From: Escherichia phage RDN8.1
Sequence record: MN414250.1
Reading direction: 5' to 3' (one strand)
Length of the DNA stretch: 39,508 bases
Position numbers and translations under genes: made by a program. Of this stretch, positions 1 through 39,508 are shown one piece after another. Positions within the stretch are counted from its first letter, which is position 1. The number at the start of each line of letters is the position of its first letter. The notes below the pieces were generated by a model, which was given only the letters and a program-made list of their open reading frames with translations, did no database searches and was not told the origin of the DNA.

Positions 1-639
1 CTGTACCAACTCAACGGCTACATCTTCGCTATGGAAGTTGGCGGTATGCGTGGTGGTTATGAAGACTCTACGCTGGAAGCCTTGGCTAAGATTGGTCGTA
101 AGTGGAAGGTCAACGAGTACGTCATTGAGGGTAACTTCGGTGATGGTATGTACCTTGAGCTATTCAAGCCTGTAGCGGCCCGTATCCATCCTGCGGCTGT
201 AACTGAAGTGAAGAGTAAGGGTCAGAAAGAACTCCGCATCTGTGACGTTCTGGAGCCTATCATGGGGTCTCACAGACTTATCGTTAACGCTGCTGCCATA
301 GTACAAGACTACCAGTCGGCCTCTGATAAGGATGGTGTTCGTAACCCTATCTACTCTCTCTTCTACCAGATGACACGTATCTCTCGTGAACGTGGAGCCT
401 TGGCACACGATGACAGACTTGATGCGCTGGCTATCGGTGTACAGTTCTTCGTTGAGTCTATGGCTAAGGATGCCAACAAAGGCGAACGTGAAGTCACCGA
501 GGAGTGGCTGGAGGAACAGATGGAGAACCCACGGAAAGGCTTCGAGTCCATCCACACTGAGTTCTGGGACAATGGGGTCCGGGTGACTCACGATACGGAC
601 GACGAGCTTGGACTAGGGTCGTACGTTGCGTTCCACTAG
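1..639 (+). CDS. Large terminase subunit (T7 gp19-like), C-terminal part; 5' end lies at 38024..39508 because the window is circularly permuted
   Basis: Reading frame continuous from window start; translation ([15 protein letters not shown]...LFYQMTRISRERGALAHDDRLDALA) matches recalled T7 gp19 C-terminus; 1..357 identical to 39152..39508. Confidence 0.93.
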   Translation: MYQLNGYIFAMEVGGMRGGYEDSTLEALAKIGRKWKVNEYVIEGNFGDGMYLELFKPVAARIHPAAVTEVKSKGQKELRICDVLEPIMGSHRLIVNAAAIVQDYQSASDKDGVRNPIYSLFYQMTRISRERGALAHDDRLDALAIGVQFFVESMAKDANKGEREVTEEWLEEQMENPRKGFESIHTEFWDNGVRVTHDTDDELGLGSYVAFH

Positions 640-733
640 CTGAATGAATAACTATGGGTGAAAGCTGCATTAATACGCAGTTAGTAACCTATAGTTACTA
701 CCAGTATAACCTACTGTTTTACAAGGAGTTTGG

Positions 734-756
734 ACTTAACTATCACTATAGGGAAG
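734..756 (+). promoter_or_regulatory. Phage RNAP promoter (variant TTAACTATCACTATAGGGAAGA), predicted +1 at 751; phi-OR-like position after terminase
   Basis: Matches the 11-copy promoter motif; T7-type CACTATA-G core. Confidence 0.6.
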
Positions 757-936
757 ACCCCCGGTTACTTATAGTATTACTGTAGTGAATATACATATGC
801 AGACTTTATGCAAGACCTTAGGAGGCAGACTCCGAGTTCTTACCTAAGGCTTGCACCGATGGAAGGAGGGTGATATTAATCATAATCCCTCCAATACAGA
901 TAGTCACCGACCATAGATACAGGAGGTATGTAGCAT

Positions 937-1095
937 ATGGCAAAGACCAAAGCTGTACTTAAAGCTCTGGCGACCAATCGAGCTACATACAGGTTTCTTG
1001 CTGCTGTTCTACTTACTGCTGGCGTTACTGCTGGAAGTCAGTGGGTCGGGTGGGTCGAGACTCTCGTATGTACTCTGGTGTCTGAGTGTCATTAA
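937..1095 (+). CDS. Small hydrophobic protein, 52 aa (T7 gene 19.5 position)
   Basis: ATG 8 nt after AGGAGG; MAKTKAVLKALATNRATYRFLAAVLLTAGVTAGSQWVGWVETLVCTLVSECH; not in ORF track (<60 aa). Confidence 0.3.
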   Translation: MAKTKAVLKALATNRATYRFLAAVLLTAGVTAGSQWVGWVETLVCTLVSECH

Positions 1096-1332
1096 CGCTG
1101 TAATGGTAACAATCAACGAAAGACGGACCTAAGGTCAGTTCATAGCTGACGCTACTCTACTGACCTTAGCTACTGTAGTCAAGGACTTTAGGTAACACCT
1201 TAAGAGAAGCTCACTTAGGGTCATCCTACTTACTGGTCTATCCTAGTGTCGCCTGACCTACGGTCCTTGACCTACAGCAGCTTGGTCCTACAGTAGGGAC
1301 GATGAGTTTTGGACCAAAAGTTTGAGACCACA

Positions 1333-1523
1333 TCTCACAGTTCAAGAACCTCAAGTCTCCCCATAGGCCCTCTTTAAGTCCAGACCAAAGGCCCTACCCC
1401 TAGACCTTCGGTCTAAACTTCAAGTCATTGACCAAAGGTTGACCAGAAGTCTGGACCATCGGTGTCCTATATCTAGTGGTCATGACCCAAGGTTGGGACT
1501 ATATGTTGTGTCCTTGAGTCTCT
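1333..1523. repeat. Putative genome terminus / terminal-repeat region, collapsed to one copy in this assembly; boundaries approximate
   Basis: TCTCACAG at 1333 matches the first bases of the T7 left end; CCCCATAGG and GTGTCC..TCTCTATCTGT blocks resemble recalled T7 terminal-repeat sequence. Confidence 0.4.
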
Positions 1524-1547
1524 ATCTGTATCAGCCTCAAGTCATCA

Positions 1548-1642
1548 CCTACAGTCATCACCTACAGTCTGACAACCTACAGTCTCACAGCCTACAGTCA
1601 TCCACTGGTAATGGGACAACCTACAGTCATAGACCTACGGTC
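1548..1642. repeat. Array of short direct repeats (CCTACAGTC x5 plus GACCTACGGTC), analogous to T7 end-adjacent CCTAAAG repeats
   Basis: CCTACAGTC at 1548, 1561, 1576, 1591, 1620; related GACCTAAGGTC / CCTAAAGTC copies at about 1128, 1678, 1801. Confidence 0.7.
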
Positions 1643-1885
1643 TGGTAGACACTCAGTGGACCTTTAGTTTATCAGAGACCTAAGGTCTGGGTCTCAAGGG
1701 TTATCGTTATAGTCTCTATTTAGCAGTCAGGGAGACTATCAGTCTGACTAGGGTTATTGTTGGTGTCTGCCAACTGGACTCTTATTATCCATAGTCCTGA
1801 CCTAAAGTCAACCATCTGTAGTCGTTATCTGGTCATCCTTATATAGTCACTGGACTACTGTATAAATTACCATGATAAATAGTTG

Positions 1886-1914
1886 TTGACATAGGGTCTA
1901 ACTTTTGGTTTAAT
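1886..1914 (+). promoter_or_regulatory. Host sigma70-type early promoter (T7 A1-like): -35 TTGACA 1886..1891, 17-bp spacer, -10 TTTAAT 1909..1914
   Basis: Consensus -35, 17-bp spacer, near-consensus -10, AT-rich upstream; spacer GTCTAAC as in T7 A1. Confidence 0.6.
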
Positions 1915-2035
1915 AGCTTCCGTCAACACGACACGGCAAACACCGGATAGTGAAGACGCCGGGTCACACGGTTAAGTAGACAGCCTGATAAGTCATACGA
2001 ACAACAGGCAGTGACAAGAAGTAAGAAATAAACGC

Positions 2036-2065
2036 TTGACAAGCAGTAACGACTCAACGTAGTAT
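2036..2065 (+). promoter_or_regulatory. Host sigma70-type early promoter (T7 A3-like): -35 TTGACA 2036..2041, -10 TAGTAT 2060..2065
   Basis: TTGACA + 18 bp + TAGTAT; downstream GTACCACATCGAAACGG resembles recalled T7 A3 region. Confidence 0.5.
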
Positions 2066-2264
2066 GTACCACATCGAAACGGTGAGGCCCAACACTGAAA
2101 CGGGATAGCGAGGCGACGACAGCTAAGCGAATGTTCTTTAACAATCTGGATAAACTCTTAATGTGCGCCGATAGCGACTAACTACAGGGTCTTTGAGTCT
2201 ACATCTGAAGGCCCTGACTGATAGTCACTAACATACACACAAACAACTTCGAGAGGATATAACT

Positions 2265-2768
2265 ATGGAACGTAACGCTAACGCATACTATGACCTGCTG
2301 GCTGCAACTGTTGGGCTGTTCAATGAGCGTATTCAGTACGACGAAATAGCTGAAGGTGATGACTACAGTGACGCGCTGCATGAAGTCGTAGACGGTCAGG
2401 TTCCGCACTATTACCACGAGATTTTCACGGTGATGGCTGCTGATGGTATAAGCCATGAGTTTAATGACTCTGGGCTGATGCCTGAGACCAAGGACGTGAC
2501 GCGTATACTGCAAGCTCGCATCTATGAGGCGCTTTATAACGATGTGTCTAATAGCTCCGATGTGGTCTGGTTCGAGGCTGAAGAGAGCGACGAGGAGGAG
2601 GACGAATACTGGGTGGTTGACGCTAAGACAGGTGTATTCATTGAGCAAGCTGTATCACTTGACGTCGCTACTGCATGTGCCAAAGACCATTATGCGATAG
2701 GTCGCCACCTGAAGGTCGAAGACATCAACGATAACGTAGTGTTCGACCCTGAGGAGGACTGCGAGTGA
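2265..2768 (+). CDS. ocr: Ocr-like anti-restriction protein (T7 gp0.3 homologue) with about 45-aa C-terminal extension
   Basis: GAGAGGA RBS; VPHYYHEIFTVMAADGI..FNDSGLMPETKDVTRILQARIYE matches recalled T7 Ocr; 167 aa vs 117 aa. Confidence 0.85.
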   Translation: MERNANAYYDLLAATVGLFNERIQYDEIAEGDDYSDALHEVVDGQVPHYYHEIFTVMAADGISHEFNDSGLMPETKDVTRILQARIYEALYNDVSNSSDVVWFEAEESDEEEDEYWVVDAKTGVFIEQAVSLDVATACAKDHYAIGRHLKVEDINDNVVFDPEEDCE

Positions 2769-2962
2769 TAGTAACTTATGGTCTCTGCCAACACCACGTC
2801 ACCAACGCCCGGCTTATGGTCAAGACCGGGCAGTTAAACCATGATGCGACTATGCGTCACCTGAAAGCGGTCTACGAGGGCCGCAAGCGCATACACGACA
2901 GCTTACACTCTGAGGACAAGCAAACATGTACCAGATAACTTATAGCAGTGAACAGGCGTTCT

Positions 2963-3160
2963 ATGATGGGTGCACTATTGATAGTCATAGGTTATGGACT
3001 TATCGCCTACGTGCTGGTGAGAGACATCAACAAAGCGCGTAAAGTCTACAAATTCAACTATGTACGTCTGGGCCGCTGGACTGTACGTCAACCTAACGGA
3101 CGATTTATGCGCAACTTAGCGAACGTCTGGGATATAGCAACACTTGGGAGCAAACTGTAA
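2963..3160 (+). CDS. Small early membrane protein (one predicted TM helix); start uncertain (GTG 2948 or ATG 2963/2966)
   Basis: ORF track 2948..3160; hydrophobic GALLIVIGYGLIAYVLV then basic tail; early-region position. Confidence 0.35.
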   Translation: MMGALLIVIGYGLIAYVLVRDINKARKVYKFNYVRLGRWTVRQPNGRFMRNLANVWDIATLGSKL

Positions 3161-3420
3161 TGAAAACCGAATACACTAACAAACCATCTAGCCGTAGCCG
3201 TGTGGAGCAAGCGCACCGTGACATGTTCTTACAGCGCCGCATGAGGGCTGAGGGCCATAAGTCCGAACTAATGTGTCTGGCGTATGGTGGACGACCAATC
3301 ACTGACGATGGCAAACTTCTGGTCTCAGGCTGGAAGGCGATAGACCAACGGTCAACCATCAAGCACACGACTCATGGTGACTTCAGTCATCTTCAAGCTA
3401 ACCCACTGATATGCAAGTGA
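3160..3420 (+). CDS. Hypothetical early protein, 86 aa
   Basis: ATG overlaps upstream stop (TAATGA); fills the gap before gene 1; no recognised motif. Confidence 0.4.
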   Translation: MKTEYTNKPSSRSRVEQAHRDMFLQRRMRAEGHKSELMCLAYGGRPITDDGKLLVSGWKAIDQRSTIKHTTHGDFSHLQANPLICK

Positions 3421-3425
3421 TTCTG

Positions 3426-3448
3426 ACTTAACTATCACTATAGGACTC
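3426..3448 (+). promoter_or_regulatory. Phage RNAP promoter-like sequence upstream of the RNAP gene, predicted +1 at 3443
   Basis: TTAACTATCACTATAGGACTCAAGG; same variant as at 734 and 26754. Confidence 0.5.
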
Positions 3449-3517
3449 AAGGTCTAAGACTCCAAGTGAAAGACCGAAGAGACTTTAAGTGAAAGACTAA
3501 TAACAAGGACTTTAAGT

Positions 3518-6199
3518 ATGAGCGTCATCTCTATTAACAAACACGACTTCTCTGATGTGTCGAACGCCATTGAGCCGTTTAACCTGCTGGCCGACCACTA
3601 CGGGCAAGACCTTGCAGTCAAACAGCTTCAGCTTGAGCATGAGGCATACACTGAAGGCGAGCGACGTTTCATCAAGAACCTTGAGCGACAGACTGAGCGC
3701 GGGGAACTGGCAGACAATCAGGTAGCCAGGCCTCTTATGCAGACTCTGGTCCCTAAGATTGCGCAAGCCGTCAAGGAGTGGCACGAAGGTACAGACGGGA
3801 AGCTATCAACCTCTCGTCCGAGCGTAGCGTTCACCATGTTGAGCACTGAAGAGAAGGCCGTCAAGGACCGCTCTCTGCGCATCTCCTGTGAGTCTGCTGC
3901 GGTTATCATACTGAAGGTCGTCCTCTCCAAGCTGGTCAAGCCTGAAGGGATACCGATTACACCGATGGCCTCCGCGATAGGTCGCACACTTGAGGATGAA
4001 ATCCGCTTCGGTCGCATCCGTGACAAGGAGCAGGAGCACTTCAAGAAGGCGATAGCTGAGAACCTGAACAAGCGAGCCGGGGCATCCTACAAGAAAGCCT
4101 ACATGCAAGCGGTTGAGACCTCCATGCTGGAGCAAGGCCAACTGGAAGATGCGTGGGGAACTTGGAGTCCGACCGAGGCTGTCCACGTTGGAATCAAGAT
4201 GCTTGAGATTGTCATCCAGTCAACACAACTGGTAGAGCTTAAGCGTTATGGTGCTGGCAATGCTGCGGCTGACGTTGAGATGGTCCACCTGTCAGACTTC
4301 TGGGTCAAGAAGATGGCTCAGCGTGGCTTCTCTCTTGCGGGAATCGCTCCAGTCTACCAGCCATGCGTCGTTCCACCTAAGCCGTGGACTGGTGTCGTAG
4401 GCGGTGGGTATTGGGCCAAAGGTCGCAGACCATTGCCTCTGATTCGCTTGGGGTCTAAGTCTGCGGTAGCACGTTACGAAGACGTGTACATGCCTGAAGT
4501 CTATGACGCTGTGAACATCATCCAGAATACACCTTGGAAAGTTAACAAGAAGGTTCTGGACGTGGTGAACATGGTCGAGAAGCTGAACAACACGCCTATT
4601 GATGACATCCCTCAGATGGAACCGCTGAAGCCTGAGGACTATGCGGGTGAGACTGAAGAAGAACTCAAGGCATGGAAGAAAGCTGCTGCTGGTATCTATC
4701 GTCGCGAGAAGGCCCGACAGTCACGCAGATTGTCACTGAGCTTTATCGTTAACCAAGCGAACAAGTTTTCTCAGTTTAAGGCCATCTGGTTCCCGTATAA
4801 CATGGACTGGCGCGGGCGCGTCTACGCTGTACCGATGTTCAACCCTCAGGGTAACGACATGCAGAAGGGCCTCCTTACTCTGGCGGTAGGCAAGCCTATT
4901 GGTGCTGACGGTTTCAAATGGCTGAAGGTACACGGCGCAAACTGTGCCGGTGTCGATAAAGTCACCTTCGAGGAGCGCATCAAGTGGGTGGAAGACAACC
5001 ACGACAACATCATGGCTGCTGCTAAAGCACCGATGGACAGTATTGAGTGGTGGGGAAGGTTAGACTCTCCGTTCTGCTTCCTTGCGTTCTGCTTCGAGTA
5101 TGCTGGCGTAATGCACCACGGACTGTCCTACAACTGCTCGCTACCGATAGCGTTCGATGGGTCCTGCTCTGGTATTCAGCACTTCAGCGCGATGCTTCGT
5201 GACCACATCGGTGGACATGCAGTAAACCTGACGCCTTCCGGTAAGGTACAAGACATATACCGCATTGTATCTGACCGCATTGAGGAGGAGCTTAAAGTCC
5301 TGCTGGTTAACGGTACGGACAACGAGATGATAACCCACGAGGACAAGAAAACTGGCGAGATTACCGAGCGTCTCAAGCTGGGGACACGAGAGCTGTCCCG
5401 TCAGTGGCTGACCTACGGTATGTCACGCAAGGTCACTAAGCGTTCGGTCATGACTCTAGCCTACGGGTCGAAAGAGTACGGCTTCGCAGACCAAGTTTAC
5501 GAGGACATCGTGATGCCAGCGATTGACTCAGGGTCTGGAGCTATGTTCACTGAGCCAAGCCAAGCGTCTCGCTTCATGGCTAAGATGATTTGGGAAGCTG
5601 TGAGTGTGACCGTAGTTGCTGCGGTTGACGCGATGAAGTGGCTTCAAGGTGCTGCCAAGCTGCTGGCTGCTGAAGTGAAGGACAAGAAGACTGGCGAAAT
5701 CCTGAAGCCTTGCCTTCCGGTACACTGGGTCACACCTGATGGTTTCCCGGTCTGGCAGGAATATCGCAAGAAGGATACAACTCGTCTGAACCTGATGTTC
5801 TTAGGGTCATTCAACCTTCAGCCTACAGTCAACAAAGGCACGAAGAAAGAGCTGGACAAGCACAAGCAGGAGTCAGGCATTAGCCCGAACTTCGTCCACT
5901 CACAAGATGGTAGCCACCTACGCAAGACTGTAGTCCACACTCACCGCAAGTACGGCGTGATGTCGTTCGCAGTGATTCACGATAGTTTCGGGACCATACC
6001 TGCTGACGCTGAGTATCTGTTCCGTGGCGTCCGTGAGACGATGGTCGAGACCTACCGCGATAACGATGTGCTGCTTGACTTCTACGAGCAGTTCGAATAC
6101 CAGCTTCACGAGAGCCAGCGCGACAAGTTGCCTGAGCTTCCGAAGAAAGGTAAACTGAATATCGAAGACATCTTGTCTTCAGACTTTGCATTCGCTTAA
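3518..6199 (+). CDS. Single-subunit DNA-directed RNA polymerase (T7 gp1 homologue)
   Basis: 893 aa; long blocks match recalled T7 RNAP (NKFSQFKAIWFPYNMDWRGRVYAV, PFCFLAFCFEYAG, FAVIHDSFGT, C-terminal SDFAFA). Confidence 0.98.
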   Translation: MSVISINKHDFSDVSNAIEPFNLLADHYGQDLAVKQLQLEHEAYTEGERRFIKNLERQTERGELADNQVARPLMQTLVPKIAQAVKEWHEGTDGKLSTSRPSVAFTMLSTEEKAVKDRSLRISCESAAVIILKVVLSKLVKPEGIPITPMASAIGRTLEDEIRFGRIRDKEQEHFKKAIAENLNKRAGASYKKAYMQAVETSMLEQGQLEDAWGTWSPTEAVHVGIKMLEIVIQSTQLVELKRYGAGNAAADVEMVHLSDFWVKKMAQRGFSLAGIAPVYQPCVVPPKPWTGVVGGGYWAKGRRPLPLIRLGSKSAVARYEDVYMPEVYDAVNIIQNTPWKVNKKVLDVVNMVEKLNNTPIDDIPQMEPLKPEDYAGETEEELKAWKKAAAGIYRREKARQSRRLSLSFIVNQANKFSQFKAIWFPYNMDWRGRVYAVPMFNPQGNDMQKGLLTLAVGKPIGADGFKWLKVHGANCAGVDKVTFEERIKWVEDNHDNIMAAAKAPMDSIEWWGRLDSPFCFLAFCFEYAGVMHHGLSYNCSLPIAFDGSCSGIQHFSAMLRDHIGGHAVNLTPSGKVQDIYRIVSDRIEEELKVLLVNGTDNEMITHEDKKTGEITERLKLGTRELSRQWLTYGMSRKVTKRSVMTLAYGSKEYGFADQVYEDIVMPAIDSGSGAMFTEPSQASRFMAKMIWEAVSVTVVAAVDAMKWLQGAAKLLAAEVKDKKTGEILKPCLPVHWVTPDGFPVWQEYRKKDTTRLNLMFLGSFNLQPTVNKGTKKELDKHKQESGISPNFVHSQDGSHLRKTVVHTHRKYGVMSFAVIHDSFGTIPADAEYLFRGVRETMVETYRDNDVLLDFYEQFEYQLHESQRDKLPELPKKGKLNIEDILSSDFAFA

Positions 6200-6211
6200 C
6201 AGGAGAGAGTT

Positions 6212-6412
6212 ATGAAATTTGTACACAAGCAGACTGGCGTTGAGGGCGGGACTCAAATCGTGACCGTAACAGAACACAACGGCAAGGGTATGGTTAAGAC
6301 CACGGTCATCCCTACCGAGATGTCAAAGCAGCTTAATGTCCCATTCAAGTGGCTTGTTAAGCAGGTGGAGCAGGTACACGAGCAAGCTCTCAAAGAGGCG
6401 GCAGCCAAATGA
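6212..6412 (+). CDS. Hypothetical protein, 66 aa, between gene 1 and the phi1.1 promoter
   Basis: ATG preceded by AGGAGAG; no T7 counterpart recalled at this position. Confidence 0.45.
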   Translation: MKFVHKQTGVEGGTQIVTVTEHNGKGMVKTTVIPTEMSKQLNVPFKWLVKQVEQVHEQALKEAAAK

Positions 6413-6486
6413 CAGACCTACAGTTACTGATCTTGTGGCTGGGAGCACTCGCAGTATTCATTTTAATACAACGCAGAAGAGGTTAA

Positions 6487-6509
6487 CCTAAACTATCACT
6501 ATAGGATTA
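6487..6509 (+). promoter_or_regulatory. Phage RNAP promoter (phi1.1-like), predicted +1 at 6504
   Basis: CCTAAACTATCACTATAGGATTAG. Confidence 0.65.
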
Positions 6510-6553
6510 GACTCAAGGTCATGACTAAAAGTCGAGGCCTTCATGATTAACCA
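6506..6553 (+). promoter_or_regulatory. RNase III-like processing hairpin (T7 R1.1 position)
   Basis: Motif TAGACTCAAGGTCAT..GGCCTT(C/T)ATGATTA shared with 14025..14070 and 37062..37100; GGUCAU / GAGGCC arms can pair. Confidence 0.4.
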
Positions 6554-6579
6554 TAATAAACTACTGGAGATTTAACCAT

Positions 6580-6759
6580 ATGTATCAGAACACTATCAAC
6601 TTCGAGCGCATCCGTGAACGTCAGCAGACTGAAGGTTACATTCCGAAGGGCCGCAAGCTGAACAAGACCAAGCGTGGCGGTGGTGTCAAGGGTGCTTTCC
6701 GTAACGCTGAAGGTAAAGACTCTATGGTCAACCAAGAGAAATACTTCGTAGGAGCATAA
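6580..6759 (+). CDS. Gene 1.1-like small basic protein, 59 aa
   Basis: KGRKLNKTKR motif as recalled for T7 gp1.1; not in ORF track (<60 aa). Confidence 0.5.
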   Translation: MYQNTINFERIRERQQTEGYIPKGRKLNKTKRGGGVKGAFRNAEGKDSMVNQEKYFVGA

Positions 6760-6761
6760 GA

Positions 6762-7049
6762 ATGGGCATGTTCTCAAGAGCACATAGTGGAAACCTGAAC
6801 GCTCTGCGTCAGTCCATCAACAACTGGCAGTCCGAGACGGATTACAACGCAGTGGTCAGCACTTGGTTCGACCCGGTGACGAACAGACACTGCGTCCGAG
6901 CGGTCATAGTTCACGTCCACACACGGGAGGTCCTCATTGAGAAGGACTTCACTGAGTACCCGAATATCCGCGACGAAGATGTGCAGACCGTAGCGGTCGC
7001 CACTTGGTTTAACAAACAGTTCAACGACTATACTGGTCGATTCCTTTAA
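6762..7049 (+). CDS. Gene 1.2-like protein (T7 gp1.2 is the host dGTPase inhibitor)
   Basis: AGGAG RBS; N-terminus MG..SGNL resembles T7 gp1.2; synteny between 1.1 and ligase. Confidence 0.55.
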   Translation: MGMFSRAHSGNLNALRQSINNWQSETDYNAVVSTWFDPVTNRHCVRAVIVHVHTREVLIEKDFTEYPNIRDEDVQTVAVATWFNKQFNDYTGRFL

Positions 7050-7066
7050 TTCTGGAGACATTATCA

Positions 7067-8113
7067 ATGACTACTACCATCAAGACCAACCCGCACCGCG
7101 CTGTAGATTACTCTGAGTCTGGCGTTAAGAAGGCACTAGAAGCAGCCGGGTCTCTGGAAGCTGAAGTGAAGTATGACGGTGTGCGGTTGAATATTCCGGT
7201 CTTCCCTGATGGGCGAACTGAATGGTTAAGCCGTGAGTCAAAGACGCTTCCGGCCTTAGACCATTTGTCAACAGTTGGTCAGGACATCGGAGCTTGCCGT
7301 GCGTCCGACTGGCGATGGTTCCTGAAGCAAGCAGGACATGAAGTATCTGGCCTGATGATTGATGGCGAGGTGATGGTCAAGGGTGTAGACTTCAACACGT
7401 CCTCAGGTCTTATCCGCACCATGTGGTCTGACCGCAAGAACTACAAGTGGAACATGAACCCTAAGGCCGATATGGAGACCAAGAAGTCTAACAAGGTTCC
7501 ATTCCAGATTAGCCCTGAGTTCCTACAAGTGGTCGTCTACGGGGTCATCGACCTTAACGTCATCAACGACCCGAAAGCCGAAGGCCCTATCCATAGCGTA
7601 ACTCGCCTGAAGGCCGAAGCTATTGTCCCTCTCCTCCAGAAATACTTCCCGGAAATCGACTGGGTTCTATCGGAGAGTCATACAGTGTTTAGTCTTGAGT
7701 CCCTTCGTGATTTGTACGAGGAGAAACGGGCAGATGGACACGAGGGTCTGGTAGTTAAAGACCCACTTGGGCGCTGGAAGCGTGGTAAGAAGTCGGGCAT
7801 GTGGAAAATGAAGCCAAGCGAAGAGGCAGACGGTCACGTTGTTAGACCCGTATGGGGAACAGAAGGTCTCGCAAACGAAGGTCTAGTAATTGGTTTCGAC
7901 GTTATGCTTGAGAACGGGATGGAGGTCTCCGCAACTAACATTAGTCGCGCCCTTATGTCCGAGTTCACCGAGAACGTCAAGTCCGACCCTGACTACTATA
8001 AAGGCTGGGCTTGCCAGATTACCTACATGGAGGAGACACCTGATGGCTCATTGCGGCACCCGTCATTCGACCAATGGCGAGGGACTGAGGACAATCCTAC
8101 AGTCAAGATTTAA
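7067..8113 (+). CDS. ATP-dependent DNA ligase (T7 gp1.3 homologue)
   Basis: 348 aa; IKTNP, EVKYDGVR (adenylation lysine motif), GWACQITYMEETPDGSLRHPSF match recalled T7 ligase. Confidence 0.95.
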   Translation: MTTTIKTNPHRAVDYSESGVKKALEAAGSLEAEVKYDGVRLNIPVFPDGRTEWLSRESKTLPALDHLSTVGQDIGACRASDWRWFLKQAGHEVSGLMIDGEVMVKGVDFNTSSGLIRTMWSDRKNYKWNMNPKADMETKKSNKVPFQISPEFLQVVVYGVIDLNVINDPKAEGPIHSVTRLKAEAIVPLLQKYFPEIDWVLSESHTVFSLESLRDLYEEKRADGHEGLVVKDPLGRWKRGKKSGMWKMKPSEEADGHVVRPVWGTEGLANEGLVIGFDVMLENGMEVSATNISRALMSEFTENVKSDPDYYKGWACQITYMEETPDGSLRHPSFDQWRGTEDNPTVKI

Positions 8114-8525
8114 AGTAGACGAGAGGTCAGCCTCAGGGCTGTCCCTTCACTCTGGACGTAAGGTAGGCAGTAAGAAAGCATCCGGTTATTGGACAGTGAA
8201 CGTCAGGACGCCGTGGGGACGCAAGCACCTACAGGTCCATCGGGTAATCTGGGAGTTGACATATGGCCCAATACCAGATGGCATGGAGATTGACCACATT
8301 GACCGAGACCCTTCCAACAACAGGCTTTCCAATCTGCGACTGGTGACTCACTCCGAGAACAACCAGAACAAAGGACAGATGTCCACCAACACTACCGGAG
8401 AGCGCCACATCTCCAAGGTTAAAGGTCGAAAGCTCTATTGCATCAAGAAGGTGATTAACGGAGAGCGTGTGGTCCGGTACACCAAGACCATAGCCGAGGC
8501 GGTAGCCTTAAGAGATTCATTATAA
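8043..8525 (+). CDS. HNH endonuclease; start uncertain (first in-frame ATG 8043 lies inside ligase; GTG 8196 also possible)
   Basis: [44 protein letters not shown]; paralogous to 37591..38031. Confidence 0.65.
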   Translation: MAHCGTRHSTNGEGLRTILQSRFKVDERSASGLSLHSGRKVGSKKASGYWTVNVRTPWGRKHLQVHRVIWELTYGPIPDGMEIDHIDRDPSNNRLSNLRLVTHSENNQNKGQMSTNTTGERHISKVKGRKLYCIKKVINGERVVRYTKTIAEAVALRDSL

Positions 8526-8585
8526 CGTCAACCCAGTGGTCTTCGGACTGCTGGGTTTCTTTGCGTCTGGACCCAGCGCGATGGG

Positions 8586-8608
8586 ACTAAACTATCACTG
8601 TAGGACCA
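8586..8608 (+). promoter_or_regulatory. Phage RNAP promoter variant (CACTGTAGG core), predicted +1 at 8603
   Basis: CTAAACTATCACTGTAGGACC; G replaces the usual A at -3. Confidence 0.5.
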
Positions 8609-8640
8609 CACTCGGTCCAAGACTTTAAGGAGCTAACCTT

Positions 8641-8901
8641 ATGTTCAAAAACTTAATGTTCAACCGTTATTCAAAGACCTTCCACCTGTCCCACAACCCG
8701 TTCGCTTGCATTAAGGGCAACGAGAAGCTGGGATACTTCGGGAAGGCCGTTAAGCTGTCACCTACAGTCTACGCTCTGATTACTCCAGGTAAAGCTGAAG
8801 AGGCTCGCCAGAAGCGTGAGACCAACGTACCAGTTGTCTACACTAAGTGGCCTCGCGTTCGTCTGTTCGTTGAGTTCGTGAAGGAGGTGGCCCATGTCTG
8901 A
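8641..8901 (+). CDS. Hypothetical protein, 86 aa (T7 gene 1.6 position)
   Basis: ORF follows promoter 8586; no recognised motif. Confidence 0.45.
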   Translation: MFKNLMFNRYSKTFHLSHNPFACIKGNEKLGYFGKAVKLSPTVYALITPGKAEEARQKRETNVPVVYTKWPRVRLFVEFVKEVAHV

Positions 8902-9244
8902 GCATCATCCTCTCTGCGACTACATGATATCTAACTGTGTTGAGCGTTGTGATTGTAAAACCGAGGAGTTTAAGAAAAGGATGCTAAAGTTGGAAGCTGA
9001 CGATGATGGTGTCCGCAAGCCGTCCCACTATCAGGTCTTTGACGGTGTGGAGTCCATTGAGATTATCGCCCGGTCCATGACTGTCAGTGAGTTCCGTGGT
9101 TTCTGCATGGGTAACGTCCTGAAGTATCGACTCCGAGCTGGTAAGAAGTCCGAGCTGGCTACTATGGAGAAGGACCTGAGCAAAGCAGCCTTCTATCAGG
9201 AGCTTTTCGACCGGCATAAAGGTAAGTGCTATGACTCCAAGTAG
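8894..9244 (+). CDS. Conserved phage protein, Cys-rich N-terminus, tentatively gene 1.7-like
   Basis: AAGGAGG RBS; PSHYQVFDGVESIEIIARSMTVSEFRGFCMGNVLKYRLRAGKKSEL block recognised from T7-group phages; family assignment uncertain. Confidence 0.5.
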   Translation: MSEHHPLCDYMISNCVERCDCKTEEFKKRMLKLEADDDGVRKPSHYQVFDGVESIEIIARSMTVSEFRGFCMGNVLKYRLRAGKKSELATMEKDLSKAAFYQELFDRHKGKCYDSK

Positions 9245-9322
9245 TTGGTGCGAAATGATGTTCGAAAAGACTCTCAACCCGGACTATATTACGTTATACA
9301 ACCAATGGAAGGAGCGCGGTTT

Positions 9323-9481
9323 ATGACTGAGGTTGAGAAGAAATACATCGTGGAGCTTGAGGGTCGCGTTCAGTCCTTCGAGGTTCCGGTGTACGCAAAG
9401 TCTCTTGAAGAGGCTACCCTGAAGTCCCAAGAGTATGAGGACGCTGGGTTTGTGGTCGGACGGATTCGTCCTGAGACCTAA
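9323..9481 (+). CDS. Gp2-like inhibitor of host RNA polymerase (start may be ATG 9305)
   Basis: [14 protein letters not shown]...[10 protein letters not shown] matches recalled T7 Gp2; AGGAG 9 nt upstream of ATG 9323. Confidence 0.7.
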
Positions 9482-9499
9482 ACTATCACTGTAGGATAG
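9477..9499 (+). promoter_or_regulatory. Phage RNAP promoter variant (CACTGTAGG core), phi2.5-like, predicted +1 at 9494
   Basis: CCTAAACTATCACTGTAGGATAG; overlaps Gp2 stop codon. Confidence 0.5.
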
Positions 9500-9538
9500 A
9501 CGTCCAGTTCGTAACTTTAAATTAGGAGATTTACACCG

Positions 9539-10237
9539 ATGGCTAAAGAGCAACTGAAGACTTTCACCACTCCGGTAGCTGGTATCGTTGAGCCTTACGC
9601 ATGGCTAAACAAAGCAGACACCAAGTTTACCGAGCGTGGTGAGCATAAGGTTAACCTGACTTTCAGTCTGGATGACCCGAAGGTACGCAAGATGATTGAC
9701 GTCTTGCAGAAGATTCACGACGATGCGTATGCGAAAGCACTCGCAGACCACGAGAAGAACCCGCCTCAGGTTCAGCGTGGCAAGAAGCCTATTGAACCAC
9801 GAGAAGGCGACATGCCGTGGATTGAGAACGGTGATGGCACTGTCACCCTGAAGTTTAAATGCTATGCGTCTTACCTGAAAGACGGCAAGTCCGAGCCTAT
9901 CGTATTACGGTTCTACGACACCGATGCTAAACTCATCCGTGACGTCCCGAATATTGGCACCGGGTCTAAGCTGAAAGTCAAGTTCAAAGTCCTGCCGTTC
10001 AAGTGGAACGCTGCGACTGGTGCGAGCGTTAAACTGCAACTCGAATCTGTGCTGCTGGTCGAACTCAAAGAGTGGTCCGGCGATGGCACTGGTGGTGATG
10101 GTGGCTGGGGTGATGACGAAGACATCGGGTCTGGTGGCTACAAGGCTTCGACCGATGGCGACTTCGGGTCTGACGACTTCGGCGGTGATGCTGATGGTCA
10201 GGACTCTGCGTCCGATGCTGGTGACTACGACTTCTAA
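9539..10237 (+). CDS. Single-stranded DNA-binding protein (T7 gp2.5 homologue)
   Basis: 232 aa; GSKLKVKFKVLPFKWNAATGASVKLQLESVLLVEL and acidic C-terminus ending DF match recalled T7 gp2.5. Confidence 0.95.
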   Translation: MAKEQLKTFTTPVAGIVEPYAWLNKADTKFTERGEHKVNLTFSLDDPKVRKMIDVLQKIHDDAYAKALADHEKNPPQVQRGKKPIEPREGDMPWIENGDGTVTLKFKCYASYLKDGKSEPIVLRFYDTDAKLIRDVPNIGTGSKLKVKFKVLPFKWNAATGASVKLQLESVLLVELKEWSGDGTGGDGGWGDDEDIGSGGYKASTDGDFGSDDFGGDADGQDSASDAGDYDF

Positions 10238-10239
10238 TC

Positions 10240-10692
10240 GTGGCTGCATGGACACCAAAACGGGGGCACTCTGTGGGTGCCTACCGCTCTGGACTTGAAG
10301 CCAAGAACCAGCAGTGGCTGGAACAGAACGGCGTCAAAGCGGAGTACGAAAGCCATTATATCAACTATGTGATTCCGGCTTCCGACCACAAGTACACACC
10401 AGACTTCATCCTTCCGAACGGAATCATCGTCGAGACCAAAGGTATCTTCGACAGTGAGGACCGTAAGAAGCATATGCTGGTGCGCGAGCAGCACCCTGAG
10501 CTGGACATCCGGTTCGTGTTCTCGTCCTCCCGCTCCAAGCTGTACAAAGGGTCCCCGACCACGTATGGCGCATGGTGCGAAAAGAACGGCTTTAAGTTTG
10601 CCGACAAGTTTATCCCGGTTGAGTGGCTGAAAGAGGCGACTGTACGTCTGCCCTCAGGTATACTCATCCCAAAGAAAGGAGTTAAGAAATGA
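10240..10692 (+). CDS. Endonuclease I / Holliday-junction resolvase (T7 gp3 homologue), GTG start
   Basis: VGAYRSGLE, YTPDFILPNGIIVETKG, REQHPELDIRFVFSSSRSKLYKGSPT match recalled T7 gp3. Confidence 0.9.
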   Translation: MAAWTPKRGHSVGAYRSGLEAKNQQWLEQNGVKAEYESHYINYVIPASDHKYTPDFILPNGIIVETKGIFDSEDRKKHMLVREQHPELDIRFVFSSSRSKLYKGSPTTYGAWCEKNGFKFADKFIPVEWLKEATVRLPSGILIPKKGVKK

Positions 10693-11141
10693 CTCGTAAA
10701 GCAATCATAGTTGACCTGACGTATGGTGGTGCATATTCAGACAACTTCAAGGTAGGACAGGAGGTCTTCGTTAAGTTCTCCCATAAGTCCCTCAGCCCTA
10801 GTGATGGAGACCTGTGGCGTGTGTCGCACGATGGTGTCAAGTGGCTGGACACAATGTATGGTCGCCGCCTGAAGTTTATCGCTTCTGGTGAGAAACCTCA
10901 AGTCCTGCCAGCTTCGAGCGTACCGCCTGTGACTGTGAAGCGTGAAGTCCTGACCATCGACAAGATTGGAGTGGGCCAGACGTTCATCGTTCATGGAAAG
11001 CCTGAAGAAGTGTACGTGAAGATTAGTAACTCACACGTCTTCAACCATAAGCGCCTCCAGATGCACGCTACGGACGCACAGCGCTTCACCCAACACCTGA
11101 ATCTCGTAATCGTTGAGCTGGTGGTGTACAATGGTAAGTAA
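10689..11141 (+). CDS. Hypothetical protein, 150 aa, inserted between endonuclease I and lysozyme
   Basis: ATG with AAAGGAG RBS; overlaps neighbours by a few nt; T7 has genes 3 and 3.5 adjacent. Confidence 0.6.
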   Translation: MTRKAIIVDLTYGGAYSDNFKVGQEVFVKFSHKSLSPSDGDLWRVSHDGVKWLDTMYGRRLKFIASGEKPQVLPASSVPPVTVKREVLTIDKIGVGQTFIVHGKPEEVYVKISNSHVFNHKRLQMHATDAQRFTQHLNLVIVELVVYNGK

Positions 11142-11589
11142 GGTTCAGTTCAAACCGCGTACAGTAACTGACGCAATCTTCGTCCACTGTAGTGCGACCC
11201 AGCCGTCTCAGGACATCGGGGTAGACACTATCCGCATGTGGCACAAGCAGCAGGGCTGGCTGGACGTAGGCTACCACTTCGTCATCAAGCGAGATGGCAC
11301 TGTGGAAGAGGGTCGCCCGGTCGATGTAGTAGGGTCCCACGTTAAGGATTGGAACTCCCGGTCCGTAGGCGTCTGCCTTGTTGGTGGAATCGACGCTAAG
11401 GGCAAGTTTGAAGCCAACTTCACGCCTGCTCAGATGAACGCTCTACGAAACAAGCTGGCTGAACTTAAGGCCCTGTATCCTCAGGCAGACATCAAGGCTC
11501 ACCACGACGTAGCACCAAAGGCCTGCCCAAGTTTTGACTTGCAGCGCTGGCTGAACACTAACGAAATGGTCACTTCCGACCGAGGCTAA
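11131..11589 (+). CDS. Lysozyme / N-acetylmuramoyl-L-alanine amidase (T7 gp3.5 homologue)
   Basis: VQFKPRTVTDAIFVHCSAT, GWLDVGYHFVIKRDGTVE, AHHDVAPKACPSFDL, C-terminal VTSDRG match recalled T7 lysozyme. Confidence 0.93.
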   Translation: MVSKVQFKPRTVTDAIFVHCSATQPSQDIGVDTIRMWHKQQGWLDVGYHFVIKRDGTVEEGRPVDVVGSHVKDWNSRSVGVCLVGGIDAKGKFEANFTPAQMNALRNKLAELKALYPQADIKAHHDVAPKACPSFDLQRWLNTNEMVTSDRG

Positions 11590-11607
11590 TAACAAAGGAG
11601 GCATTAT

Positions 11608-11799
11608 ATGTGCAACTTGGTAGAGCTTATCAGAGTTACCATGATTCAGAACGAGGTGCGCAACTATGCGTATCTTGACTTAATGCGGATACTTCAGGTC
11701 AGCAAGCCCGTGGTTAAGAAGCTGGTATTCGCGTGGATGTATCGGGCAACCGAGGAAAGGCTTCAATCAATCTTAAGAGGAGAAGACAACAATGATTAA
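11608..11799 (+). CDS. Hypothetical protein, 63 aa
   Basis: ATG with AAGGAGG RBS; T7 gene 3.8 position but not HNH-like. Confidence 0.5.
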   Translation: MCNLVELIRVTMIQNEVRNYAYLDLMRILQVSKPVVKKLVFAWMYRATEERLQSILRGEDNND

Positions 11800-12004
11800 A
11801 CTTATCGAATTTCTGGGTCGTCTGGTTGTGCGTGGCTATGCTCGCGCTGCGAGTGTTGAACGAAAGGTCGCCAGCGTGGAGGCGAAACTTGCTGAGGAAC
11901 TGGCGGCTAAGTCGCAGGCTGCACAACTGGCATCTCAGGACGCAAGCTGGGAAGCTAAACGTCTGGAGACCAAGGCCGCGCAGCTGAGCGCCTTCTTCAA
12001 GTAA
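11792..12004 (+). CDS. Hypothetical protein, 70 aa, hydrophobic N-terminus then Ala/Glu/Lys-rich helix
   Basis: ATG with GAGGAG RBS. Confidence 0.5.
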   Translation: MIKLIEFLGRLVVRGYARAASVERKVASVEAKLAEELAAKSQAAQLASQDASWEAKRLETKAAQLSAFFK

Positions 12005-12006
12005 CA

Positions 12007-12029
12007 ACTAAACTATCACCTTAGGGATG
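12007..12029 (+). promoter_or_regulatory. Degenerate phage promoter-like sequence (CACCTTAGGG core), upstream of gene 4
   Basis: CTAAACTATCACCTTAGGGATGG; two core mismatches. Confidence 0.3.
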
Positions 12030-12076
12030 GGACCATGAGTCCTGTCCCTTTGTTCGCATTTGTGATTAAGGAGTGA

Positions 12077-13777
<1,701 letters not shown>

Positions 13778-13857
13778 CCTTGAGCCTGACTGGAAGTTAA
13801 CAACTCAATGTAGCTGCCCGTGGGACCGACCGTGCTCATGTGCAGATAGGAGAACCG

Positions 13858-14022
13858 ATGTTTAAGAAACTTAAAGCAGCCTACCACGTGTTTATGTACA
13901 AGTGGTGGAACGAAGAGGCAAACTGCCTGTCCCGAATCCTCGGTGACCAGCGGTTCAACTCTGCGGCGTGGAAGAGAGCTAACCGGAAGTTTATGTATCA
14001 CTTCTTGCGTACAGACTTCTAG
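13858..14022 (+). CDS. Hypothetical small protein, 54 aa (T7 gene 4.x position)
   Basis: ATG after AGGAGAAC; ORF-track ORF 13840..14022. Confidence 0.4.
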   Translation: MFKKLKAAYHVFMYKWWNEEANCLSRILGDQRFNSAAWKRANRKFMYHFLRTDF

Positions 14023-14024
14023 GT

Positions 14025-14070
14025 CTAGACTCAAGGTCATTCAAATCGAGTGGCCTTTATGATTAGACTA
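14025..14070 (+). promoter_or_regulatory. RNase III-like processing hairpin (T7 R4.7 position)
   Basis: TAGACTCAAGGTCATTCAAATCGAGTGGCCTTTATGATTAGAC; GGUCAUUC pairs with GAGUGGCC. Confidence 0.45.
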
Positions 14071-14085
14071 AACGGAGGATTAACC

Positions 14086-16257
14086 ATGTTTGACCTTAAG
14101 GATATTTGGGGTTCTGACATCGAGACCAACGGTCTCCTTGACACCGTGTCCCAGTTCCATTGTGGGGTCCTGATTAATGCCGAGTCGAATGAGACCCTTA
14201 AGTATGGGGTAGCACCGATGGTCGGTATCGTCGGTGGCTTCAAAGAGTATGTACAGAAGGTGGAAGAGATTGCCGCAACACCTACAGGTATGCTGGTCTT
14301 CCATAACGGTATCAACTATGACGTCCCAGCTATCGACAAGCTGAAGCGTTTGTACTTTGGGAAACGATTTAACTTCCCGAAACACAAGATGATTGATACC
14401 TTGGTGTTGGGCCGCTTGATGTATCCCAACATTAAGTTCTCAGACATGGGCGCGGTGAAAGCTGGTCGTCTGCCTCCTAAGATGATGGGACGCCAGTCTC
14501 TTGAGGCTTGGGGCTATCGTCTCGGTGAGATGAAGGGTGAGTACAAACACGATTACGTTGCCAAGTGCAAGGCCGAAGGTATCGAATATAAGGCTGGGGA
14601 CGAATGGTTGTTCCCATCTCAGGAGATGCTGGACTATAACGTTCAAGACGTTGTGGTCACACTGGCGTTGTTCAAGAAGTTCCTGACTGACAAGTATTAC
14701 TTCCAGTATGAACAGTTCGCTTTCGAACAGATTCATGCGTTGCGTCTGGAACATGATGCTGCGTGGACATGTGCGAAGATGGAACGTAATGGCTATCCGA
14801 TGAACACAGAGATGGTCGAAGGCTTATATCGTGAACTCACTGTCAAACGTGCGGAGTTGCTGGACAAGCTGCGCTCGACTTTCGGTAGCTGGTACGCACC
14901 AAAGGGAGGCAAGGAGTTCTTCAGACACCCACGGACAGGTAAGGACCTTCCGAAGTACCCGAGAGTCGTGTATCCTAAGGTCGGTGGCATCTTTAAGAAG
15001 CCGAAGAACAAAGCTCAACGCTTAGGTCTTGAACCTTGTGAACGTGATACGCGAGACACGATGGAAGGAGCACCCTTCACGCCAATCACTTACGTTGAGT
15101 TTAATCCGGGAAGCGGAGACCACTTAGCGAAAGTCCTGATGGAGCGTGGCTGGGAGCCTGTTGATTTCACTGACACCGGGAAACCTGTAGTCGATGACGA
15201 GACGTTAGAACACGTTAAGTTGCCAGACGCAGAGGCTCAGGCTTGCGTAGAGCTGGTCCGTGAGTATCTGGTGGTCCAGAAGCGCATCGGTCAGGCTGCT
15301 GAAGGTAAGAACGCATGGTTGAAACTTGTGGGTCCAGACGGACGTATGCATGGTTCAATCAACCCTTGTGGTGCAGTAACCGGACGTGCGACCCATAGCT
15401 CACCAAACATGGCTCAGGTCCCAGCTAACGGTGCTCCATATGGTGAGACTTGCCGTGGTGCTTTCGGTGCAGCGTGGAACAAGAAGGACGGTAAGCCAGA
15501 CCCTTGGATTCAAGTAGGTGTAGATGCCTCAGGTCTTGAGCTTCGTTGTCTGGGGAACCGAGCGGCTCCGTTTGATGGTGGCGCATATGCGAAGACTGTA
15601 GTCGAAGGGGACATCCACTGGGCAAACGCAGTCAACGCTGGGTTAGCACCTAACGTCCCACGCGATAAGTCGAGCCACGACCATGATGCTTTCCGTAACA
15701 ACGCTAAGACGTTCATCTATGCGTTCCTGTATGGTGCAGGGGCCGCTAAGATTGGACTGATAGTCGGAGGTGGTAAGAAGGAAGGTTCAGCTCTCATGAA
15801 GAAATTCATTGAGGGTACACCAGCCATCAAGGACCTCAGGGAAGCTGTGAGTAATACGTTAATCTCAGACTCTAAGTGGGTGGATGGGGAGAACATCGTG
15901 AAGTGGAAACGCCGCTGGCTTAAAGGTCTGGATGGTCGACGCATTCACATCCGGTCCCCACACTCAGCGCTCAACGCCTTACTTCAGGGTGACGGTGCGG
16001 TGGTCTGTAAGCACTGGATTGTCGAGACTGAACGTATGCTCGAAGAGGCAGGGTATGTCCACGGCTGGGAAGGAGACTTCGCGTACATGGCATGGGTTCA
16101 CGACGAATTACAGATTGCGTGTCGTACTCAGGAGATTGCCGAAGAAGTCGTCAAGATTGCTCAACTTGCTATGCGTAAGGTGGGTGAGTTCTATAACTTT
16201 AAATGTGTCCTTGATACCGAAGGTAAGATTGGACCAACGTGGAAGGAGTGTCACTAA
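14086..16257 (+). CDS. DNA polymerase (T7 gp5 homologue)
   Basis: 723 aa from ATG after GGAGG; SLEAWGYRLGEMKGEYK, DYNVQDVVVT, DASGLELRC, AKTFIYAFLYGAG, FAYMAWVHDE match recalled T7 gp5. Confidence 0.97.
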   Translation: MFDLKDIWGSDIETNGLLDTVSQFHCGVLINAESNETLKYGVAPMVGIVGGFKEYVQKVEEIAATPTGMLVFHNGINYDVPAIDKLKRLYFGKRFNFPKHKMIDTLVLGRLMYPNIKFSDMGAVKAGRLPPKMMGRQSLEAWGYRLGEMKGEYKHDYVAKCKAEGIEYKAGDEWLFPSQEMLDYNVQDVVVTLALFKKFLTDKYYFQYEQFAFEQIHALRLEHDAAWTCAKMERNGYPMNTEMVEGLYRELTVKRAELLDKLRSTFGSWYAPKGGKEFFRHPRTGKDLPKYPRVVYPKVGGIFKKPKNKAQRLGLEPCERDTRDTMEGAPFTPITYVEFNPGSGDHLAKVLMERGWEPVDFTDTGKPVVDDETLEHVKLPDAEAQACVELVREYLVVQKRIGQAAEGKNAWLKLVGPDGRMHGSINPCGAVTGRATHSSPNMAQVPANGAPYGETCRGAFGAAWNKKDGKPDPWIQVGVDASGLELRCLGNRAAPFDGGAYAKTVVEGDIHWANAVNAGLAPNVPRDKSSHDHDAFRNNAKTFIYAFLYGAGAAKIGLIVGGGKKEGSALMKKFIEGTPAIKDLREAVSNTLISDSKWVDGENIVKWKRRWLKGLDGRRIHIRSPHSALNALLQGDGAVVCKHWIVETERMLEEAGYVHGWEGDFAYMAWVHDELQIACRTQEIAEEVVKIAQLAMRKVGEFYNFKCVLDTEGKIGPTWKECH

Positions 16258-16412
16258 TGAAGACTTACACCGAACAGGAGGTCAAAGACCTTATGCGCTC
16301 AGCGTGGTGGCATGGGCACGAGGAGTCTCGTTATAGCCCAAACCTCAGCGGCTCTTGTAGTCGTGACGTCCGTGACATTCTGAAAGACCATAATGAAGAA
16401 GGAGAAAGCTAA
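16257..16412 (+). CDS. Hypothetical small protein, 51 aa
   Basis: ATG overlaps pol stop (TAATG); not in ORF track. Confidence 0.3.
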   Translation: MKTYTEQEVKDLMRSAWWHGHEESRYSPNLSGSCSRDVRDILKDHNEEGES

Positions 16413-16699
16413 TGGCTATGACTAAACGCGCCCGTATTGGGTTTGACCTTAAGCTTGTCATCCCTGAAGAGATTAAGCAAGCTCTCATCCGAAAGTATAT
16501 TCGGGACTCTAAGCGAATCATTGAGGGAGATAAGACTCTTAGCGGGTTTGACCGTAAGGTGGCTCTTATGGCTGCTGAGTTAGGGCCTGAGGCTGCGATT
16601 GAGCTGGACCTGAAGTCAGGCATCGTGTATAAGATTAAGGCAGAGATGATGGAGAATGGAGCAACGTTCAGCAATTTCAGTGTGGGGTTCAAACGATGA
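16412..16699 (+). CDS. Gene 5.5-like protein (T7 gp5.5 is an H-NS binder), by position and size
   Basis: 95 aa; translationally coupled; assignment by synteny only. Confidence 0.45.
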   Translation: MAMTKRARIGFDLKLVIPEEIKQALIRKYIRDSKRIIEGDKTLSGFDRKVALMAAELGPEAAIELDLKSGIVYKIKAEMMENGATFSNFSVGFKR

Positions 16700-16905
16700 G
16701 TGAATACTTACGGGTCCTTGCGGCCCTTAAGTCCTGCCCGAAGACCTTCCAGTCCAACTATGTGCGCAACAACGCTGCACTTGTGGCTGAGGCTGCGAGT
16801 CGTGGACATCTGAGCTGCCTGTCTATGGACGGGCGTAACAACGGTGCGTGGGAGATTACCGCTGCTGGCACCAAGTTCCTGAACCAACACGGAGGATGCC
16901 TATGA
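16696..16905 (+). CDS. Gene 5.7-like protein
   Basis: 69 aa; LKSCPKTFQSNYVRNNA..VAEAASRGH..GAWEITA matches recalled T7 gp5.7. Confidence 0.6.
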   Translation: MSEYLRVLAALKSCPKTFQSNYVRNNAALVAEAASRGHLSCLSMDGRNNGAWEITAAGTKFLNQHGGCL

Positions 16906-17291
16906 GTAAGCTGATTGAAGACCTGAGGTCACAACTGATTGATAACCCGAGGTCGGGCGGCCTGTCTGCCGACTGGGAGCTTATTGAATCTGGTGAGTGG
17001 ACTGACAGTCATAAGTCAGAATCCAAAGCTGACATCGTTAAGCACATGCCTACTGGTCGCCTCTTTGAGGTGGACTTCTACCGCACTGGGGACCACTGGC
17101 AGGGCTACGAGACTGAGTTCTCAGGCGCTGTGGAGGTTGAACCATACGAGGCTGTTGTAGTCCTATACCGCCCGGTCAAGCTGCTGGACGTTGTGGTCCC
17201 GGCGATGAGTAAAGCCAAGGCTATCGAGCCATGCTGGGGCTGCATCGAGAGGGATGACCGCTTCCCACACACCTGCGGTAAGGAGGACTGA
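16902..17291 (+). CDS. Hypothetical protein with C-terminal Cys cluster (CWGC...HTC), about 129 aa
   Basis: ATG after GGAGGA, overlaps upstream stop (ATGA); ORF track 16848..17291. Confidence 0.5.
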   Translation: MSKLIEDLRSQLIDNPRSGGLSADWELIESGEWTDSHKSESKADIVKHMPTGRLFEVDFYRTGDHWQGYETEFSGAVEVEPYEAVVVLYRPVKLLDVVVPAMSKAKAIEPCWGCIERDDRFPHTCGKED

Positions 17292-18163
17292 TGCGCATGG
17301 GCGACAAGAAGATTGCTCTGGTTCTGGATGGCGACTACCTAGTGTTCTCGTCTATGGCTGCGGCTGAGGAAGAGACCGATTGGGGCGACTCAATCTGGAC
17401 GCTAATCTGCGACCACGAGAAGGCTAAGCGTATTCTGATGAACTCCATCAACGAGATAATCAAGAAGCGAAAGGCGTGGAAAGACGCTAAGATTGTGATG
17501 TGCTTCACTGATGATTATAACTGGCGTAAGGACGTCCTGCCCACCTATAAGGCCAACCGTAAAGGTTCTCGCAAGCCTGTAGGATACAAGAAGTTCGTAG
17601 CTGAAGTGATGGCCGACCCACGGTTCAACAGCTTCCTGAAGCCAACGCTTGAGGGCGATGACTGCATGGGCATCATTGGTACACGACCTCAGATTGTTGG
17701 CTGTGACCATGCGGTGTTGGTGTCCTGTGATAAGGACTTCAAGACTATCCCGAACTGTGAGTTCTTCTGGTTAACCACTGGTGAAATCCTGAGTCACACG
17801 ACTGCCGAGGCAGACTACTGGCACATGGAGCAGACCATCAAGGGTGACATGACGGATGGCTACGGCGGTATTCCGGGGTACGGTGAGGACACTACCCGTG
17901 CTTTCCTTGATGAGCCGTACTACTTCGTGCAAGAGACCCGCGAGCTGAAGACTGGTAAGAACAAAGGTCAGCTCAAAGTCGAGTGGAAGAAGTATCCGAA
18001 GCGCGAAGACCAGACGCTGTGGGACTGCATGGTGACTCTGGCTGCTAAAGCTGGGATGACCGAGGAGGAACTACTGGTCCAAGCTCAGGTAGCTCGCATC
18101 TGTCGCGCATCTGACTACGACCCTAAGTCCAAGGAGGTCATTCTGTGGACACCCTCCATGTAG
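17291..18163 (+). CDS. 5'-3' exonuclease (T7 gp6 homologue)
   Basis: 290 aa; LEGDDCMGIIG, SCDKDFKTIPNCEFFW, TLWDC..AKAGMTEEE match recalled T7 gp6. Confidence 0.95.
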   Translation: MRMGDKKIALVLDGDYLVFSSMAAAEEETDWGDSIWTLICDHEKAKRILMNSINEIIKKRKAWKDAKIVMCFTDDYNWRKDVLPTYKANRKGSRKPVGYKKFVAEVMADPRFNSFLKPTLEGDDCMGIIGTRPQIVGCDHAVLVSCDKDFKTIPNCEFFWLTTGEILSHTTAEADYWHMEQTIKGDMTDGYGGIPGYGEDTTRAFLDEPYYFVQETRELKTGKNKGQLKVEWKKYPKREDQTLWDCMVTLAAKAGMTEEELLVQAQVARICRASDYDPKSKEVILWTPSM

Positions 18164-18169
18164 TGTATT

Positions 18170-18194
18170 GGGCCGGACTTCTGGCCCTTTACTT
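18170..18194 (+). terminator. GC-rich hairpin plus T-tract after gene 6 (terminator-like or processing element)
   Basis: GGGCC-GGACTTCT-GGCCC then TTTACTT. Confidence 0.3.
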
Positions 18195-18286
18195 ACTGTA
18201 CACGTTCAGTGGGACAAACCGCCCTAAACACTGAGTCTAACCGATAGTCATATCCTATCAATCCAACAGTCATCCATAGGTGAAAC

Positions 18287-18309
18287 ACTAAACTATCACT
18301 ATAGGGACT
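18287..18309 (+). promoter_or_regulatory. Phage RNAP promoter (phi6.5-like), predicted +1 at 18304
   Basis: CACTAAACTATCACTATAGGGACT. Confidence 0.65.
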
Positions 18310-18370
18310 TTAGGACCTAAGATATGACTATAAGATAGACTTTAGTCTTAACTTAAAGAGGAGATTCAAG

Positions 18371-18643
18371 ATGGCGATTAATGCTATTGAAAACGTTGTT
18401 AAGCAGTTACAGGAAGAAAGACTTGATGTCCCGAACATCTCCCAGTCTGCCATCCAGTTCCTGCATGTACTGTTCAACGCAAGCTACGCTGAGAAGATGG
18501 GAGCTATCAGTCTCCTCAAGCAGCAAGGCTACAGCGATGCGTTCATTGCCGGGTTCATCAAGGGTCTCCAGTATTGTTCTGACACTCTCGACTCTGCGAT
18601 TGCTATGCGTCGTGAGCTGAAAGATACCGTTCAGTTCGATTAA
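18371..18643 (+). CDS. Hypothetical protein, 90 aa (T7 gene 6.5 position)
   Basis: ATG after AGAGGAG. Confidence 0.5.
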   Translation: MAINAIENVVKQLQEERLDVPNISQSAIQFLHVLFNASYAEKMGAISLLKQQGYSDAFIAGFIKGLQYCSDTLDSAIAMRRELKDTVQFD

Positions 18644-18657
18644 CTGTAGGAGGGACT

Positions 18658-18882
18658 ATGTGTTTCAGTCCAAAGATTAGCACTCCGAAGCCTTCGGTCC
18701 AAGCACCTGAACCAGCACCTCTAAGTGAGGAAGTTGCGTCAGTTGACATCGGGGCTGAATCGGATGTTGACACCAACGAGACCAAAGGCATCAAAGACCT
18801 TAAGGTTAAGAAGGAGTCTGCACCTAAAGATAAGTCGTCCGTTAGCCGCGCTATGCGAGCTTCCGGCGTGAACATGGGGTAA
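18658..18882 (+). CDS. Gene 6.7-like virion protein
   Basis: N-terminus MCFSPKI matches recalled T7 gp6.7; TAGGAGGG RBS. Confidence 0.65.
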   Translation: MCFSPKISTPKPSVQAPEPAPLSEEVASVDIGAESDVDTNETKGIKDLKVKKESAPKDKSSVSRAMRASGVNMG

Positions 18883-18886
18883 GACT

Positions 18887-19291
18887 ATGCTCCACTACCG
18901 AAACTCAAGCGAAGGTCGCCACATGTGCGCTAGTCGCCTCTGGGAAGACGGGCAGTCTAACTTCAAGTCATTCGAGGACTTCAAGGCTCATACTTACCGT
19001 ATGGCTGACGAGTTCGACGGTGAAGAGTACACAATCTACGATGTCTCAGGTCAACCAGTAGCGTATCTCTACATGCTGGCTACCGCATCTTGGCACCGAC
19101 CGACTCCCGGTCTTGACCTTTCAATCGTCGCTATTCGTCGTGACTCGCAGTCCTCCCGCAAGGTTCTTGAGACTGTCAGGCACATCATAGACGAAGAGTG
19201 CAAGCGTTGGGGTCTTGGCTGGTATTCTCGTGTCAAGCATGTTTCCGGGTCGGTAGACATCGTAACAACTAAGGAGATTAACCGTGGGTAA
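18887..19291 (+). CDS. Gene 7-like protein, by position
   Basis: 134 aa ORF between 6.7 and 7.3; start uncertain. Confidence 0.5.
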   Translation: MLHYRNSSEGRHMCASRLWEDGQSNFKSFEDFKAHTYRMADEFDGEEYTIYDVSGQPVAYLYMLATASWHRPTPGLDLSIVAIRRDSQSSRKVLETVRHIIDEECKRWGLGWYSRVKHVSGSVDIVTTKEINRG

Positions 19292-19532
19292 ATCAATCAG
19301 TAAGGCTTTCAAGAAAGTAGTGGGTGGCGCATTGAACACTGTTGGTCTGGGCCAAGCGCCTACGCCTAAAGCTGCCGACACTCAGGTGGCTGCGGCCCCG
19401 GTGGAAGTCCCTCAGGACCAAGTGACTGACGTTGAGACCGATGTGACCGAGACCGATAAGAAGAAAGTGAAGCGTTCCGGTAAGCGTAGCCTTCAGGTCT
19501 CTCGCACCTCTGGTGGCGGTATTTCTATTTGA
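19284..19532 (+). CDS. Gene 7.3-like tail-associated protein, GTG start
   Basis: AAGGAG RBS; MGK..K N-terminus and C-terminal SGGGISI match recalled T7 gp7.3. Confidence 0.65.
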   Translation: MGKSISKAFKKVVGGALNTVGLGQAPTPKAADTQVAAAPVEVPQDQVTDVETDVTETDKKKVKRSGKRSLQVSRTSGGGISI

Positions 19533-19945
19533 CCGGGTGCATCGAGTGGAAGTGGGCCAAATCCTCAGCAGGATACGGGCAGAAGCGTATAGACGGTAAG
19601 TTAGTGTATATGCACCGACTCGCTTACGCCGATGCGCATGGTCCAATACCAGACGGAATGCTCGTCCGTCATAAGTGTGATAATCCAGCGTGTTTCAACG
19701 TAAACCACTTAGAGTTAGGAACTCAGCGTGATAACATGCAGGACGCCTCAAAGCGTGGTCGCGTCAATAAAACCAAAATGGCTAGAGGTGAAGACCAAGG
19801 GTTATCGGTTTTAACAGAAGACCTTGTTCGAGAAATCCGCAAGTCAACCGTAGGTTGTACAACACTGGCTCGTGAGCTAGGAGTTAGCAAGTCTACAGTT
19901 TTGCGTGTTCGCCAAGGTAAAACATGGAGGCACGTAGATGGCTGA
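19529..19945 (+). CDS. HNH endonuclease (T7 gene 7.7 position), probable TTG start
   Basis: CIEWKWAKSSAGYGQ...YMHRLAY...HKCDNPACFNVNHLELGTQRDN. Confidence 0.7.
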   Translation: MTGCIEWKWAKSSAGYGQKRIDGKLVYMHRLAYADAHGPIPDGMLVRHKCDNPACFNVNHLELGTQRDNMQDASKRGRVNKTKMARGEDQGLSVLTEDLVREIRKSTVGCTTLARELGVSKSTVLRVRQGKTWRHVDG

Positions 19946-21506
19946 ACGTGAAGGATTTGCTGCTGAAGGCGCGAAGTCAGTTTATGATAGATTGAAGAAC
20001 GGACGACAGCCTTACGAGACCCGCGCACAGAACTGCGCTGCCGTGACCATCCCGTCACTGTTTCCTAAGGAGTCCGACAACTCGTCTACGGAATATACAA
20101 CCCCGTGGCAGGCTGTAGGTGCTCGATGTCTGAATAACCTTGCGGCTAAGCTGATGCTGGCCCTGTTCCCTCAGTCACCGTGGATGCGACTTACGGTCTC
20201 CGAATATGAGGCCAAGACCTTGAGTCAGGACTCTGAGGCTGCTGCCCGTGTTGACGAGGGGCTGGCTATGGTCGAGCGTGTATTGATGGCCTACATGGAG
20301 ACTAACAGTTTCCGTGTCCCATTGTTTGAAGCTCTGAAGCAGCTTATCGTCTCCGGTAACTGTCTGCTCTACATTCCAGAGCCTGAACAGGGAACCTACA
20401 GTCCCATGCGAATGTACCGCTTAGTGTCTTACGTTGTTCAACGTGATGCATTCGGTAACATCTTGCAGATTGTGACTCTCGACAAGGTAGCGTTTAGTGC
20501 TCTACCGGAAGACGTGAAGTCTCAACTCAACGCAGACGACTATGAGCCTGACACCGAGCTTGAAGTGTATACGCACATCTACCGTCAGGACGACGAGTAT
20601 CTGCGATACGAGGAAGTGGAAGGCATTGAGGTAACAGGGACCGATGGTTCCTACCCGCTGACTGCGTGTCCGTACATCCCGGTACGAATGGTTCGACTGG
20701 ATGGTGAAGACTACGGTCGTTCTTACTGCGAGGAGTATCTGGGAGACCTGAACTCGCTGGAGACGATTACAGAAGCTATCACCAAAATGGCTAAGGTAGC
20801 CTCCAAGGTGGTGGGCCTCGTTAACCCGAACGGCATCACGCAACCTCGACGTCTGAACAAGGCGGCTACAGGTGAGTTCGTTGCTGGTCGCGTTGAGGAC
20901 ATCAACTTCCTGCAACTGACGAAAGGTCAGGACTTTACGATTGCTAAGTCGGTGGCTGATGCTATCGAGCAACGTTTAGGCTGGGCCTTCCTTCTTAATA
21001 GCGCTGTTCAGCGTAATGCCGAGCGGGTAACTGCTGAAGAGATTCGTTATGTTGCTGGCGAACTGGAGGCGACCTTAGGTGGCGTGTACTCAGTACAGTC
21101 ACAAGAGCTTCAGTTACCTATCGTCCGTGTGCTGATGAACCAGCTTCAGTCTGCTGGCATGATTCCTGACCTTCCGAAAGAAGCGGTAGAGCCTACGGTC
21201 TCCACTGGTCTGGAAGCGTTAGGTCGTGGTCAAGACTTAGAGAAGCTGACTCAGGCAGTCAACATGATGACCGGGCTACAGCCTCTGCAACAGGACCCAG
21301 ACATTAACTTGCCGACCCTGAAGCTGCGACTTCTGAATGCCTTGGGCATTGACACTGCTGGTCTACTGCTGACTCAGGACGAGAAGCTGCAACGTATGGC
21401 TGAACAATCTGCTCAAGGAGCTGTGGTCAACGGTGCGTCTGCTGCTGGTGCTAACATGGGCGCTGCCGTAGGTCAAGGAGCTGGTGAGGACATGGCTCAA
21501 GCCTAA
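19938..21506 (+). CDS. Portal (head-tail connector) protein (T7 gp8 homologue)
   Basis: 522 aa; GAKSVYDRLKN, YETRAQNCA, PSLFPK, YRLVSYVVQRDAFGN, RVTAEEIRYVAGELE match recalled T7 gp8. Confidence 0.97.
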   Translation: MAEREGFAAEGAKSVYDRLKNGRQPYETRAQNCAAVTIPSLFPKESDNSSTEYTTPWQAVGARCLNNLAAKLMLALFPQSPWMRLTVSEYEAKTLSQDSEAAARVDEGLAMVERVLMAYMETNSFRVPLFEALKQLIVSGNCLLYIPEPEQGTYSPMRMYRLVSYVVQRDAFGNILQIVTLDKVAFSALPEDVKSQLNADDYEPDTELEVYTHIYRQDDEYLRYEEVEGIEVTGTDGSYPLTACPYIPVRMVRLDGEDYGRSYCEEYLGDLNSLETITEAITKMAKVASKVVGLVNPNGITQPRRLNKAATGEFVAGRVEDINFLQLTKGQDFTIAKSVADAIEQRLGWAFLLNSAVQRNAERVTAEEIRYVAGELEATLGGVYSVQSQELQLPIVRVLMNQLQSAGMIPDLPKEAVEPTVSTGLEALGRGQDLEKLTQAVNMMTGLQPLQQDPDINLPTLKLRLLNALGIDTAGLLLTQDEKLQRMAEQSAQGAVVNGASAAGANMGAAVGQGAGEDMAQA

Positions 21507-21524
21507 ACTATCACTATAGGAACA
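21502..21524 (+). promoter_or_regulatory. Phage RNAP promoter (phi9-like), predicted +1 at 21519
   Basis: GCCTAAACTATCACTATAGGAACA; overlaps portal stop. Confidence 0.65.
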
Positions 21525-21526
21525 AC

Positions 21527-21620
21527 TAGAGCCACTCAAGGTGGGACTTACTGTAGCGCAAACAATGACCGTGGGTATTGAGCCTAAGTCATCCTACAGG
21601 TCCCACCTTGAGTGGCTCTA
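21527..21620 (+). other. Long hairpin in the gene 9 leader: perfect 21-bp inverted repeat (21527..21547 / 21600..21620) plus inner 6-bp pair
   Basis: TAGAGCCACTCAAGGTGGGAC and its exact reverse complement; CTGTAG (21551..21556) / CTACAG (21594..21599). Confidence 0.8.
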
Positions 21621-21650
21621 CCTATTAACGACTTAAAGGAGAATGACTCA

Positions 21651-22535
21651 ATGTCTCAATCAGTTTATGCCGAGTTCGGCGTTAGCTCTAACGCAATCAC
21701 TGGTTCCGTTGAGGACCTGAACGAACACCAGAAGTCTATGCTTGAACGGGACGTAGCTGTTCGTGATGGCGACGACGCTATTACCTTCAAGCAACTGGAA
21801 GCCGAGAACGAAGAGGCTACCGAAGAAGACGCGAACGTCGAAGAGACTGAAGGTGAAGAAGACCACGAGTACGATGGAGAAGAGCCTGAGACCGATGGTG
21901 AACAACCTGAGTTCGTCGAACTGGGTGATGCACCTAAAGAGCTGACCGAAAGTGTCACCGCTCTGGATGAAAACGAAGCTGCATTCGACGATATGGTGTC
22001 TTCTGCTGTAGAAGCTGGCAAGGTCACTGCTGATGAAATTACCGCTATCAAGGCTGAATACGCCAAGGACGGTAAGCTGTCTGACGCATCCTACGCTAAG
22101 TTGCAGGAAGCAGGTTACACCAAGCGTTTCGTAGATTCGTTTGTCCGTGGTCAGGAAGCTCTGGCTGAACAGTATGCTGCTGGTGTGGTTCGCTACGCTG
22201 GTGGGGCTGAACAGTTTAATCGCATCCTGTCCCACCTTGAGTCAAACGACCCGTCAACTCGTGAAGCACTGGAAGCTGCTATCGTTCGTAAGGACATTGC
22301 GACTACCAAAGCTCTGCTGAATCTTGCTGGAAAGACTCTGGGTAAAGCTGTAGGCGTTAAACCTCAGCGTACCATCACCACTCAGGCTAAACCTGTGGTA
22401 GCACCTAAGGCTCCTCAGACCGAAGCATTCAGCTCAAAGGCTGACATGATTAAGGCTATGAGTGACCCACGATACCTGCGTGACGCTAAGTACACTATGG
22501 AAGTTCGCGCTAAGGTAGCTGCCTCAAGCCTGTAG
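21651..22535 (+). CDS. Scaffolding protein (T7 gp9 homologue)
   Basis: ATG after AAGGAG; VYAEFGV, acidic central region, KAMSDPRY match recalled T7 gp9; upstream GTG 21612 lies inside the hairpin. Confidence 0.9.
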   Translation: MSQSVYAEFGVSSNAITGSVEDLNEHQKSMLERDVAVRDGDDAITFKQLEAENEEATEEDANVEETEGEEDHEYDGEEPETDGEQPEFVELGDAPKELTESVTALDENEAAFDDMVSSAVEAGKVTADEITAIKAEYAKDGKLSDASYAKLQEAGYTKRFVDSFVRGQEALAEQYAAGVVRYAGGAEQFNRILSHLESNDPSTREALEAAIVRKDIATTKALLNLAGKTLGKAVGVKPQRTITTQAKPVVAPKAPQTEAFSSKADMIKAMSDPRYLRDAKYTMEVRAKVAASSL

Positions 22536-22536
22536 G

Positions 22537-22559
22537 ACTAAACTATCACTATAGGGAGA
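22537..22559 (+). promoter_or_regulatory. Phage RNAP promoter (phi10-like), full consensus with GGGAGA start, predicted +1 at 22554
   Basis: TAAACTATCACTATAGGGAGACC; followed by structured leader and AGGAG RBS. Confidence 0.75.
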
Positions 22560-22663
22560 CCAAGAGACAGACTCAAGGTTTCCCCCTATTACTTCGGTCC
22601 ATACGGATTGGGCGTACAGTAAGTAATATACTTTATCTTTCAATTGAATAGGAGAATTATCAT

Positions 22664-23125
22664 ATGGCAAACGTTCCGGGTCAGAAAGTTGGTACAGACC
22701 AAGGTAAAGGCAAATCTGGTTCCGACGCTCTGGCGTTGTTCCTGAAGGTATTTGCTGGTGAAGTCCTGACCGCATTCACTCGCCGCTCCGTAACTGCTGA
22801 CAAGCATATTGTCCGCACCATTCAGAACGGTAAGTCTGCTCAGTTCCCGGTAATGGGTCGCACCTCTGGTGTCCCGGCTGCATCCGATGAAAACATCGCT
22901 GGTCTGGGCAAAGCGTCTGTGCTGGAAGTTGGTACTAAAGCCGACCTGAACACTCCGGCTAAACTGGGTGAAGCAATCATCGGTCAACTGACCATTGCTC
23001 GTGCGAAGCTGACCTCCAACTACGTTCCTGCTGGCGACCGTTACTTCTACACAACGCCGGACAACTACTCTGCAATCCTCGCGGCTCTGATGCCTAACGC
23101 TGCTCGGGCAACATCCGTAACGTAA
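22664..23125 (+). CDS. Major capsid protein (T7 gp10A homologue), N-terminal ORF; lacks about 73 residues relative to T7 and ends at an out-of-frame junction
   Basis: GKSAQFPV.GRT then ENI.GLG...NYVPA.DR.FY..PD.YSAILAALMPNAA match T7 gp10A residues about 58-71 and 152-226; stop at 23123. Confidence 0.85.
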   Translation: MANVPGQKVGTDQGKGKSGSDALALFLKVFAGEVLTAFTRRSVTADKHIVRTIQNGKSAQFPVMGRTSGVPAASDENIAGLGKASVLEVGTKADLNTPAKLGEAIIGQLTIARAKLTSNYVPAGDRYFYTTPDNYSAILAALMPNAARATSVT

Positions 23126-23460
23126 TGGGCTTCGTTGTGGTTGAGGTTCCGCACCTGACCGCTGGTGGTGCTGGTGAGACCCGTGGTGACGATGGTATTT
23201 CCATTGCATCTGGTCAGAAGCACGGCTTCCCAGAAACCTCTAGCTCTACCGTTAAGGTGGCGCTGGACAACGTTGTGGGCCTGTTCTCTCACCGCTCTGC
23301 TGTGGGTACTGTTAAGCTGCGTGATTTGGCGCTGGAACGTGACCGTGACGTCGATGCTCAGGGCGACCTGATTGTCGGTAAGTACGCTATGGGTCACGGC
23401 GGTCTGCGTCCTGAAGCGGCTGGCGCACTGGTTTTCAAAGCAGCAGCTCCGCAGGGTTAA
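23125..23460 (+). CDS. Major capsid protein, C-terminal ORF (-1 frame relative to 22664..23125)
   Basis: IRNVMGFVVVEVPHLTAGGAG...SAVGTVKLRDLALER...YAMGHGGLRPEAAGALVFK matches T7 gp10A C-terminus. Confidence 0.85.
   Translation: MGFVVVEVPHLTAGGAGETRGDDGISIASGQKHGFPETSSSTVKVALDNVVGLFSHRSAVGTVKLRDLALERDRDVDAQGDLIVGKYAMGHGGLRPEAAGALVFKAAAPQG
23430..23439 (+). other. Putative -1 ribosomal frameshift site (G GTT TTC AAA) giving the minor capsid form
   Basis: Same GGTTTTCAAA motif as recalled at the end of T7 gene 10A; -1 frame open to 23723. Confidence 0.5.
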
Positions 23461-23723
23461 TGACCTTTAAGTTGGCTGGGGATTCGTCCCCGGTCGTTGA
23501 GACACTCGAATCGACAGTAGGTGCGAGCCTAAAGGTGGAACTGACCGAACTAGCAGATGTGACCGACTGGTCCCTGCTTGAGGTCTCCACGGATAGTGCC
23601 GTGTCCTACTCCCGCCGAGCGAATAGTCTCTACTTTAAGGCTGCGGTGGCTGGTGACTACCAGATTATCATCGGCTATGATGGCTCGCCTGTGCGGTCCT
23701 TCAAGCTGCAAGTCTCTAACTAA
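23460..23723 (+). CDS. Minor-capsid C-terminal extension (about 87 aa, beta-rich), reached by -1 frameshift or from ATG 23460
   Basis: -1 frame relative to capsid C-terminal ORF; followed directly by terminator. Confidence 0.5.
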   Translation: MTFKLAGDSSPVVETLESTVGASLKVELTELADVTDWSLLEVSTDSAVSYSRRANSLYFKAAVAGDYQIIIGYDGSPVRSFKLQVSN

Positions 23724-23729
23724 TTGAAA

Positions 23730-23766
23730 CCCCTTGGGTGCCTTCGGGTGCTTGAGGGGGTTTTTT
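23730..23766 (+). terminator. T-phi-like terminator after the capsid gene
   Basis: CCCCTTGGGTGCCTTCGGGTGCTTGAGGGGG + TTTTTT; G-U-rich stem as in T7 T-phi. Confidence 0.8.
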
Positions 23767-23781
23767 GCTTAAGGAGGGCCT

Positions 23782-24348
23782 ATGGCTCAGTACATCCCAC
23801 TGAACGCTAATGATGACTTAGATGCTATCAACGACATGTTAGCGGCTATCGGTGAACCAGCAGTCCTACAGCTTGACGAAGGGAACGCAGACGTCTCGAA
23901 CGCTCAGCGCATCCTGCACCGTGTCAATCGTCAGGTCCAAGCTAAGGGCTGGAACTTTAACATCAACGAGTCTGCTGTACTCACACCGGACATCCAAGAC
24001 CAAAGGATTCGATTCCTGCCGTCTTACCTCCGGGTCATGACTACAGGCTCGACCAGTTACTACAGCAACATGGGAGGCTACCTATATGACCTCAGTACCC
24101 AATCCACGACCTTCACCGGGCCTGTTACCGTAGAACTGGTGGAGATGAAGCCCTTCGCAGAGATGCCAGTGGTCTTCCGGGACTACATCGTGACCAAGGC
24201 CAGCCGAGAGTTTAACGCCAAGTTCTTCGGTAGCCCTGAGTCCGAGCAGTACCTACGGGAGCAGGAGGCTGAGCTGTACCAGCAGGTCATGGAGTATGAG
24301 CTGGACACCGGACGCTACAACATGATGTCTTCCATCGGTCGAGACTAA
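23782..24348 (+). CDS. Tail tubular protein A (T7 gp11 homologue)
   Basis: 188 aa; IGEP, GWNFNI, IVTKASREFNAKFFG, MEYELD..GRYNM match recalled T7 gp11. Confidence 0.93.
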   Translation: MAQYIPLNANDDLDAINDMLAAIGEPAVLQLDEGNADVSNAQRILHRVNRQVQAKGWNFNINESAVLTPDIQDQRIRFLPSYLRVMTTGSTSYYSNMGGYLYDLSTQSTTFTGPVTVELVEMKPFAEMPVVFRDYIVTKASREFNAKFFGSPESEQYLREQEAELYQQVMEYELDTGRYNMMSSIGRD

Positions 24349-24359
24349 TAGGAGGTGAT

Positions 24360-26729
24360 ATGCCACTTTATACACAATCAATCAAGAACCTGAAGGGTGG
24401 CATTAGCCAACAGCCTGACATCCTGAGGTTCTCGGACCAAGGGGAGCAGCAGATTAACGGCTGGTCTTCCGAGAGTGATGGTCTACAGAAGCGCCCGCCT
24501 ACCGTCTGGAAGCGGAGGCTCTCAGCGGTGAACTGGGTTATTCCTAACACAGCGAAGTTCCACCTCATCAACCGGGACGAGACCGAGCAGTATTACATCG
24601 TCTTCACCGGGAAGGACATCATGGTCTTTGACCTTGAGGGGAACCAGTACGCTGTTACAGGTGGCATGACCTACGTAAACACTGATAAGCCGAGAGACGA
24701 CATCCGGGTAATCACCGTGGCTGACTATACGTTCATCGTGAATCGCCGCACTACGGTCCTCGCAGATAAGGCCACGGCGCACGTTGGATACAACATGAAG
24801 AACCGGGCGCTGATTAACCTTCGGGGTGGTCAATACGGTCGCAAGCTGAAGGTCGGTATTAATGGTGGGACCAAGGTTGAACACCAGTTGCCTCCGGGCG
24901 ATAACGCTAAGGATGACCCACCTAAGGTTGATGCTCAGGCTATCGGTGCCGCTCTTATTGCTCTGCTGACTCCAGCGTATCCGGGCTACACGTTCACCCT
25001 TGGGTCTGGCTACATTGAGATTAAGGCCCCTGCTGGCGGTTCTATTACCTCAGTGGAGACCGAGGACGGGTACGCTAACCAGTTAATCAACGCTGTGCTG
25101 GACACTGTGCAGACTATCAGCAAGCTGCCTCTGGCAGCACCTGAGGGCTACATTATCCGCATCCAAGGGGAGACCAATAGTTCTGCCGATGAATACTTCG
25201 TTCGGTATGACTCAGCGCGTAAGACTTGGCGTGAGACCGTGGAGCCGGGGACTATAACCCGCTTCGATTCGTCCACTATGCCACACGCTCTGGTCCGTCA
25301 GGCCGATGGTAGCTTTAAGTTTCAGACTCTGGACTGGGGCGAGCGTGGAGCGGGTAACGAGGACACCAACCCTATGCCGAGCTTCGTGAACTCTCGGATT
25401 AACGATGTGTTCTTCTACCGCAACCGCTTGGGGTTCCTCTCTGGTGAGAACGTCATTATGTCCCGTTCGGCTGGATACTTTGCGTTCTTCCCGAAAAGTG
25501 TGGCGACCTTAAGTGATGACGACCCGATTGATGTGGCTGTGAGCCACCCTCGAATCTCCATCCTGAAGTATGCCGTACCGTTCGCTGAGCAGCTCCTCCT
25601 TTGGTCCGATGAGGTCCAGTTCGTGATGACCAGCTCTGGGGTACTGACCTCTAAGTCCATCAAGCTTGACGTTGGCTCTGAGTTCGCTGTGAGTGATAAC
25701 GCCAGACCTTTCGCTATTGGACGCTCAGTCTTCTTTGCGGCCCCTCGTGGCTCGTTCACCAGCATTAACCGCTACTTTGCGGTGGCTGACGTAACGGACG
25801 TGAAGGACGCTGACGACACGACAGGTCACGTTCTGTCTTACATCCCCAACGGAGTGTTTGACATCCAAGGTTCCTCGACTGAGAACTTCATCACGGTATC
25901 CACTGAGGGCGCGCCCAATAATCTGTTTGTGTACAAGTTCCTCTTTAAGGATGGCGTACAGCTTCAGGCATCGTGGTCTCACTGGGAGCTGGAGCAGGGA
26001 GAGCAGATTATGGCCTCAGCCTGTATCGGGTCCTCTATGTACCTCGTTCGCAAGCATGGATATGGGGTGGACTTGGAGAAGCTGGAGTTCATCAAGGAGA
26101 CCGTGGACATCGGAGGTGAGCCGTACCGACTGCACATCGACGGTAAGACGACTATGGTCGTGCCGACTAATGCGTTCAACCCGGACACCTACACTACGTC
26201 CTTCGACGTGGGGGCCGCTTACGGTGGGGTCTTCCCGCCAGCAGGTCGATACCTCATGGTAGACTCAAGCGGGCGATTCGTCGCTCTACCGGATACCGTG
26301 TGGTCCAGCACTCGCTGGGTGACAGTGAAGGGTGACTGGTCCGGGAAGACTGTATTCCTCGGTCGTGTCTATAAGTTCACCTACGCCTTCTCTCGGTTCC
26401 TCATCAAGTATGAAGACCAGAACGGGACGGTGACGGAGGACTCTGGGCGCTTGCAGCTTCGTCGCGCTTGGGTGAACTACCAGCGGACTGGTGCGCTTGC
26501 TATGCGAGTCGTCAACCAGCAGCGTGAGTTCGTTAACACCTTGAACGGCTACAAGCTGGGACTACAGGATGTAGGGACGGTGAACATCGGAGATGGTCAA
26601 TTCCGCTTCCCGATGAATGGAGATGCCCTGCAAACTCGGTTAATCCTTGAGTCCGACTATCCGACCCCAGTGTCAATCGTTGGGTGCGGCTGGGAGGCCT
26701 CCTACGCACGGAAAGCTAAATCCATCTAA
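24360..26729 (+). CDS. Tail tubular protein B (T7 gp12 homologue)
   Basis: 789 aa; QSIKNLKGGISQQPDILR, VTVADYTFIVNR, RNRLGFLSGEN, RLQLRRAWVNY, GCGWE match recalled T7 gp12. Confidence 0.95.
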   Translation: MPLYTQSIKNLKGGISQQPDILRFSDQGEQQINGWSSESDGLQKRPPTVWKRRLSAVNWVIPNTAKFHLINRDETEQYYIVFTGKDIMVFDLEGNQYAVTGGMTYVNTDKPRDDIRVITVADYTFIVNRRTTVLADKATAHVGYNMKNRALINLRGGQYGRKLKVGINGGTKVEHQLPPGDNAKDDPPKVDAQAIGAALIALLTPAYPGYTFTLGSGYIEIKAPAGGSITSVETEDGYANQLINAVLDTVQTISKLPLAAPEGYIIRIQGETNSSADEYFVRYDSARKTWRETVEPGTITRFDSSTMPHALVRQADGSFKFQTLDWGERGAGNEDTNPMPSFVNSRINDVFFYRNRLGFLSGENVIMSRSAGYFAFFPKSVATLSDDDPIDVAVSHPRISILKYAVPFAEQLLLWSDEVQFVMTSSGVLTSKSIKLDVGSEFAVSDNARPFAIGRSVFFAAPRGSFTSINRYFAVADVTDVKDADDTTGHVLSYIPNGVFDIQGSSTENFITVSTEGAPNNLFVYKFLFKDGVQLQASWSHWELEQGEQIMASACIGSSMYLVRKHGYGVDLEKLEFIKETVDIGGEPYRLHIDGKTTMVVPTNAFNPDTYTTSFDVGAAYGGVFPPAGRYLMVDSSGRFVALPDTVWSSTRWVTVKGDWSGKTVFLGRVYKFTYAFSRFLIKYEDQNGTVTEDSGRLQLRRAWVNYQRTGALAMRVVNQQREFVNTLNGYKLGLQDVGTVNIGDGQFRFPMNGDALQTRLILESDYPTPVSIVGCGWEASYARKAKSI

Positions 26730-26736
26730 CCTCTTG

Positions 26737-26787
26737 AAAGGCCTATAGTTTCTACTTAACTATCACTATAGGGACTATAGGCCCTTT
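26737..26787 (+). other. Inverted repeat bracketing the phi13 promoter (AAAGGCCTATAG / CTATAGGCCCTTT); possible R13-like processing structure
   Basis: 12-bp complementary arms with one bulged C around promoter 26754..26776. Confidence 0.35.
26754..26776 (+). promoter_or_regulatory. Phage RNAP promoter (phi13-like), predicted +1 at 26771
   Basis: CTTAACTATCACTATAGGGACT. Confidence 0.6.
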
Positions 26788-26804
26788 AAGTTATAGGAGA
26801 CTTT

Positions 26805-27266
26805 ATGTATATTCGTAAGGCTACTGAACAGGACGTAAGGTCCTTTGAAATCGCTATAGATGACATTAACGAGCTGATGGCGCATGACCCACGGAGAGAC
26901 CTTAAGTCTGTCCTGCTGTCTCACCTCACTCCGTCATCTGTGGTTTTGGTCGATGCTCTTGGGACCGTGTACGCCTATGGTGGAAACCAAGGGGATAACG
27001 TATGGTTCCTGACTTCACGTCTGGTCTCCCGGCTGTCAAAGGCTGAGAAGCGAGAGTTCGGTCATCACATTGCATCGTACAGAGACTTAATGTTAGACCA
27101 GTTCCCAGTCCTTTGGAATTACGTCTGGTCGGGCAACAAGTCTCACATTAGGTTTCTCAAGTTGTTGGGCGCTAAGTTTCACCCTGAGGTGACTATCAGC
27201 CCGGTGACTGGGGAGAGATTCCAACTATTCACTATCTCTAAGGAGGACGTATGTGCGAACCCGTGA
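26805..27266 (+). CDS. Internal virion protein A (gp13-like), by synteny
   Basis: 153 aa ORF after AGGAGA, between gp12 and gp14 homologues. Confidence 0.55.
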   Translation: MYIRKATEQDVRSFEIAIDDINELMAHDPRRDLKSVLLSHLTPSSVVLVDALGTVYAYGGNQGDNVWFLTSRLVSRLSKAEKREFGHHIASYRDLMLDQFPVLWNYVWSGNKSHIRFLKLLGAKFHPEVTISPVTGERFQLFTISKEDVCANP

Positions 27267-27838
27267 GCATTGGTATGGGTATCATGGCTGTGGCGGGTGC
27301 CACTATGTCCGCTTCAAGTCAGGCCAAGGCCGAAGGTGCAGCGATTGACGCTCAGAACCGACAGGCTCAGGAAATGATTAAGCAGATGAACTACTCTGAC
27401 GCTAACCTGAAGATGCAGGAGCGAGACCTTAAGGAACAGCAGGTCGCTGAACTGACTGAGACGACCCTTAACGGTATTCGCAATCAGGGCATGGTCCGAG
27501 CAGCAGTCGCTGAGTCTGGGCTTGAAGGCAACTCCATGAACCGCATTGAGCGAGAAGTAGAGGGTCAGACTGTGAAAGAGCGGGCTGGCATCACCGAGAG
27601 TTACAACCGTGACTACGCGGCTATCTTCGGCAACCGCATCGCCAACATTGAGAACACCAAGTCTGCCATCAAAGGTCAGCAGAAGATTATCAAGACCAGC
27701 CCTCTGGCTCATGCACTTAACGTCGCGTCTGCTGGTATGCAGGGGTACGCTGCTGGTAGTTCTATCGCCGGGGCTAAGCCTTCGGGCGGTGCAGCTCCAA
27801 TCAGTGCCGCTAAAGGCACACCTACAGGTCATAGCTAA
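27251..27838 (+). CDS. Internal virion protein B (T7 gp14 homologue)
   Basis: 195 aa; MC N-terminus, Gln/Ala-rich, EGNSMNRI, NYRRDY blocks resemble recalled T7 gp14. Confidence 0.8.
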   Translation: MCEPVSIGMGIMAVAGATMSASSQAKAEGAAIDAQNRQAQEMIKQMNYSDANLKMQERDLKEQQVAELTETTLNGIRNQGMVRAAVAESGLEGNSMNRIEREVEGQTVKERAGITESYNRDYAAIFGNRIANIENTKSAIKGQQKIIKTSPLAHALNVASAGMQGYAAGSSIAGAKPSGGAAPISAAKGTPTGHS

Positions 27839-27849
27839 CAGGAGGACCA

Positions 27850-30132
27850 ATGGCTAGTAATATCGAATCAGCTTTAGCTAACCGGACTATGGGCCGTGGT
27901 CGCGCTCCGGGCAAGACTATTAGTCTGGACTATCAGGCGGCTAACGTTCAGGGGCAGACTGGGGACTCTGGTCTCGCTCGTGCGTTAACCAACTTCGTGG
28001 AATCAGGAGCTGGCGTCTACAAGCAGTTTCAGGAGAAGGCCAAGAACCTCGGAGACGAACGGTCTAACGAGATTATCCGCAAGCTGACTCCTCAGCAGCG
28101 ACGAGATGCTATCCAGAACGGGACCCTGCTTTATCAGGATGACCCATACGCTATGGAGGCACTCCGAGTCAAGACTGGTCGTAATGCTGCCTATGCGGTG
28201 GACGATGAGATTAACGTCAAGATTCAGAACGGTGAGTTCCGTACCCGTCAGGACATGGAGGAGTACCGCCACCAGCGACTCCAAGATGCCGCTAAGTCTT
28301 ACGCTGAGGAAGCCGGGATTAACCCGAACGATGAACACTTCCAGCGAGGCTTTAACGCTGACATCACCGACCGCAACGTAGCCATCTATGGGTCGTTCAA
28401 TAAGTATTTCTCTAAGCAGTCAGAGAATACCGCTATGCTGAACACCCGCGTGGAGCTTAACTCGTTCCTGAACGATGGGGACCTGATGCGCTCAACTGAG
28501 GCTGGTAAATCCTTCATGGGATACATCCGTGATGGGCTAACCACCGCTGCCATTCCGTCCGACCAAAGGGCTACTGAGGTCATCACTCAGACGGTGCGGG
28601 ACGCTATCCAGAAGTCCGGTGGCTCTAACTTCCTACAGCAGATTCGCAATGAGCGCATCACACTTAATGGTGTGGACGCTACGGTCGAGGAGATTGTGGG
28701 ACCTGAGGTCTTCAACGCTTCGTTGATTGAGGCCCAAAGCACTGAGTACAAGCTGGTGGCTAAGTATCAGGAAGACTTGTCTTTAGGCGTTCAGTCTGCG
28801 ATTCTTCAGGATGACCCGACCATCGGTCTGGCCCAGATTCAGAAACTCAAGGAGCAGAACAACCTGCTTCAACCGGGAGAAGAACTCACGCCTCAGCGTC
28901 AGATGCTTATTAATGCCGAAGCCAGCTTACTGGAAGCGGTCAAGCGTAAGTCCGCTGAACAGGCGAAGGAGAACACTAAGCTCATCCAGACGCAGAACAA
29001 GCAACTGGTCATTGACCAAGTGTATCAGCGCCGACTGGCTGGGGACAACGTGTCCACCAACTATGAGGACCTCCCTGTCTCTGCGGCTACAGGCGAGTTT
29101 AAGCGTTCGGACATGAACAACTACGCTATGGGTAAACTCCAACAGATTGACCAGATGGACATCCCTGAGGCTGCTAAAGACGCTCAGAAGGTGGCATTGT
29201 TAAGAGCTGACACTAACAACGGTCCGTTCCGTAATGCCTTCCAGACTCTAACTCAGGACGCTGCTGGAGAGTGGCAAGCTGCGGTCATCCGTGGACAGTA
29301 CGACCCAGACAAGATGCAACGCTTCGAGTCTCTTCGTCGTGCCTACACTCAGGACCCTTCAAGTTTTGCTGCCCTGTATCCTGACCAAGCTCAGCTATTC
29401 TCTACGTTCGACCAGATGGGCAAGATGGGTCTGGACCCTCAGACGATGATTGAAGCTGATAAGCAAGCTGCAAGTCAAAGCCGTGAGATGCGCATGGAGT
29501 CAGACAAGGCGTGGCAGGAGTTGAAGAACGACTCCAAGAACATCCAGTTGTCTCGCCTCCCAACGTCTCTGGACTCAAGTGCTCGTAAGGTCTGGGACTC
29601 ATGGTACTATCGTACAGGGAACGCTGACGCTGCAACTCAGCAGACTCAACGCTGGCTTAACGAGAACACCGTAACGTTCCAGTCTGAAGGTTCTGACGGT
29701 AAGTCAATCGGCATGGTGTCCAAGCACCAGCTTATGGTCGGGGATAACCCAGAGTCGTGGCAGGTGGGTCGAGACATTATCGACACCGCTCGTCAGCAAC
29801 TCATTAAGGCTAACCCTTGGGTAGTGAACTCTCAGTTGTCCGTTGTTGAACAGAACGGCTCTATCTTCCTCCAAGACGCTACAGGTACTATTCGTATTCG
29901 CTACGATAAGGAACTTGTAGGTAAACTCTACCGCGAACAACAGCAGAAGGCACAAGATGCCGCATATGCTCAGGCAGAACGTGACGCTAACAAGCGAGCG
30001 CGTATCGTCGGGACTAAAGCTGATGGCGACAAACGTCGAGCTGACCGAGAGGCCAACATCGATAAGCGTGGTGGTATGTACAATGACGTCTCACTGGAGG
30101 GTATCGCAAACGTACTAATCGGTAAGGAGTAA
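27850..30132 (+). CDS. Internal virion protein C (gp15-like)
   Basis: 760 aa after AGGAGG; size and position match T7 gp15 (747 aa). Confidence 0.85.
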   Translation: MASNIESALANRTMGRGRAPGKTISLDYQAANVQGQTGDSGLARALTNFVESGAGVYKQFQEKAKNLGDERSNEIIRKLTPQQRRDAIQNGTLLYQDDPYAMEALRVKTGRNAAYAVDDEINVKIQNGEFRTRQDMEEYRHQRLQDAAKSYAEEAGINPNDEHFQRGFNADITDRNVAIYGSFNKYFSKQSENTAMLNTRVELNSFLNDGDLMRSTEAGKSFMGYIRDGLTTAAIPSDQRATEVITQTVRDAIQKSGGSNFLQQIRNERITLNGVDATVEEIVGPEVFNASLIEAQSTEYKLVAKYQEDLSLGVQSAILQDDPTIGLAQIQKLKEQNNLLQPGEELTPQRQMLINAEASLLEAVKRKSAEQAKENTKLIQTQNKQLVIDQVYQRRLAGDNVSTNYEDLPVSAATGEFKRSDMNNYAMGKLQQIDQMDIPEAAKDAQKVALLRADTNNGPFRNAFQTLTQDAAGEWQAAVIRGQYDPDKMQRFESLRRAYTQDPSSFAALYPDQAQLFSTFDQMGKMGLDPQTMIEADKQAASQSREMRMESDKAWQELKNDSKNIQLSRLPTSLDSSARKVWDSWYYRTGNADAATQQTQRWLNENTVTFQSEGSDGKSIGMVSKHQLMVGDNPESWQVGRDIIDTARQQLIKANPWVVNSQLSVVEQNGSIFLQDATGTIRIRYDKELVGKLYREQQQKAQDAAYAQAERDANKRARIVGTKADGDKRRADREANIDKRGGMYNDVSLEGIANVLIGKE

Positions 30133-30136
30133 CATA

Positions 30137-33100
30137 ATGGCGACTCGTGGTATTCGCAATAACAATCCGGGTAATATCCGGGTAAGTAAGGACCAATGGG
30201 AAGGGATGACTGGAGATGATGGCGCATTCGTCACCTTCGATAGTCCAGAGTCTGGCGTCCGAGCTTTGGGTAAAAACCTGCTGTCCTACGGTCGCCAAGG
30301 TTATGACTCCATCGAGAAGATTATCAACCGATGGGCTCCTCCTAACGAGAACGACACTCAGGCTTATATTGACTCAGTGGTGGCTGCGACTGGTATTCCA
30401 GCTACACAGAGTCTCGACCTCTCGAACCCGGACACCCTGTCTTCTCTGGCGCAAGCTATCAGCTTCCATGAGACAGGCTCCCGGTACGACCCTGAAGTCT
30501 ATCAGCAGGGAGTCGCAAGAGCACTCAACGGTATCAGCCCAAAGACTCCACCAGTAAGCGCTAACGTATTTGACGCACTCACGGAAGGACTCAAGGCTAA
30601 ACCTAAAGTAGCTCTGGGTGAGAACCTTCCGACCGCTGCTGGTCTGAACATTGAGGGTCAAGCACCTGAAGCTCCCAACGAATCGTTCGGTGAGATGTTC
30701 TATAAGGCTACTGGCGAGACCATGCAGGAACGAGAGGACCGCTCTACGTGGTTCGGTTTCGGTGCGGCTACAGAAGCTGAAGTGAAGAACTCTATGGTCG
30801 GCGTGGCTATCCGCGCTGGTCAGACTGAGGACTCACTGGATGTCATTGGCGATGTGTTCAACCCAACCAGATGGAACAACCATAAGTGGTCTCGTGAGGA
30901 GCTGGACCAGATTCGTAACGCTGGGGTTCTGCCTCAGTATTACGGAGTCATTACTGGTGGCTCTCCTCAAAACCTGACCGAGCTTATTAACTTGGCGCTT
31001 GAGAACCAGAAGTTGGACCAAGAGAAGGCCAAGGCCGGGACTGGTGCTCAGTTAGCTGCTGGTGTGATTGGAGCTGGTGTGGACCCTCTGACATACGTTC
31101 CTATTGCTGGACAGGCTGGTAAGGGCGGTAAGCTGGTAAACAAGATGTTCACCGTGGCTGCTCAATCTGGAGCACTGGCTGGTGTGTCTGAGATGGCCCG
31201 TACCTCAGTGGCGGGTGGTGACGCTCATGTGGCTGAAGCTATCCTTGGTGGTGCTCTCTTCGGTGGTGGCATGACTGCTATCGCTGACGGTCTAGGAAGA
31301 GCCTTAGGTCGCAACACTAACGAGTTTGCTGGCCCCGCTACACGTCTGGAAGCGCGTGAGACTGCTCGTAACGTTGATGGTCAGGACCTGTCTCGTCTAC
31401 CTATTCAGGAAGGCGAGCAGACCTTCAGTCATCAAGGTGTTAAGTTCGCAGACGTTCCGAACGAGCCGGGCAGTGTACGACTGGAAGATGGTTCAATCCT
31501 GATTGGTGAGAACCCTCTGAACCCTAAGACACGTCAAGTCTTTGACGAAGTGATTGAGCCTGAACGTGCCGCTGCTGGTGTGAACCTTGGTGGACTTACC
31601 GAGATTGGCCTGAAGCTGCTTCGGTCTGAGAACCCTGAGATTCGTGGAGTAGCTGCTGACTTAGTACGTTCACCGACTGGTATGCAGTCTGGGGCCTCAG
31701 GTAAAATAGGGACAACTGCGTCGGACGTATTCGAGAGACTTCGTGCTGTGGACCATCGGTTCTACAACGACATCGACGATGCGGTTACTGAGGCACTAAA
31801 GGACCCGTACTTCCAGACAGCATTCTGGCGAGACTCTGGCGCATTCCGTCAGGACATCTACCAGCGTGTGTCTATGGCTATCGAAGATGGTAGCGGAAAC
31901 CTGAAGGCTGAACTTACTCCGGGAGAACTGAAAGTCTATGACCTACTGAAGAGCCAGTTTGACGCCAAGCGTGAGATGATGGAGAACCCAGCTATGTTTG
32001 GTCGTCCAGACGCTAAGTCTATCTTTCCGGGTAGCCGCTTCAAGGGAACCTACGTCCCTCATGTGTATAGCAAACAGATGAAGGAGCTGTATATCAATGA
32101 GCTGGGGAATCCAGAGGCGTTGCAGGAGGCCATCAAGAAGTCATGGTTGACCAGCTATGCGTCTCGACCTGAAGTCAAGAAACGCGTGGACGAGGCACTC
32201 TTAGAGGCTGACCCTACGTTGACTCCAGAGGGACTTGCTGCTGCGGTCGATAAATACGCAAACGATAAGGCTTACGGTATCTCTCACACCGAGCAGTTCG
32301 AACGTTCATCCGTAATGGAAGAGAACATCAACGGTCTGGTTGGTCTGGAGAACAACAGCTTCCTTGAGGCTCGTAACCTGTTCGATAGCGATATGTCAAT
32401 CGTCCTGCCTAACGGTCAGACCTTCAGTGTCAACAACCTGCGTGAGTGGGACATGGACAAGATTGTCCCGGCCTACAACCGTCGAGTTAATGGCGATATT
32501 GCTATCATGGCTGGTACAGGCAAAACCACGAAGGACATGAAGGACTTGGTTGAGACCATGATGAACAAGGCTGGGGATGACGGCAAGTTGAAAGGTGAGG
32601 TCTCGACCTTACGTGACACCTTGAAGATTCTCACTGGTCGTGCTAGACGTGATGGTGCTGACGATGCAGCCTTAGCTACTGTTATGCGCACAATGACGGA
32701 CCTATCGTTCTTCGCTAAGAATGCCTACATGGGTGTTCAGAACTTAACGGAGATTGGGGGTATGCTGGCCCGTGGTAACGTCCGGGCGATGCTGCACGGA
32801 ATCCCGATGTTCAGAGACCTAGCCTTCCGCAACAAGAAGGTGGGAGCCTCTGAGATTAAGGACCTGCATAACGTGGTCTTCGGTAAGGAACTTGACGACT
32901 CTATCCGTCCGTCTAAACAGGATGTCATTGACCGCCTTCGAGCGTACAGCGACCTGAGTAAACCAGTAGCTACCGCTTTAGGTTCCGCCAAGTATTACAC
33001 TGGGGAACTTGCGGTCCGCTCTCCGTTTACGAAGGTCCTGAACGGGACGACTAACTACCTGCTGGATGCTGGACGTCAAGGCTTCCTGTCTGACATCGTG

Positions 33101-34024
33101 GAGCACAGCCTGACCGGAAGTAAGCGTAAGTTTGATGACCGCTGGTTGAAGACCGCTGGTATCTCCGATGACCAATGGAAGGGCATCAAGTCCCTCATCC
33201 GTGAGTCAGTGACTCGTGGTCCAGACGGGAAGTACACCATCAAGGATAAGAAGGCGTTCAGTCAGGACCCAAGGGCTATGGACCTCTGGCGTATGGGTGA
33301 CACCATCGCTGATGAGACCCTGCTACGTCCGCACAAGCTGAGCAACATGGATGCCAAATCGTATGGCCCGGTGGCAAAGACTGTTCTTCAGTTCAAGAAC
33401 TTCGTTATCAAGTCCATCAACGGTCGAACCATGCGTACATTCTACAATGCTACCAAGAACAACCGGGCGATTGATGCTGCGTTATCCACGGTTATGTCTA
33501 TGGGCCTTGCTGGGGTGTACTATATGGCTCAGGCGCACATCAAGGCTTACGCGATGCAGGATGGTCGAGACAAGGAGTATCTGAAGCAAGCCCTCAACCC
33601 GACGATGATTGGCTATGCGGCCCTGTCCCGTAGCTCTCACCTCGGTGGGCCTCTTGGGGTCGCCAACATTCTGGGTGGAATCGCTGGGTATGAGGACACT
33701 AAGTTGCTCCGTTCGTCTATCCTCCCGCGTTCACCTACTGAGAAGCCTGAACGTGCCATTACCTATGGTGCTGCTAAGAGCGACCCGGTGATGAACGTGG
33801 TGGGGAACTTCCTTGAGCAGGTCCCGGCCTTTGGCTACGCTGCTAACGTCGGGGCTTCGGCTTATAACTTGGCTGGATACCTCAAGGCTGATACCCGTGT
33901 GAGCGAGCGGGACTACATGACCGGGATGTATAACACCTTCCGTGAGCTGGTCCCGAACGACCCGATTACTCAGAAGCTGCTGCTTGGAACCTTTGAGGAA
34001 CAGGGTATTCACATCAAAGACTAA
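30137..34024 (+). CDS. Internal virion protein D (T7 gp16 homologue) with non-T7 N-terminal domain of about 130 aa
   Basis: 1295 aa; from about residue 190 long blocks match recalled T7 gp16 (VRSPTGMQSGASGK, AYGISH..QF..SS..EENI.GLVG.ENNSFLEARNLFDSD, DAALS...SMGLAG); N-terminus (GIRNNNPGNIR...FHETGSRYD) does not. Confidence 0.92.
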   Translation: MATRGIRNNNPGNIRVSKDQWEGMTGDDGAFVTFDSPESGVRALGKNLLSYGRQGYDSIEKIINRWAPPNENDTQAYIDSVVAATGIPATQSLDLSNPDTLSSLAQAISFHETGSRYDPEVYQQGVARALNGISPKTPPVSANVFDALTEGLKAKPKVALGENLPTAAGLNIEGQAPEAPNESFGEMFYKATGETMQEREDRSTWFGFGAATEAEVKNSMVGVAIRAGQTEDSLDVIGDVFNPTRWNNHKWSREELDQIRNAGVLPQYYGVITGGSPQNLTELINLALENQKLDQEKAKAGTGAQLAAGVIGAGVDPLTYVPIAGQAGKGGKLVNKMFTVAAQSGALAGVSEMARTSVAGGDAHVAEAILGGALFGGGMTAIADGLGRALGRNTNEFAGPATRLEARETARNVDGQDLSRLPIQEGEQTFSHQGVKFADVPNEPGSVRLEDGSILIGENPLNPKTRQVFDEVIEPERAAAGVNLGGLTEIGLKLLRSENPEIRGVAADLVRSPTGMQSGASGKIGTTASDVFERLRAVDHRFYNDIDDAVTEALKDPYFQTAFWRDSGAFRQDIYQRVSMAIEDGSGNLKAELTPGELKVYDLLKSQFDAKREMMENPAMFGRPDAKSIFPGSRFKGTYVPHVYSKQMKELYINELGNPEALQEAIKKSWLTSYASRPEVKKRVDEALLEADPTLTPEGLAAAVDKYANDKAYGISHTEQFERSSVMEENINGLVGLENNSFLEARNLFDSDMSIVLPNGQTFSVNNLREWDMDKIVPAYNRRVNGDIAIMAGTGKTTKDMKDLVETMMNKAGDDGKLKGEVSTLRDTLKILTGRARRDGADDAALATVMRTMTDLSFFAKNAYMGVQNLTEIGGMLARGNVRAMLHGIPMFRDLAFRNKKVGASEIKDLHNVVFGKELDDSIRPSKQDVIDRLRAYSDLSKPVATALGSAKYYTGELAVRSPFTKVLNGTTNYLLDAGRQGFLSDIVEHSLTGSKRKFDDRWLKTAGISDDQWKGIKSLIRESVTRGPDGKYTIKDKKAFSQDPRAMDLWRMGDTIADETLLRPHKLSNMDAKSYGPVAKTVLQFKNFVIKSINGRTMRTFYNATKNNRAIDAALSTVMSMGLAGVYYMAQAHIKAYAMQDGRDKEYLKQALNPTMIGYAALSRSSHLGGPLGVANILGGIAGYEDTKLLRSSILPRSPTEKPERAITYGAAKSDPVMNVVGNFLEQVPAFGYAANVGASAYNLAGYLKADTRVSERDYMTGMYNTFRELVPNDPITQKLLLGTFEEQGIHIKD

Positions 34025-34042
34025 ACTATCACTATAGGAAAC
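34020..34042 (+). promoter_or_regulatory. Phage RNAP promoter (phi17-like), predicted +1 at 34037
   Basis: CTAAACTATCACTATAGGAAAC; overlaps gp16 stop. Confidence 0.65.
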
Positions 34043-34067
34043 GGGAGGCTTCGGTCTCCCTTTATTT
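34043..34067 (+). terminator. Stem-loop with UUCG loop plus U-tract just downstream of the phi17 start (terminator-like / 5' stabilising hairpin)
   Basis: GGGAGGC-TTCG-GTCTCCC then TTTATTT; 7-bp stem. Confidence 0.5.
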
Positions 34068-34084
34068 GACAACAGGAGGCATTA

Positions 34085-36559
34085 ATGGCAGACAACAAGA
34101 CCCTCATCAAGTATCCCACTGGTGAGACACAATATCGTATTCCATTCGATTACCTCGCAAGGTCTTTCGTAAAGGTAAGCCTTGAGGTCTCCACCGACTC
34201 CACTCTTAGTTATCCGCTGACACCGGGTAATGACTATCGGTTCCTGAATGCCACTACCATTGAAATCCTCATTCCGCAGGGTTCCTATGATGTGCTGCAA
34301 ATTCGTCGATTCACTGACACTACTCCTCTGGTCGGATTCCGCGATGGCTCAGTGCTGACAGCTAACGACCTTACAGTCTCTGAGCTTCAGGCAATCCATA
34401 TCGCAGAAGAAGGCCGTGACCAAACGTTAGAGCTGACCGAGAGCTACGTTGAGACTGCTGCTAATATCCGCGACGAAGTTAAGGAGATGCTGGAGGAAAT
34501 GCGGGATGACTTAATCATTCAGCGTGTGTATAAGGATAGCTTTGAGAAGGGTCAGACACTCAACCTTCCCGGCGAGTCCCTGCGACTGGAAGCTACTAAC
34601 ATCTACTATGAGTGGACGGGTAGCTTCCCTAAAGTAGTACCTGCTGGCTCTACACCTGATACGACTGGTGGTGTGACTGCTGGTGCGTGGCGTATGGTAG
34701 GTAACAGCAATATGGAAGCGTTCATGCTCAGTGGGTCTTACCATGTGTTCTCAACCATAGATGACCTGAAGTCCCTTAAGATTAACCCTTCGGTGACAGT
34801 CAACATGCAGGTAGGCTCCAGAGCGATGACCCTTAAGCTGGTTCAGGCAGCTGGTAAGTTCTACAACAAGCGTGTCTACTGGGACATAGTTGCAGCGGAA
34901 AACCCGAACACGTTGAGCGTTCAGCTTGTTAATGGGCTGTGGGCTGCCATGGTAGTGGAAGACGAGCTGTACCCTGCGGTCTTTGGATGGGGCGAGAAGG
35001 ATGACCCTGCTGCTAATGCCGCTGCTTACCATAGAGCATGTGCTGTGGCTGAGGCAAACCCTAACGTCCACACCATTCGTCTACACGCTGGCGCCTTCCG
35101 CAGTGATGGTATAGTGGCTCAGGTTGCACGTAGACGCTTCCGGTTCACTGGGGCTGGCTGGGATAATACCTTTATCCTCTCTGAGTCCTCTGACATCTCG
35201 TTCCACCACAAAGGGTTCAACGAGTCTAACCCAGCACTGGACAAGCGATACTTCCAGCAGATTGTCGATGGCTTCACCGTAGACGGTCAGATGGGTACAC
35301 GTAAAGTCCAAGCCGCTCAACGTACACTCTCCACAGTCCACTACGCCGAGCTTGGCTATAAGTCTGTAAACCATAGGGTGTCACAGGTGGATATTTGTGG
35401 ACTAGTTGTCAAGTGGTACGGTATGACTGGTGCTGGTGTGTATGACGGTGTGTGGTCACAGCATGGCCTACGAGTACGCTACAACTCTATCAAGCTGAAT
35501 GGCTATATTGGTGGAGCGCCTAATCAAATCAACACCATGATTGGTGGCTTCCGTACCAAGCTTATAGCCCCTGCTAAGGCTGGTGACACCACGATTCAGG
35601 TAGAGAACCTGCGCAACGGTCAGACCTACGACATCCTAGAGGTTGGCGGTGGTACACTTGAGGCTCCACGCATAAAGTCAAGAACAGGGAACACCATCAC
35701 ACTGTTCGCCCCTCTGGAGTACGACCACACGGTTAACGCAGTGGTTAGACTTCCGGTTGTTGGGACTGAGGTTCAGGGTACTCTTGAGGTTGGTATCATC
35801 TACATTGCTGACGCTGAGGCTACAACCGTTCATGGCATCTACTCAGAGGAATCTAAGTTCTACCTTTCTGGACTTCTTCAAGGTTGTGAGATTCACGGCA
35901 ACAGTATTGCGGAAGCAAACCCTACTGTACAGGTTGACTCTAACGTAGACCCTAGAAGTCACATCCGAATTGTGTCTAACAACACGTACTTCCCAGTGAC
36001 AATCGCAGTGGCCGATGAGACCGGAGCAGTAAACAACAGGCTTGACCTCAAGCGCTTCCCTAACATCGAGATTAAGGGCAACACACGCGCTCAGAACTCA
36101 ATCTGGGTAAATGGTGTATACTCCTTTAGTTCTCTCCGAGTATACCGAACGTATGACTCTGGGATGAGCGATGTGTCAATGACCACTATGGAATTCGACG
36201 GTCTATCTGCTCAGTTGGCTGGCGGAGCTGTAAGTGATGCCCTCCTGCTCGCATCGTTCCCAGCAACAAGGCCGTATAAATGGGATGGCTACACCTTTGA
36301 CCTTACGGCTACTTATCGTCGAGTTGGTAAGATGGGTGGCGGCACACTCAAACGTGCTGGTCACGCGCTAACCGATGGTACGACCCACGATGTGAACGTT
36401 CAACGCTACGTCTCAACTGGCAGTACTTGGTCTGAGGCTGGCGTAGACCTTCTGTTCGGTGCCACTGGTACCCGCGCGTCTGTTACTGCTCGAGGTGAGG
36501 CTAGTGGTGCTTGGCCTACGAGTATGTCAATCAGAGGTATCATCACCCACGCAAACTGA
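34085..36559 (+). CDS. Tail fibre / tailspike: T7 gp17-like N-terminal adaptor domain fused to a large non-T7 C-terminal domain (putative receptor-binding or polysaccharide-degrading domain)
   Basis: 824 aa; N-terminal about 150 aa (YRIPFDYLARSFVKV, FRDGSVLTANDL, LQAIHIAEEGRD) match recalled T7 gp17; remainder shows no T7 similarity. Confidence 0.88.
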   Translation: MADNKTLIKYPTGETQYRIPFDYLARSFVKVSLEVSTDSTLSYPLTPGNDYRFLNATTIEILIPQGSYDVLQIRRFTDTTPLVGFRDGSVLTANDLTVSELQAIHIAEEGRDQTLELTESYVETAANIRDEVKEMLEEMRDDLIIQRVYKDSFEKGQTLNLPGESLRLEATNIYYEWTGSFPKVVPAGSTPDTTGGVTAGAWRMVGNSNMEAFMLSGSYHVFSTIDDLKSLKINPSVTVNMQVGSRAMTLKLVQAAGKFYNKRVYWDIVAAENPNTLSVQLVNGLWAAMVVEDELYPAVFGWGEKDDPAANAAAYHRACAVAEANPNVHTIRLHAGAFRSDGIVAQVARRRFRFTGAGWDNTFILSESSDISFHHKGFNESNPALDKRYFQQIVDGFTVDGQMGTRKVQAAQRTLSTVHYAELGYKSVNHRVSQVDICGLVVKWYGMTGAGVYDGVWSQHGLRVRYNSIKLNGYIGGAPNQINTMIGGFRTKLIAPAKAGDTTIQVENLRNGQTYDILEVGGGTLEAPRIKSRTGNTITLFAPLEYDHTVNAVVRLPVVGTEVQGTLEVGIIYIADAEATTVHGIYSEESKFYLSGLLQGCEIHGNSIAEANPTVQVDSNVDPRSHIRIVSNNTYFPVTIAVADETGAVNNRLDLKRFPNIEIKGNTRAQNSIWVNGVYSFSSLRVYRTYDSGMSDVSMTTMEFDGLSAQLAGGAVSDALLLASFPATRPYKWDGYTFDLTATYRRVGKMGGGTLKRAGHALTDGTTHDVNVQRYVSTGSTWSEAGVDLLFGATGTRASVTARGEASGAWPTSMSIRGIITHAN

Positions 36560-36600
36560 GGACAATTCGGTCAAGGATGACCATTACAATAGGAGACTTT

Positions 36601-36798
36601 ATGTTACAGATTGACTTCAAGAATGAGGTACTTAAAGCCTCACCTATAGTCGGGACCGCAGCGGCTGATGGTGCCAGTCGGTTCTTTTTCGGCCTTACGC
36701 TGAACGAGTGGTTTTACGTCGCTGCTATCGCTTACACTGTGGTACAGATTGGTGTGCTCATTTACAAGACTATCAAGAGTGGAGGTGCCACCACATGA
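36601..36798 (+). CDS. Class II holin (T7 gp17.5 homologue)
   Basis: ATG after AGGAG; DFKNEVLKASPIVGT...FFGLTLNEWFYVAAIAYTVVQIG matches recalled T7 holin. Confidence 0.85.
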   Translation: MLQIDFKNEVLKASPIVGTAAADGASRFFFGLTLNEWFYVAAIAYTVVQIGVLIYKTIKSGGATT

Positions 36799-37058
36799 CG
36801 CAAATGGACTTAGAGAAGTTCCTCTTAATGCTGGACACTGAACGTGCCCGACTCATGCTGCAAGACCTGCGGGATGACTCCAAGCGCTCACCCCAGTTGT
36901 ACAACGCCATTGAGAAGCTTCTGGCCAGACACAACTTTGTGTTGAGTAAGGTGTCTGTAGACGAGAAGCAGCTGGCAGACATGGAGGCCCTCAACGCGGA
37001 GTATGACAAAGTGCTCTCAGCTACTGAGGATAACGACACCGGGTATGGTGTACAGTAA
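36795..37058 (+). CDS. Small terminase subunit (T7 gp18 homologue)
   Basis: ATG overlaps holin stop; FLLMLDTERARLMLQDL..SKRSPQLYNAIEKLL matches recalled T7 gp18. Confidence 0.85.
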   Translation: MTQMDLEKFLLMLDTERARLMLQDLRDDSKRSPQLYNAIEKLLARHNFVLSKVSVDEKQLADMEALNAEYDKVLSATEDNDTGYGVQ

Positions 37059-37061
37059 GTG

Positions 37062-37100
37062 TTAGACTCAAGGTCATCTATTGGTGGCCTTTATGATTAA
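37062..37100 (+). promoter_or_regulatory. RNase III-like processing hairpin (T7 R18.5 position)
   Basis: TTAGACTCAAGGTCATCTATTGGTGGCCTTTATGATTAAC; third copy of the motif. Confidence 0.4.
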
Positions 37101-37150
37101 CACTAACGTAGGTGACTCTACGTGAATTCTTTTAAAACAGGAGGGCAACT

Positions 37151-37594
37151 ATGCTCGAACTTTTACGTAAAGCGCTCCCGTGGTTAGCGGCAGGACTCCT
37201 GTTCTGTTCAGGCTACTGGGTGGCAGACACAAAGTGGGAGGCGAAAGTAAGCAATGAGTACATCACTAAATTACAAGCAGAGGACAGAACGCGCACTTCG
37301 GTACAGCGAGAGGTGTCACGTATTGCAGCGGACTACCAAGACAAGCTGTCCGCGCTGGAAGGCTCTACTGATAGGATTATTGCTGACCTTAACCGCGATA
37401 ACAAGCGGTTGCGCATCAGAGTCCAACCTACCAGTGGAACGGTCCAAAGTGACGGTCGATGCGTCATTGATGGTTACGCCGACCTTGATGAGCGAGATGC
37501 TAAACGTCTTATCGCCATCGGACTGAAGGGCGACGAGTGGATTAAAGCCTTGCAGGGGACCATCAGGGCCTTGCAGCAGGAGAAGGAGAAATGA
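37151..37594 (+). CDS. Rz-like i-spanin (T7 gp18.5 homologue)
   Basis: 147 aa; N-terminal TM LPWLAAGLLF; EGSTDRIIADLNRDNKRLRIRV, DERDAKRLIA match recalled T7 Rz. Confidence 0.85.
   Translation: MLELLRKALPWLAAGLLFCSGYWVADTKWEAKVSNEYITKLQAEDRTRTSVQREVSRIAADYQDKLSALEGSTDRIIADLNRDNKRLRIRVQPTSGTVQSDGRCVIDGYADLDERDAKRLIAIGLKGDEWIKALQGTIRALQQEKEK
37254..37526 (+). CDS. Rz1-like o-spanin lipoprotein embedded in Rz in the +1 frame; start uncertain (possibly TTG about 37323)
   Basis: Embedded ORF with hydrophobic segment ALLIGLLLTLTAI and lipobox-like TSGC. Confidence 0.45.
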   Translation: MSTSLNYKQRTERALRYSERCHVLQRTTKTSCPRWKALLIGLLLTLTAITSGCASESNLPVERSKVTVDASLMVTPTLMSEMLNVLSPSD

Positions 37595-38031
37595 TGCTCA
37601 GTGATTCGTATGTCTATGATGAGTCCAGTAAGTCTGGCCTGAAGTCCCTGCGTTCTGGTAAGGATGTGGGGTGTGTGGGAAACCACGGGTATTATCAGGT
37701 AGGAACTCGACGTCATGGACTCCTGCTGGCCCATAGAGTCGTCTGGGAGCTAACCAACGGTCCTATACCAGAAGGTATGGAGATTGACCATATTGACCGC
37801 TGCCGGACTAACAACAGGCTTGACAACCTCCGGCTAGTTACTTCAAGCGAGAACTCCTGCAACACCTCAGGACATTCTGACTCAAAGACTGGAGTTAAGA
37901 ACATATCGTTCCATCAGAATGGCTACGCTATCGAGGTCATGCGTAAGGGAGTCCGTATGCGAACAACACGTCCTACTTTAGAGGAGGCTATCTCTGTCCG
38001 GGACCTAATGCTGGAGGGACTATATGTCTAA
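37591..38031 (+). CDS. HNH endonuclease inserted between Rz and terminase
   Basis: AGGAG RBS; [41 protein letters not shown]; paralogue of 8043..8525. Confidence 0.8.
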
Positions 38032-39508
38032 GAAAACACCTGCTGAAAGACAGGCTGAAATGACCCAAAGGATGAGGGACGACTTCGTGTTCTTCATCTT
38101 TGTTCTCTGGAAAGCGCTGAGCCTTCCGGTTCCAACTAGATGTCAGATAGATATGTGTAAGAAGCTGGCTGCTGGCGATAACCGACGATTCATCCTTCAG
38201 GCGTTCCGAGGTATTGGCAAATCGTTTCTGACCTGTGGTTTCGTGGTCTGGAAATTATGGAACAACCCAGACTTAAAGTTCATGATTGTGTCGGCCTCAA
38301 AGGAGCGAGCCGATGCGAACTCCATCTTCATCAAGCGAATCATCGACCTAATGCCTCAGCTTCAGGAACTCAAACCTAAGCAGGGACAGCGAGATGCGGT
38401 TATCAGCTTCGACGTAGGGCCAGCCAAGCCAGACCACTCACCTTCGGTTAAGTCCGTTGGTATCACTGGTCAGTTGACTGGTAGTCGTGCTGACATCCTG
38501 ATTGCCGATGACGTGGAGGTTCCGAACAACTCAGCGACTCAGGCCGCACGAGACCGTCTGTCAGAGCTTGTGAAAGAGTTCGACGCTATTCTGAAGCCGG
38601 GAGGTACAATCATCTATCTGGGTACTCCTCAGAACGAGATGACTTTGTATCGTGAGCTGGAAGGCCGTGGGTACACCACTACTATCTGGCCTGCTCGTTA
38701 TCCACGCGACAGGAAGGACTGGCAGTCTTACGGCGACCGTCTGGCGCCGATGCTTCAGGCGGAGCTGGAAGAGGACCCTGAGTCCTTCTACTGGCGTCCG
38801 ACCGATGAAGTTCGATTCGACGATACTGACCTGAAGGAACGCGAGCTGTCCTACGGTAAAGCTGGCTTCGCTCTACAGTTCATGCTTAACCCGAACCTGA
38901 GTGATGCCGAGAAGTACCCTCTGAAGCTCCGTGACCTTATCGTAGCAGACTTGGACCCAGCGTCCAGCCCAATGGTCTACCAATGGTTGCCGAACCCTCA
39001 GAACAAGCGTGAGGACGTTCCTAACGTTGGACTCATGGGTGACTCATACCACACGTATCAGACTGTAGGTTCTGCCTTCAGTTCGTACACCCAGAAGATT
39101 CTGGTCATAGACCCTAGTGGTCGTGGCAAGGATGAAACTGGCTATGCGGTACTGTACCAACTCAACGGCTACATCTTCGCTATGGAAGTTGGCGGTATGC
39201 GTGGTGGTTATGAAGACTCTACGCTGGAAGCCTTGGCTAAGATTGGTCGTAAGTGGAAGGTCAACGAGTACGTCATTGAGGGTAACTTCGGTGATGGTAT
39301 GTACCTTGAGCTATTCAAGCCTGTAGCGGCCCGTATCCATCCTGCGGCTGTAACTGAAGTGAAGAGTAAGGGTCAGAAAGAACTCCGCATCTGTGACGTT
39401 CTGGAGCCTATCATGGGGTCTCACAGACTTATCGTTAACGCTGCTGCCATAGTACAAGACTACCAGTCGGCCTCTGATAAGGATGGTGTTCGTAACCCTA
39501 TCTACTCT
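38024..39508 (+). CDS. Large terminase subunit (T7 gp19 homologue), N-terminal part; runs off the window end and continues at 1..639
   Basis: ATG 38024 overlaps HNH stop; [13 protein letters not shown] (Walker A), [55 protein letters not shown] match recalled T7 gp19. Confidence 0.95.
39152..39508. repeat. Exact copy of window positions 1..357 (assembly / circular-permutation overlap inside the terminase gene)
   Basis: Direct comparison of both ends; reading frame preserved across the join. Confidence 0.95.

What the first reader, a model, noticed from the sequence alone, without database searches (positions are those of the whole stretch)
21527..21620. Perfect 21-bp inverted repeat hairpin in the gene 9 leader
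TAGAGCCACTCAAGGTGGGAC (21527..21547) and its exact reverse complement (21600..21620) flank a 52-nt spacer that contains a further 6-bp complementary pair, giving about 27 bp of pairing directly after the promoter start at 21519 and before the gene 9 RBS. Unusually long and perfect for a T7-family intergenic region. It could be an RNase III processing site, a stabilising or translation-controlling structure, or a cruciform/recombination site. The ORF-track GTG start at 21612 sits inside the stem and is therefore unlikely to be used.
Basis: seen in the sequence. Interest (0 to 1): 0.55.

Follow-up and report, generated by a model that had tools for sequence, protein, structure and literature searches.

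The report
Long perfect hairpin before scaffold gene
A T7-like (Kayfunavirus) phage carries an unusually long, perfectly paired RNA hairpin between the promoter and ribosome-binding site of its scaffold gene; it is one rare allele among eight unrelated hairpin cassettes that related phages swap at this spot, and it most likely acts as an RNase III cutting site.

Summary
A perfect 21-nt inverted repeat (21527-21547 / 21600-21620), extended by 6 bp across a UUA bulge, lies at +9 to +102 of the phi9-type transcript and ends 15 nt before the gene 9 Shine-Dalgarno. It is far beyond chance (RNA dG -60.7 kcal/mol, z -6.9) and is the only perfect inverted repeat of this kind in the window.

The window is a Kayfunavirus (K1F-like). 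Only 13 of 231 related GenBank phages carry this element, always in this slot. The others carry seven unrelated cassettes between the same conserved promoter start (GGAAC) and translation-initiation region (CCUAUUAAC..AAGGAG). All eight fold with a closing stem, but this allele is about three times more stable than the rest.

Changes in the stem keep pairing: one G-C to A-U swap, one G.U, no disruptions. One allele is a 30-bp perfect palindrome. The left arm carries ACUCAAGGU, the 5' signature of T7-family RNase III sites, but the usual internal loop is fully paired here.

The best reading is an RNase III-type intercistronic processing hairpin that would be cut on both strands. An uncleaved stabiliser hairpin is the main rival. 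It is not a mobile element, terminator or small gene. This is a new variant of a known kind, of moderate interest.

The parts
19938..21506 (+). gene 8 (portal / head-tail connector), upstream cistron
   Evidence: A 522-aa ORF, 95-99% identical to Kayfunavirus portal genes.
21507..21524 (+). phi9-type phage RNA polymerase promoter ACTATCACTATAGGAACA; transcript +1 = G21519
   Evidence: One of 9 matches to the phage promoter consensus in the window, against 0.01 expected. CR44b annotates a predicted promoter at the same place.
21519..21526 (+). unpaired 5' leader GGAACAAC, conserved in nearly all cassette types
   Evidence: Unpaired in the MFE and centroid structures. Conserved across alleles.
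21527..21547 (+). left arm of the perfect 21-bp stem; contains ACUCAAGGU (21534-21542), the 5' box of T7-family RNase III sites
21548..21550 (+). UUA bulge; paired (to an inserted UAA) in the IMG/VR allele L023, which is a 30-bp perfect palindrome
21551..21556 (+). 5' half of the 6-bp stem extension (CUGUAG), pairs with 21594-21599
   Evidence: invariant pairs.
21557..21593 (+). apical region with a small inner hairpin (21565-21569/21588-21592 and 21572-21576/21582-21586); the most variable part of the element
   Evidence: The fold is. 11 of 38 columns vary, against 6 of 60 in the long stem.
21594..21599 (+). 3' half of the 6-bp stem extension (CUACAG)
21600..21620 (+). right arm of the perfect 21-bp stem
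   Evidence: Position 21607 covaries with 21540 (C/G to T/A), and 21604 C to T gives G.U.
21621..21650 (+). conserved translation-initiation region CCUAUUAACGACUUAAAGGAGAAUGACUCA (Shine-Dalgarno AAGGAG at 21636-21641)
   Evidence: Conserved in all cassette types except G and H, which differ slightly. It is not sequestered by the hairpin.
21651..22535 (+). gene 9 (capsid assembly / scaffolding protein), 294 aa
   Evidence: In frame with ORF 21612-22535. The 885-nt length matches the SH3, CR44b and K1F annotation. The product has a Pfam PF05396 hit on record.

Best explanation
The element is a transcribed RNA hairpin. It fills a structured-leader slot between the phi9-type promoter start (GGAACAAC) and the gene 9 translation-initiation region. 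Because it lies wholly downstream of +1, it is present both in phi9-initiated transcripts and in read-through transcripts coming from gene 8.

In this allele the slot holds a two-turn, fully Watson-Crick helix: 21 bp, a UUA bulge, then 6 bp. The helix carries the CUCAAGG box of T7-family RNase III sites. I infer that host RNase III binds it and, because the usual internal loop is replaced by base pairs, cuts both strands near the middle of the 21-bp stem (roughly 21534-21538 and 21609-21613). That would separate gene 8 mRNA from gene 9 mRNA and trim phi9 transcripts to a short 5'-monophosphate leader ahead of the intact ribosome-binding site. The result would be to set gene 9 mRNA level and stability independently of gene 8.

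Shown here: the structure, its position, preservation of pairing, the motif, and the allelic cassette system. Inferred: cleavage by RNase III, its position, and its effect on expression.
For: Structure and selection:
- The fold is stable far beyond chance.
- Among 8 distinct alleles the long stem shows one compensatory G-C to A-U pair (4 against 4 haplotypes), one G-C to G-U, and no disrupted pair in 27-30 bp.
- The G.U is tolerated only in the + sense RNA; on the other strand it would be a C.A mismatch.
- The stem varies less than the apical region (6 of 60 against 11 of 38 columns, p = 0.027).
- Allele L023 restores the bulge to a 30-bp perfect helix.

The slot is structural in general:
- Eight unrelated cassettes all close with a stem next to the transcript's 5' end. 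Per-type shuffle p-values are 0.003-0.23; combined by Fisher's method (my calculation) this is about 1e-4.
- Types C and B also show compensatory or wobble changes.

Link to RNase III:
- The helix length meets the roughly 22-bp, two-turn ideal substrate, and long regular dsRNA is cut largely independently of sequence (PMC3867540).
- R1.1[WC], a T7 site with its internal loop replaced by Watson-Crick pairs, is cut at both target phosphodiesters (PMC1540722).
- The left arm contains ACUCAAGGU. This 9-mer occurs 10 times in the window against 0.37 expected. All of its + strand copies outside the element are in promoter leaders or canonical RNase III-like hairpins (14022-14069, 37058-37104, 6515-6541).
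- CUCAAGG sits at T7 R0.3, R0.5, R1.1, R4.7, R6.5 and R18.5 (the site coordinates are from my own knowledge of Dunn and Studier 1983).
- By inspection against the proximal-box rules of PMC1540722, several registers of the stem have A-U/U-A at pb2 and pb4, so the stem is not blocked by antideterminants in every register.
Against: - There are no cleavage data.
- The 3' half of the canonical T7 signal (GGCCUUUAUGAUU and the asymmetric internal loop) is absent.
- In the register defined by the CUCAAGG box, pb4 is a C-G pair, which is a catalytic antideterminant. The distal-box positions are G-C/A-U rather than U-A/U-G (rules).
- The box's G-C pair is exactly the one that changes to A-U in half of the alleles, so the box is not conserved as such.
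- T7 itself has no RNase III site at this position (own knowledge; one search shows only a short branched leader).
- Double-strand cleavage would leave no protective 3' hairpin on gene 8 mRNA, unlike classical T7 sites.
- Covariation rests on very few events among closely related sequences (only 1 pair changed on both sides).
- 94% of relatives manage without this allele.
Confidence: 0.5

Rival explanations
1. The hairpin is an uncleaved stabiliser or insulator. It is not cut but acts as a physical barrier. It would block 3'-to-5' exonucleases at the end of gene 8 mRNA, impede 5'-end-dependent RNase E attack on gene 9 mRNA, and keep the ribosome-binding site free of upstream pairing. This is the same job the seven shorter cassettes and the T7 phi10 leader stem-loop are thought to do.
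For: - All eight cassette types, and the phi9 leaders of T7, T3 and other Studiervirinae, share a stem that closes next to the 5' end.
- The phi10 leader of this phage has the classical 5'-terminal stem-loop GGGAGACC..GGUUUCCC.
- The hairpin leaves the Shine-Dalgarno free.
- C-G at pb4 and a non-canonical distal box in the CUCAAGG register could make it bind RNase III poorly or resist cleavage.
Against: - Eight nucleotides remain unpaired at the 5' end. Protective 5' stem-loops need at most about 2-4 unpaired nucleotides (own knowledge: Emory, Bouvet and Belasco 1992).
- A 27-30 bp regular helix is much more than a barrier needs; the other cassettes manage with 8-10 bp.
- Such a helix is the kind of dsRNA that E. 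coli RNase III degrades.
Confidence: 0.3
2. The palindrome is a neutral by-product. It arose by an inverted duplication or template-switch event in a leader slot that tolerates almost any sequence. Its perfection would reflect recent origin or DNA-level palindrome correction rather than selection for a function of this particular helix.
For: - The slot accepts eight unalignable sequences.
- Type A is rare (13 of 231).
- Allele L023 is a 30-bp perfect palindrome, as expected just after an inverted duplication.
- Compensatory change in a palindrome can also be produced by template switching between arms (established for quasipalindromes; own knowledge).
- Only a few substitution events are available to judge from.
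Against: - The element sits on at least three different flank backgrounds, so it has persisted and spread by recombination.
- The only uncompensated change is G.U, which preserves RNA pairing but breaks DNA symmetry.
- The stem is more conserved than the loop.
- The arm carries a motif that is otherwise restricted to the phage's structured RNA signals.
Confidence: 0.12
3. The element acts at the DNA level. It could be a cruciform or hairpin in single-stranded DNA that serves as a recombination hotspot or a protein-binding site, or that is sensed by host defences.
For: - The single-stranded DNA fold is also very stable (-33.9 kcal/mol, z -7.3).
- Both strands fold equally well.
- Palindromic DNA of T7-like phages, including RNase III sites, triggers the Lamassu DdmABC system (PMC11707656).
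- The cassettes are exchanged between lineages.
Against: - The 52-nt spacer disfavours cruciform extrusion (own knowledge).
- The seven alternative cassettes have stems too short for cruciforms, yet they are exchanged just as freely.
- The G.U-type change breaks DNA symmetry.
- No repeated protein-binding motif is evident.
- Being a defence trigger would be a cost, not a function.
Confidence: 0.05
4. The element is either a miniature mobile element (MITE-like, 21-bp terminal inverted repeats with a TA target duplication) or a small protein-coding gene (ORF 21541-21636, annotated as hypothetical in three records).
For: - The terminal inverted repeats begin and end with TA.
- The ORF is annotated in EPr2, vB_Aba_01KA and vB_Eco_1RS.
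- Three adjacent third-position changes occur in HC12/6925.
Against: Against a mobile element:
- There is one copy per genome, always in the same slot.
- There are no copies in 185,579 bacterial and archaeal genomes or in JGI metagenomes beyond single-arm hits inside an unrelated coding motif.
- The element replaces other sequence rather than being inserted.

Against a gene:
- The ORF has a TAG stop in L023 and no Shine-Dalgarno.
Confidence: 0.02

Closest known systems
T7-family RNase III processing signals (R0.3, R0.5, R1.1, R4.7, R6.5, R13, R18.5) and their engineered fully paired derivative R1.1[WC]
   Same: It is an intercistronic hairpin on the transcribed strand of a T7-like phage, about two helical turns long. 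It has the CUCAAGG box followed by an AAGG/CCUU helix, and it is closely associated with a phage promoter. Like R1.1[WC], the region that is normally an internal loop is fully base-paired.
   Different: The natural sites have an asymmetric internal loop and the conserved 3' half GGCCUUUAUGAUU, and they are cut on one strand, leaving a protective 3' hairpin. This element has neither. It lies entirely downstream of the promoter start, whereas R6.5 and R13 embed the promoter. It occupies a position (8/9) where T7 has no site. Its stem is much longer and uninterrupted.
5'-terminal stabiliser stem-loops (T7 phi10 / g10 leader; E. coli ompA 5' UTR hairpin)
   Same: It is a promoter-proximal stem-loop in a 5' UTR, upstream of and not overlapping the ribosome-binding site. 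The sister cassettes in the same slot, and this phage's own phi10 leader, look like this class.
   Different: It starts at +9 rather than at the 5' end, and it is three times more stable and longer than needed. It is also internal to read-through transcripts.
Lambda sib / retroregulation-type RNase III hairpins (double-strand cleavage leading to decay)
   Same: It is a long, nearly perfect helix expected to be cut on both strands, which would expose new ends.
   Different: sib acts from the 3' side of the int message and is defined genetically. Nothing here shows a destabilising outcome.

Membership tests
T7-family RNase III processing signal | Intercistronic position on the transcribed strand of a T7-like phage | tested here: met
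   It lies between gene 8 and gene 9 on the + strand, downstream of the phage promoter.
T7-family RNase III processing signal | Helix of about two turns (about 20-22 bp) available to the enzyme | tested here: met
   21 bp perfect plus 6 bp across a 3-nt bulge, and 30 bp perfect in allele L023. The length criterion comes from PMC3867540.
T7-family RNase III processing signal | Conserved 5' half (A/C)CUCAAGG at the base of the upper stem | tested here: met
   ACUCAAGGU is at 21534-21542. The same box is in the window's canonical sites and in T7 R0.3, R0.5, R1.1, R4.7, R6.5 and R18.5. Half of the type A alleles have CUCAAAG instead.
T7-family RNase III processing signal | Conserved 3' half GGCCUUUAUGAUU with an asymmetric internal loop that holds the scissile bond | tested here: not met
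   The right arm reads CACCUUGAGUGGCUCUA and is fully paired, with no internal loop. Compare.
T7-family RNase III processing signal | No antideterminant base pairs at proximal-box positions 2 and 4 in a usable register | tested here: inconclusive
   Checked by inspection against the rules in PMC1540722. In the CUCAAGG register pb4 is C-G, which is inhibitory. Other registers (stem bp 8, 10 and 12) have A-U/U-A at pb2 and pb4. There is no quantitative predictor.
T7-family RNase III processing signal | Cleavage by RNase III in vitro or rnc-dependent ends in vivo | not testable with these tools
   No transcript-end data were found for any type A phage. The SH3 paper does not mention the element.
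5'-terminal stabiliser stem-loop (ompA / T7 g10 type) | Stem begins within about 0-4 nt of the transcript 5' end | tested here: not met
   Eight unpaired nucleotides (GGAACAAC) precede the stem. Sister cassettes G, H, B and C pair from nt 1-2. The rule itself is from my own knowledge (Emory, Bouvet and Belasco 1992).
5'-terminal stabiliser stem-loop (ompA / T7 g10 type) | Located in the 5' UTR without occluding the ribosome-binding site | tested here: met
   The stem ends at 21620 and the Shine-Dalgarno is at 21636-21641, unpaired to the stem.
Miniature inverted-repeat mobile element | Multiple dispersed copies within or between genomes | tested here: not met
   There is one copy per genome, always in the same slot. 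There are no paired-arm copies in bacterial genomes or metagenomes.
Intrinsic / T7 class I terminator | Stable hairpin followed directly by a U run | tested here: not met
   The stem is followed by CCUAUUAACGAC, and the terminator scan found nothing on the + strand here.
Any curated Rfam family | Score at or above the family's gathering threshold | tested here: not met
   There were no hits at gathering thresholds in the whole window. The only hit was a generic long-hairpin match to mir-1756, at 30 bits against a threshold of 100.

The most novel reading that the evidence does not exclude
The phi9 leader of Kayfunaviruses is a dedicated hypervariable 'RNA cassette' locus. It is the only non-coding segment of the genome that is replaced wholesale between close relatives: eight unalignable structured alleles, reshuffled across flank backgrounds, while the phi10 leader 1 kb away stays homologous. 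This turnover would be driven by diversifying selection from host factors that sense or cut structured nucleic acid, such as RNase III, dsRNA-sensing systems, or palindrome-sensing systems like Lamassu/DdmABC. Under this reading the long perfect palindrome is a high-risk, high-reward allele, kept rare (about 6%) by such defences.
Probability: 0.12. Interest if true: 0.7.

Novelty: new variant of a known kind. Interest (0 to 1): 0.4.

Why it matters
If the hairpin is cut by RNase III, it would add a processing site at a position (gene 8/9) where the T7 paradigm has none. It would also be a natural counterpart of the engineered fully paired substrate R1.1[WC], useful for asking what double-strand rather than single-strand cleavage does to neighbouring late mRNAs.

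The wider finding is more useful. This one leader slot holds eight interchangeable, unrelated structured cassettes in otherwise near-identical phages. That offers a ready-made natural allele series for testing how 5'-leader structure sets expression of the scaffold gene, and whether host nucleases or palindrome-sensing defences drive the turnover. It also matters for engineering T7-like phages and expression cassettes.

Tried and rejected
- **Mobile element.** The arm 19-mer was scanned in IMG/VR, 185,579 bacterial and archaeal genomes, and JGI metagenomes. Only the two known phage contigs had both arms. The six other hits are single arms, four of them inside a conserved bacterial coding motif (..MMSHSKWDPYNTDH..). 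Rejected.
- **Small ORF 21541-21636.** Three adjacent third-position changes in HC12/6925 looked like coding constraint. But L023 has an in-frame TAG, and there is no Shine-Dalgarno. Rejected.
- **Origin from gene 9.** An exact 14-mer of the right arm recurs at 22229-22242 inside gene 9, with CATCCT next to it. However, 7 of 150 architecture-preserving shuffles score as well, the gene 9 segment is an ordinary conserved codon run, and it does not covary with the arms. Treated as chance.
- **Homology between cassette types.** Local alignments of type A against types B-H in both orientations gave only one marginal match, to type D (13 of 15, p about 0.003-0.007 before correction for 36 tests). 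The types are effectively unalignable.
- **Rfam, tRNA and terminator scans.** Nothing relevant was found.
- **Harvesting more type A alleles through the spurious ORF.** An exact look-up of gp9 gave one identical Logan contig, and gp8 gave none.
- **Base-coverage comparison of whole genomes.** This missed the slot because BLAST extends across it. It was replaced by a sliding-identity scan.
- **Literature.** Searches for Kayfunavirus or K1F with RNase III, and the SH3 paper, gave no description of this element.

Full report
**1. The observation**

The window carries TAGAGCCACTCAAGGTGGGAC at 21527-21547 and its exact reverse complement at 21600-21620, with 52 nt between them. A further 6 bp (21551-21556 with 21594-21599) continue the helix after a 3-nt UUA bulge, and the apex forms a small hairpin.

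The arm occurs nowhere else in the window, against 0.00 expected. As RNA, 21519-21660 folds at -60.7 kcal/mol against -33.1 +/- 4.0 for dinucleotide shuffles (z -6.9). The 94-nt element alone gives z -9.7 on the + strand and -8.9 on the - strand. As DNA the fold is -33.9 kcal/mol (z -7.3).

Six inverted repeats in the window have arms no more than 150 nt apart. This is the only perfect one; the others are 75-88% complementary.

The element is real and not an assembly artefact. It is in 13 GenBank phage records, two IMG/VR contigs, and a Logan assembly of run SRR9686322 that is identical to the window across it.

**2. The setting**

The window is a Kayfunavirus, a K1F-like member of the T7 family. 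The best matches over gene 8 to gene 9 are Citrobacter phages SH3 and CR44b, and 231 records match in all.

- Gene 8 (portal) ends at 21506.
- The phage promoter ACTATCACTATAGGAACA lies at 21507-21524, with +1 at G21519. It is one of nine consensus matches in the window, and CR44b annotates a predicted promoter at the same place.
- The hairpin spans +9 to +102.
- The conserved CCUAUUAACGACUUAAAGGAG follows, and gene 9 starts at ATG 21651. This gives the 885-nt gene annotated in relatives.
- The Shine-Dalgarno (21636-21641) is not paired with the stem.

**3. One allele of a cassette system**

Only 13 of the 231 related records contain the 94-nt element, and always at this place. Other Kayfunaviruses carry different sequence between the same conserved borders, GGAAC(AAC) and CCUAUUAAC. 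I distinguished eight types. Their GenBank record counts are:

| Type | Records | Note |
|---|---|---|
| A | 13 | this window |
| B | 88 | CR44b, Salmonella Typhi phages |
| C | 34 | K1F itself |
| D | 24 | |
| E | 21 | |
| F | 3 | |
| G | 20 | |
| H | 17 | |

Together these account for 220 of the 231 records, each with one copy per genome.

The types are mutually unalignable. The best cross-type match is 13 of 15 nt between A and D, which is not significant after correction for the number of comparisons.

Cassette type does not follow the flanks. The window's flanks are 97% and 93% identical to type B CR44b. Type A phages BHUENT8 and ENT2 have flanks 92% and 98% identical to a type E phage, and only 80% identical downstream to the window. 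The cassettes have therefore been moved between lineages, or the lineages recombined around them.

The phi10 leader, 1 kb downstream, is a single homologous sequence in all of these phages. It has the classical 5'-terminal stem-loop GGGAGACC..GGUUUCCC.

I also ran a sliding-identity comparison of the whole window with seven complete genomes, one per cassette type. Segment 21534-21613 is the only replaced segment that does not overlap an ORF. All the others are accessory-gene modules or coding regions.

**4. What the cassettes share, and how type A differs**

All eight types fold so that the first nucleotides of the transcript pair with the nucleotides just before the conserved CCUAUUAAC. Against shuffles of the interior, the per-type p-values for this closing stem are 0.003-0.23. 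Combined by Fisher's method (my calculation) this is about 1e-4. This is real but not overwhelming, because the ends of random RNAs often pair.

Type C shows one compensatory pair in its closing stem, and type B shows several wobble-compatible changes.

The phi9 leaders of T7, T3 and other Studiervirinae have the same plan, with perfect repeats of only 5-8 bp and dG of -15 to -34 kcal/mol.

Type A is the outlier. It folds at -57 kcal/mol (z -8.8), against -14 to -23 kcal/mol (z -0.7 to -4.6) for the other seven. It also leaves 8 nt unpaired at the 5' end.

**5. Evidence that the pairing is maintained**

I compared eight distinct type A haplotypes.

- The long stem has one pair that switches G-C to A-U, four haplotypes against four.
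- One pair changes G-C to G-U.
- No pair is broken.
- The IMG/VR allele L023 has a TAA insertion that pairs the bulge and makes a 30-bp perfect palindrome (-65.8 kcal/mol).
- Variable columns are 6 of 60 in the stem (three of them this indel) against 11 of 38 in the apical part (p = 0.027).

The G.U change is compatible with the + sense RNA only. This supports an RNA-level constraint. The number of independent events is small, however, and DNA-level palindrome correction could mimic the compensatory change.

**6. The link to RNase III**

The window contains canonical T7-type RNase III hairpins: a lower stem, an internal loop ACUC/UUAUGA, and an upper stem AAGGUCA..UGGCCUU. They lie at 14022-14069 and 37058-37104, with a weaker one at 6515-6541. 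There are also imperfect long hairpins around the promoters at 18292 and 26759 and at 1155-1300, which correspond in place to T7 R6.5, R13 and R0.3.

In T7 itself, the sequences at the published R-site coordinates (from my own knowledge of Dunn and Studier 1983) show (A/C)CUCAAGG..GGCCUUUAUGAUU at R0.3, R0.5, R1.1, R4.7, R6.5 and R18.5.

The left arm of the type A hairpin contains ACUCAAGGU. This 9-mer occurs ten times in the window against 0.37 expected. All + strand copies outside the element lie in leaders or R-like sites.

In type A, the four nucleotides that form the 5' side of the internal loop in canonical sites (ACUC) are instead paired with GAGU. The 3' consensus is absent.

The published biochemistry is relevant here:
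- The ideal E. coli RNase III substrate is a 22-bp helix. Long regular dsRNA is cut largely irrespective of sequence, and internal loops or bulges are what restrict cleavage to one strand (PMC3867540).
- R1.1[WC], the T7 R1.1 signal with its loop replaced by Watson-Crick pairs, is cut at both target phosphodiesters (PMC1540722).
- By the proximal-box rules of that paper, the CUCAAGG register of type A has canonical pb1-pb3 but a C-G at pb4, which is a catalytic antideterminant, and a non-canonical distal box. Other registers near the middle of the stem have A-U/U-A at pb2 and pb4.

I therefore regard cleavage on both strands as likely but unproven. The G-C pair of the box is the one that becomes A-U in half of the alleles.

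**7. Most likely mechanism**

Shown: this is a transcribed, structure-maintained hairpin in a slot where structure of some kind is always present. It is contained both in phi9-initiated RNA and in read-through RNA from gene 8.

Inferred: host RNase III cuts both strands of the 21-bp stem. This would uncouple gene 8 and gene 9 mRNAs and convert phi9 transcripts to a 5'-monophosphate form with a short leader ahead of an intact ribosome-binding site.

I put this at about 0.5. The main rival, at about 0.3, is that the helix is not cut and serves, like its shorter sister cassettes, as a stabilising barrier. Against that rival, 8 unpaired nucleotides at the 5' end are more than protective 5' stem-loops tolerate (own knowledge: Emory, Bouvet and Belasco 1992), and the helix is far longer than a barrier needs.

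The remaining readings:
- Neutral palindrome from an inverted duplication: about 0.12.
- DNA-level role: about 0.05.
- Mobile element or small gene: about 0.02.

The mobile-element and small-gene readings are addressed by the searches listed under tried and rejected.

**8. Comparison with what is known, and novelty**

The element works most like a T7-family RNase III signal, and specifically like the engineered fully paired R1.1[WC]. It fails one defining sequence and structure feature of the natural family, namely the 3' consensus with its internal loop. It also sits where T7 has no site. I therefore file it as a new variant of a known kind, not a member in good standing.

I found no description of it, or of the cassette polymorphism, in the searchable literature or in the SH3 genome paper. 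Rfam has nothing.

One paper is relevant to possible costs. Palindromic DNA of T7-like phages, including RNase III sites, triggers the Lamassu DdmABC system of Vibrio cholerae (PMC11707656). That such pressure drives the cassette turnover is speculation, which I rate at about 0.12.

**9. Verdict**

The added value is the discovery that this is a rare allele of an eight-allele structured-leader slot. Interest is moderate (0.4).

Noticed in passing
window 22664-23723: The major capsid gene 10 is broken into three ORFs in three frames (22664-23125, 23125-23460, 23460-23723). Compared with SH3, CR44b and K1F, it has a 228-nt in-frame deletion just after 22871 and a second frameshifting deletion of about 30 nt near 23105-23115. 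A Logan contig of apparently the same phage (SRR9686322_192, locus L098) is identical up to 22872 and then continues with the full-length capsid sequence. The deletion is therefore peculiar to this record, either an assembly artefact or a defective variant.
   Followed up: partly
window 21519-21650 and loci L018-L038, L057: The phi9 leader slot holds eight mutually unalignable structured cassettes across Kayfunaviruses. The GenBank record counts are A 13, B 88, C 34, D 24, E 21, F 3, G 20 and H 17. They are shuffled relative to the flanking genes. The phi10 leader, 1 kb downstream, is one homologous sequence in the same phages. Why this slot alone turns over is unexplained.
   Followed up: yes
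window 14022-14069, 37058-37104, 6515-6541: These are canonical T7-type RNase III-like hairpins (GACUCAAGGUCAU..loop..GUGGCCUUUAUGAUU, with a lower stem and an internal loop). They correspond in place to sites ahead of the DNA polymerase gene, ahead of gene 18.5, and after gene 1.
   Followed up: partly
window 18234-18341, 26733-26790, 1155-1300: These are long imperfect inverted repeats (75-88% complementary). Two of them enclose phage promoters (at 18292 and 26759), as T7 R6.5/phi6.5 and R13/phi13 do. The third is a 146-nt interrupted helix (-59 kcal/mol) in the early region, like R0.3.
   Followed up: partly
window, 10 sites (3445, 6511, 14029, 21534, 22571, 37066 on +; 12657, 20217, 21605, 22234 on -): The 9-mer ACTCAAGGT is about 27-fold over-represented (10 occurrences against 0.37 expected). 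Every + strand copy lies in a promoter leader or an RNase III-like hairpin.
   Followed up: partly
L090 (T7) 21865-21950; L056/L058 (T3-like); L046: The phi9 leaders of the T7/T3 group form a closing stem plus two hairpins. The second has a tRNA T-arm-like sequence (AAGGUUGGAGUCCUU; AAGGUUCGAGUCCUUA in L046). ARAGORN finds no tRNA in the window itself.
   Followed up: no
window 22223-22242: Gene 9 contains CATCCT-GTCCCACCTTGAGT, which matches the right arm and its upstream neighbour (CATCCTACAG-GTCCCACCTTGAGT). A shuffle test (7 of 150) and the lack of covariation with the arms in relatives suggest chance.
   Followed up: yes
window 19529-19945, 37591-38031, 16256-17304, 8098-8527, 34421-36579: These are gene-sized modules absent from most of the seven representative Kayfunavirus genomes. 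Two small ORFs (19529-19945, 37591-38031) align only with CR44b, at positions where CR44b annotates homing endonucleases. There are accessory ORFs at 16256-17304 and 8098-8527. The C-terminal two-thirds of the tail-fibre gene (34421-36579) is also replaced.
   Followed up: no
L007, L008, L087, L089: The arm 19-mer GAGCCACTCAARGTGGGAC recurs in unrelated bacteria and metagenomes, inside a conserved coding motif (..MMSHSKWDPYNTDH..). This is a coincidence of codons, not a relative of the hairpin.
   Followed up: yes

What the first reader, a model, noticed from the sequence alone, without database searches (positions are those of the whole stretch)
22664..23723. Major capsid gene shortened and split by a frameshift
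Both ORFs align well to T7 gp10A, but the N-terminal ORF jumps from about T7 residue 79 to 152 (about 73 residues missing; junction flanked by a shared GAGAAC/EN microhomology). Near 23100 about 28 nt are missing relative to T7 (T7 NYAALIDPEKGS absent), so the conserved IRNVMGF... continuation is in the -1 frame, with no slippery heptamer at that junction. An HK97-fold capsid protein should not tolerate either change. Candidate explanations are a defective or engineered genome, an assembly/sequencing error, or an undescribed recoding event. The T7-type frameshift motif and 10B-like extension downstream are intact, so only the body of the gene is affected.
Basis: partly seen in the sequence, partly recalled or inferred. 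Interest (0 to 1): 0.75.

Follow-up and report, generated by a model that had tools for sequence, protein, structure and literature searches.

The report
Broken capsid gene, probably misassembled
The major capsid gene in this T7-like coliphage genome (GenBank record of Escherichia phage RDN8.1) really does lack 256 bases in two places, but the evidence indicates an error in the deposited assembly, not a new kind of capsid or a recoding signal.

Summary
Compared with its closest relatives (genus Kayfunavirus), the capsid gene at 22664-23723 lacks 228 nt (76 codons, in frame) at 22873|22874. It also lacks exactly 28 nt at 23104|23105, which moves the rest of the gene into the -1 frame. Every other gene in the window is intact.

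The lesions remove the region modelled as E-loop and spine helix of an HK97-fold protein. In 4691 homologues, the 120 best are all 337-354 aa. No slippery site lies at the frame change, and neither junction occurs in any public collection I scanned.

The window is the 39,508-nt record of Escherichia phage RDN8.1, which its publication's title describes as characterised with in vitro lytic activity. It carries an exact 357-nt overlap between its ends, inside the terminase gene, which marks uncurated assembler output. A contig from an independent sequencing run by the same laboratory is 100% identical to 2.7 kb of the window up to the first junction. It then continues with the wild-type sequence.

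The retained capsid codons show only synonymous differences from relatives, so there has been no decay. Most likely this is an assembly artefact (about 0.75). A real defective subpopulation is the main rival (about 0.15). Recoding is essentially excluded. Interest is low.

The parts
22547..22559 (+). Phage RNA polymerase promoter core (CACTATAGGGAGA) upstream of the capsid gene, at the position of the T7 phi10 promoter
   Evidence: Read directly from the sequence and located by pattern search. The region is identical in Logan contig L010 and conserved in Peacock.
22650..22654 (+). Ribosome binding site AGGAG of the capsid gene
   Evidence: Peacock annotates the same motif as its RBS.
22664..22873 (+). 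Capsid gene segment A: codons 1-70 (N-arm), intact
   Evidence: 0 nonsynonymous and 5 synonymous codon differences from Peacock. 100% identical to Logan contig SRR9686322_192.
22873..22874 (+). Junction 1: 228 nt (76 codons, residues 71-146 of relatives) missing, in frame
   Evidence: Alignment A1. Contig L010, of the same strain, continues here with wild-type GTATCTGGCTCC. Junction 24-34-mers are absent from IMG/VR, JGI metagenome contigs and GTDB genome contigs.
22874..23104 (+). Capsid gene segment B: 77 codons (residues 147-223 of relatives), a 231-nt island between the two deletions
   Evidence: 0 nonsynonymous and 6 synonymous codon differences from Peacock.
23104..23105 (+). Junction 2: clean 28-nt deletion (AACTAYGCTGCGCTGATTGACCCWGAGA), which shifts the downstream gene to the -1 frame
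   Evidence: The junction 23-30-mers are absent from IMG/VR, metagenome contigs and genome contigs.
23105..23125 (+). Out-of-frame tail of ORF1 (RATSVT, then stop TAA at 23123-23125)
23105..23460 (+). Capsid gene segment C (residues about 233-350 of an intact gene) in the -1 frame. This frame is open from 23092. The listed ORF starts at ATG 23125. Stop at 23458-23460.
   Evidence: Pfam PF21703 positions 184-279. Translation SGNIRNVMGF... aligns with relatives. NCBI names the 111-aa product 'major capsid protein [Escherichia phage RDN8.1]'.
23430..23436 (+). GGTTTTC, the T7-type 10A/10B -1 frameshift site, intact
   Evidence: The same motif is at the same place in T7, Peacock and Kp11.
23437..23723 (+). 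10B-type C-terminal extension read in the -1 frame after the slip, open to the stop at 23721-23723
   Evidence: translation GFQSSSSAGLMTFKLAGD...QVSN*. The 87-aa ORF is identical in Logan contig SRR35864872_4482.
23730..23770 (+). Tphi-like terminator hairpin (CCCCTTGGGTGCCTTCGGGTGCTTGAGGGG) followed by a T run
   Evidence: Identical in Peacock and EcSW4.
1..357 (+). Exact copy of window 39152-39508 inside the terminase large-subunit gene. This is assembler run-around and shows the record is unpolished assembler output.
   Evidence: prefix equals suffix over 357 nt. (terminase aa 376-587 at 1-636 and aa 8-494 at 38048-39508).

Best explanation
The window is the deposited genome of Escherichia phage RDN8.1, a Kayfunavirus. 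The two gaps in its major capsid gene are most likely errors made when short reads were assembled. The laboratory's usual assembler is the seed-and-extend program IVA, which merges contig ends by similarity. The real phage very probably carries an ordinary gene 10 of about 350 codons, with the usual 10A/10B frameshift.

Shown:
- The gaps exist only in this sequence.
- They would destroy the fold.
- The rest of the genome and the rest of the gene are intact.
- An independent read-derived contig of the identical strain is wild-type at the first junction.

Inferred:
- IVA was used for this genome.
- The second gap is also absent from the reads.
- How the misjoin arose.
For: 1. Identity and viability. 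ORF2 equals NCBI 'major capsid protein [Escherichia phage RDN8.1]' on a contig of 39,508 nt, which is the window length. RDN8.1 was published as a characterised phage with in vitro activity against uropathogenic E. coli (citation seen), so it must build capsids.
2. Independent reads. Logan contig SRR9686322_192 is 100.000% identical to window 20166-22872 (2707 nt), where GenBank relatives are only about 90% identical. It then continues GTATCTGGCTCC as in intact relatives, not CCCGGCTGC. That run comes from the same laboratory.
3. Raw assembler output. There is an exact 357-nt terminal redundancy inside the terminase gene. The laboratory's other phage papers all used Illumina reads with IVA 1.0.8. 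IVA extends seeds by consensus k-mers and merges contig ends with nucmer, and its paper does not mention circular genomes.
4. No evolutionary decay. The 147 retained codons of segments A and B have 0 nonsynonymous and 11 synonymous differences from Peacock. All other 50-odd genes give single intact matches.
5. Uniqueness. Both junctions are absent from IMG/VR, JGI metagenome contigs and GTDB genome contigs. Of 4691 homologues, the best 120 are all 337-354 aa.
6. Structural impossibility. In an AlphaFold2 model of an intact relative (pTM 0.69), residues 71-146 contain strand 97-104, helix 107-112 and the long helix 116-144. The model matches solved capsids of E1004, Kp9, T7 and HK97.
7. Precedent. 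GenBank records of phages that were isolated and spot-tested on host panels carry multi-deletion or split capsid genes. Examples are RCIP0048 and RCIP0018, which share identical deletion boundaries, plus RCIP0029, RCIP0109 and 02/03/04_vB_Eclo_IJM.
Against: - I could not inspect raw reads.
- The wild-type contig runs only 12 nt past junction 1 and says nothing about junction 2.
- Its abrupt end there could itself reflect a mixture of wild-type and deleted molecules.
- SRR9686322 is cited as the reads of a different phage, VMJ710. The RDN8.1-identical contig is therefore carry-over or a mis-cited accession, and its provenance is indirect.
- The RDN8.1 paper is not held, so the use of IVA for this genome is inferred from sister papers.
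- No specific mechanism explains why an assembler would make two blunt deletions 231 nt apart in one gene.
Confidence: 0.75

Rival explanations
1. The deletions are real and dominated the sequenced lysate. In this reading a capsid-defective RDN8.1 genome was replicated and packaged in trans by co-infecting wild-type phage during long, high-multiplicity liquid amplification, and the assembler reported the majority variant.
For: The laboratory amplifies phage in broth for 24 h, which allows co-infection. Two lesions in one gene, with all other genes intact, is what relaxed selection on an already dead gene would give. The wild-type contig ends 12 nt after junction 1, which would fit a branch between two variants. 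The 231-nt island is kept in frame with segment A.
Against: A loss of 256 nt from 39 kb gives almost no replication or packaging advantage. A double mutant would have to overtake wild type within a few passages after plaque purification. The only independent sequence of this strain is wild-type at junction 1. The retained segments show no other decay. With at most 1 nt of microhomology, the junctions are unlike slippage between short direct repeats, which to my knowledge is the usual origin of T7 deletions.
Confidence: 0.15
2. Reads from the most conserved parts of the capsid gene were lost or mishandled before assembly, and the assembler closed the coverage holes. Possible causes are decontamination or host-subtraction filtering, or interference from a second T7-like phage in the same run. 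This is a variant of the artefact explanation with a different cause.
For: RCIP genomes were assembled after removing reads that map to bacterial reference genomes. Two different RCIP phages have identical capsid deletion boundaries in highly conserved stretches. Deletion 2 of the window lies inside the RCIP 138-nt gap, and deletion 1 covers the RCIP0048 93-nt gap. The same laboratory's runs show cross-sample carry-over.
Against: I found no description of read filtering for RDN8.1. The capsid gene has no match in 5,426 complete E. coli genomes, so subtraction against an E. coli host genome would not remove these reads. Coverage holes normally break contigs rather than produce clean joins.
Confidence: 0.07
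3. An undescribed recoding event, either a frameshift at 23092-23122 or another mechanism, yields a functional shortened capsid protein. Alternatively, the genome was deliberately engineered.
For: The -1 frame is open for 31 nt before the ORF1 stop, so a shift there would join the two ORFs. The downstream 10A/10B site is intact.
Against: No X XXY YYZ heptamer occurs anywhere in the ORF1 frame. Even a perfect shift would give a protein that lacks 76 residues and a further 9-10, including the helix modelled as the spine helix. No relative has the arrangement. All relatives carry the 28 nt intact. An engineered knockout would normally be one designed deletion, and RDN8.1 was published as a natural isolate.
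Confidence: 0.01

Closest known systems
T7 gene 10 (gp10A/gp10B major and minor capsid proteins; Pfam PF21703; PDB 2xvr, 3j7v-3j7x) and the Kayfunavirus-type capsid of phage E1004 (PDB 9vvq)
   Same: Same gene, position, promoter, RBS, GGTTTTC frameshift site, 10B extension and terminator. The retained parts are up to 100% identical in protein to relatives, and the match to 9vvq has E = 1e-145.
   Different: The record lacks residues 71-146 and 224-232 and is split into two frames. Intact family members are 337-354 aa.
Misassembled or frameshifted capsid genes in other deposited T7-like genomes: Klebsiella phages RCIP0048, RCIP0018, RCIP0029 and RCIP0109; Enterobacter phages 02/03/04_vB_Eclo_IJM; WGS contig LZQQ01000005.1
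   Same: Internal deletions or frame breaks confined to the capsid gene, in records of phages that were isolated and shown to lyse hosts. The gaps overlap the same two regions: the modelled spine helix and the NAANYAALIDPE segment.
   Different: They come from different genera, laboratories and pipelines (SPAdes metaviral plus Pilon for RCIP), and the boundaries are not the same as here. That those records are artefacts is itself an inference from the viability of the phages.
Defective (deletion) phage genomes maintained by helper co-infection
   Same: An essential structural gene is inactivated while all replication and packaging functions are retained.
   Different: The deletion is tiny, so no size advantage is expected. 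I know of no report of such genomes for T7-like phages. The one independent sequence of the strain is wild-type at junction 1.
Programmed -1 ribosomal frameshifting, as at T7 10A/10B
   Same: Two overlapping ORFs related by a -1 shift.
   Different: No slippery heptamer is present, the arrangement is not conserved, and the frame change is explained entirely by a 28-nt loss relative to every relative.

Membership tests
T7-like major capsid protein (Gp10A-like, HK97 fold) | Sequence homology to PF21703 / T7 gp10A | tested here: met
   Pfam E = 1.9e-18 and 2.5e-34 for the two ORFs. PDB hits are 9vvq, 7y23 and 2xvr.
T7-like major capsid protein (Gp10A-like, HK97 fold) | A single continuous reading frame of about 340-350 codons that contains N-arm, E-loop, spine helix, P domain and A domain | tested here: not met
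   The gene is split into 153-aa and 111-aa ORFs and lacks residues 71-146 and 224-232. In the model of an intact relative, the missing part holds strand 97-104 and helices 107-112 and 116-144. The best 120 homologues are 337-354 aa.
T7-type 10A/10B -1 frameshift | GGTTTTC near the end of 10A, with an open -1 frame that encodes a C-terminal extension | tested here: met
   GGTTTTC lies at 23430-23436. The -1 frame is open to 23723 and aligns with T7, Peacock and Kp11. Actual frameshifting was not tested.
Programmed ribosomal frameshift at the ORF1/ORF2 boundary | A slippery heptamer (X XXY YYZ) in the overlap | tested here: not met
   No such heptamer occurs anywhere in the ORF1 frame. The overlap is 23092-23122.
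Programmed ribosomal frameshift at the ORF1/ORF2 boundary | The two-frame arrangement is conserved in relatives | tested here: not met
   All relatives examined have one frame with the 28 nt present. Junction 2 is absent from three public collections.
Assembly artefact in a deposited record | The junction is private to the record, and independent reads of the same strain show the intact sequence | tested here: inconclusive
   Met for the left edge of deletion 1: Logan SRR9686322_192 is 100% identical over 2707 nt and then wild-type for 12 nt. No read-derived sequence was obtained for the right edge of deletion 1 or for deletion 2.
Assembly artefact in a deposited record | Other signs of uncurated assembler output in the same record | tested here: met
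   Exact 357-nt end-to-end redundancy inside the terminase gene.
Assembly artefact in a deposited record | The biological entity is known to be viable although an essential gene is broken in the record | not testable with these tools
   RDN8.1 is cited as a characterised phage with in vitro lytic activity. The paper itself (J Appl Microbiol 2022;132:3387) is not held.
Defective helper-dependent phage genome | The deleted form is present in many independent molecules and coexists with a helper | not testable with these tools
   This needs the raw reads or PCR on the stock.

The most novel reading that the evidence does not exclude
The two deletions are real and mark a capsid-defective Kayfunavirus genome that reached high frequency in a laboratory lysate by using capsid protein from co-infecting wild-type phage. 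That would be a natural cheater genome in a T7-like phage, and similar lesions in other deposited T7-like genomes would hint at a recurrent phenomenon.
Probability: 0.12. Interest if true: 0.45.

Novelty: not a real feature. Interest (0 to 1): 0.07.

Why it matters
If the deletions are the artefact they appear to be, the only consequence is practical. The GenBank record of phage RDN8.1 carries a corrupted major capsid gene and a spurious 357-nt terminal duplication, and it should be re-assembled before use in capsid phylogenies, taxonomy or therapeutic dossiers. Several other deposited T7-like genomes carry similar capsid lesions, which suggests pipeline-specific failure modes worth flagging in curated phage databases. 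If the deletions were real, they would document helper-dependent cheater genomes in a T7-like phage. That would be moderately interesting, but nothing here requires it.

Tried and rejected
1. Exact searches for both junctions in IMG/VR, JGI metagenome contigs and GTDB genome contigs gave no hits. No relative shares the lesions.
2. Exact-protein look-ups of ORF1, ORF2 (P0029), gp11 and portal found nothing on record. The window's own record appears not to be in that index.
3. I rebuilt the presumed intact 350-aa capsid and looked it up by exact sequence. It is not in the collection.
4. I asked whether the missing 76 codons had moved elsewhere in the window. tblastn with the Peacock capsid finds only the three pieces at the locus.
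5. I tested whether subtracting reads that match the E. coli host could have removed capsid reads. The capsid gene has no match in 5,426 complete E. coli genomes.
6. I looked for microhomology or direct repeats at the junctions. TGTGTA occurs near both edges of deletion 1 in Peacock, but a deletion between those copies would give a different junction. The true junctions have at most 1 nt and 0 nt of microhomology.
7. A slippery-site scan of the ORF1 frame found none.
8. A single-sequence AlphaFold2 model of P0001 had pLDDT 32 and was unusable. I replaced it with an MSA-based model of P0055.
9. The RDN8.1 paper and the T7 capsid structure paper (Guo et al. 2014) are not held. Domain names for the deleted residues therefore rest on the model and on general knowledge of the HK97 fold.
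10. The first two protein searches, made with the truncated ORFs, returned only fragmentary homologues. The full-length query was needed to see the normal family.

Full report
**What is in the sequence**

Three consecutive ORFs occupy the region. They are 22664..23125 (153 aa), 23125..23460 (111 aa, -1 relative to the first) and 23460..23723 (87 aa, -1 again). The first two match Pfam PF21703 (Gp10A-like major capsid protein), at profile positions 81-165 and 184-279 of 279.

The window is a complete T7-like genome of the genus Kayfunavirus. The best phage records are about 87-91% identical in DNA.

I aligned 22600-23800 with the annotated relatives Peacock (MK903279) and UFJF_EcSW4 (PP856269). 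The alignment shows exactly two gaps in the window:
- 228 nt (76 codons, in frame) at 22873|22874;
- net 28 nt at 23104|23105.

Eight IMG/VR relatives share the window's right flank and read GCTGCT-AACTACGCTGCGCTGATTGACCCTGAGA-CGGGCAAC. So the second lesion is a clean 28-nt loss.

In the numbering of the 349-aa relatives, the window lacks residues 71-146 and 224-232 plus one base. In T7 numbering these are about 73-148 and 227-235. Downstream, the GGTTTTC 10A/10B site (23430-23436), the open -1 frame to 23723 and the terminator hairpin are intact.

The real junctions have at most 1 nt and 0 nt of microhomology.

**Would the product work, and is there recoding?**

A search with an intact relative found 4691 homologues, and the best 120 are all 337-354 aa.

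I built an AlphaFold2 model of the intact relative P0055 from a 62-sequence alignment (pTM 0.69). It places strand 97-104, helix 107-112 and the long helix 116-144 inside the first deleted stretch. It places helix 225-228 inside the second. The model matches the solved capsids of E1004 (9vvq), Kp9 (7y23), T7 (3j7v, 3j7w) and HK97.

By the standard order of HK97-fold elements (N-arm, E-loop, spine helix), the first deletion removes the E-loop and the spine helix. Assigning those names to these residues is my inference.

No X XXY YYZ heptamer exists anywhere in the ORF1 frame, and the overlap between the two frames is only 23092-23122. Even a perfect shift there could not restore about 85 missing residues. 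Recoding is effectively excluded.

**Is the lesion part of a lineage?**

It is not.
- Both junctions are absent from IMG/VR, JGI metagenome contigs and GTDB genome contigs.
- tblastn of all 54 Peacock proteins against the window shows that the capsid gene is the only conserved, well-matched gene broken into separate frames. One small early gene also gives overlapping matches in two frames at 1853-2019; I did not follow that up. The missing 76 codons are nowhere else in the window.
- The 70 + 77 retained codons of segments A and B differ from Peacock at 11 codons, all synonymous.

The gene therefore shows no sign of having evolved without selection. The lesions are either instantaneous on an evolutionary scale or not biological.

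**Where the window comes from**

ORF2 is identical to NCBI's 'major capsid protein [Escherichia phage RDN8.1]', which sits on a contig of 39,508 nt, the window length.

RDN8.1 (vB_EcoA_RDN8.1) was published by Chaudhary et al. (J Appl Microbiol 2022;132:3387). The title says it was characterised and has in vitro activity against uropathogenic E. coli (citations seen; the paper itself is not held). A phage with that activity must make capsids.

The window begins and ends with the same 357 nt (1-357 = 39152-39508), inside the terminase large-subunit gene. This is run-around by an assembler on a concatemeric or permuted read set. It is not the T7-type terminal repeat.

Every other phage paper I could read from this laboratory used Illumina paired reads with IVA 1.0.8. 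IVA grows seeds by consensus k-mers and merges contig ends with nucmer, and its paper does not mention circular genomes. That IVA was also used for RDN8.1 is an inference.

**Independent sequence of the same strain**

The window's scaffolding protein occurs exactly in one public assembly, Logan contig SRR9686322_192. That contig is 100.000% identical to window 20166-22872 (2707 nt), a region where GenBank relatives differ by several percent. At the deletion-1 junction it continues GTATCTGGCTCC, as intact relatives do, instead of the window's CCCGGCTGC.

SRR9686322 is cited by the same laboratory as the reads of Vibrio phage VMJ710. VMJ710 is an unrelated 121-kb phage. The RDN8.1-identical contig is therefore carry-over between libraries or a mis-cited accession. 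Either way, reads that did not go through the RDN8.1 assembly show the wild-type sequence at the left edge of deletion 1.

The contig stops 12 nt later, so it does not cover the right edge of deletion 1 or deletion 2.

A second Logan contig, SRR35864872_4482, is 99.5% identical to window 23265-27724. It begins downstream of both lesions.

**Precedent**

The truncated-ORF searches turned up other deposited T7-like genomes with damaged capsid genes:
- Klebsiella phages RCIP0029, RCIP0109, RCIP0048 and RCIP0018;
- Enterobacter phages 02/03/04_vB_Eclo_IJM;
- WGS contig LZQQ01000005.1.

RCIP0048 and RCIP0018 differ by SNPs yet share identical boundaries for a 138-nt gap. RCIP0048 also lacks 93 nt of the region modelled as the spine helix.

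Those phages were isolated and spot-tested on 238 host strains. Their reads were filtered against bacterial reference genomes before SPAdes assembly and Pilon correction. Broken capsid genes in records of viable T7-like phages are thus a recurring database artefact, and they overlap the same parts of the gene as here.

**Verdict**

The best explanation is an assembly error in the deposited RDN8.1 record (confidence about 0.75). A closely related alternative is that reads were lost or mixed before assembly (about 0.07).

The main biological rival is a capsid-defective subpopulation that dominated the sequenced lysate and was packaged by wild-type helper (about 0.15). Four things argue against it:
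- a 256-nt loss gives negligible advantage;
- a double mutant would have had to overtake wild type soon after plaque purification;
- the independent contig is wild-type at junction 1;
- the junctions are blunt.

It cannot be excluded without the reads. Engineered or recoding explanations are about 0.01.

The feature is not a real biological novelty. Its value is as an erratum for the record and as a warning for anyone using this capsid sequence.

**What would settle it**

Mapping the RDN8.1 reads to a repaired reference would settle it, as would PCR across 22800-23200 (657 bp if intact, 401 bp if deleted) or mass spectrometry of virion gp10.

Noticed in passing
window 1-357 and 39152-39508: The first and last 357 nt are identical and lie inside the terminase large-subunit gene. 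The record is a circularly permuted assembly with run-around, and its unique length is 39,151 nt. The true T7-type terminal repeat is not represented as such.
   Followed up: yes
window 8043-8525, 19610-19945, 37591-38031: Three ORFs with HNH_3 endonuclease domains (Pfam E = 2e-23, 6e-15 and 2e-21). They sit after the ligase, before the portal gene and before the terminase gene. Peacock has no genes at these places, so they are probably free-standing homing endonucleases.
   Followed up: partly
L010 (Logan SRR9686322_192) versus window 20166-22873: A run cited as the raw reads of Vibrio phage VMJ710 (MN402506, 121 kb, unrelated) contains a contig 100% identical to RDN8.1. This points to cross-sample carry-over in that laboratory's sequencing, or to a mis-cited SRA accession.
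   Followed up: partly
L004 (RCIP0048, OR532842) 3001-3771; L007 (RCIP0018, OR532812) 286-1153: Two different Klebsiella phage records share identical boundaries for a 138-nt capsid-gene deletion. Each also has further gaps of 93, 36 or 26 nt in stretches highly conserved with T7. The pipeline removed reads that map to bacterial references before assembly, which may be the cause.
   Followed up: partly
window 34085-36559: The tail spike matches Peacock only over the N-terminal adaptor of about 216 residues (46% identity). The rest differs, and a Tail_spike_N domain lies at residues 150-206. This is the usual swap of a receptor-binding module.
   Followed up: no
window 1853-2019: The homologue of Peacock's 71-aa early protein (338-553) gives overlapping tblastn matches in two different frames. 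This could be a small frameshift or a repeat in an early gene.
   Followed up: no
L009 (Logan SRR35864872_4482) versus window 23265-27724: A contig 99.5% identical to the window, with an identical 87-aa 10B ORF, occurs in an unrelated recent run. Phages of this species have therefore been sequenced elsewhere. The contig starts inside the capsid gene, downstream of both lesions.
   Followed up: partly
window 21512 and 22547: Two matches to the phage-promoter core CACTA[AT]AGG[GA]A[GC]A, one ahead of the scaffolding gene and one ahead of the capsid gene, as in T7 (phi9 and phi10).
   Followed up: no

What the first reader, a model, noticed from the sequence alone, without database searches (positions are those of the whole stretch)
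30137..30550. Internal virion protein gp16 has a non-T7 N-terminal domain
From about residue 190 the protein aligns along its length to T7 gp16, but the first roughly 130 aa (GIRNNNPGNIR...FHETGSRYD) do not resemble the T7 N-terminal lytic transglycosylase domain. This suggests a domain swap to a different cell-wall-active or host-interaction module in the ejected core protein.
Basis: partly seen in the sequence, partly recalled or inferred. Interest (0 to 1): 0.5.

Follow-up and report, generated by a model that had tools for sequence, protein, structure and literature searches.

The report
K1F-type gp16 carries Enc34-type cell-wall hydrolase
In this T7-like phage, the large protein ejected into the host starts with a different, already characterised type of cell-wall-cutting domain in place of the T7 one; this is a clean module swap, shared by a whole phage genus and ordinary for these proteins.

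Summary
The window is a complete Kayfunavirus (K1F-like) genome, and 30137..34024 encodes gp16 (1295 aa).

- **Where T7 homology starts.** It begins at residue 125-132 (motif GISPK, matching T7 G159), not at about residue 190. That point is the published boundary between the T7 transglycosylase domain (1-156) and the "molecular tape" (157-228).
- **No similarity to the T7 domain.** Residues 1-131 show none: BLASTP E=3.3, no Pfam SLT hit, hhalign probability 0.4%.
- **Catalytic residues.** The proposed triad is conserved as W66/Y77/E112. dN/dS against K1F is 0.03.
- **Distribution.** About 220 of about 1280 phage records with a gp16 body carry this N-terminus. Most are Kayfunavirus; one Minipunavirus has it too. 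About 1040 records carry the SLT type, and Vibrio phage ICP3 has no enzyme domain.
- **Prior structure.** A 98% identical protein is already in the PDB (9vvp).

The most likely function is local cell-wall digestion during DNA ejection, probably as a glycosidase rather than a lytic transglycosylase. This is a known module in a known role, so interest is modest. The practical value is correcting the "lytic transglycosylase" annotations.

The parts
30137..34024 (+). Gene 16: internal virion (ejection) protein D, 1295 aa
   Evidence: ORF. Full-length match to phrog_342. About 98% identical to PDB 9vvp 'Gp29', described as core proteins of phage E1004. K1F gp16 is 98.4% identical over aa 1-125 and 95.9% over aa 200-1295.
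30124..30129 (+). Shine-Dalgarno AAGGAG, 7 nt upstream of the ATG, overlapping the last codons of gene 15
   Evidence: Sequence read.
30137..30529 (+). aa 1-131: Enc34-type (PHA02564 / PM2 P5) peptidoglycan hydrolase domain, occupying the position of the T7 SLT domain
30146..30181 (+). aa 4-15, RGIRNNNPGNIR: the signature N-terminal motif of the family
   Evidence: G5, R7, N8, N9, N10, N13 and R15 are invariant; R4, I6, P11, G12 and I14 are conserved in at least 90% of 40 aligned family members.
30332..30334 (+). W66 codon (RWAPP), equivalent to Enc34 Trp79
   Evidence: Alignments; residue roles from PMC8943055.
30365..30367 (+). Y77 codon, equivalent to Enc34 Tyr95
   Evidence: Invariant column; mapping.
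30470..30472 (+). E112 codon (FHETGS), the predicted catalytic glutamate, equivalent to Enc34 Glu131
   Evidence: Invariant column; mapping.
30530..30739 (+). aa 132-201: linker homologous to the T7 gp16 'molecular tape' (T7 157-228) that binds gp15 in the periplasmic tunnel
   Evidence: Alignment starts at GISPK / GITPK. 35% identity to T7. T7 domain limits from PMC8954989.
30740..34021 (+). aa 202-1295: conserved gp16 body
   Evidence: 55.6% identity to T7 gp16 over 1083 aligned positions. 1283 phage records carry it.
26805..30132 (+). Context: genes 13, 14 and 15 (internal virion proteins A, B, C) directly upstream
   Evidence: PHROGs 308, 805 and 1339.
11113..11589 (+). Context: gene 3.5-type N-acetylmuramoyl-L-alanine amidase, the phage's separate lysis enzyme
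   Evidence: Pfam Amidase_2, 2.8e-17. The start at 11113 is the mechanical TTG of the ORF listing; the true start was not determined. An Rz-like spanin lies at 37151..37594.

Best explanation
gp16 of this Kayfunavirus is a T7-type ejection protein whose N-terminal enzymatic module is an Enc34-endolysin-type (PHA02564 / PM2 P5) peptidoglycan hydrolase instead of the T7 SLT (GH23) lytic transglycosylase. The exchange lies exactly at the boundary between the catalytic domain and the gp15-binding linker.

Proposed mechanism (inferred by analogy with T7):
1. gp16 is packaged in the internal core.
2. After adsorption it is ejected through the tail behind gp14.
3. Its N-terminal domain locally cleaves the glycan strands of the murein, using E112 as the catalytic acid, with W66 and Y77 positioning the substrate.
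4. The gp15:gp16 tunnel can then cross the periplasm.
5. The conserved body then inserts into the inner membrane and brings in the DNA.

The enzyme is probably a hydrolytic glycosidase. The Enc34 authors propose N-acetylglucosaminidase for the family, not a 1,6-anhydro-forming lytic transglycosylase. Lysis at the end of infection is carried out by a separate amidase.
For: Shown here:
- Y77 and E112 are invariant and W66 nearly invariant across 40 family members, and they map to Enc34 Y95, E131 and W79.
- Strong purifying selection on the domain: dN/dS 0.03.
- No SLT similarity.
- Junction at window G132 / T7 G159.
- T7 synteny of genes 13-17.
- A separate amidase and spanin.
- The same domain recurs in head, ejection, tape-measure and 'tail injection transglycosylase' PHROGs and in large virion proteins.

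From the literature:
- The Enc34 domain lyses permeabilised E. coli, P. aeruginosa and Hafnia, and Glu131/Trp79/Tyr95 line its groove (PMC8943055).
- T7 gp16 1-156 is the periplasmic transglycosylase 'wing', 157-228 is the tape, and hydrolase modules move between ejection proteins (PMC8954989).
- The SH3 homologue was detected in virions by mass spectrometry (PMC4925675).
- PDB 9vvp places a 98% identical protein among the core proteins of phage E1004.
Against: - No enzymatic assay exists for this protein or any gp16 of this clade in the material I could search.
- Bond specificity is not established even for Enc34. M4Lys data suggested glucosaminidase plus endopeptidase activity (PMC8943055).
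- The Enc34 catalytic residues were assigned from structural superposition and conservation; the text I read reports no mutagenesis.
- The order of events and the location of the domain after ejection are extrapolated from T7.
- In T7 the hydrolase activity is dispensable under many conditions (PMC8954989, citing Moak & Molineux), so the contribution here may be conditional.
- The Foldseek alignment to 9vvp_W covers only 83 columns at 9.2 Å rmsd. The state of the domain inside the capsid is therefore unclear.
Confidence: 0.85

Rival explanations
1. The N-terminus is simply a highly diverged version of the T7 SLT lytic transglycosylase domain: same origin, drifted sequence.
For: It occupies the same position and has a similar size (131 aa against 156 aa). 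Both are helical lysozyme-like domains with a catalytic Glu. PMC8943055 argues for very distant common ancestry of Enc34-type enzymes with GH23 and GH73.
Against: - BLASTP E=3.3, no Pfam SLT hit, hhalign probability 0.4%.
- The catalytic Glu is near the C-terminal end of the domain (E112), whereas T7 has E37. This matches the permuted topology described for Enc34.
- The rest of the protein is 56% identical to T7, so drift alone cannot explain a domain with no similarity at all.
Confidence: 0.02
2. The domain is retained as a non-catalytic module, for example for peptidoglycan binding or core-stack packing, and does not cleave the wall.
For: No activity data exist for any gp16 of this clade. 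In the query the family's HENG motif reads HETG, and Morganella phage MP2 has Y in place of W66. Vibrio phage ICP3 manages without any N-terminal enzyme domain.
Against: E112 and Y77 are invariant, W66 is present in this protein, and the RGIRNNNPGNIR motif is intact. dN/dS of 0.03 is as low as in the essential body. The homologous Enc34 domain is enzymatically active (PMC8943055).
Confidence: 0.08
3. The domain acts mainly as a lysis enzyme late in infection (an endolysin fused to gp16) rather than during entry.
For: The best-characterised family members (Enc34 ORF39, M4Lys, Chivirus proteins) are endolysins (PMC8943055). PHROG names include 'endolysin'.
Against: - It is covalently part of a packaged core protein (9vvp; SH3 virion mass spectrometry in PMC4925675).
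- The phage has its own T7-type amidase and spanin.
- No signal sequence or transmembrane anchor precedes the domain; it starts at residue 2.
- The family is common inside virion and ejection proteins.
Confidence: 0.05

Closest known systems
Hafnia phage Enc34 endolysin ORF39 catalytic domain (PDB 7q47; PHA02564 family) and corticovirus PM2 protein P5
   Different: Enc34 ORF39 is a 26-kDa lysis protein with a C-terminal two-helix membrane anchor, encoded in a lysis cassette. Here the domain is the N-terminus of a 1295-aa packaged ejection protein and is presumed to act from outside at entry. The HENG motif reads HETG in the query.
T7 gp16 (internal virion protein D; PDB 7eyb, 7k5c, 6yt5)
   Same: Same gene position and operon, and the same overall architecture of enzyme domain, linker ('molecular tape') and large body. 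55.6% identity from residue 200 onward, and a presumed identical role in the ejectosome (PMC8954989).
   Different: T7 residues 1-156 are an SLT/GH23 lytic transglycosylase with catalytic E37. The window protein has an unrelated-by-sequence Enc34-type domain with its predicted catalytic Glu at 112.
Escherichia phage K1F gp16 (AAZ73000) and phage E1004 Gp29 (PDB 9vvp)
   Same: Essentially the same protein, 96-98% identical including the N-terminal domain. The trait is shared by about 220 phage records.
   Different: Only point differences, plus mosaic nucleotide identity of 76-100% along the gene. The tail spike next to it differs: K1F has an endosialidase, this phage does not.
Virion lysin modules of other podophage ejection proteins (SP6 gp36 and K1-5 gp38 lysozyme activity, phiKMV gp36, epsilon15-like SPC32H_016)
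   Same: The same principle: a peptidoglycan hydrolase module embedded in an ejected internal protein, with the module's type and position varying between lineages (PMC5380687, PMC8954989). The epsilon15-like proteins carry the closest non-Kayfunavirus copies of this very domain, at 55-59% identity.
   Different: Different carrier proteins and positions (mid-protein or C-terminal). For SP6/K1-5 and phiKMV the catalytic family is also different (lysozyme-type).

Membership tests
Enc34-type / PHA02564 / PM2-P5 peptidoglycan hydrolase domain | Significant sequence similarity to the Enc34 ORF39 catalytic domain | tested here: met
   phmmer E=1.1e-14, query residues 3-122 against 7q47 residues 7-139. 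A profile of 40 members finds 17,828 cluster representatives.
Enc34-type / PHA02564 / PM2-P5 peptidoglycan hydrolase domain | All-helical fold resembling the alpha-lobe of lysozyme (Enc34 topology) | tested here: met
Enc34-type / PHA02564 / PM2-P5 peptidoglycan hydrolase domain | Conserved Trp79 / Tyr95 / Glu131 signature | tested here: met
   W66, Y77 and E112 align to these residues. Y77 and E112 are invariant, and W66 is at least 90% conserved across 40 sequences.
Enc34-type / PHA02564 / PM2-P5 peptidoglycan hydrolase domain | Muralytic activity on Gram-negative peptidoglycan, and bond specificity | not testable with these tools
   Needs a zymogram or turbidity assay and muropeptide HPLC-MS. 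Activity has been shown for Enc34 only (PMC8943055).
SLT / GH23 lytic transglycosylase domain (T7 gp16 N-terminus) | Match to Pfam PF01464 (SLT) | tested here: not met
   T7 gp16 residues 1-210 score 5.6e-31. The window protein gives no hit even at E<=1.
SLT / GH23 lytic transglycosylase domain (T7 gp16 N-terminus) | Alignable catalytic Glu in the N-terminal E-S motif (T7 E37) | tested here: not met
   No alignment by BLASTP (E=3.3) or by hhalign of family profiles (probability 0.4%). E37 is invariant in six SLT-type gp16 proteins.
T7-type gp16 ejection protein (internal virion protein D) | Full-length homology of the post-enzymatic region, including the gp15-binding linker | tested here: met
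   phmmer alignment of 125-1294 to T7 152-1314. Body 55.6% and linker 35% identical. phrog_342 scores 1095 bits.
T7-type gp16 ejection protein (internal virion protein D) | Synteny: genes 13-14-15-16-17 | tested here: met
   PHROGs 308, 805 and 1339 upstream, and the T7 tail-fibre N-terminal domain downstream.
T7-type gp16 ejection protein (internal virion protein D) | Packaged in the virion core and ejected into the cell envelope | not testable with these tools
   Supported only through near-identical homologues: 9vvp 'core proteins of bacteriophage E1004' and SH3 virion mass spectrometry (PMC4925675).

The most novel reading that the evidence does not exclude
The choice of N-terminal module is adaptive, not neutral. 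An Enc34-type hydrolytic glycosidase (probably a glucosaminidase) would let gp16 cut murein that resists lytic transglycosylases, for example MurNAc O-acetylated peptidoglycan. Such peptidoglycan occurs in Morganella, Proteus and Providencia (my own knowledge, not tested here). Under this reading, the distribution of three states in Studiervirinae (SLT, Enc34-type, none) tracks host cell-wall chemistry or physiological state. The presence of the module in Morganella phage MP2 is suggestive. Its presence in E. coli and Salmonella Kayfunaviruses is not explained by this idea.
Probability: 0.1. Interest if true: 0.5.

Novelty: new member of a known kind. Interest (0 to 1): 0.25.

Why it matters
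- **Annotation.** Many GenBank records of this clade call the protein a 'peptidoglycan lytic (exo)transglycosylase' or 'membrane-bound lytic murein transglycosylase', by transfer from T7. The domain that justified that name is absent here. The correct description is an Enc34/PM2-P5-type peptidoglycan hydrolase.
- **Biology.** It adds a clean example of modular exchange of the wall-cutting module of podophage ejection proteins. The exchange is precise at the boundary with the gp15-binding 'molecular tape'. Three states occur within one subfamily: SLT, Enc34-type and none.
- **Experiment.** It offers a natural system to ask whether the bond specificity of the entry enzyme matters, using T7/K1F chimeras.
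- **Databases.** The family is large, with at least 12,000 50%-identity clusters at E<=1e-10, and had no Pfam or NCBIfam hit in the copies searched.

Tried and rejected
- Pfam and NCBIfam scans of residues 1-190 and of the full protein gave nothing useful. The only hit was a chance HCNGP match at E=0.16.
- Literature: I looked for a statement that K1F-type gp16 lacks the SLT motif. The K1F genome paper was not held under the DOI or the PMC id I tried from memory. No paper combines 'Enc34' with 'internal virion protein'. Searches for 9VVP and E1004 returned only unrelated papers. A gp29/gp16 cryo-EM search found other phages.
- Diverged SLT domain: considered and rejected.
- Lysis endolysin role: considered and rejected, because a separate amidase and spanin exist.
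- A nearly identical nucleotide stretch against K1F over the linker first looked like a special feature. A sliding-window comparison shows it is part of a general mosaic of 76-100% identity along the gene.
- The search for homologous proteins listed no full-length gp16-sized protein (longest listed hit 222 aa). The clade counts therefore come from tblastn against the phage collection.

Full report
**What the window is.** The 39.5-kb window is a complete T7-like genome. Megablast of gene 16 and of the left 25 kb finds Kayfunavirus (K1F-like) phages at about 90-93% identity. Gene order around the finding is the T7 order. Genes 13, 14 and 15 lie at 26805..30132 and match PHROGs 308, 805 and 1339. 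Gene 16 lies at 30137..34024. Gene 17 lies at 34085..36559, with a T7 tail-fibre N-terminal adaptor followed by a tail-spike domain. Gene 16 starts 7 nt after an AAGGAG that overlaps the end of gene 15.

**Checking the observation.** Against all PDB sequences, T7 gp16 aligns only to residues 125-1294, matching T7 152-1314. Three tests find no similarity between the N-termini:
- Direct BLASTP of the first 190 aa against the first 210 aa of T7 gp16 gives E=3.3.
- Pfam SLT hits T7 gp16 residues 15-127 at 5.6e-31 and does not hit the window protein at all.
- hhalign of a 40-sequence profile of the window's domain against a 6-sequence profile of SLT-type gp16 N-termini gives probability 0.4%.

The correction concerns the boundary. 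In a multiple alignment of six gp16 proteins, shared sequence begins at G132-ISPK, matching T7 G159-ITPK. Residues 132-199 are 35% identical to T7, and residues 200-1295 are 55.6% identical. The "about residue 190" in the finding is where conservation becomes obvious by eye, not where homology starts.

**What the domain is.**
- Sequence: residues 3-122 match the catalytic domain of the Hafnia phage Enc34 endolysin (PDB 7q47) with E=1.1e-14.
- PHROGs: the same stretch falls in families named endolysin, head protein, tape measure protein and 'tail injection transglycosylase'.
- Published function: the Enc34 paper shows the domain lyses permeabilised E. coli, P. aeruginosa and Hafnia. It describes an all-helical fold resembling the alpha-lobe of lysozyme, with a permuted helix order relative to GH23/GH73. 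It names Glu131, Trp79 and Tyr95 as the conserved catalytic signature (PMC8943055). The same family includes corticovirus PM2 protein P5 (PMC9502842).
- Catalytic residues: after allowing for the one-residue offset of the PDB chain, these residues align to E112, W66 and Y77 of the window protein. In the 40-sequence alignment E112 and Y77 are invariant and W66 is at least 90% conserved. The N-terminal RGIRNNNPGNIR motif is also conserved.
- Selection: against K1F the domain has 18 synonymous and 2 non-synonymous differences, giving dN/dS 0.03. This is at least as constrained as the body, at 0.055.

[quoted passage not shown] It gives residues 157-228 as a 'molecular tape' that cements gp15 subunits (PMC8954989). 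The junction mapped here (T7 G159, window G132) coincides with that boundary. The catalytic module has been exchanged as a unit, while the gp15-binding linker and everything downstream are retained.

**How widespread it is.**
- gp16 body: tblastn of residues 201-700 finds 1283 phage records. Identity is bimodal: 221 records at 80% or more, 1060 below 60%, and only 2 between.
- Enc34-type N-terminus: found at 80% identity or more in 218 records, including K1F itself at 98.4%.
- T7 SLT N-terminus: 1223 records match at E<=1e-3, and 1037 of them cover at least 80% of the query. Not all of these are gp16 proteins.
- I could not cross-match accession lists, but the counts and the sampled rows agree that the Enc34-type module is the trait of the Kayfunavirus clade.
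- It is not confined to that clade. Morganella phage MP2 (Minipunavirus) has the same type of N-terminus at 45% identity, on a body that is 50% identical to the window and 54% identical to T7.
- Vibrio phage ICP3 (Chatterjeevirus) has a 1127-aa gp16 with no N-terminal enzyme domain.

Three states therefore exist within Studiervirinae. With the data in hand I cannot tell whether this reflects an old polymorphism or repeated exchange.

**The domain as a mobile module.** A profile search of 1.84 billion cluster representatives finds 17,828 proteins at E<=1e-3 and 12,410 at E<=1e-10. None of the 120 listed close homologues carries a precomputed Pfam domain. Among the 80 best IMG/VR loci:
- In one locus the domain is the N-terminus of a gp16.
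- In 32 it is mid-protein, in 830-940-aa proteins in all but three cases.
- In 11 it is N-terminal in other long proteins, and in 6 it is C-terminal.
- In 31 it is a short stand-alone protein.
- Loci L046 and L048 carry it inside proteins of about 2400 aa.

One of the 830-940-aa mid-protein carriers (L013) matches phrog_992 'head protein' over its full length. The closest copies outside Kayfunavirus are 55-59% identical. They lie in epsilon15-like (Uetakevirus) phages of the same hosts, for example SPC32H_016. That is a 937-aa 'putative structural protein' in a gene cluster whose layout resembles an ejection-protein operon. The resemblance of that operon is my inference.

**Mechanism.** Shown: the domain's identity, its conserved active-site residues, its position at the free N-terminus of a T7-type ejection protein, and the presence of a separate lysis set. 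That set comprises an Amidase_2 protein at 11113..11589 and a spanin at 37151..37594. From near-identical homologues: the protein is in virions (SH3 mass spectrometry, PMC4925675) and in the internal core (PDB 9vvp, 'Core proteins of the bacteriophage E1004', four chains, released 2025-11-12).

Inferred by analogy with T7 (PMC8954989): after adsorption, gp14 opens the outer membrane. gp16 is then ejected, and its N-terminal domain digests murein locally. The linker tapes gp15 into a hexameric periplasmic tunnel, and the body inserts into the inner membrane. The chemistry is probably hydrolytic glycosidase activity. The Enc34 authors argue for N-acetylglucosaminidase, by analogy with GH73. This is not proven even for Enc34.

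**Rivals.**
- A drifted SLT domain is excluded by every comparison made.
- A non-catalytic remnant is unlikely, given the invariant Glu and Tyr and the low dN/dS. It cannot be excluded without an assay. HETG in place of the family's HENG, and Y for W in MP2, are minor departures.
- A role in lysis rather than entry is unlikely, because the domain is part of a packaged protein and the phage has its own amidase.

**Novelty.** The protein is about 96-98% identical to K1F gp16 (GenBank DQ111067) and to a protein with a deposited structure. The domain family has been characterised biochemically and structurally. Exchange of hydrolase modules among podophage ejection proteins is an established theme (PMC5380687, PMC8954989). 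What I did not find in the searchable literature is an explicit statement that Kayfunavirus gp16 carries an Enc34-type domain instead of SLT. Many database records still label it a lytic transglycosylase. I therefore file it as a new member of a known kind: a known module in a known role.

Noticed in passing
L003 2857-6240 (Vibrio phage ICP3, ON464736.2): The gp16 of this Chatterjeevirus is only 1127 aa and has no N-terminal peptidoglycan hydrolase domain. Its sequence joins the alignment within the linker region. This is a third state besides the SLT and Enc34-type N-termini.
   Followed up: partly
L004 4456-8385 (Morganella phage MP2, NC_031115.1): A second Studiervirinae genus (Minipunavirus) also has an Enc34-type gp16 N-terminus. 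It is 45% identical to the window's, with the Glu kept and W66 replaced by Y. Its body is no closer to Kayfunavirus (50%) than to T7 (54%). Either the module is old in the subfamily or it was exchanged more than once.
   Followed up: partly
Protein family of window 30137-30529: The Enc34/PM2-P5-type domain family is large: 17,828 50%-identity cluster representatives at E<=1e-3. It gave no Pfam-A or NCBIfam hit, and many members are named only 'structural protein'. One representative (P0121, 762 aa) matches the profile in four separate stretches, suggesting tandem copies.
   Followed up: no
L091 3900-6713 (Salmonella phage SPC32H_016) and IMG/VR loci L012-L045: The closest copies of the domain outside Kayfunavirus (55-59% identity) lie mid-protein in proteins mostly 830-940 aa long. 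L013 (862 aa) matches phrog_992 'head protein' over its full length; SPC32H_016 (937 aa) belongs to an epsilon15-like phage. These are probably ejection proteins of an unrelated podovirus group infecting the same hosts.
   Followed up: partly
L046 3153-10397, L048 3282-10397, L054 5001-9827, L055 688-5550: The same domain is embedded in very large virion proteins. In the two of about 2400 aa, L046 also matches DarB-like and a second endolysin-type PHROG. L054 and L055 (about 1610-1620 aa) carry it at the N-terminus; in L054 a phrog_11190 virion structural region follows. These may be further lineages of ejected multi-domain proteins.
   Followed up: partly
window 30137-34024 compared with K1F (L001 4501-8388): Nucleotide identity along gene 16 is strongly mosaic. 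It ranges from 76% (around aa 350-400) to 100% (aa 126-175) in 150-nt windows. This is consistent with patchwise homologous recombination among Kayfunaviruses.
   Followed up: partly
window 10689-11141 (+): A 150-aa ORF lies between endonuclease I (10240..10692) and the gp3.5-type amidase. It matches only PHROGs of unknown function (16385, 15211) and no Pfam family.
   Followed up: no
window 34085-36559 (+): The gp17 receptor-binding protein combines the T7 tail-fibre N-terminal adaptor (aa 13-115) with a Tail_spike_N (TSP1/Gp66) domain (aa 150-206) and an unassigned C-terminal part of about 600 aa. It is not the K1F endosialidase, so host specificity differs from K1F.
   Followed up: no
GenBank annotations of homologues: Product names for this gp16 clade are inconsistent. 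They include 'peptidoglycan lytic exotransglycosylase', 'peptidoglycan transglycosylase', 'endo-type membrane-bound chitopentaose' and 'core protein'. The transglycosylase names are probably wrong, because the SLT domain that justified them is absent.
   Followed up: yes

What the first reader, a model, noticed from the sequence alone, without database searches (positions are those of the whole stretch)
34550..36559. Tail fibre carries a large non-T7 C-terminal domain
The first roughly 150 aa match the T7 gp17 adaptor domain, but the remaining roughly 670 aa have no T7 similarity. Modular tailspikes with enzymatic receptor-binding domains are typical of T7-like phages infecting capsulated hosts. 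This domain determines host range and may be a depolymerase.
Basis: inference. Interest (0 to 1): 0.5.

Follow-up and report, generated by a model that had tools for sequence, protein, structure and literature searches.

The report
Podophage tailspike with swapped beta-helix domain
This is the single tail spike gene of a T7-like (Kayfunavirus) coliphage: a conserved tail-attachment head joined to a rare, divergent beta-helix module that most likely binds and cuts a host surface sugar polymer. This build is ordinary for such phages, although this version has no close characterised relative.

Summary
ORF 34085..36559 (+) encodes an 824-aa gene-17 product. Only aa 13-116 resemble T7 gp17, and the finding's interval (aa 156-824) has no T7 similarity.

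The protein has these layers:
- a T7-type adaptor
- a Tail_spike_N domain (aa 150-206), shared with Ackermannviridae tailspikes
- a roughly 610-aa receptor-binding module with no hit in Pfam, NCBIfam or PDB sequences

The module belongs to a small family that sits on T7-type, P22-type and myovirus anchors. The one tested member, AV101 TSP4 (34% identity), clears E. coli O159 lawns. So "modular enzymatic tailspike" is supported, but an O-antigen is a likelier target than a capsule. Activity, chemistry and serotype are untested.

The window's copy is the most divergent family member. A sibling contig shares the whole gene at 98.6% nucleotide identity while its flanks are only 80-88% identical, which points to recent cassette exchange.

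Verdict: an ordinary feature and a new member of a known kind.

The parts
34025..34042 (+). Phage RNA-polymerase promoter core (ACTATCACTATAGGAAAC) directly upstream of gene 17
   Evidence: Nine + strand copies of this core occur in the window with up to 3 mismatches, against 0.02 expected from shuffles. The sequence was read.
34043..34060 (+). Short GC-rich hairpin (GGGAGGC-UUCG-GUCUCCC) followed by a U-run, in the 5' leader. Significance is doubtful.
   Evidence: MFE -12.8 kcal/mol but z-score only -1.06; 28 of 200 shuffles fold as well.
34074..34079 (+). Ribosome-binding site AGGAGG, 5 nt before the ATG
   Evidence: Read directly from the sequence.
34085..36559 (+). Gene 17: tail spike, 824 aa, the only receptor-binding protein gene in the window. 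It lies between gp16 (30137..34024) and the holin gene (36601..36798).
   Evidence: ORF list. Neighbours identified by Pfam and by annotated relatives.
34085..34432 (+). aa 1-116: T7 gp17-type N-terminal adaptor, which docks the spike to the tail
   Evidence: PF03906 matches aa 13-115, E 4.4e-18. T7 gp17 (7boz_a) aligns to aa 13-116. Nucleotide similarity to Kayfunavirus SFPH2 runs up to 34422.
34433..34531 (+). aa 117-149: linker between the adaptor and Tail_spike_N. Nucleotide similarity to other Kayfunaviruses ends at its start (34422-34426).
   Evidence: blastn piece boundaries. Protein-level similarity to solved podophage tail spike structures 9vvr_A and 9lna_A continues through it. This stretch lies outside both structure models.
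34532..34702 (+). aa 150-206: Tail_spike_N domain (CBA120 TSP1/gp66 type), a conserved junction domain shared among podo- and myovirus tailspikes
   Evidence: PF18668 E 1.1e-18. PDB sequence hits to CBA120 TSP1/3/4 and others cover only this stretch. Fifteen of 25 family members carry it.
34739..34954 (+). aa ~219-290: small alpha/beta domain, the first part of the exchangeable receptor-binding module. Its boundaries are approximate.
   Evidence: All family members become alignable here whatever their N-terminal anchor. Secondary structure from the model; pLDDT is low in two loops.
34970..36130 (+). aa ~296-682: capping helix (aa 308-324) plus a right-handed parallel beta-helix, the presumed glycan-binding and catalytic body. 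Acidic residues invariant across the family are D360, D386, D436, E568, E588 and D654.
36131..36556 (+). aa ~683-824: C-terminal beta-sandwich domain with no confident structural relative. Presumed role is trimer stabilisation or distal glycan contact.
33951..36800 (+). Block shared at 98.6% nucleotide identity with a second Kayfunavirus contig whose flanks are only 80-88% identical. This is the recently exchanged cassette: end of gp16, promoter, gene 17 and holin.
   Evidence: Pairwise alignment of the window with L004.

Best explanation
Gene 17 encodes the tailspike of a Kayfunavirus (a T7-like podophage of Enterobacteriaceae).

Proposed mechanism:
- The N-terminal ~116 aa form the T7 gp17-type adaptor that plugs the spike into the tail. 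By analogy with T7 and with solved podophage spikes, there are six trimers per virion.
- A Tail_spike_N domain (aa 150-206) acts as a conserved junction.
- The distal ~610 aa form a small alpha/beta domain, a long right-handed parallel beta-helix and a terminal beta-sandwich. Together they bind a serotype-specific surface polysaccharide of the host, most likely an O-antigen.
- The module cleaves that polymer endolytically, so the virion can work its way down to the outer membrane. This module sets host range.

Shown here: gene structure, domain layout, fold, family membership, mobility of the module, and purifying selection.

Inferred: trimeric state, glycan cleavage by this particular protein, hydrolase versus lyase chemistry, which residues are catalytic (candidates D360, D386, D400, D436, E568, E588), and the target serotype.
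For: - Backbone: about 88% nucleotide identity to E. coli Kayfunaviruses over 24 kb. Gene order is gp16, gene 17, holin, gp18, Rz.
- Domains: PF03906 and PF18668 both score above their cut-offs.
- Tested homologue: AV101 TSP4 shares 34% identity over aa 152-815, E 5e-112. Purified TSP4 gives translucent zones only on O159 E. coli and partly inhibits infection (PMC10791037).
- Mobility: about 25 homologues at 35-46% identity carry T7-type, Tail_spike_N-only, P22 head-binding or other anchors.
- Conservation: a dense set of invariant polar residues lies in the beta-helix (R350, D360, H375, D386, R413, Y420, K426, H430, D436, R463, K470, Y474, E568, E588).
- Selection: 23 synonymous against 7 non-synonymous codon differences to the sibling contig.
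Against: - There is no sequence match to any Pfam, NCBIfam, CAZy-type or PDB family for aa 216-824, even with a family profile. The enzyme class therefore rests on fold alone.
- The best fold matches share only 7-14% identity and include non-cleaving enzymes (mannuronan C5-epimerases) and adhesins.
- The window's protein replaces residues that the other 24 family members keep: D346Q, D348A, D379N, R381S, R383P, H389Y, E317R, R320A, R323E. If any of these is catalytic, this copy could be inactive.
The monomer model says nothing about trimer interfaces.
- At 34-46% identity, no serotype can be transferred from relatives.
Confidence: 0.75

Rival explanations
1. The target is a capsule (K-antigen) rather than an O-antigen. 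This is what the first reader implied: a capsule depolymerase of a phage infecting capsulated hosts.
For: Kayfunavirus includes capsule-specific spikes; some relatives' gene-17 products are named 'lyase' and others carry Peptidase_S74. Fold matches include Klebsiella and Acinetobacter capsule depolymerases and the K5 lyase.
Against: The only tested family member targets an O-antigen, O159. Four of the 25 aligned members carry P22-type head-binding anchors, at least one of them from E. coli; from general knowledge, that architecture is typical of O-antigen tailspikes. Another relative sits in a phage isolated on STEC O121. Fold matches do not discriminate between the two targets.
Confidence: 0.2
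2. This is a binding-only beta-helix spike. The fold is kept for receptor recognition, but this divergent copy has lost catalysis.
For: The query alone changes near-invariant acidic residues in the way classic knock-outs do: D346Q, D348A, D379N. It has 48 private deviations at near-invariant columns, the most in the family.
Against: The changed positions sit in loops of the first one or two helix rungs and the cap helix. They include a charge swap (E317R with R323E), which looks more like a rebuilt salt-bridge or subsite cluster than an active site (inference). Seven acidic residues (D360, D386, D436, E568, E588, D654, D734) and two histidines (H375, H430) that are invariant in all 25 sequences are retained. 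The gene is under purifying selection.
Confidence: 0.1
3. The module modifies the glycan (epimerase or esterase type) rather than cleaving the chain.
Against: The protein itself has no SGNH or esterase domain. The tested homologue produces clearing zones typical of depolymerisation. Identity to the epimerases is only 10-14%.
Confidence: 0.04
4. This is a T7-like fibrous tail fibre that binds LPS core or a protein receptor and has no enzymatic body.
For: The N-terminal adaptor is of T7 gp17 type.
Against: There is no similarity to T7 gp17 beyond aa 116. The model is a globular beta-helix, not a coiled-coil shaft with a tip domain.
Confidence: 0.01

Closest known systems
Agtrevirus AV101 tailspike TSP4 (WJJ54146.1), E. 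coli O159-specific
   Same: The receptor-binding module is homologous from Tail_spike_N to the C-terminus: 34% identity, aa 152-815, E 5e-112. It is the only family member with experimental data, namely translucent zones on O159 lawns and partial inhibition of infection.
   Different: TSP4 is 1092 aa and has an Ackermannviridae branching/anchor N-terminus instead of a T7 adaptor. It belongs to a four-spike complex on a myovirus. At 34% identity the glycan specificity is probably different. The window's protein lacks several residues that TSP4-like members keep.
Escherichia phage ST31 (Kayfunavirus) tail fibre protein ARW56875.1
   Same: Same genus, same locus and same three-layer architecture (T7 adaptor, Tail_spike_N, this module). 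Identity is 39% over 99% of the length.
   Different: Identity is only 39%. ST31's receptor is unknown. Nucleotide similarity within the gene is confined to an 80-nt island at 34346-34425.
CBA120 tailspikes TSP1-4 (PDB 4oj5, 5w6p/6w4q, 5w6f/6nw9, 5w6h)
   Different: There is no sequence similarity in the beta-helix (9-12% identity). The anchors differ. Catalytic residues cannot be transferred.
T7 gp17 tail fibre
   Same: The N-terminal tail-docking domain is shared (aa 13-116), as is the gene position after gp16.
   Different: From general knowledge, T7 gp17 continues as a coiled-coil shaft with a small tip domain and has no enzyme. Here the distal 700 aa are unrelated to it.
Solved podophage tail spikes with this adaptor plus Tail_spike_N (PDB 9vvr_A 'Tail spike protein', 9lna_A 'Tail fibers protein')
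   Same: Aa 4-212 align at E 1e-54 to 1e-56, so the adaptor and the junction domain are shared.
   Different: Their distal bodies show no sequence similarity to this one.

Membership tests
T7 gp17-type tail fibre/spike adaptor (Pfam PF03906) | N-terminal domain scoring above Pfam's gathering cut-off | tested here: met
   65.9 bits against a cut-off of 25.2, aa 13-115. T7 gp17 chain 7boz_a aligns to aa 13-116.
T7 gp17-type tail fibre/spike adaptor (Pfam PF03906) | Gene lies between gp16 (internal virion protein D) and the class II holin in an Autographiviridae genome | tested here: met
   and annotated relatives.
Tail_spike_N junction domain (Pfam PF18668, CBA120 TSP1/gp66) | Domain hit above the gathering cut-off | tested here: met
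   67.5 bits against a cut-off of 25, aa 150-206.
Beta-helix tailspike depolymerases | Right-handed parallel beta-helix central domain | tested here: met
Beta-helix tailspike depolymerases | Homotrimeric assembly | not testable with these tools
   Only monomer prediction was available.
Beta-helix tailspike depolymerases | Pair or triad of catalytic carboxylates in a groove or at a subunit interface | tested here: inconclusive
   Invariant D360, D386, D436, E568, E588, D654 and D734 exist. Their spatial arrangement could not be examined because no coordinates were available. The query lacks D346, D348 and D379, which all other members keep.
Beta-helix tailspike depolymerases | Demonstrated cleavage of host polysaccharide | not testable with these tools
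   This needs a halo or spot assay and product analysis. It has been shown only for the 34%-identical AV101 TSP4.
AV101 TSP4 / ST31 gp17 / Ro121c4YLVW tail spike receptor-binding module family | End-to-end sequence homology of the module | tested here: met
   E 5e-112 to TSP4. There are 23 hits with E at most 1e-104 covering 89-100% of the module, and 17 representative clusters with E at most 1e-30.
AV101 TSP4 / ST31 gp17 / Ro121c4YLVW tail spike receptor-binding module family | Same glycan specificity (O159) | not testable with these tools
   Identity of 34% and altered conserved positions make identical specificity unlikely. Experiment is required.
Known carbohydrate-enzyme sequence families with a beta-helix (Pfam Beta_helix PF13229, Pect-lyase_RHGA_epim PF12708, GH28 and others) | Sequence-profile match | tested here: not met
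   No such hit at E up to 1 in the query or in any of the 25 family members, and none in NCBIfam. Only very distant partial relatives of aa ~564-770 carry PF12708.
Endosialidase-type spikes with a C-terminal intramolecular chaperone (Peptidase_S74, PF13884) | C-terminal S74 domain | tested here: not met
   Absent here, though present in other Kayfunavirus spikes.

The most novel reading that the evidence does not exclude
The AV101-TSP4-like module, of which this is the most divergent member, may be an unclassified family of glycan-cleaving enzymes. It has no Pfam model, no solved structure and no CAZy-type sequence link. On this reading, the window's copy, with its rebuilt charged cluster at aa 317-389, targets an enterobacterial O- or K-antigen for which no phage enzyme is yet known.
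Probability: 0.3. Interest if true: 0.4.

Novelty: new member of a known kind. Interest (0 to 1): 0.25.

Why it matters
The spike decides which strains this phage can infect. A new specificity variant is useful for phage-therapy cocktails, serotyping reagents and engineered host-range swaps.

The locus also shows module exchange at two depths. One is an old domain-level transfer among podoviruses, myoviruses and P22-like prophages. The other is a recent whole-gene cassette transfer between two Kayfunavirus backbones.

None of this changes what is understood about tailspikes. The value is as a catalogue entry and a candidate for biochemical characterisation of a family that has no solved structure.

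Tried and rejected
- Megablast of the gene against 50,697 phage records found no match, so no close DNA relative is deposited there.
- Pfam, NCBIfam and PDB sequence searches, with the single sequence and with a 25-sequence profile, found nothing for aa 216-824.
- A scan of one genome per bacterial species (genome contigs) with family patterns gave 52 pattern matches, none of them a relative.
- IMG/VR gave only 8 loci, at 37-44% identity.
- The hairpin in the 5' leader is not better than shuffled sequence, z -1.06. It is not claimed as a terminator or an RNase III site.
- The E. coli tailspike modularity paper PMC10408124 mentions none of the relatives.
- Mapping conserved residues onto the model was not possible, because model coordinates are not exposed to the scripting tool.
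- I considered transferring the O159 specificity from AV101 TSP4 and rejected it: 34% identity is too low.
- I considered a chaperone-containing endosialidase-type spike and rejected it: there is no S74 domain.

Full report
**Observation.** The window is a Kayfunavirus-type (T7-like, Autographiviridae) genome. Bases 10000-34000 match E. coli phages 6925, GA2A, LM33_P1, CLB_P1 and others at about 88% nucleotide identity over about 90% of the query.

The finding lies in ORF 34085..36559 (+), 824 aa. Base 34550 is codon 156 and 36559 is the last base of the stop codon, so the interval is aa 156-824.

The gene has an AGGAGG site 5 nt upstream of the ATG. It is preceded by a phage-promoter core at 34025-34042, one of nine + strand copies of ACTATCACTATAGG-type sequence against 0.02 expected by chance. 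It sits between gp16 (30137..34024) and the class II holin, gp18, Rz and an HNH gene, as in annotated relatives.

**T7 similarity.** Pfam PF03906 matches aa 13-115 (E 4.4e-18). Full-length T7 gp17 (7boz_a, 553 aa) aligns only to aa 13-116. The statement that a large C-terminal part has no T7 similarity is correct. The detectable T7-like part is nearer 116 aa than 150 aa.

**Anatomy.** PF18668 Tail_spike_N covers aa 150-206 (E 1.1e-18). It is shared with CBA120 TSP1, TSP3 and TSP4 and with solved podophage tail spike structures such as 9vvr_A and 9lna_A.

Beyond about aa 216 there is no hit in Pfam, NCBIfam or PDB sequences. This holds for the single sequence, for a 25-sequence profile, and for each family member scanned on its own.

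An AlphaFold2 model of aa 146-824, built on the family alignment, has mean pLDDT 83.3 and pTM 0.75. It shows:
- the Tail_spike_N strands
- a small alpha/beta domain (aa ~219-290)
- a capping helix (aa 308-324)
- a long run of short strands typical of a parallel beta-helix (aa ~330-680)
- a terminal beta-sandwich (aa ~683-824)

A separate model of aa 560-824 (pLDDT 81.6) matched only beta-helix/beta-roll segments, at Z no higher than 8.3. The last ~140 aa therefore have no confident structural relative.

**Relatives.** The receptor-binding module belongs to a small family.
- A search with the module alone found 23 proteins (E at most 1e-104), of which 22 are 38-46% identical and one is a 99% identical protein from a single other contig.
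- An exhaustive HMMER scan of 1.84 billion representatives found 17 clusters at E no higher than 1e-30.
- IMG/VR holds 8 loci at 37-44% identity.
- A pattern scan of one genome per prokaryotic species found none.

Members carry different N-terminal anchors. These include T7 adaptor plus Tail_spike_N (ST31-like), Tail_spike_N alone, the P22 head-binding domain PF09008 (at least one in an E. coli genome) and others.

In deposited phages the module occurs in:
- Kayfunavirus ST31 (39% identity, full length)
- myovirus PD205
- Agtrevirus AV101
- Phapecoctavirus Ro121c4YLVW, isolated on STEC O121
- Kuttervirus LPST94
- a Vibrio podophage

The AV101 protein is TSP4 (WJJ54146.1). It aligns at 34% identity over aa 152-815, E 5e-112. 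Purified TSP4 forms translucent zones only on O159 E. coli and partly inhibits infection. The same paper already noted its similarity to ST31, Ro121c4YLVW and LPST94, whose receptors are unknown (PMC10791037).

**Mosaic borders.**
- Against SFPH2, nucleotide similarity runs from gp16 to window 34422 (about codon 113) and resumes at 36566, seven bases after the stop codon.
- Against phage 6925 and ST31, similarity stops at the start codon, except for an 80-83-nt island at 34344-34426. That island encodes the conserved end of the adaptor and is a plausible homologous-recombination site.
- Against the sibling Logan contig (ERR10744275_3892), window 33951-36800 is 98.6% identical. The flanks are 87.6% (31085-33950) and 79.6% (36801-39500) identical. 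Within gene 17 there are 32 nucleotide differences, with 23 synonymous and 7 non-synonymous codon changes.

So the whole gene-17 cassette has moved recently between two diverged Kayfunavirus backbones. The module itself has been shuffled among unrelated phage types over a much longer time.

**Mechanism.** The best-supported reading is a classical tailspike. The adaptor docks the spike to the tail. The beta-helix binds and cleaves a serotype-specific surface polysaccharide, which lets the virion reach the outer membrane.

The fold, the tested homologue and the P22-type anchors in prophages favour an O-antigen target. A capsule cannot be excluded.

Candidate functional residues are the invariant polar cluster in the helix: R350, D360, H375, D386, R413, Y420, K426, H430, D436, R463, K470, Y474, E568 and E588.

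The window's protein is the family outlier. It has 48 private changes at columns where at least 22 of the 24 homologues agree. Among them is a cluster of charge changes at aa 317-389: E317R, R320A, R323E, D346Q, D348A, D379N, R381S, R383P and H389Y.

These positions lie in the cap helix and the loops of the first rungs. I read them as a rebuilt salt-bridge or subsite cluster linked to a changed specificity. Without coordinates, a loss of catalysis cannot be ruled out, and that rival is kept at about 0.1.

Hydrolase versus lyase chemistry is undecided. The fold matches include both, and also non-cleaving epimerases.

**Comparison with known systems and novelty.** Architecture, fold and modularity are those of known tailspikes. 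The family itself has already been noticed in the literature through AV101 TSP4.

What is new is limited to three points:
- a very divergent member, at most 46% identical to anything except one sibling contig
- the lack of any Pfam model or solved structure for the family
- the clear two-level mosaic signature

This is a new member of a known kind and of modest interest.

Noticed in passing
window 33951-36800 versus L004 (Logan ERR10744275_3892): The end of gp16, the promoter, all of gene 17 and the holin gene are 98.6% nucleotide-identical to a second Kayfunavirus contig. The flanking gp16 body (87.6%) and the gp18-Rz-HNH-terminase region (79.6%) are much more diverged. This is the signature of a recent whole-cassette exchange.
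   Followed up: yes
window 34344-34426: An 80-83-nt island encoding the conserved end of the adaptor (aa ~87-114) keeps 82-84% identity to phages 6925 and ST31, whereas the rest of gene 17 has no nucleotide similarity to them. It is a likely recombination hotspot for spike swapping.
   Followed up: partly
window 37591-38031 (+): A 146-aa HNH_3 homing-endonuclease-type gene (PF13392, E 1.8e-21) sits between Rz and the large terminase. It is absent at this position in phages 6925 and SFPH2. The 37250-38000 region is the least conserved against the sibling contig, at 54-68% identity.
   Followed up: partly
window 739, 3431, 6492, 9482, 18292, 21507, 22542, 26759, 34025 (+): There are nine copies of a phage-RNAP promoter core, ACTATCACTATAGG, all on the + strand (0.02 expected by chance). 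They give the phage's promoter consensus.
   Followed up: no
window 35033-35251 (aa 317-389 of gene 17): The window's spike alone replaces a set of charged residues that are invariant or nearly so in the 24 homologues: E317R, R320A, R323E, D346Q, D348A, D379N, R381S, R383P and H389Y. The structural meaning is unresolved.
   Followed up: partly
proteins P0150-P0156, matching aa ~564-770 of gene 17: The distal half of the module has weak relatives (E 4e-24 to 2e-6) in other proteins. These carry a PF12708 pectate-lyase-like helix, a tail-collar fibre N-terminus or, in one fragment, an SGNH esterase domain. This hints that the C-terminal part is itself a separately mobile sub-module.
   Followed up: partly
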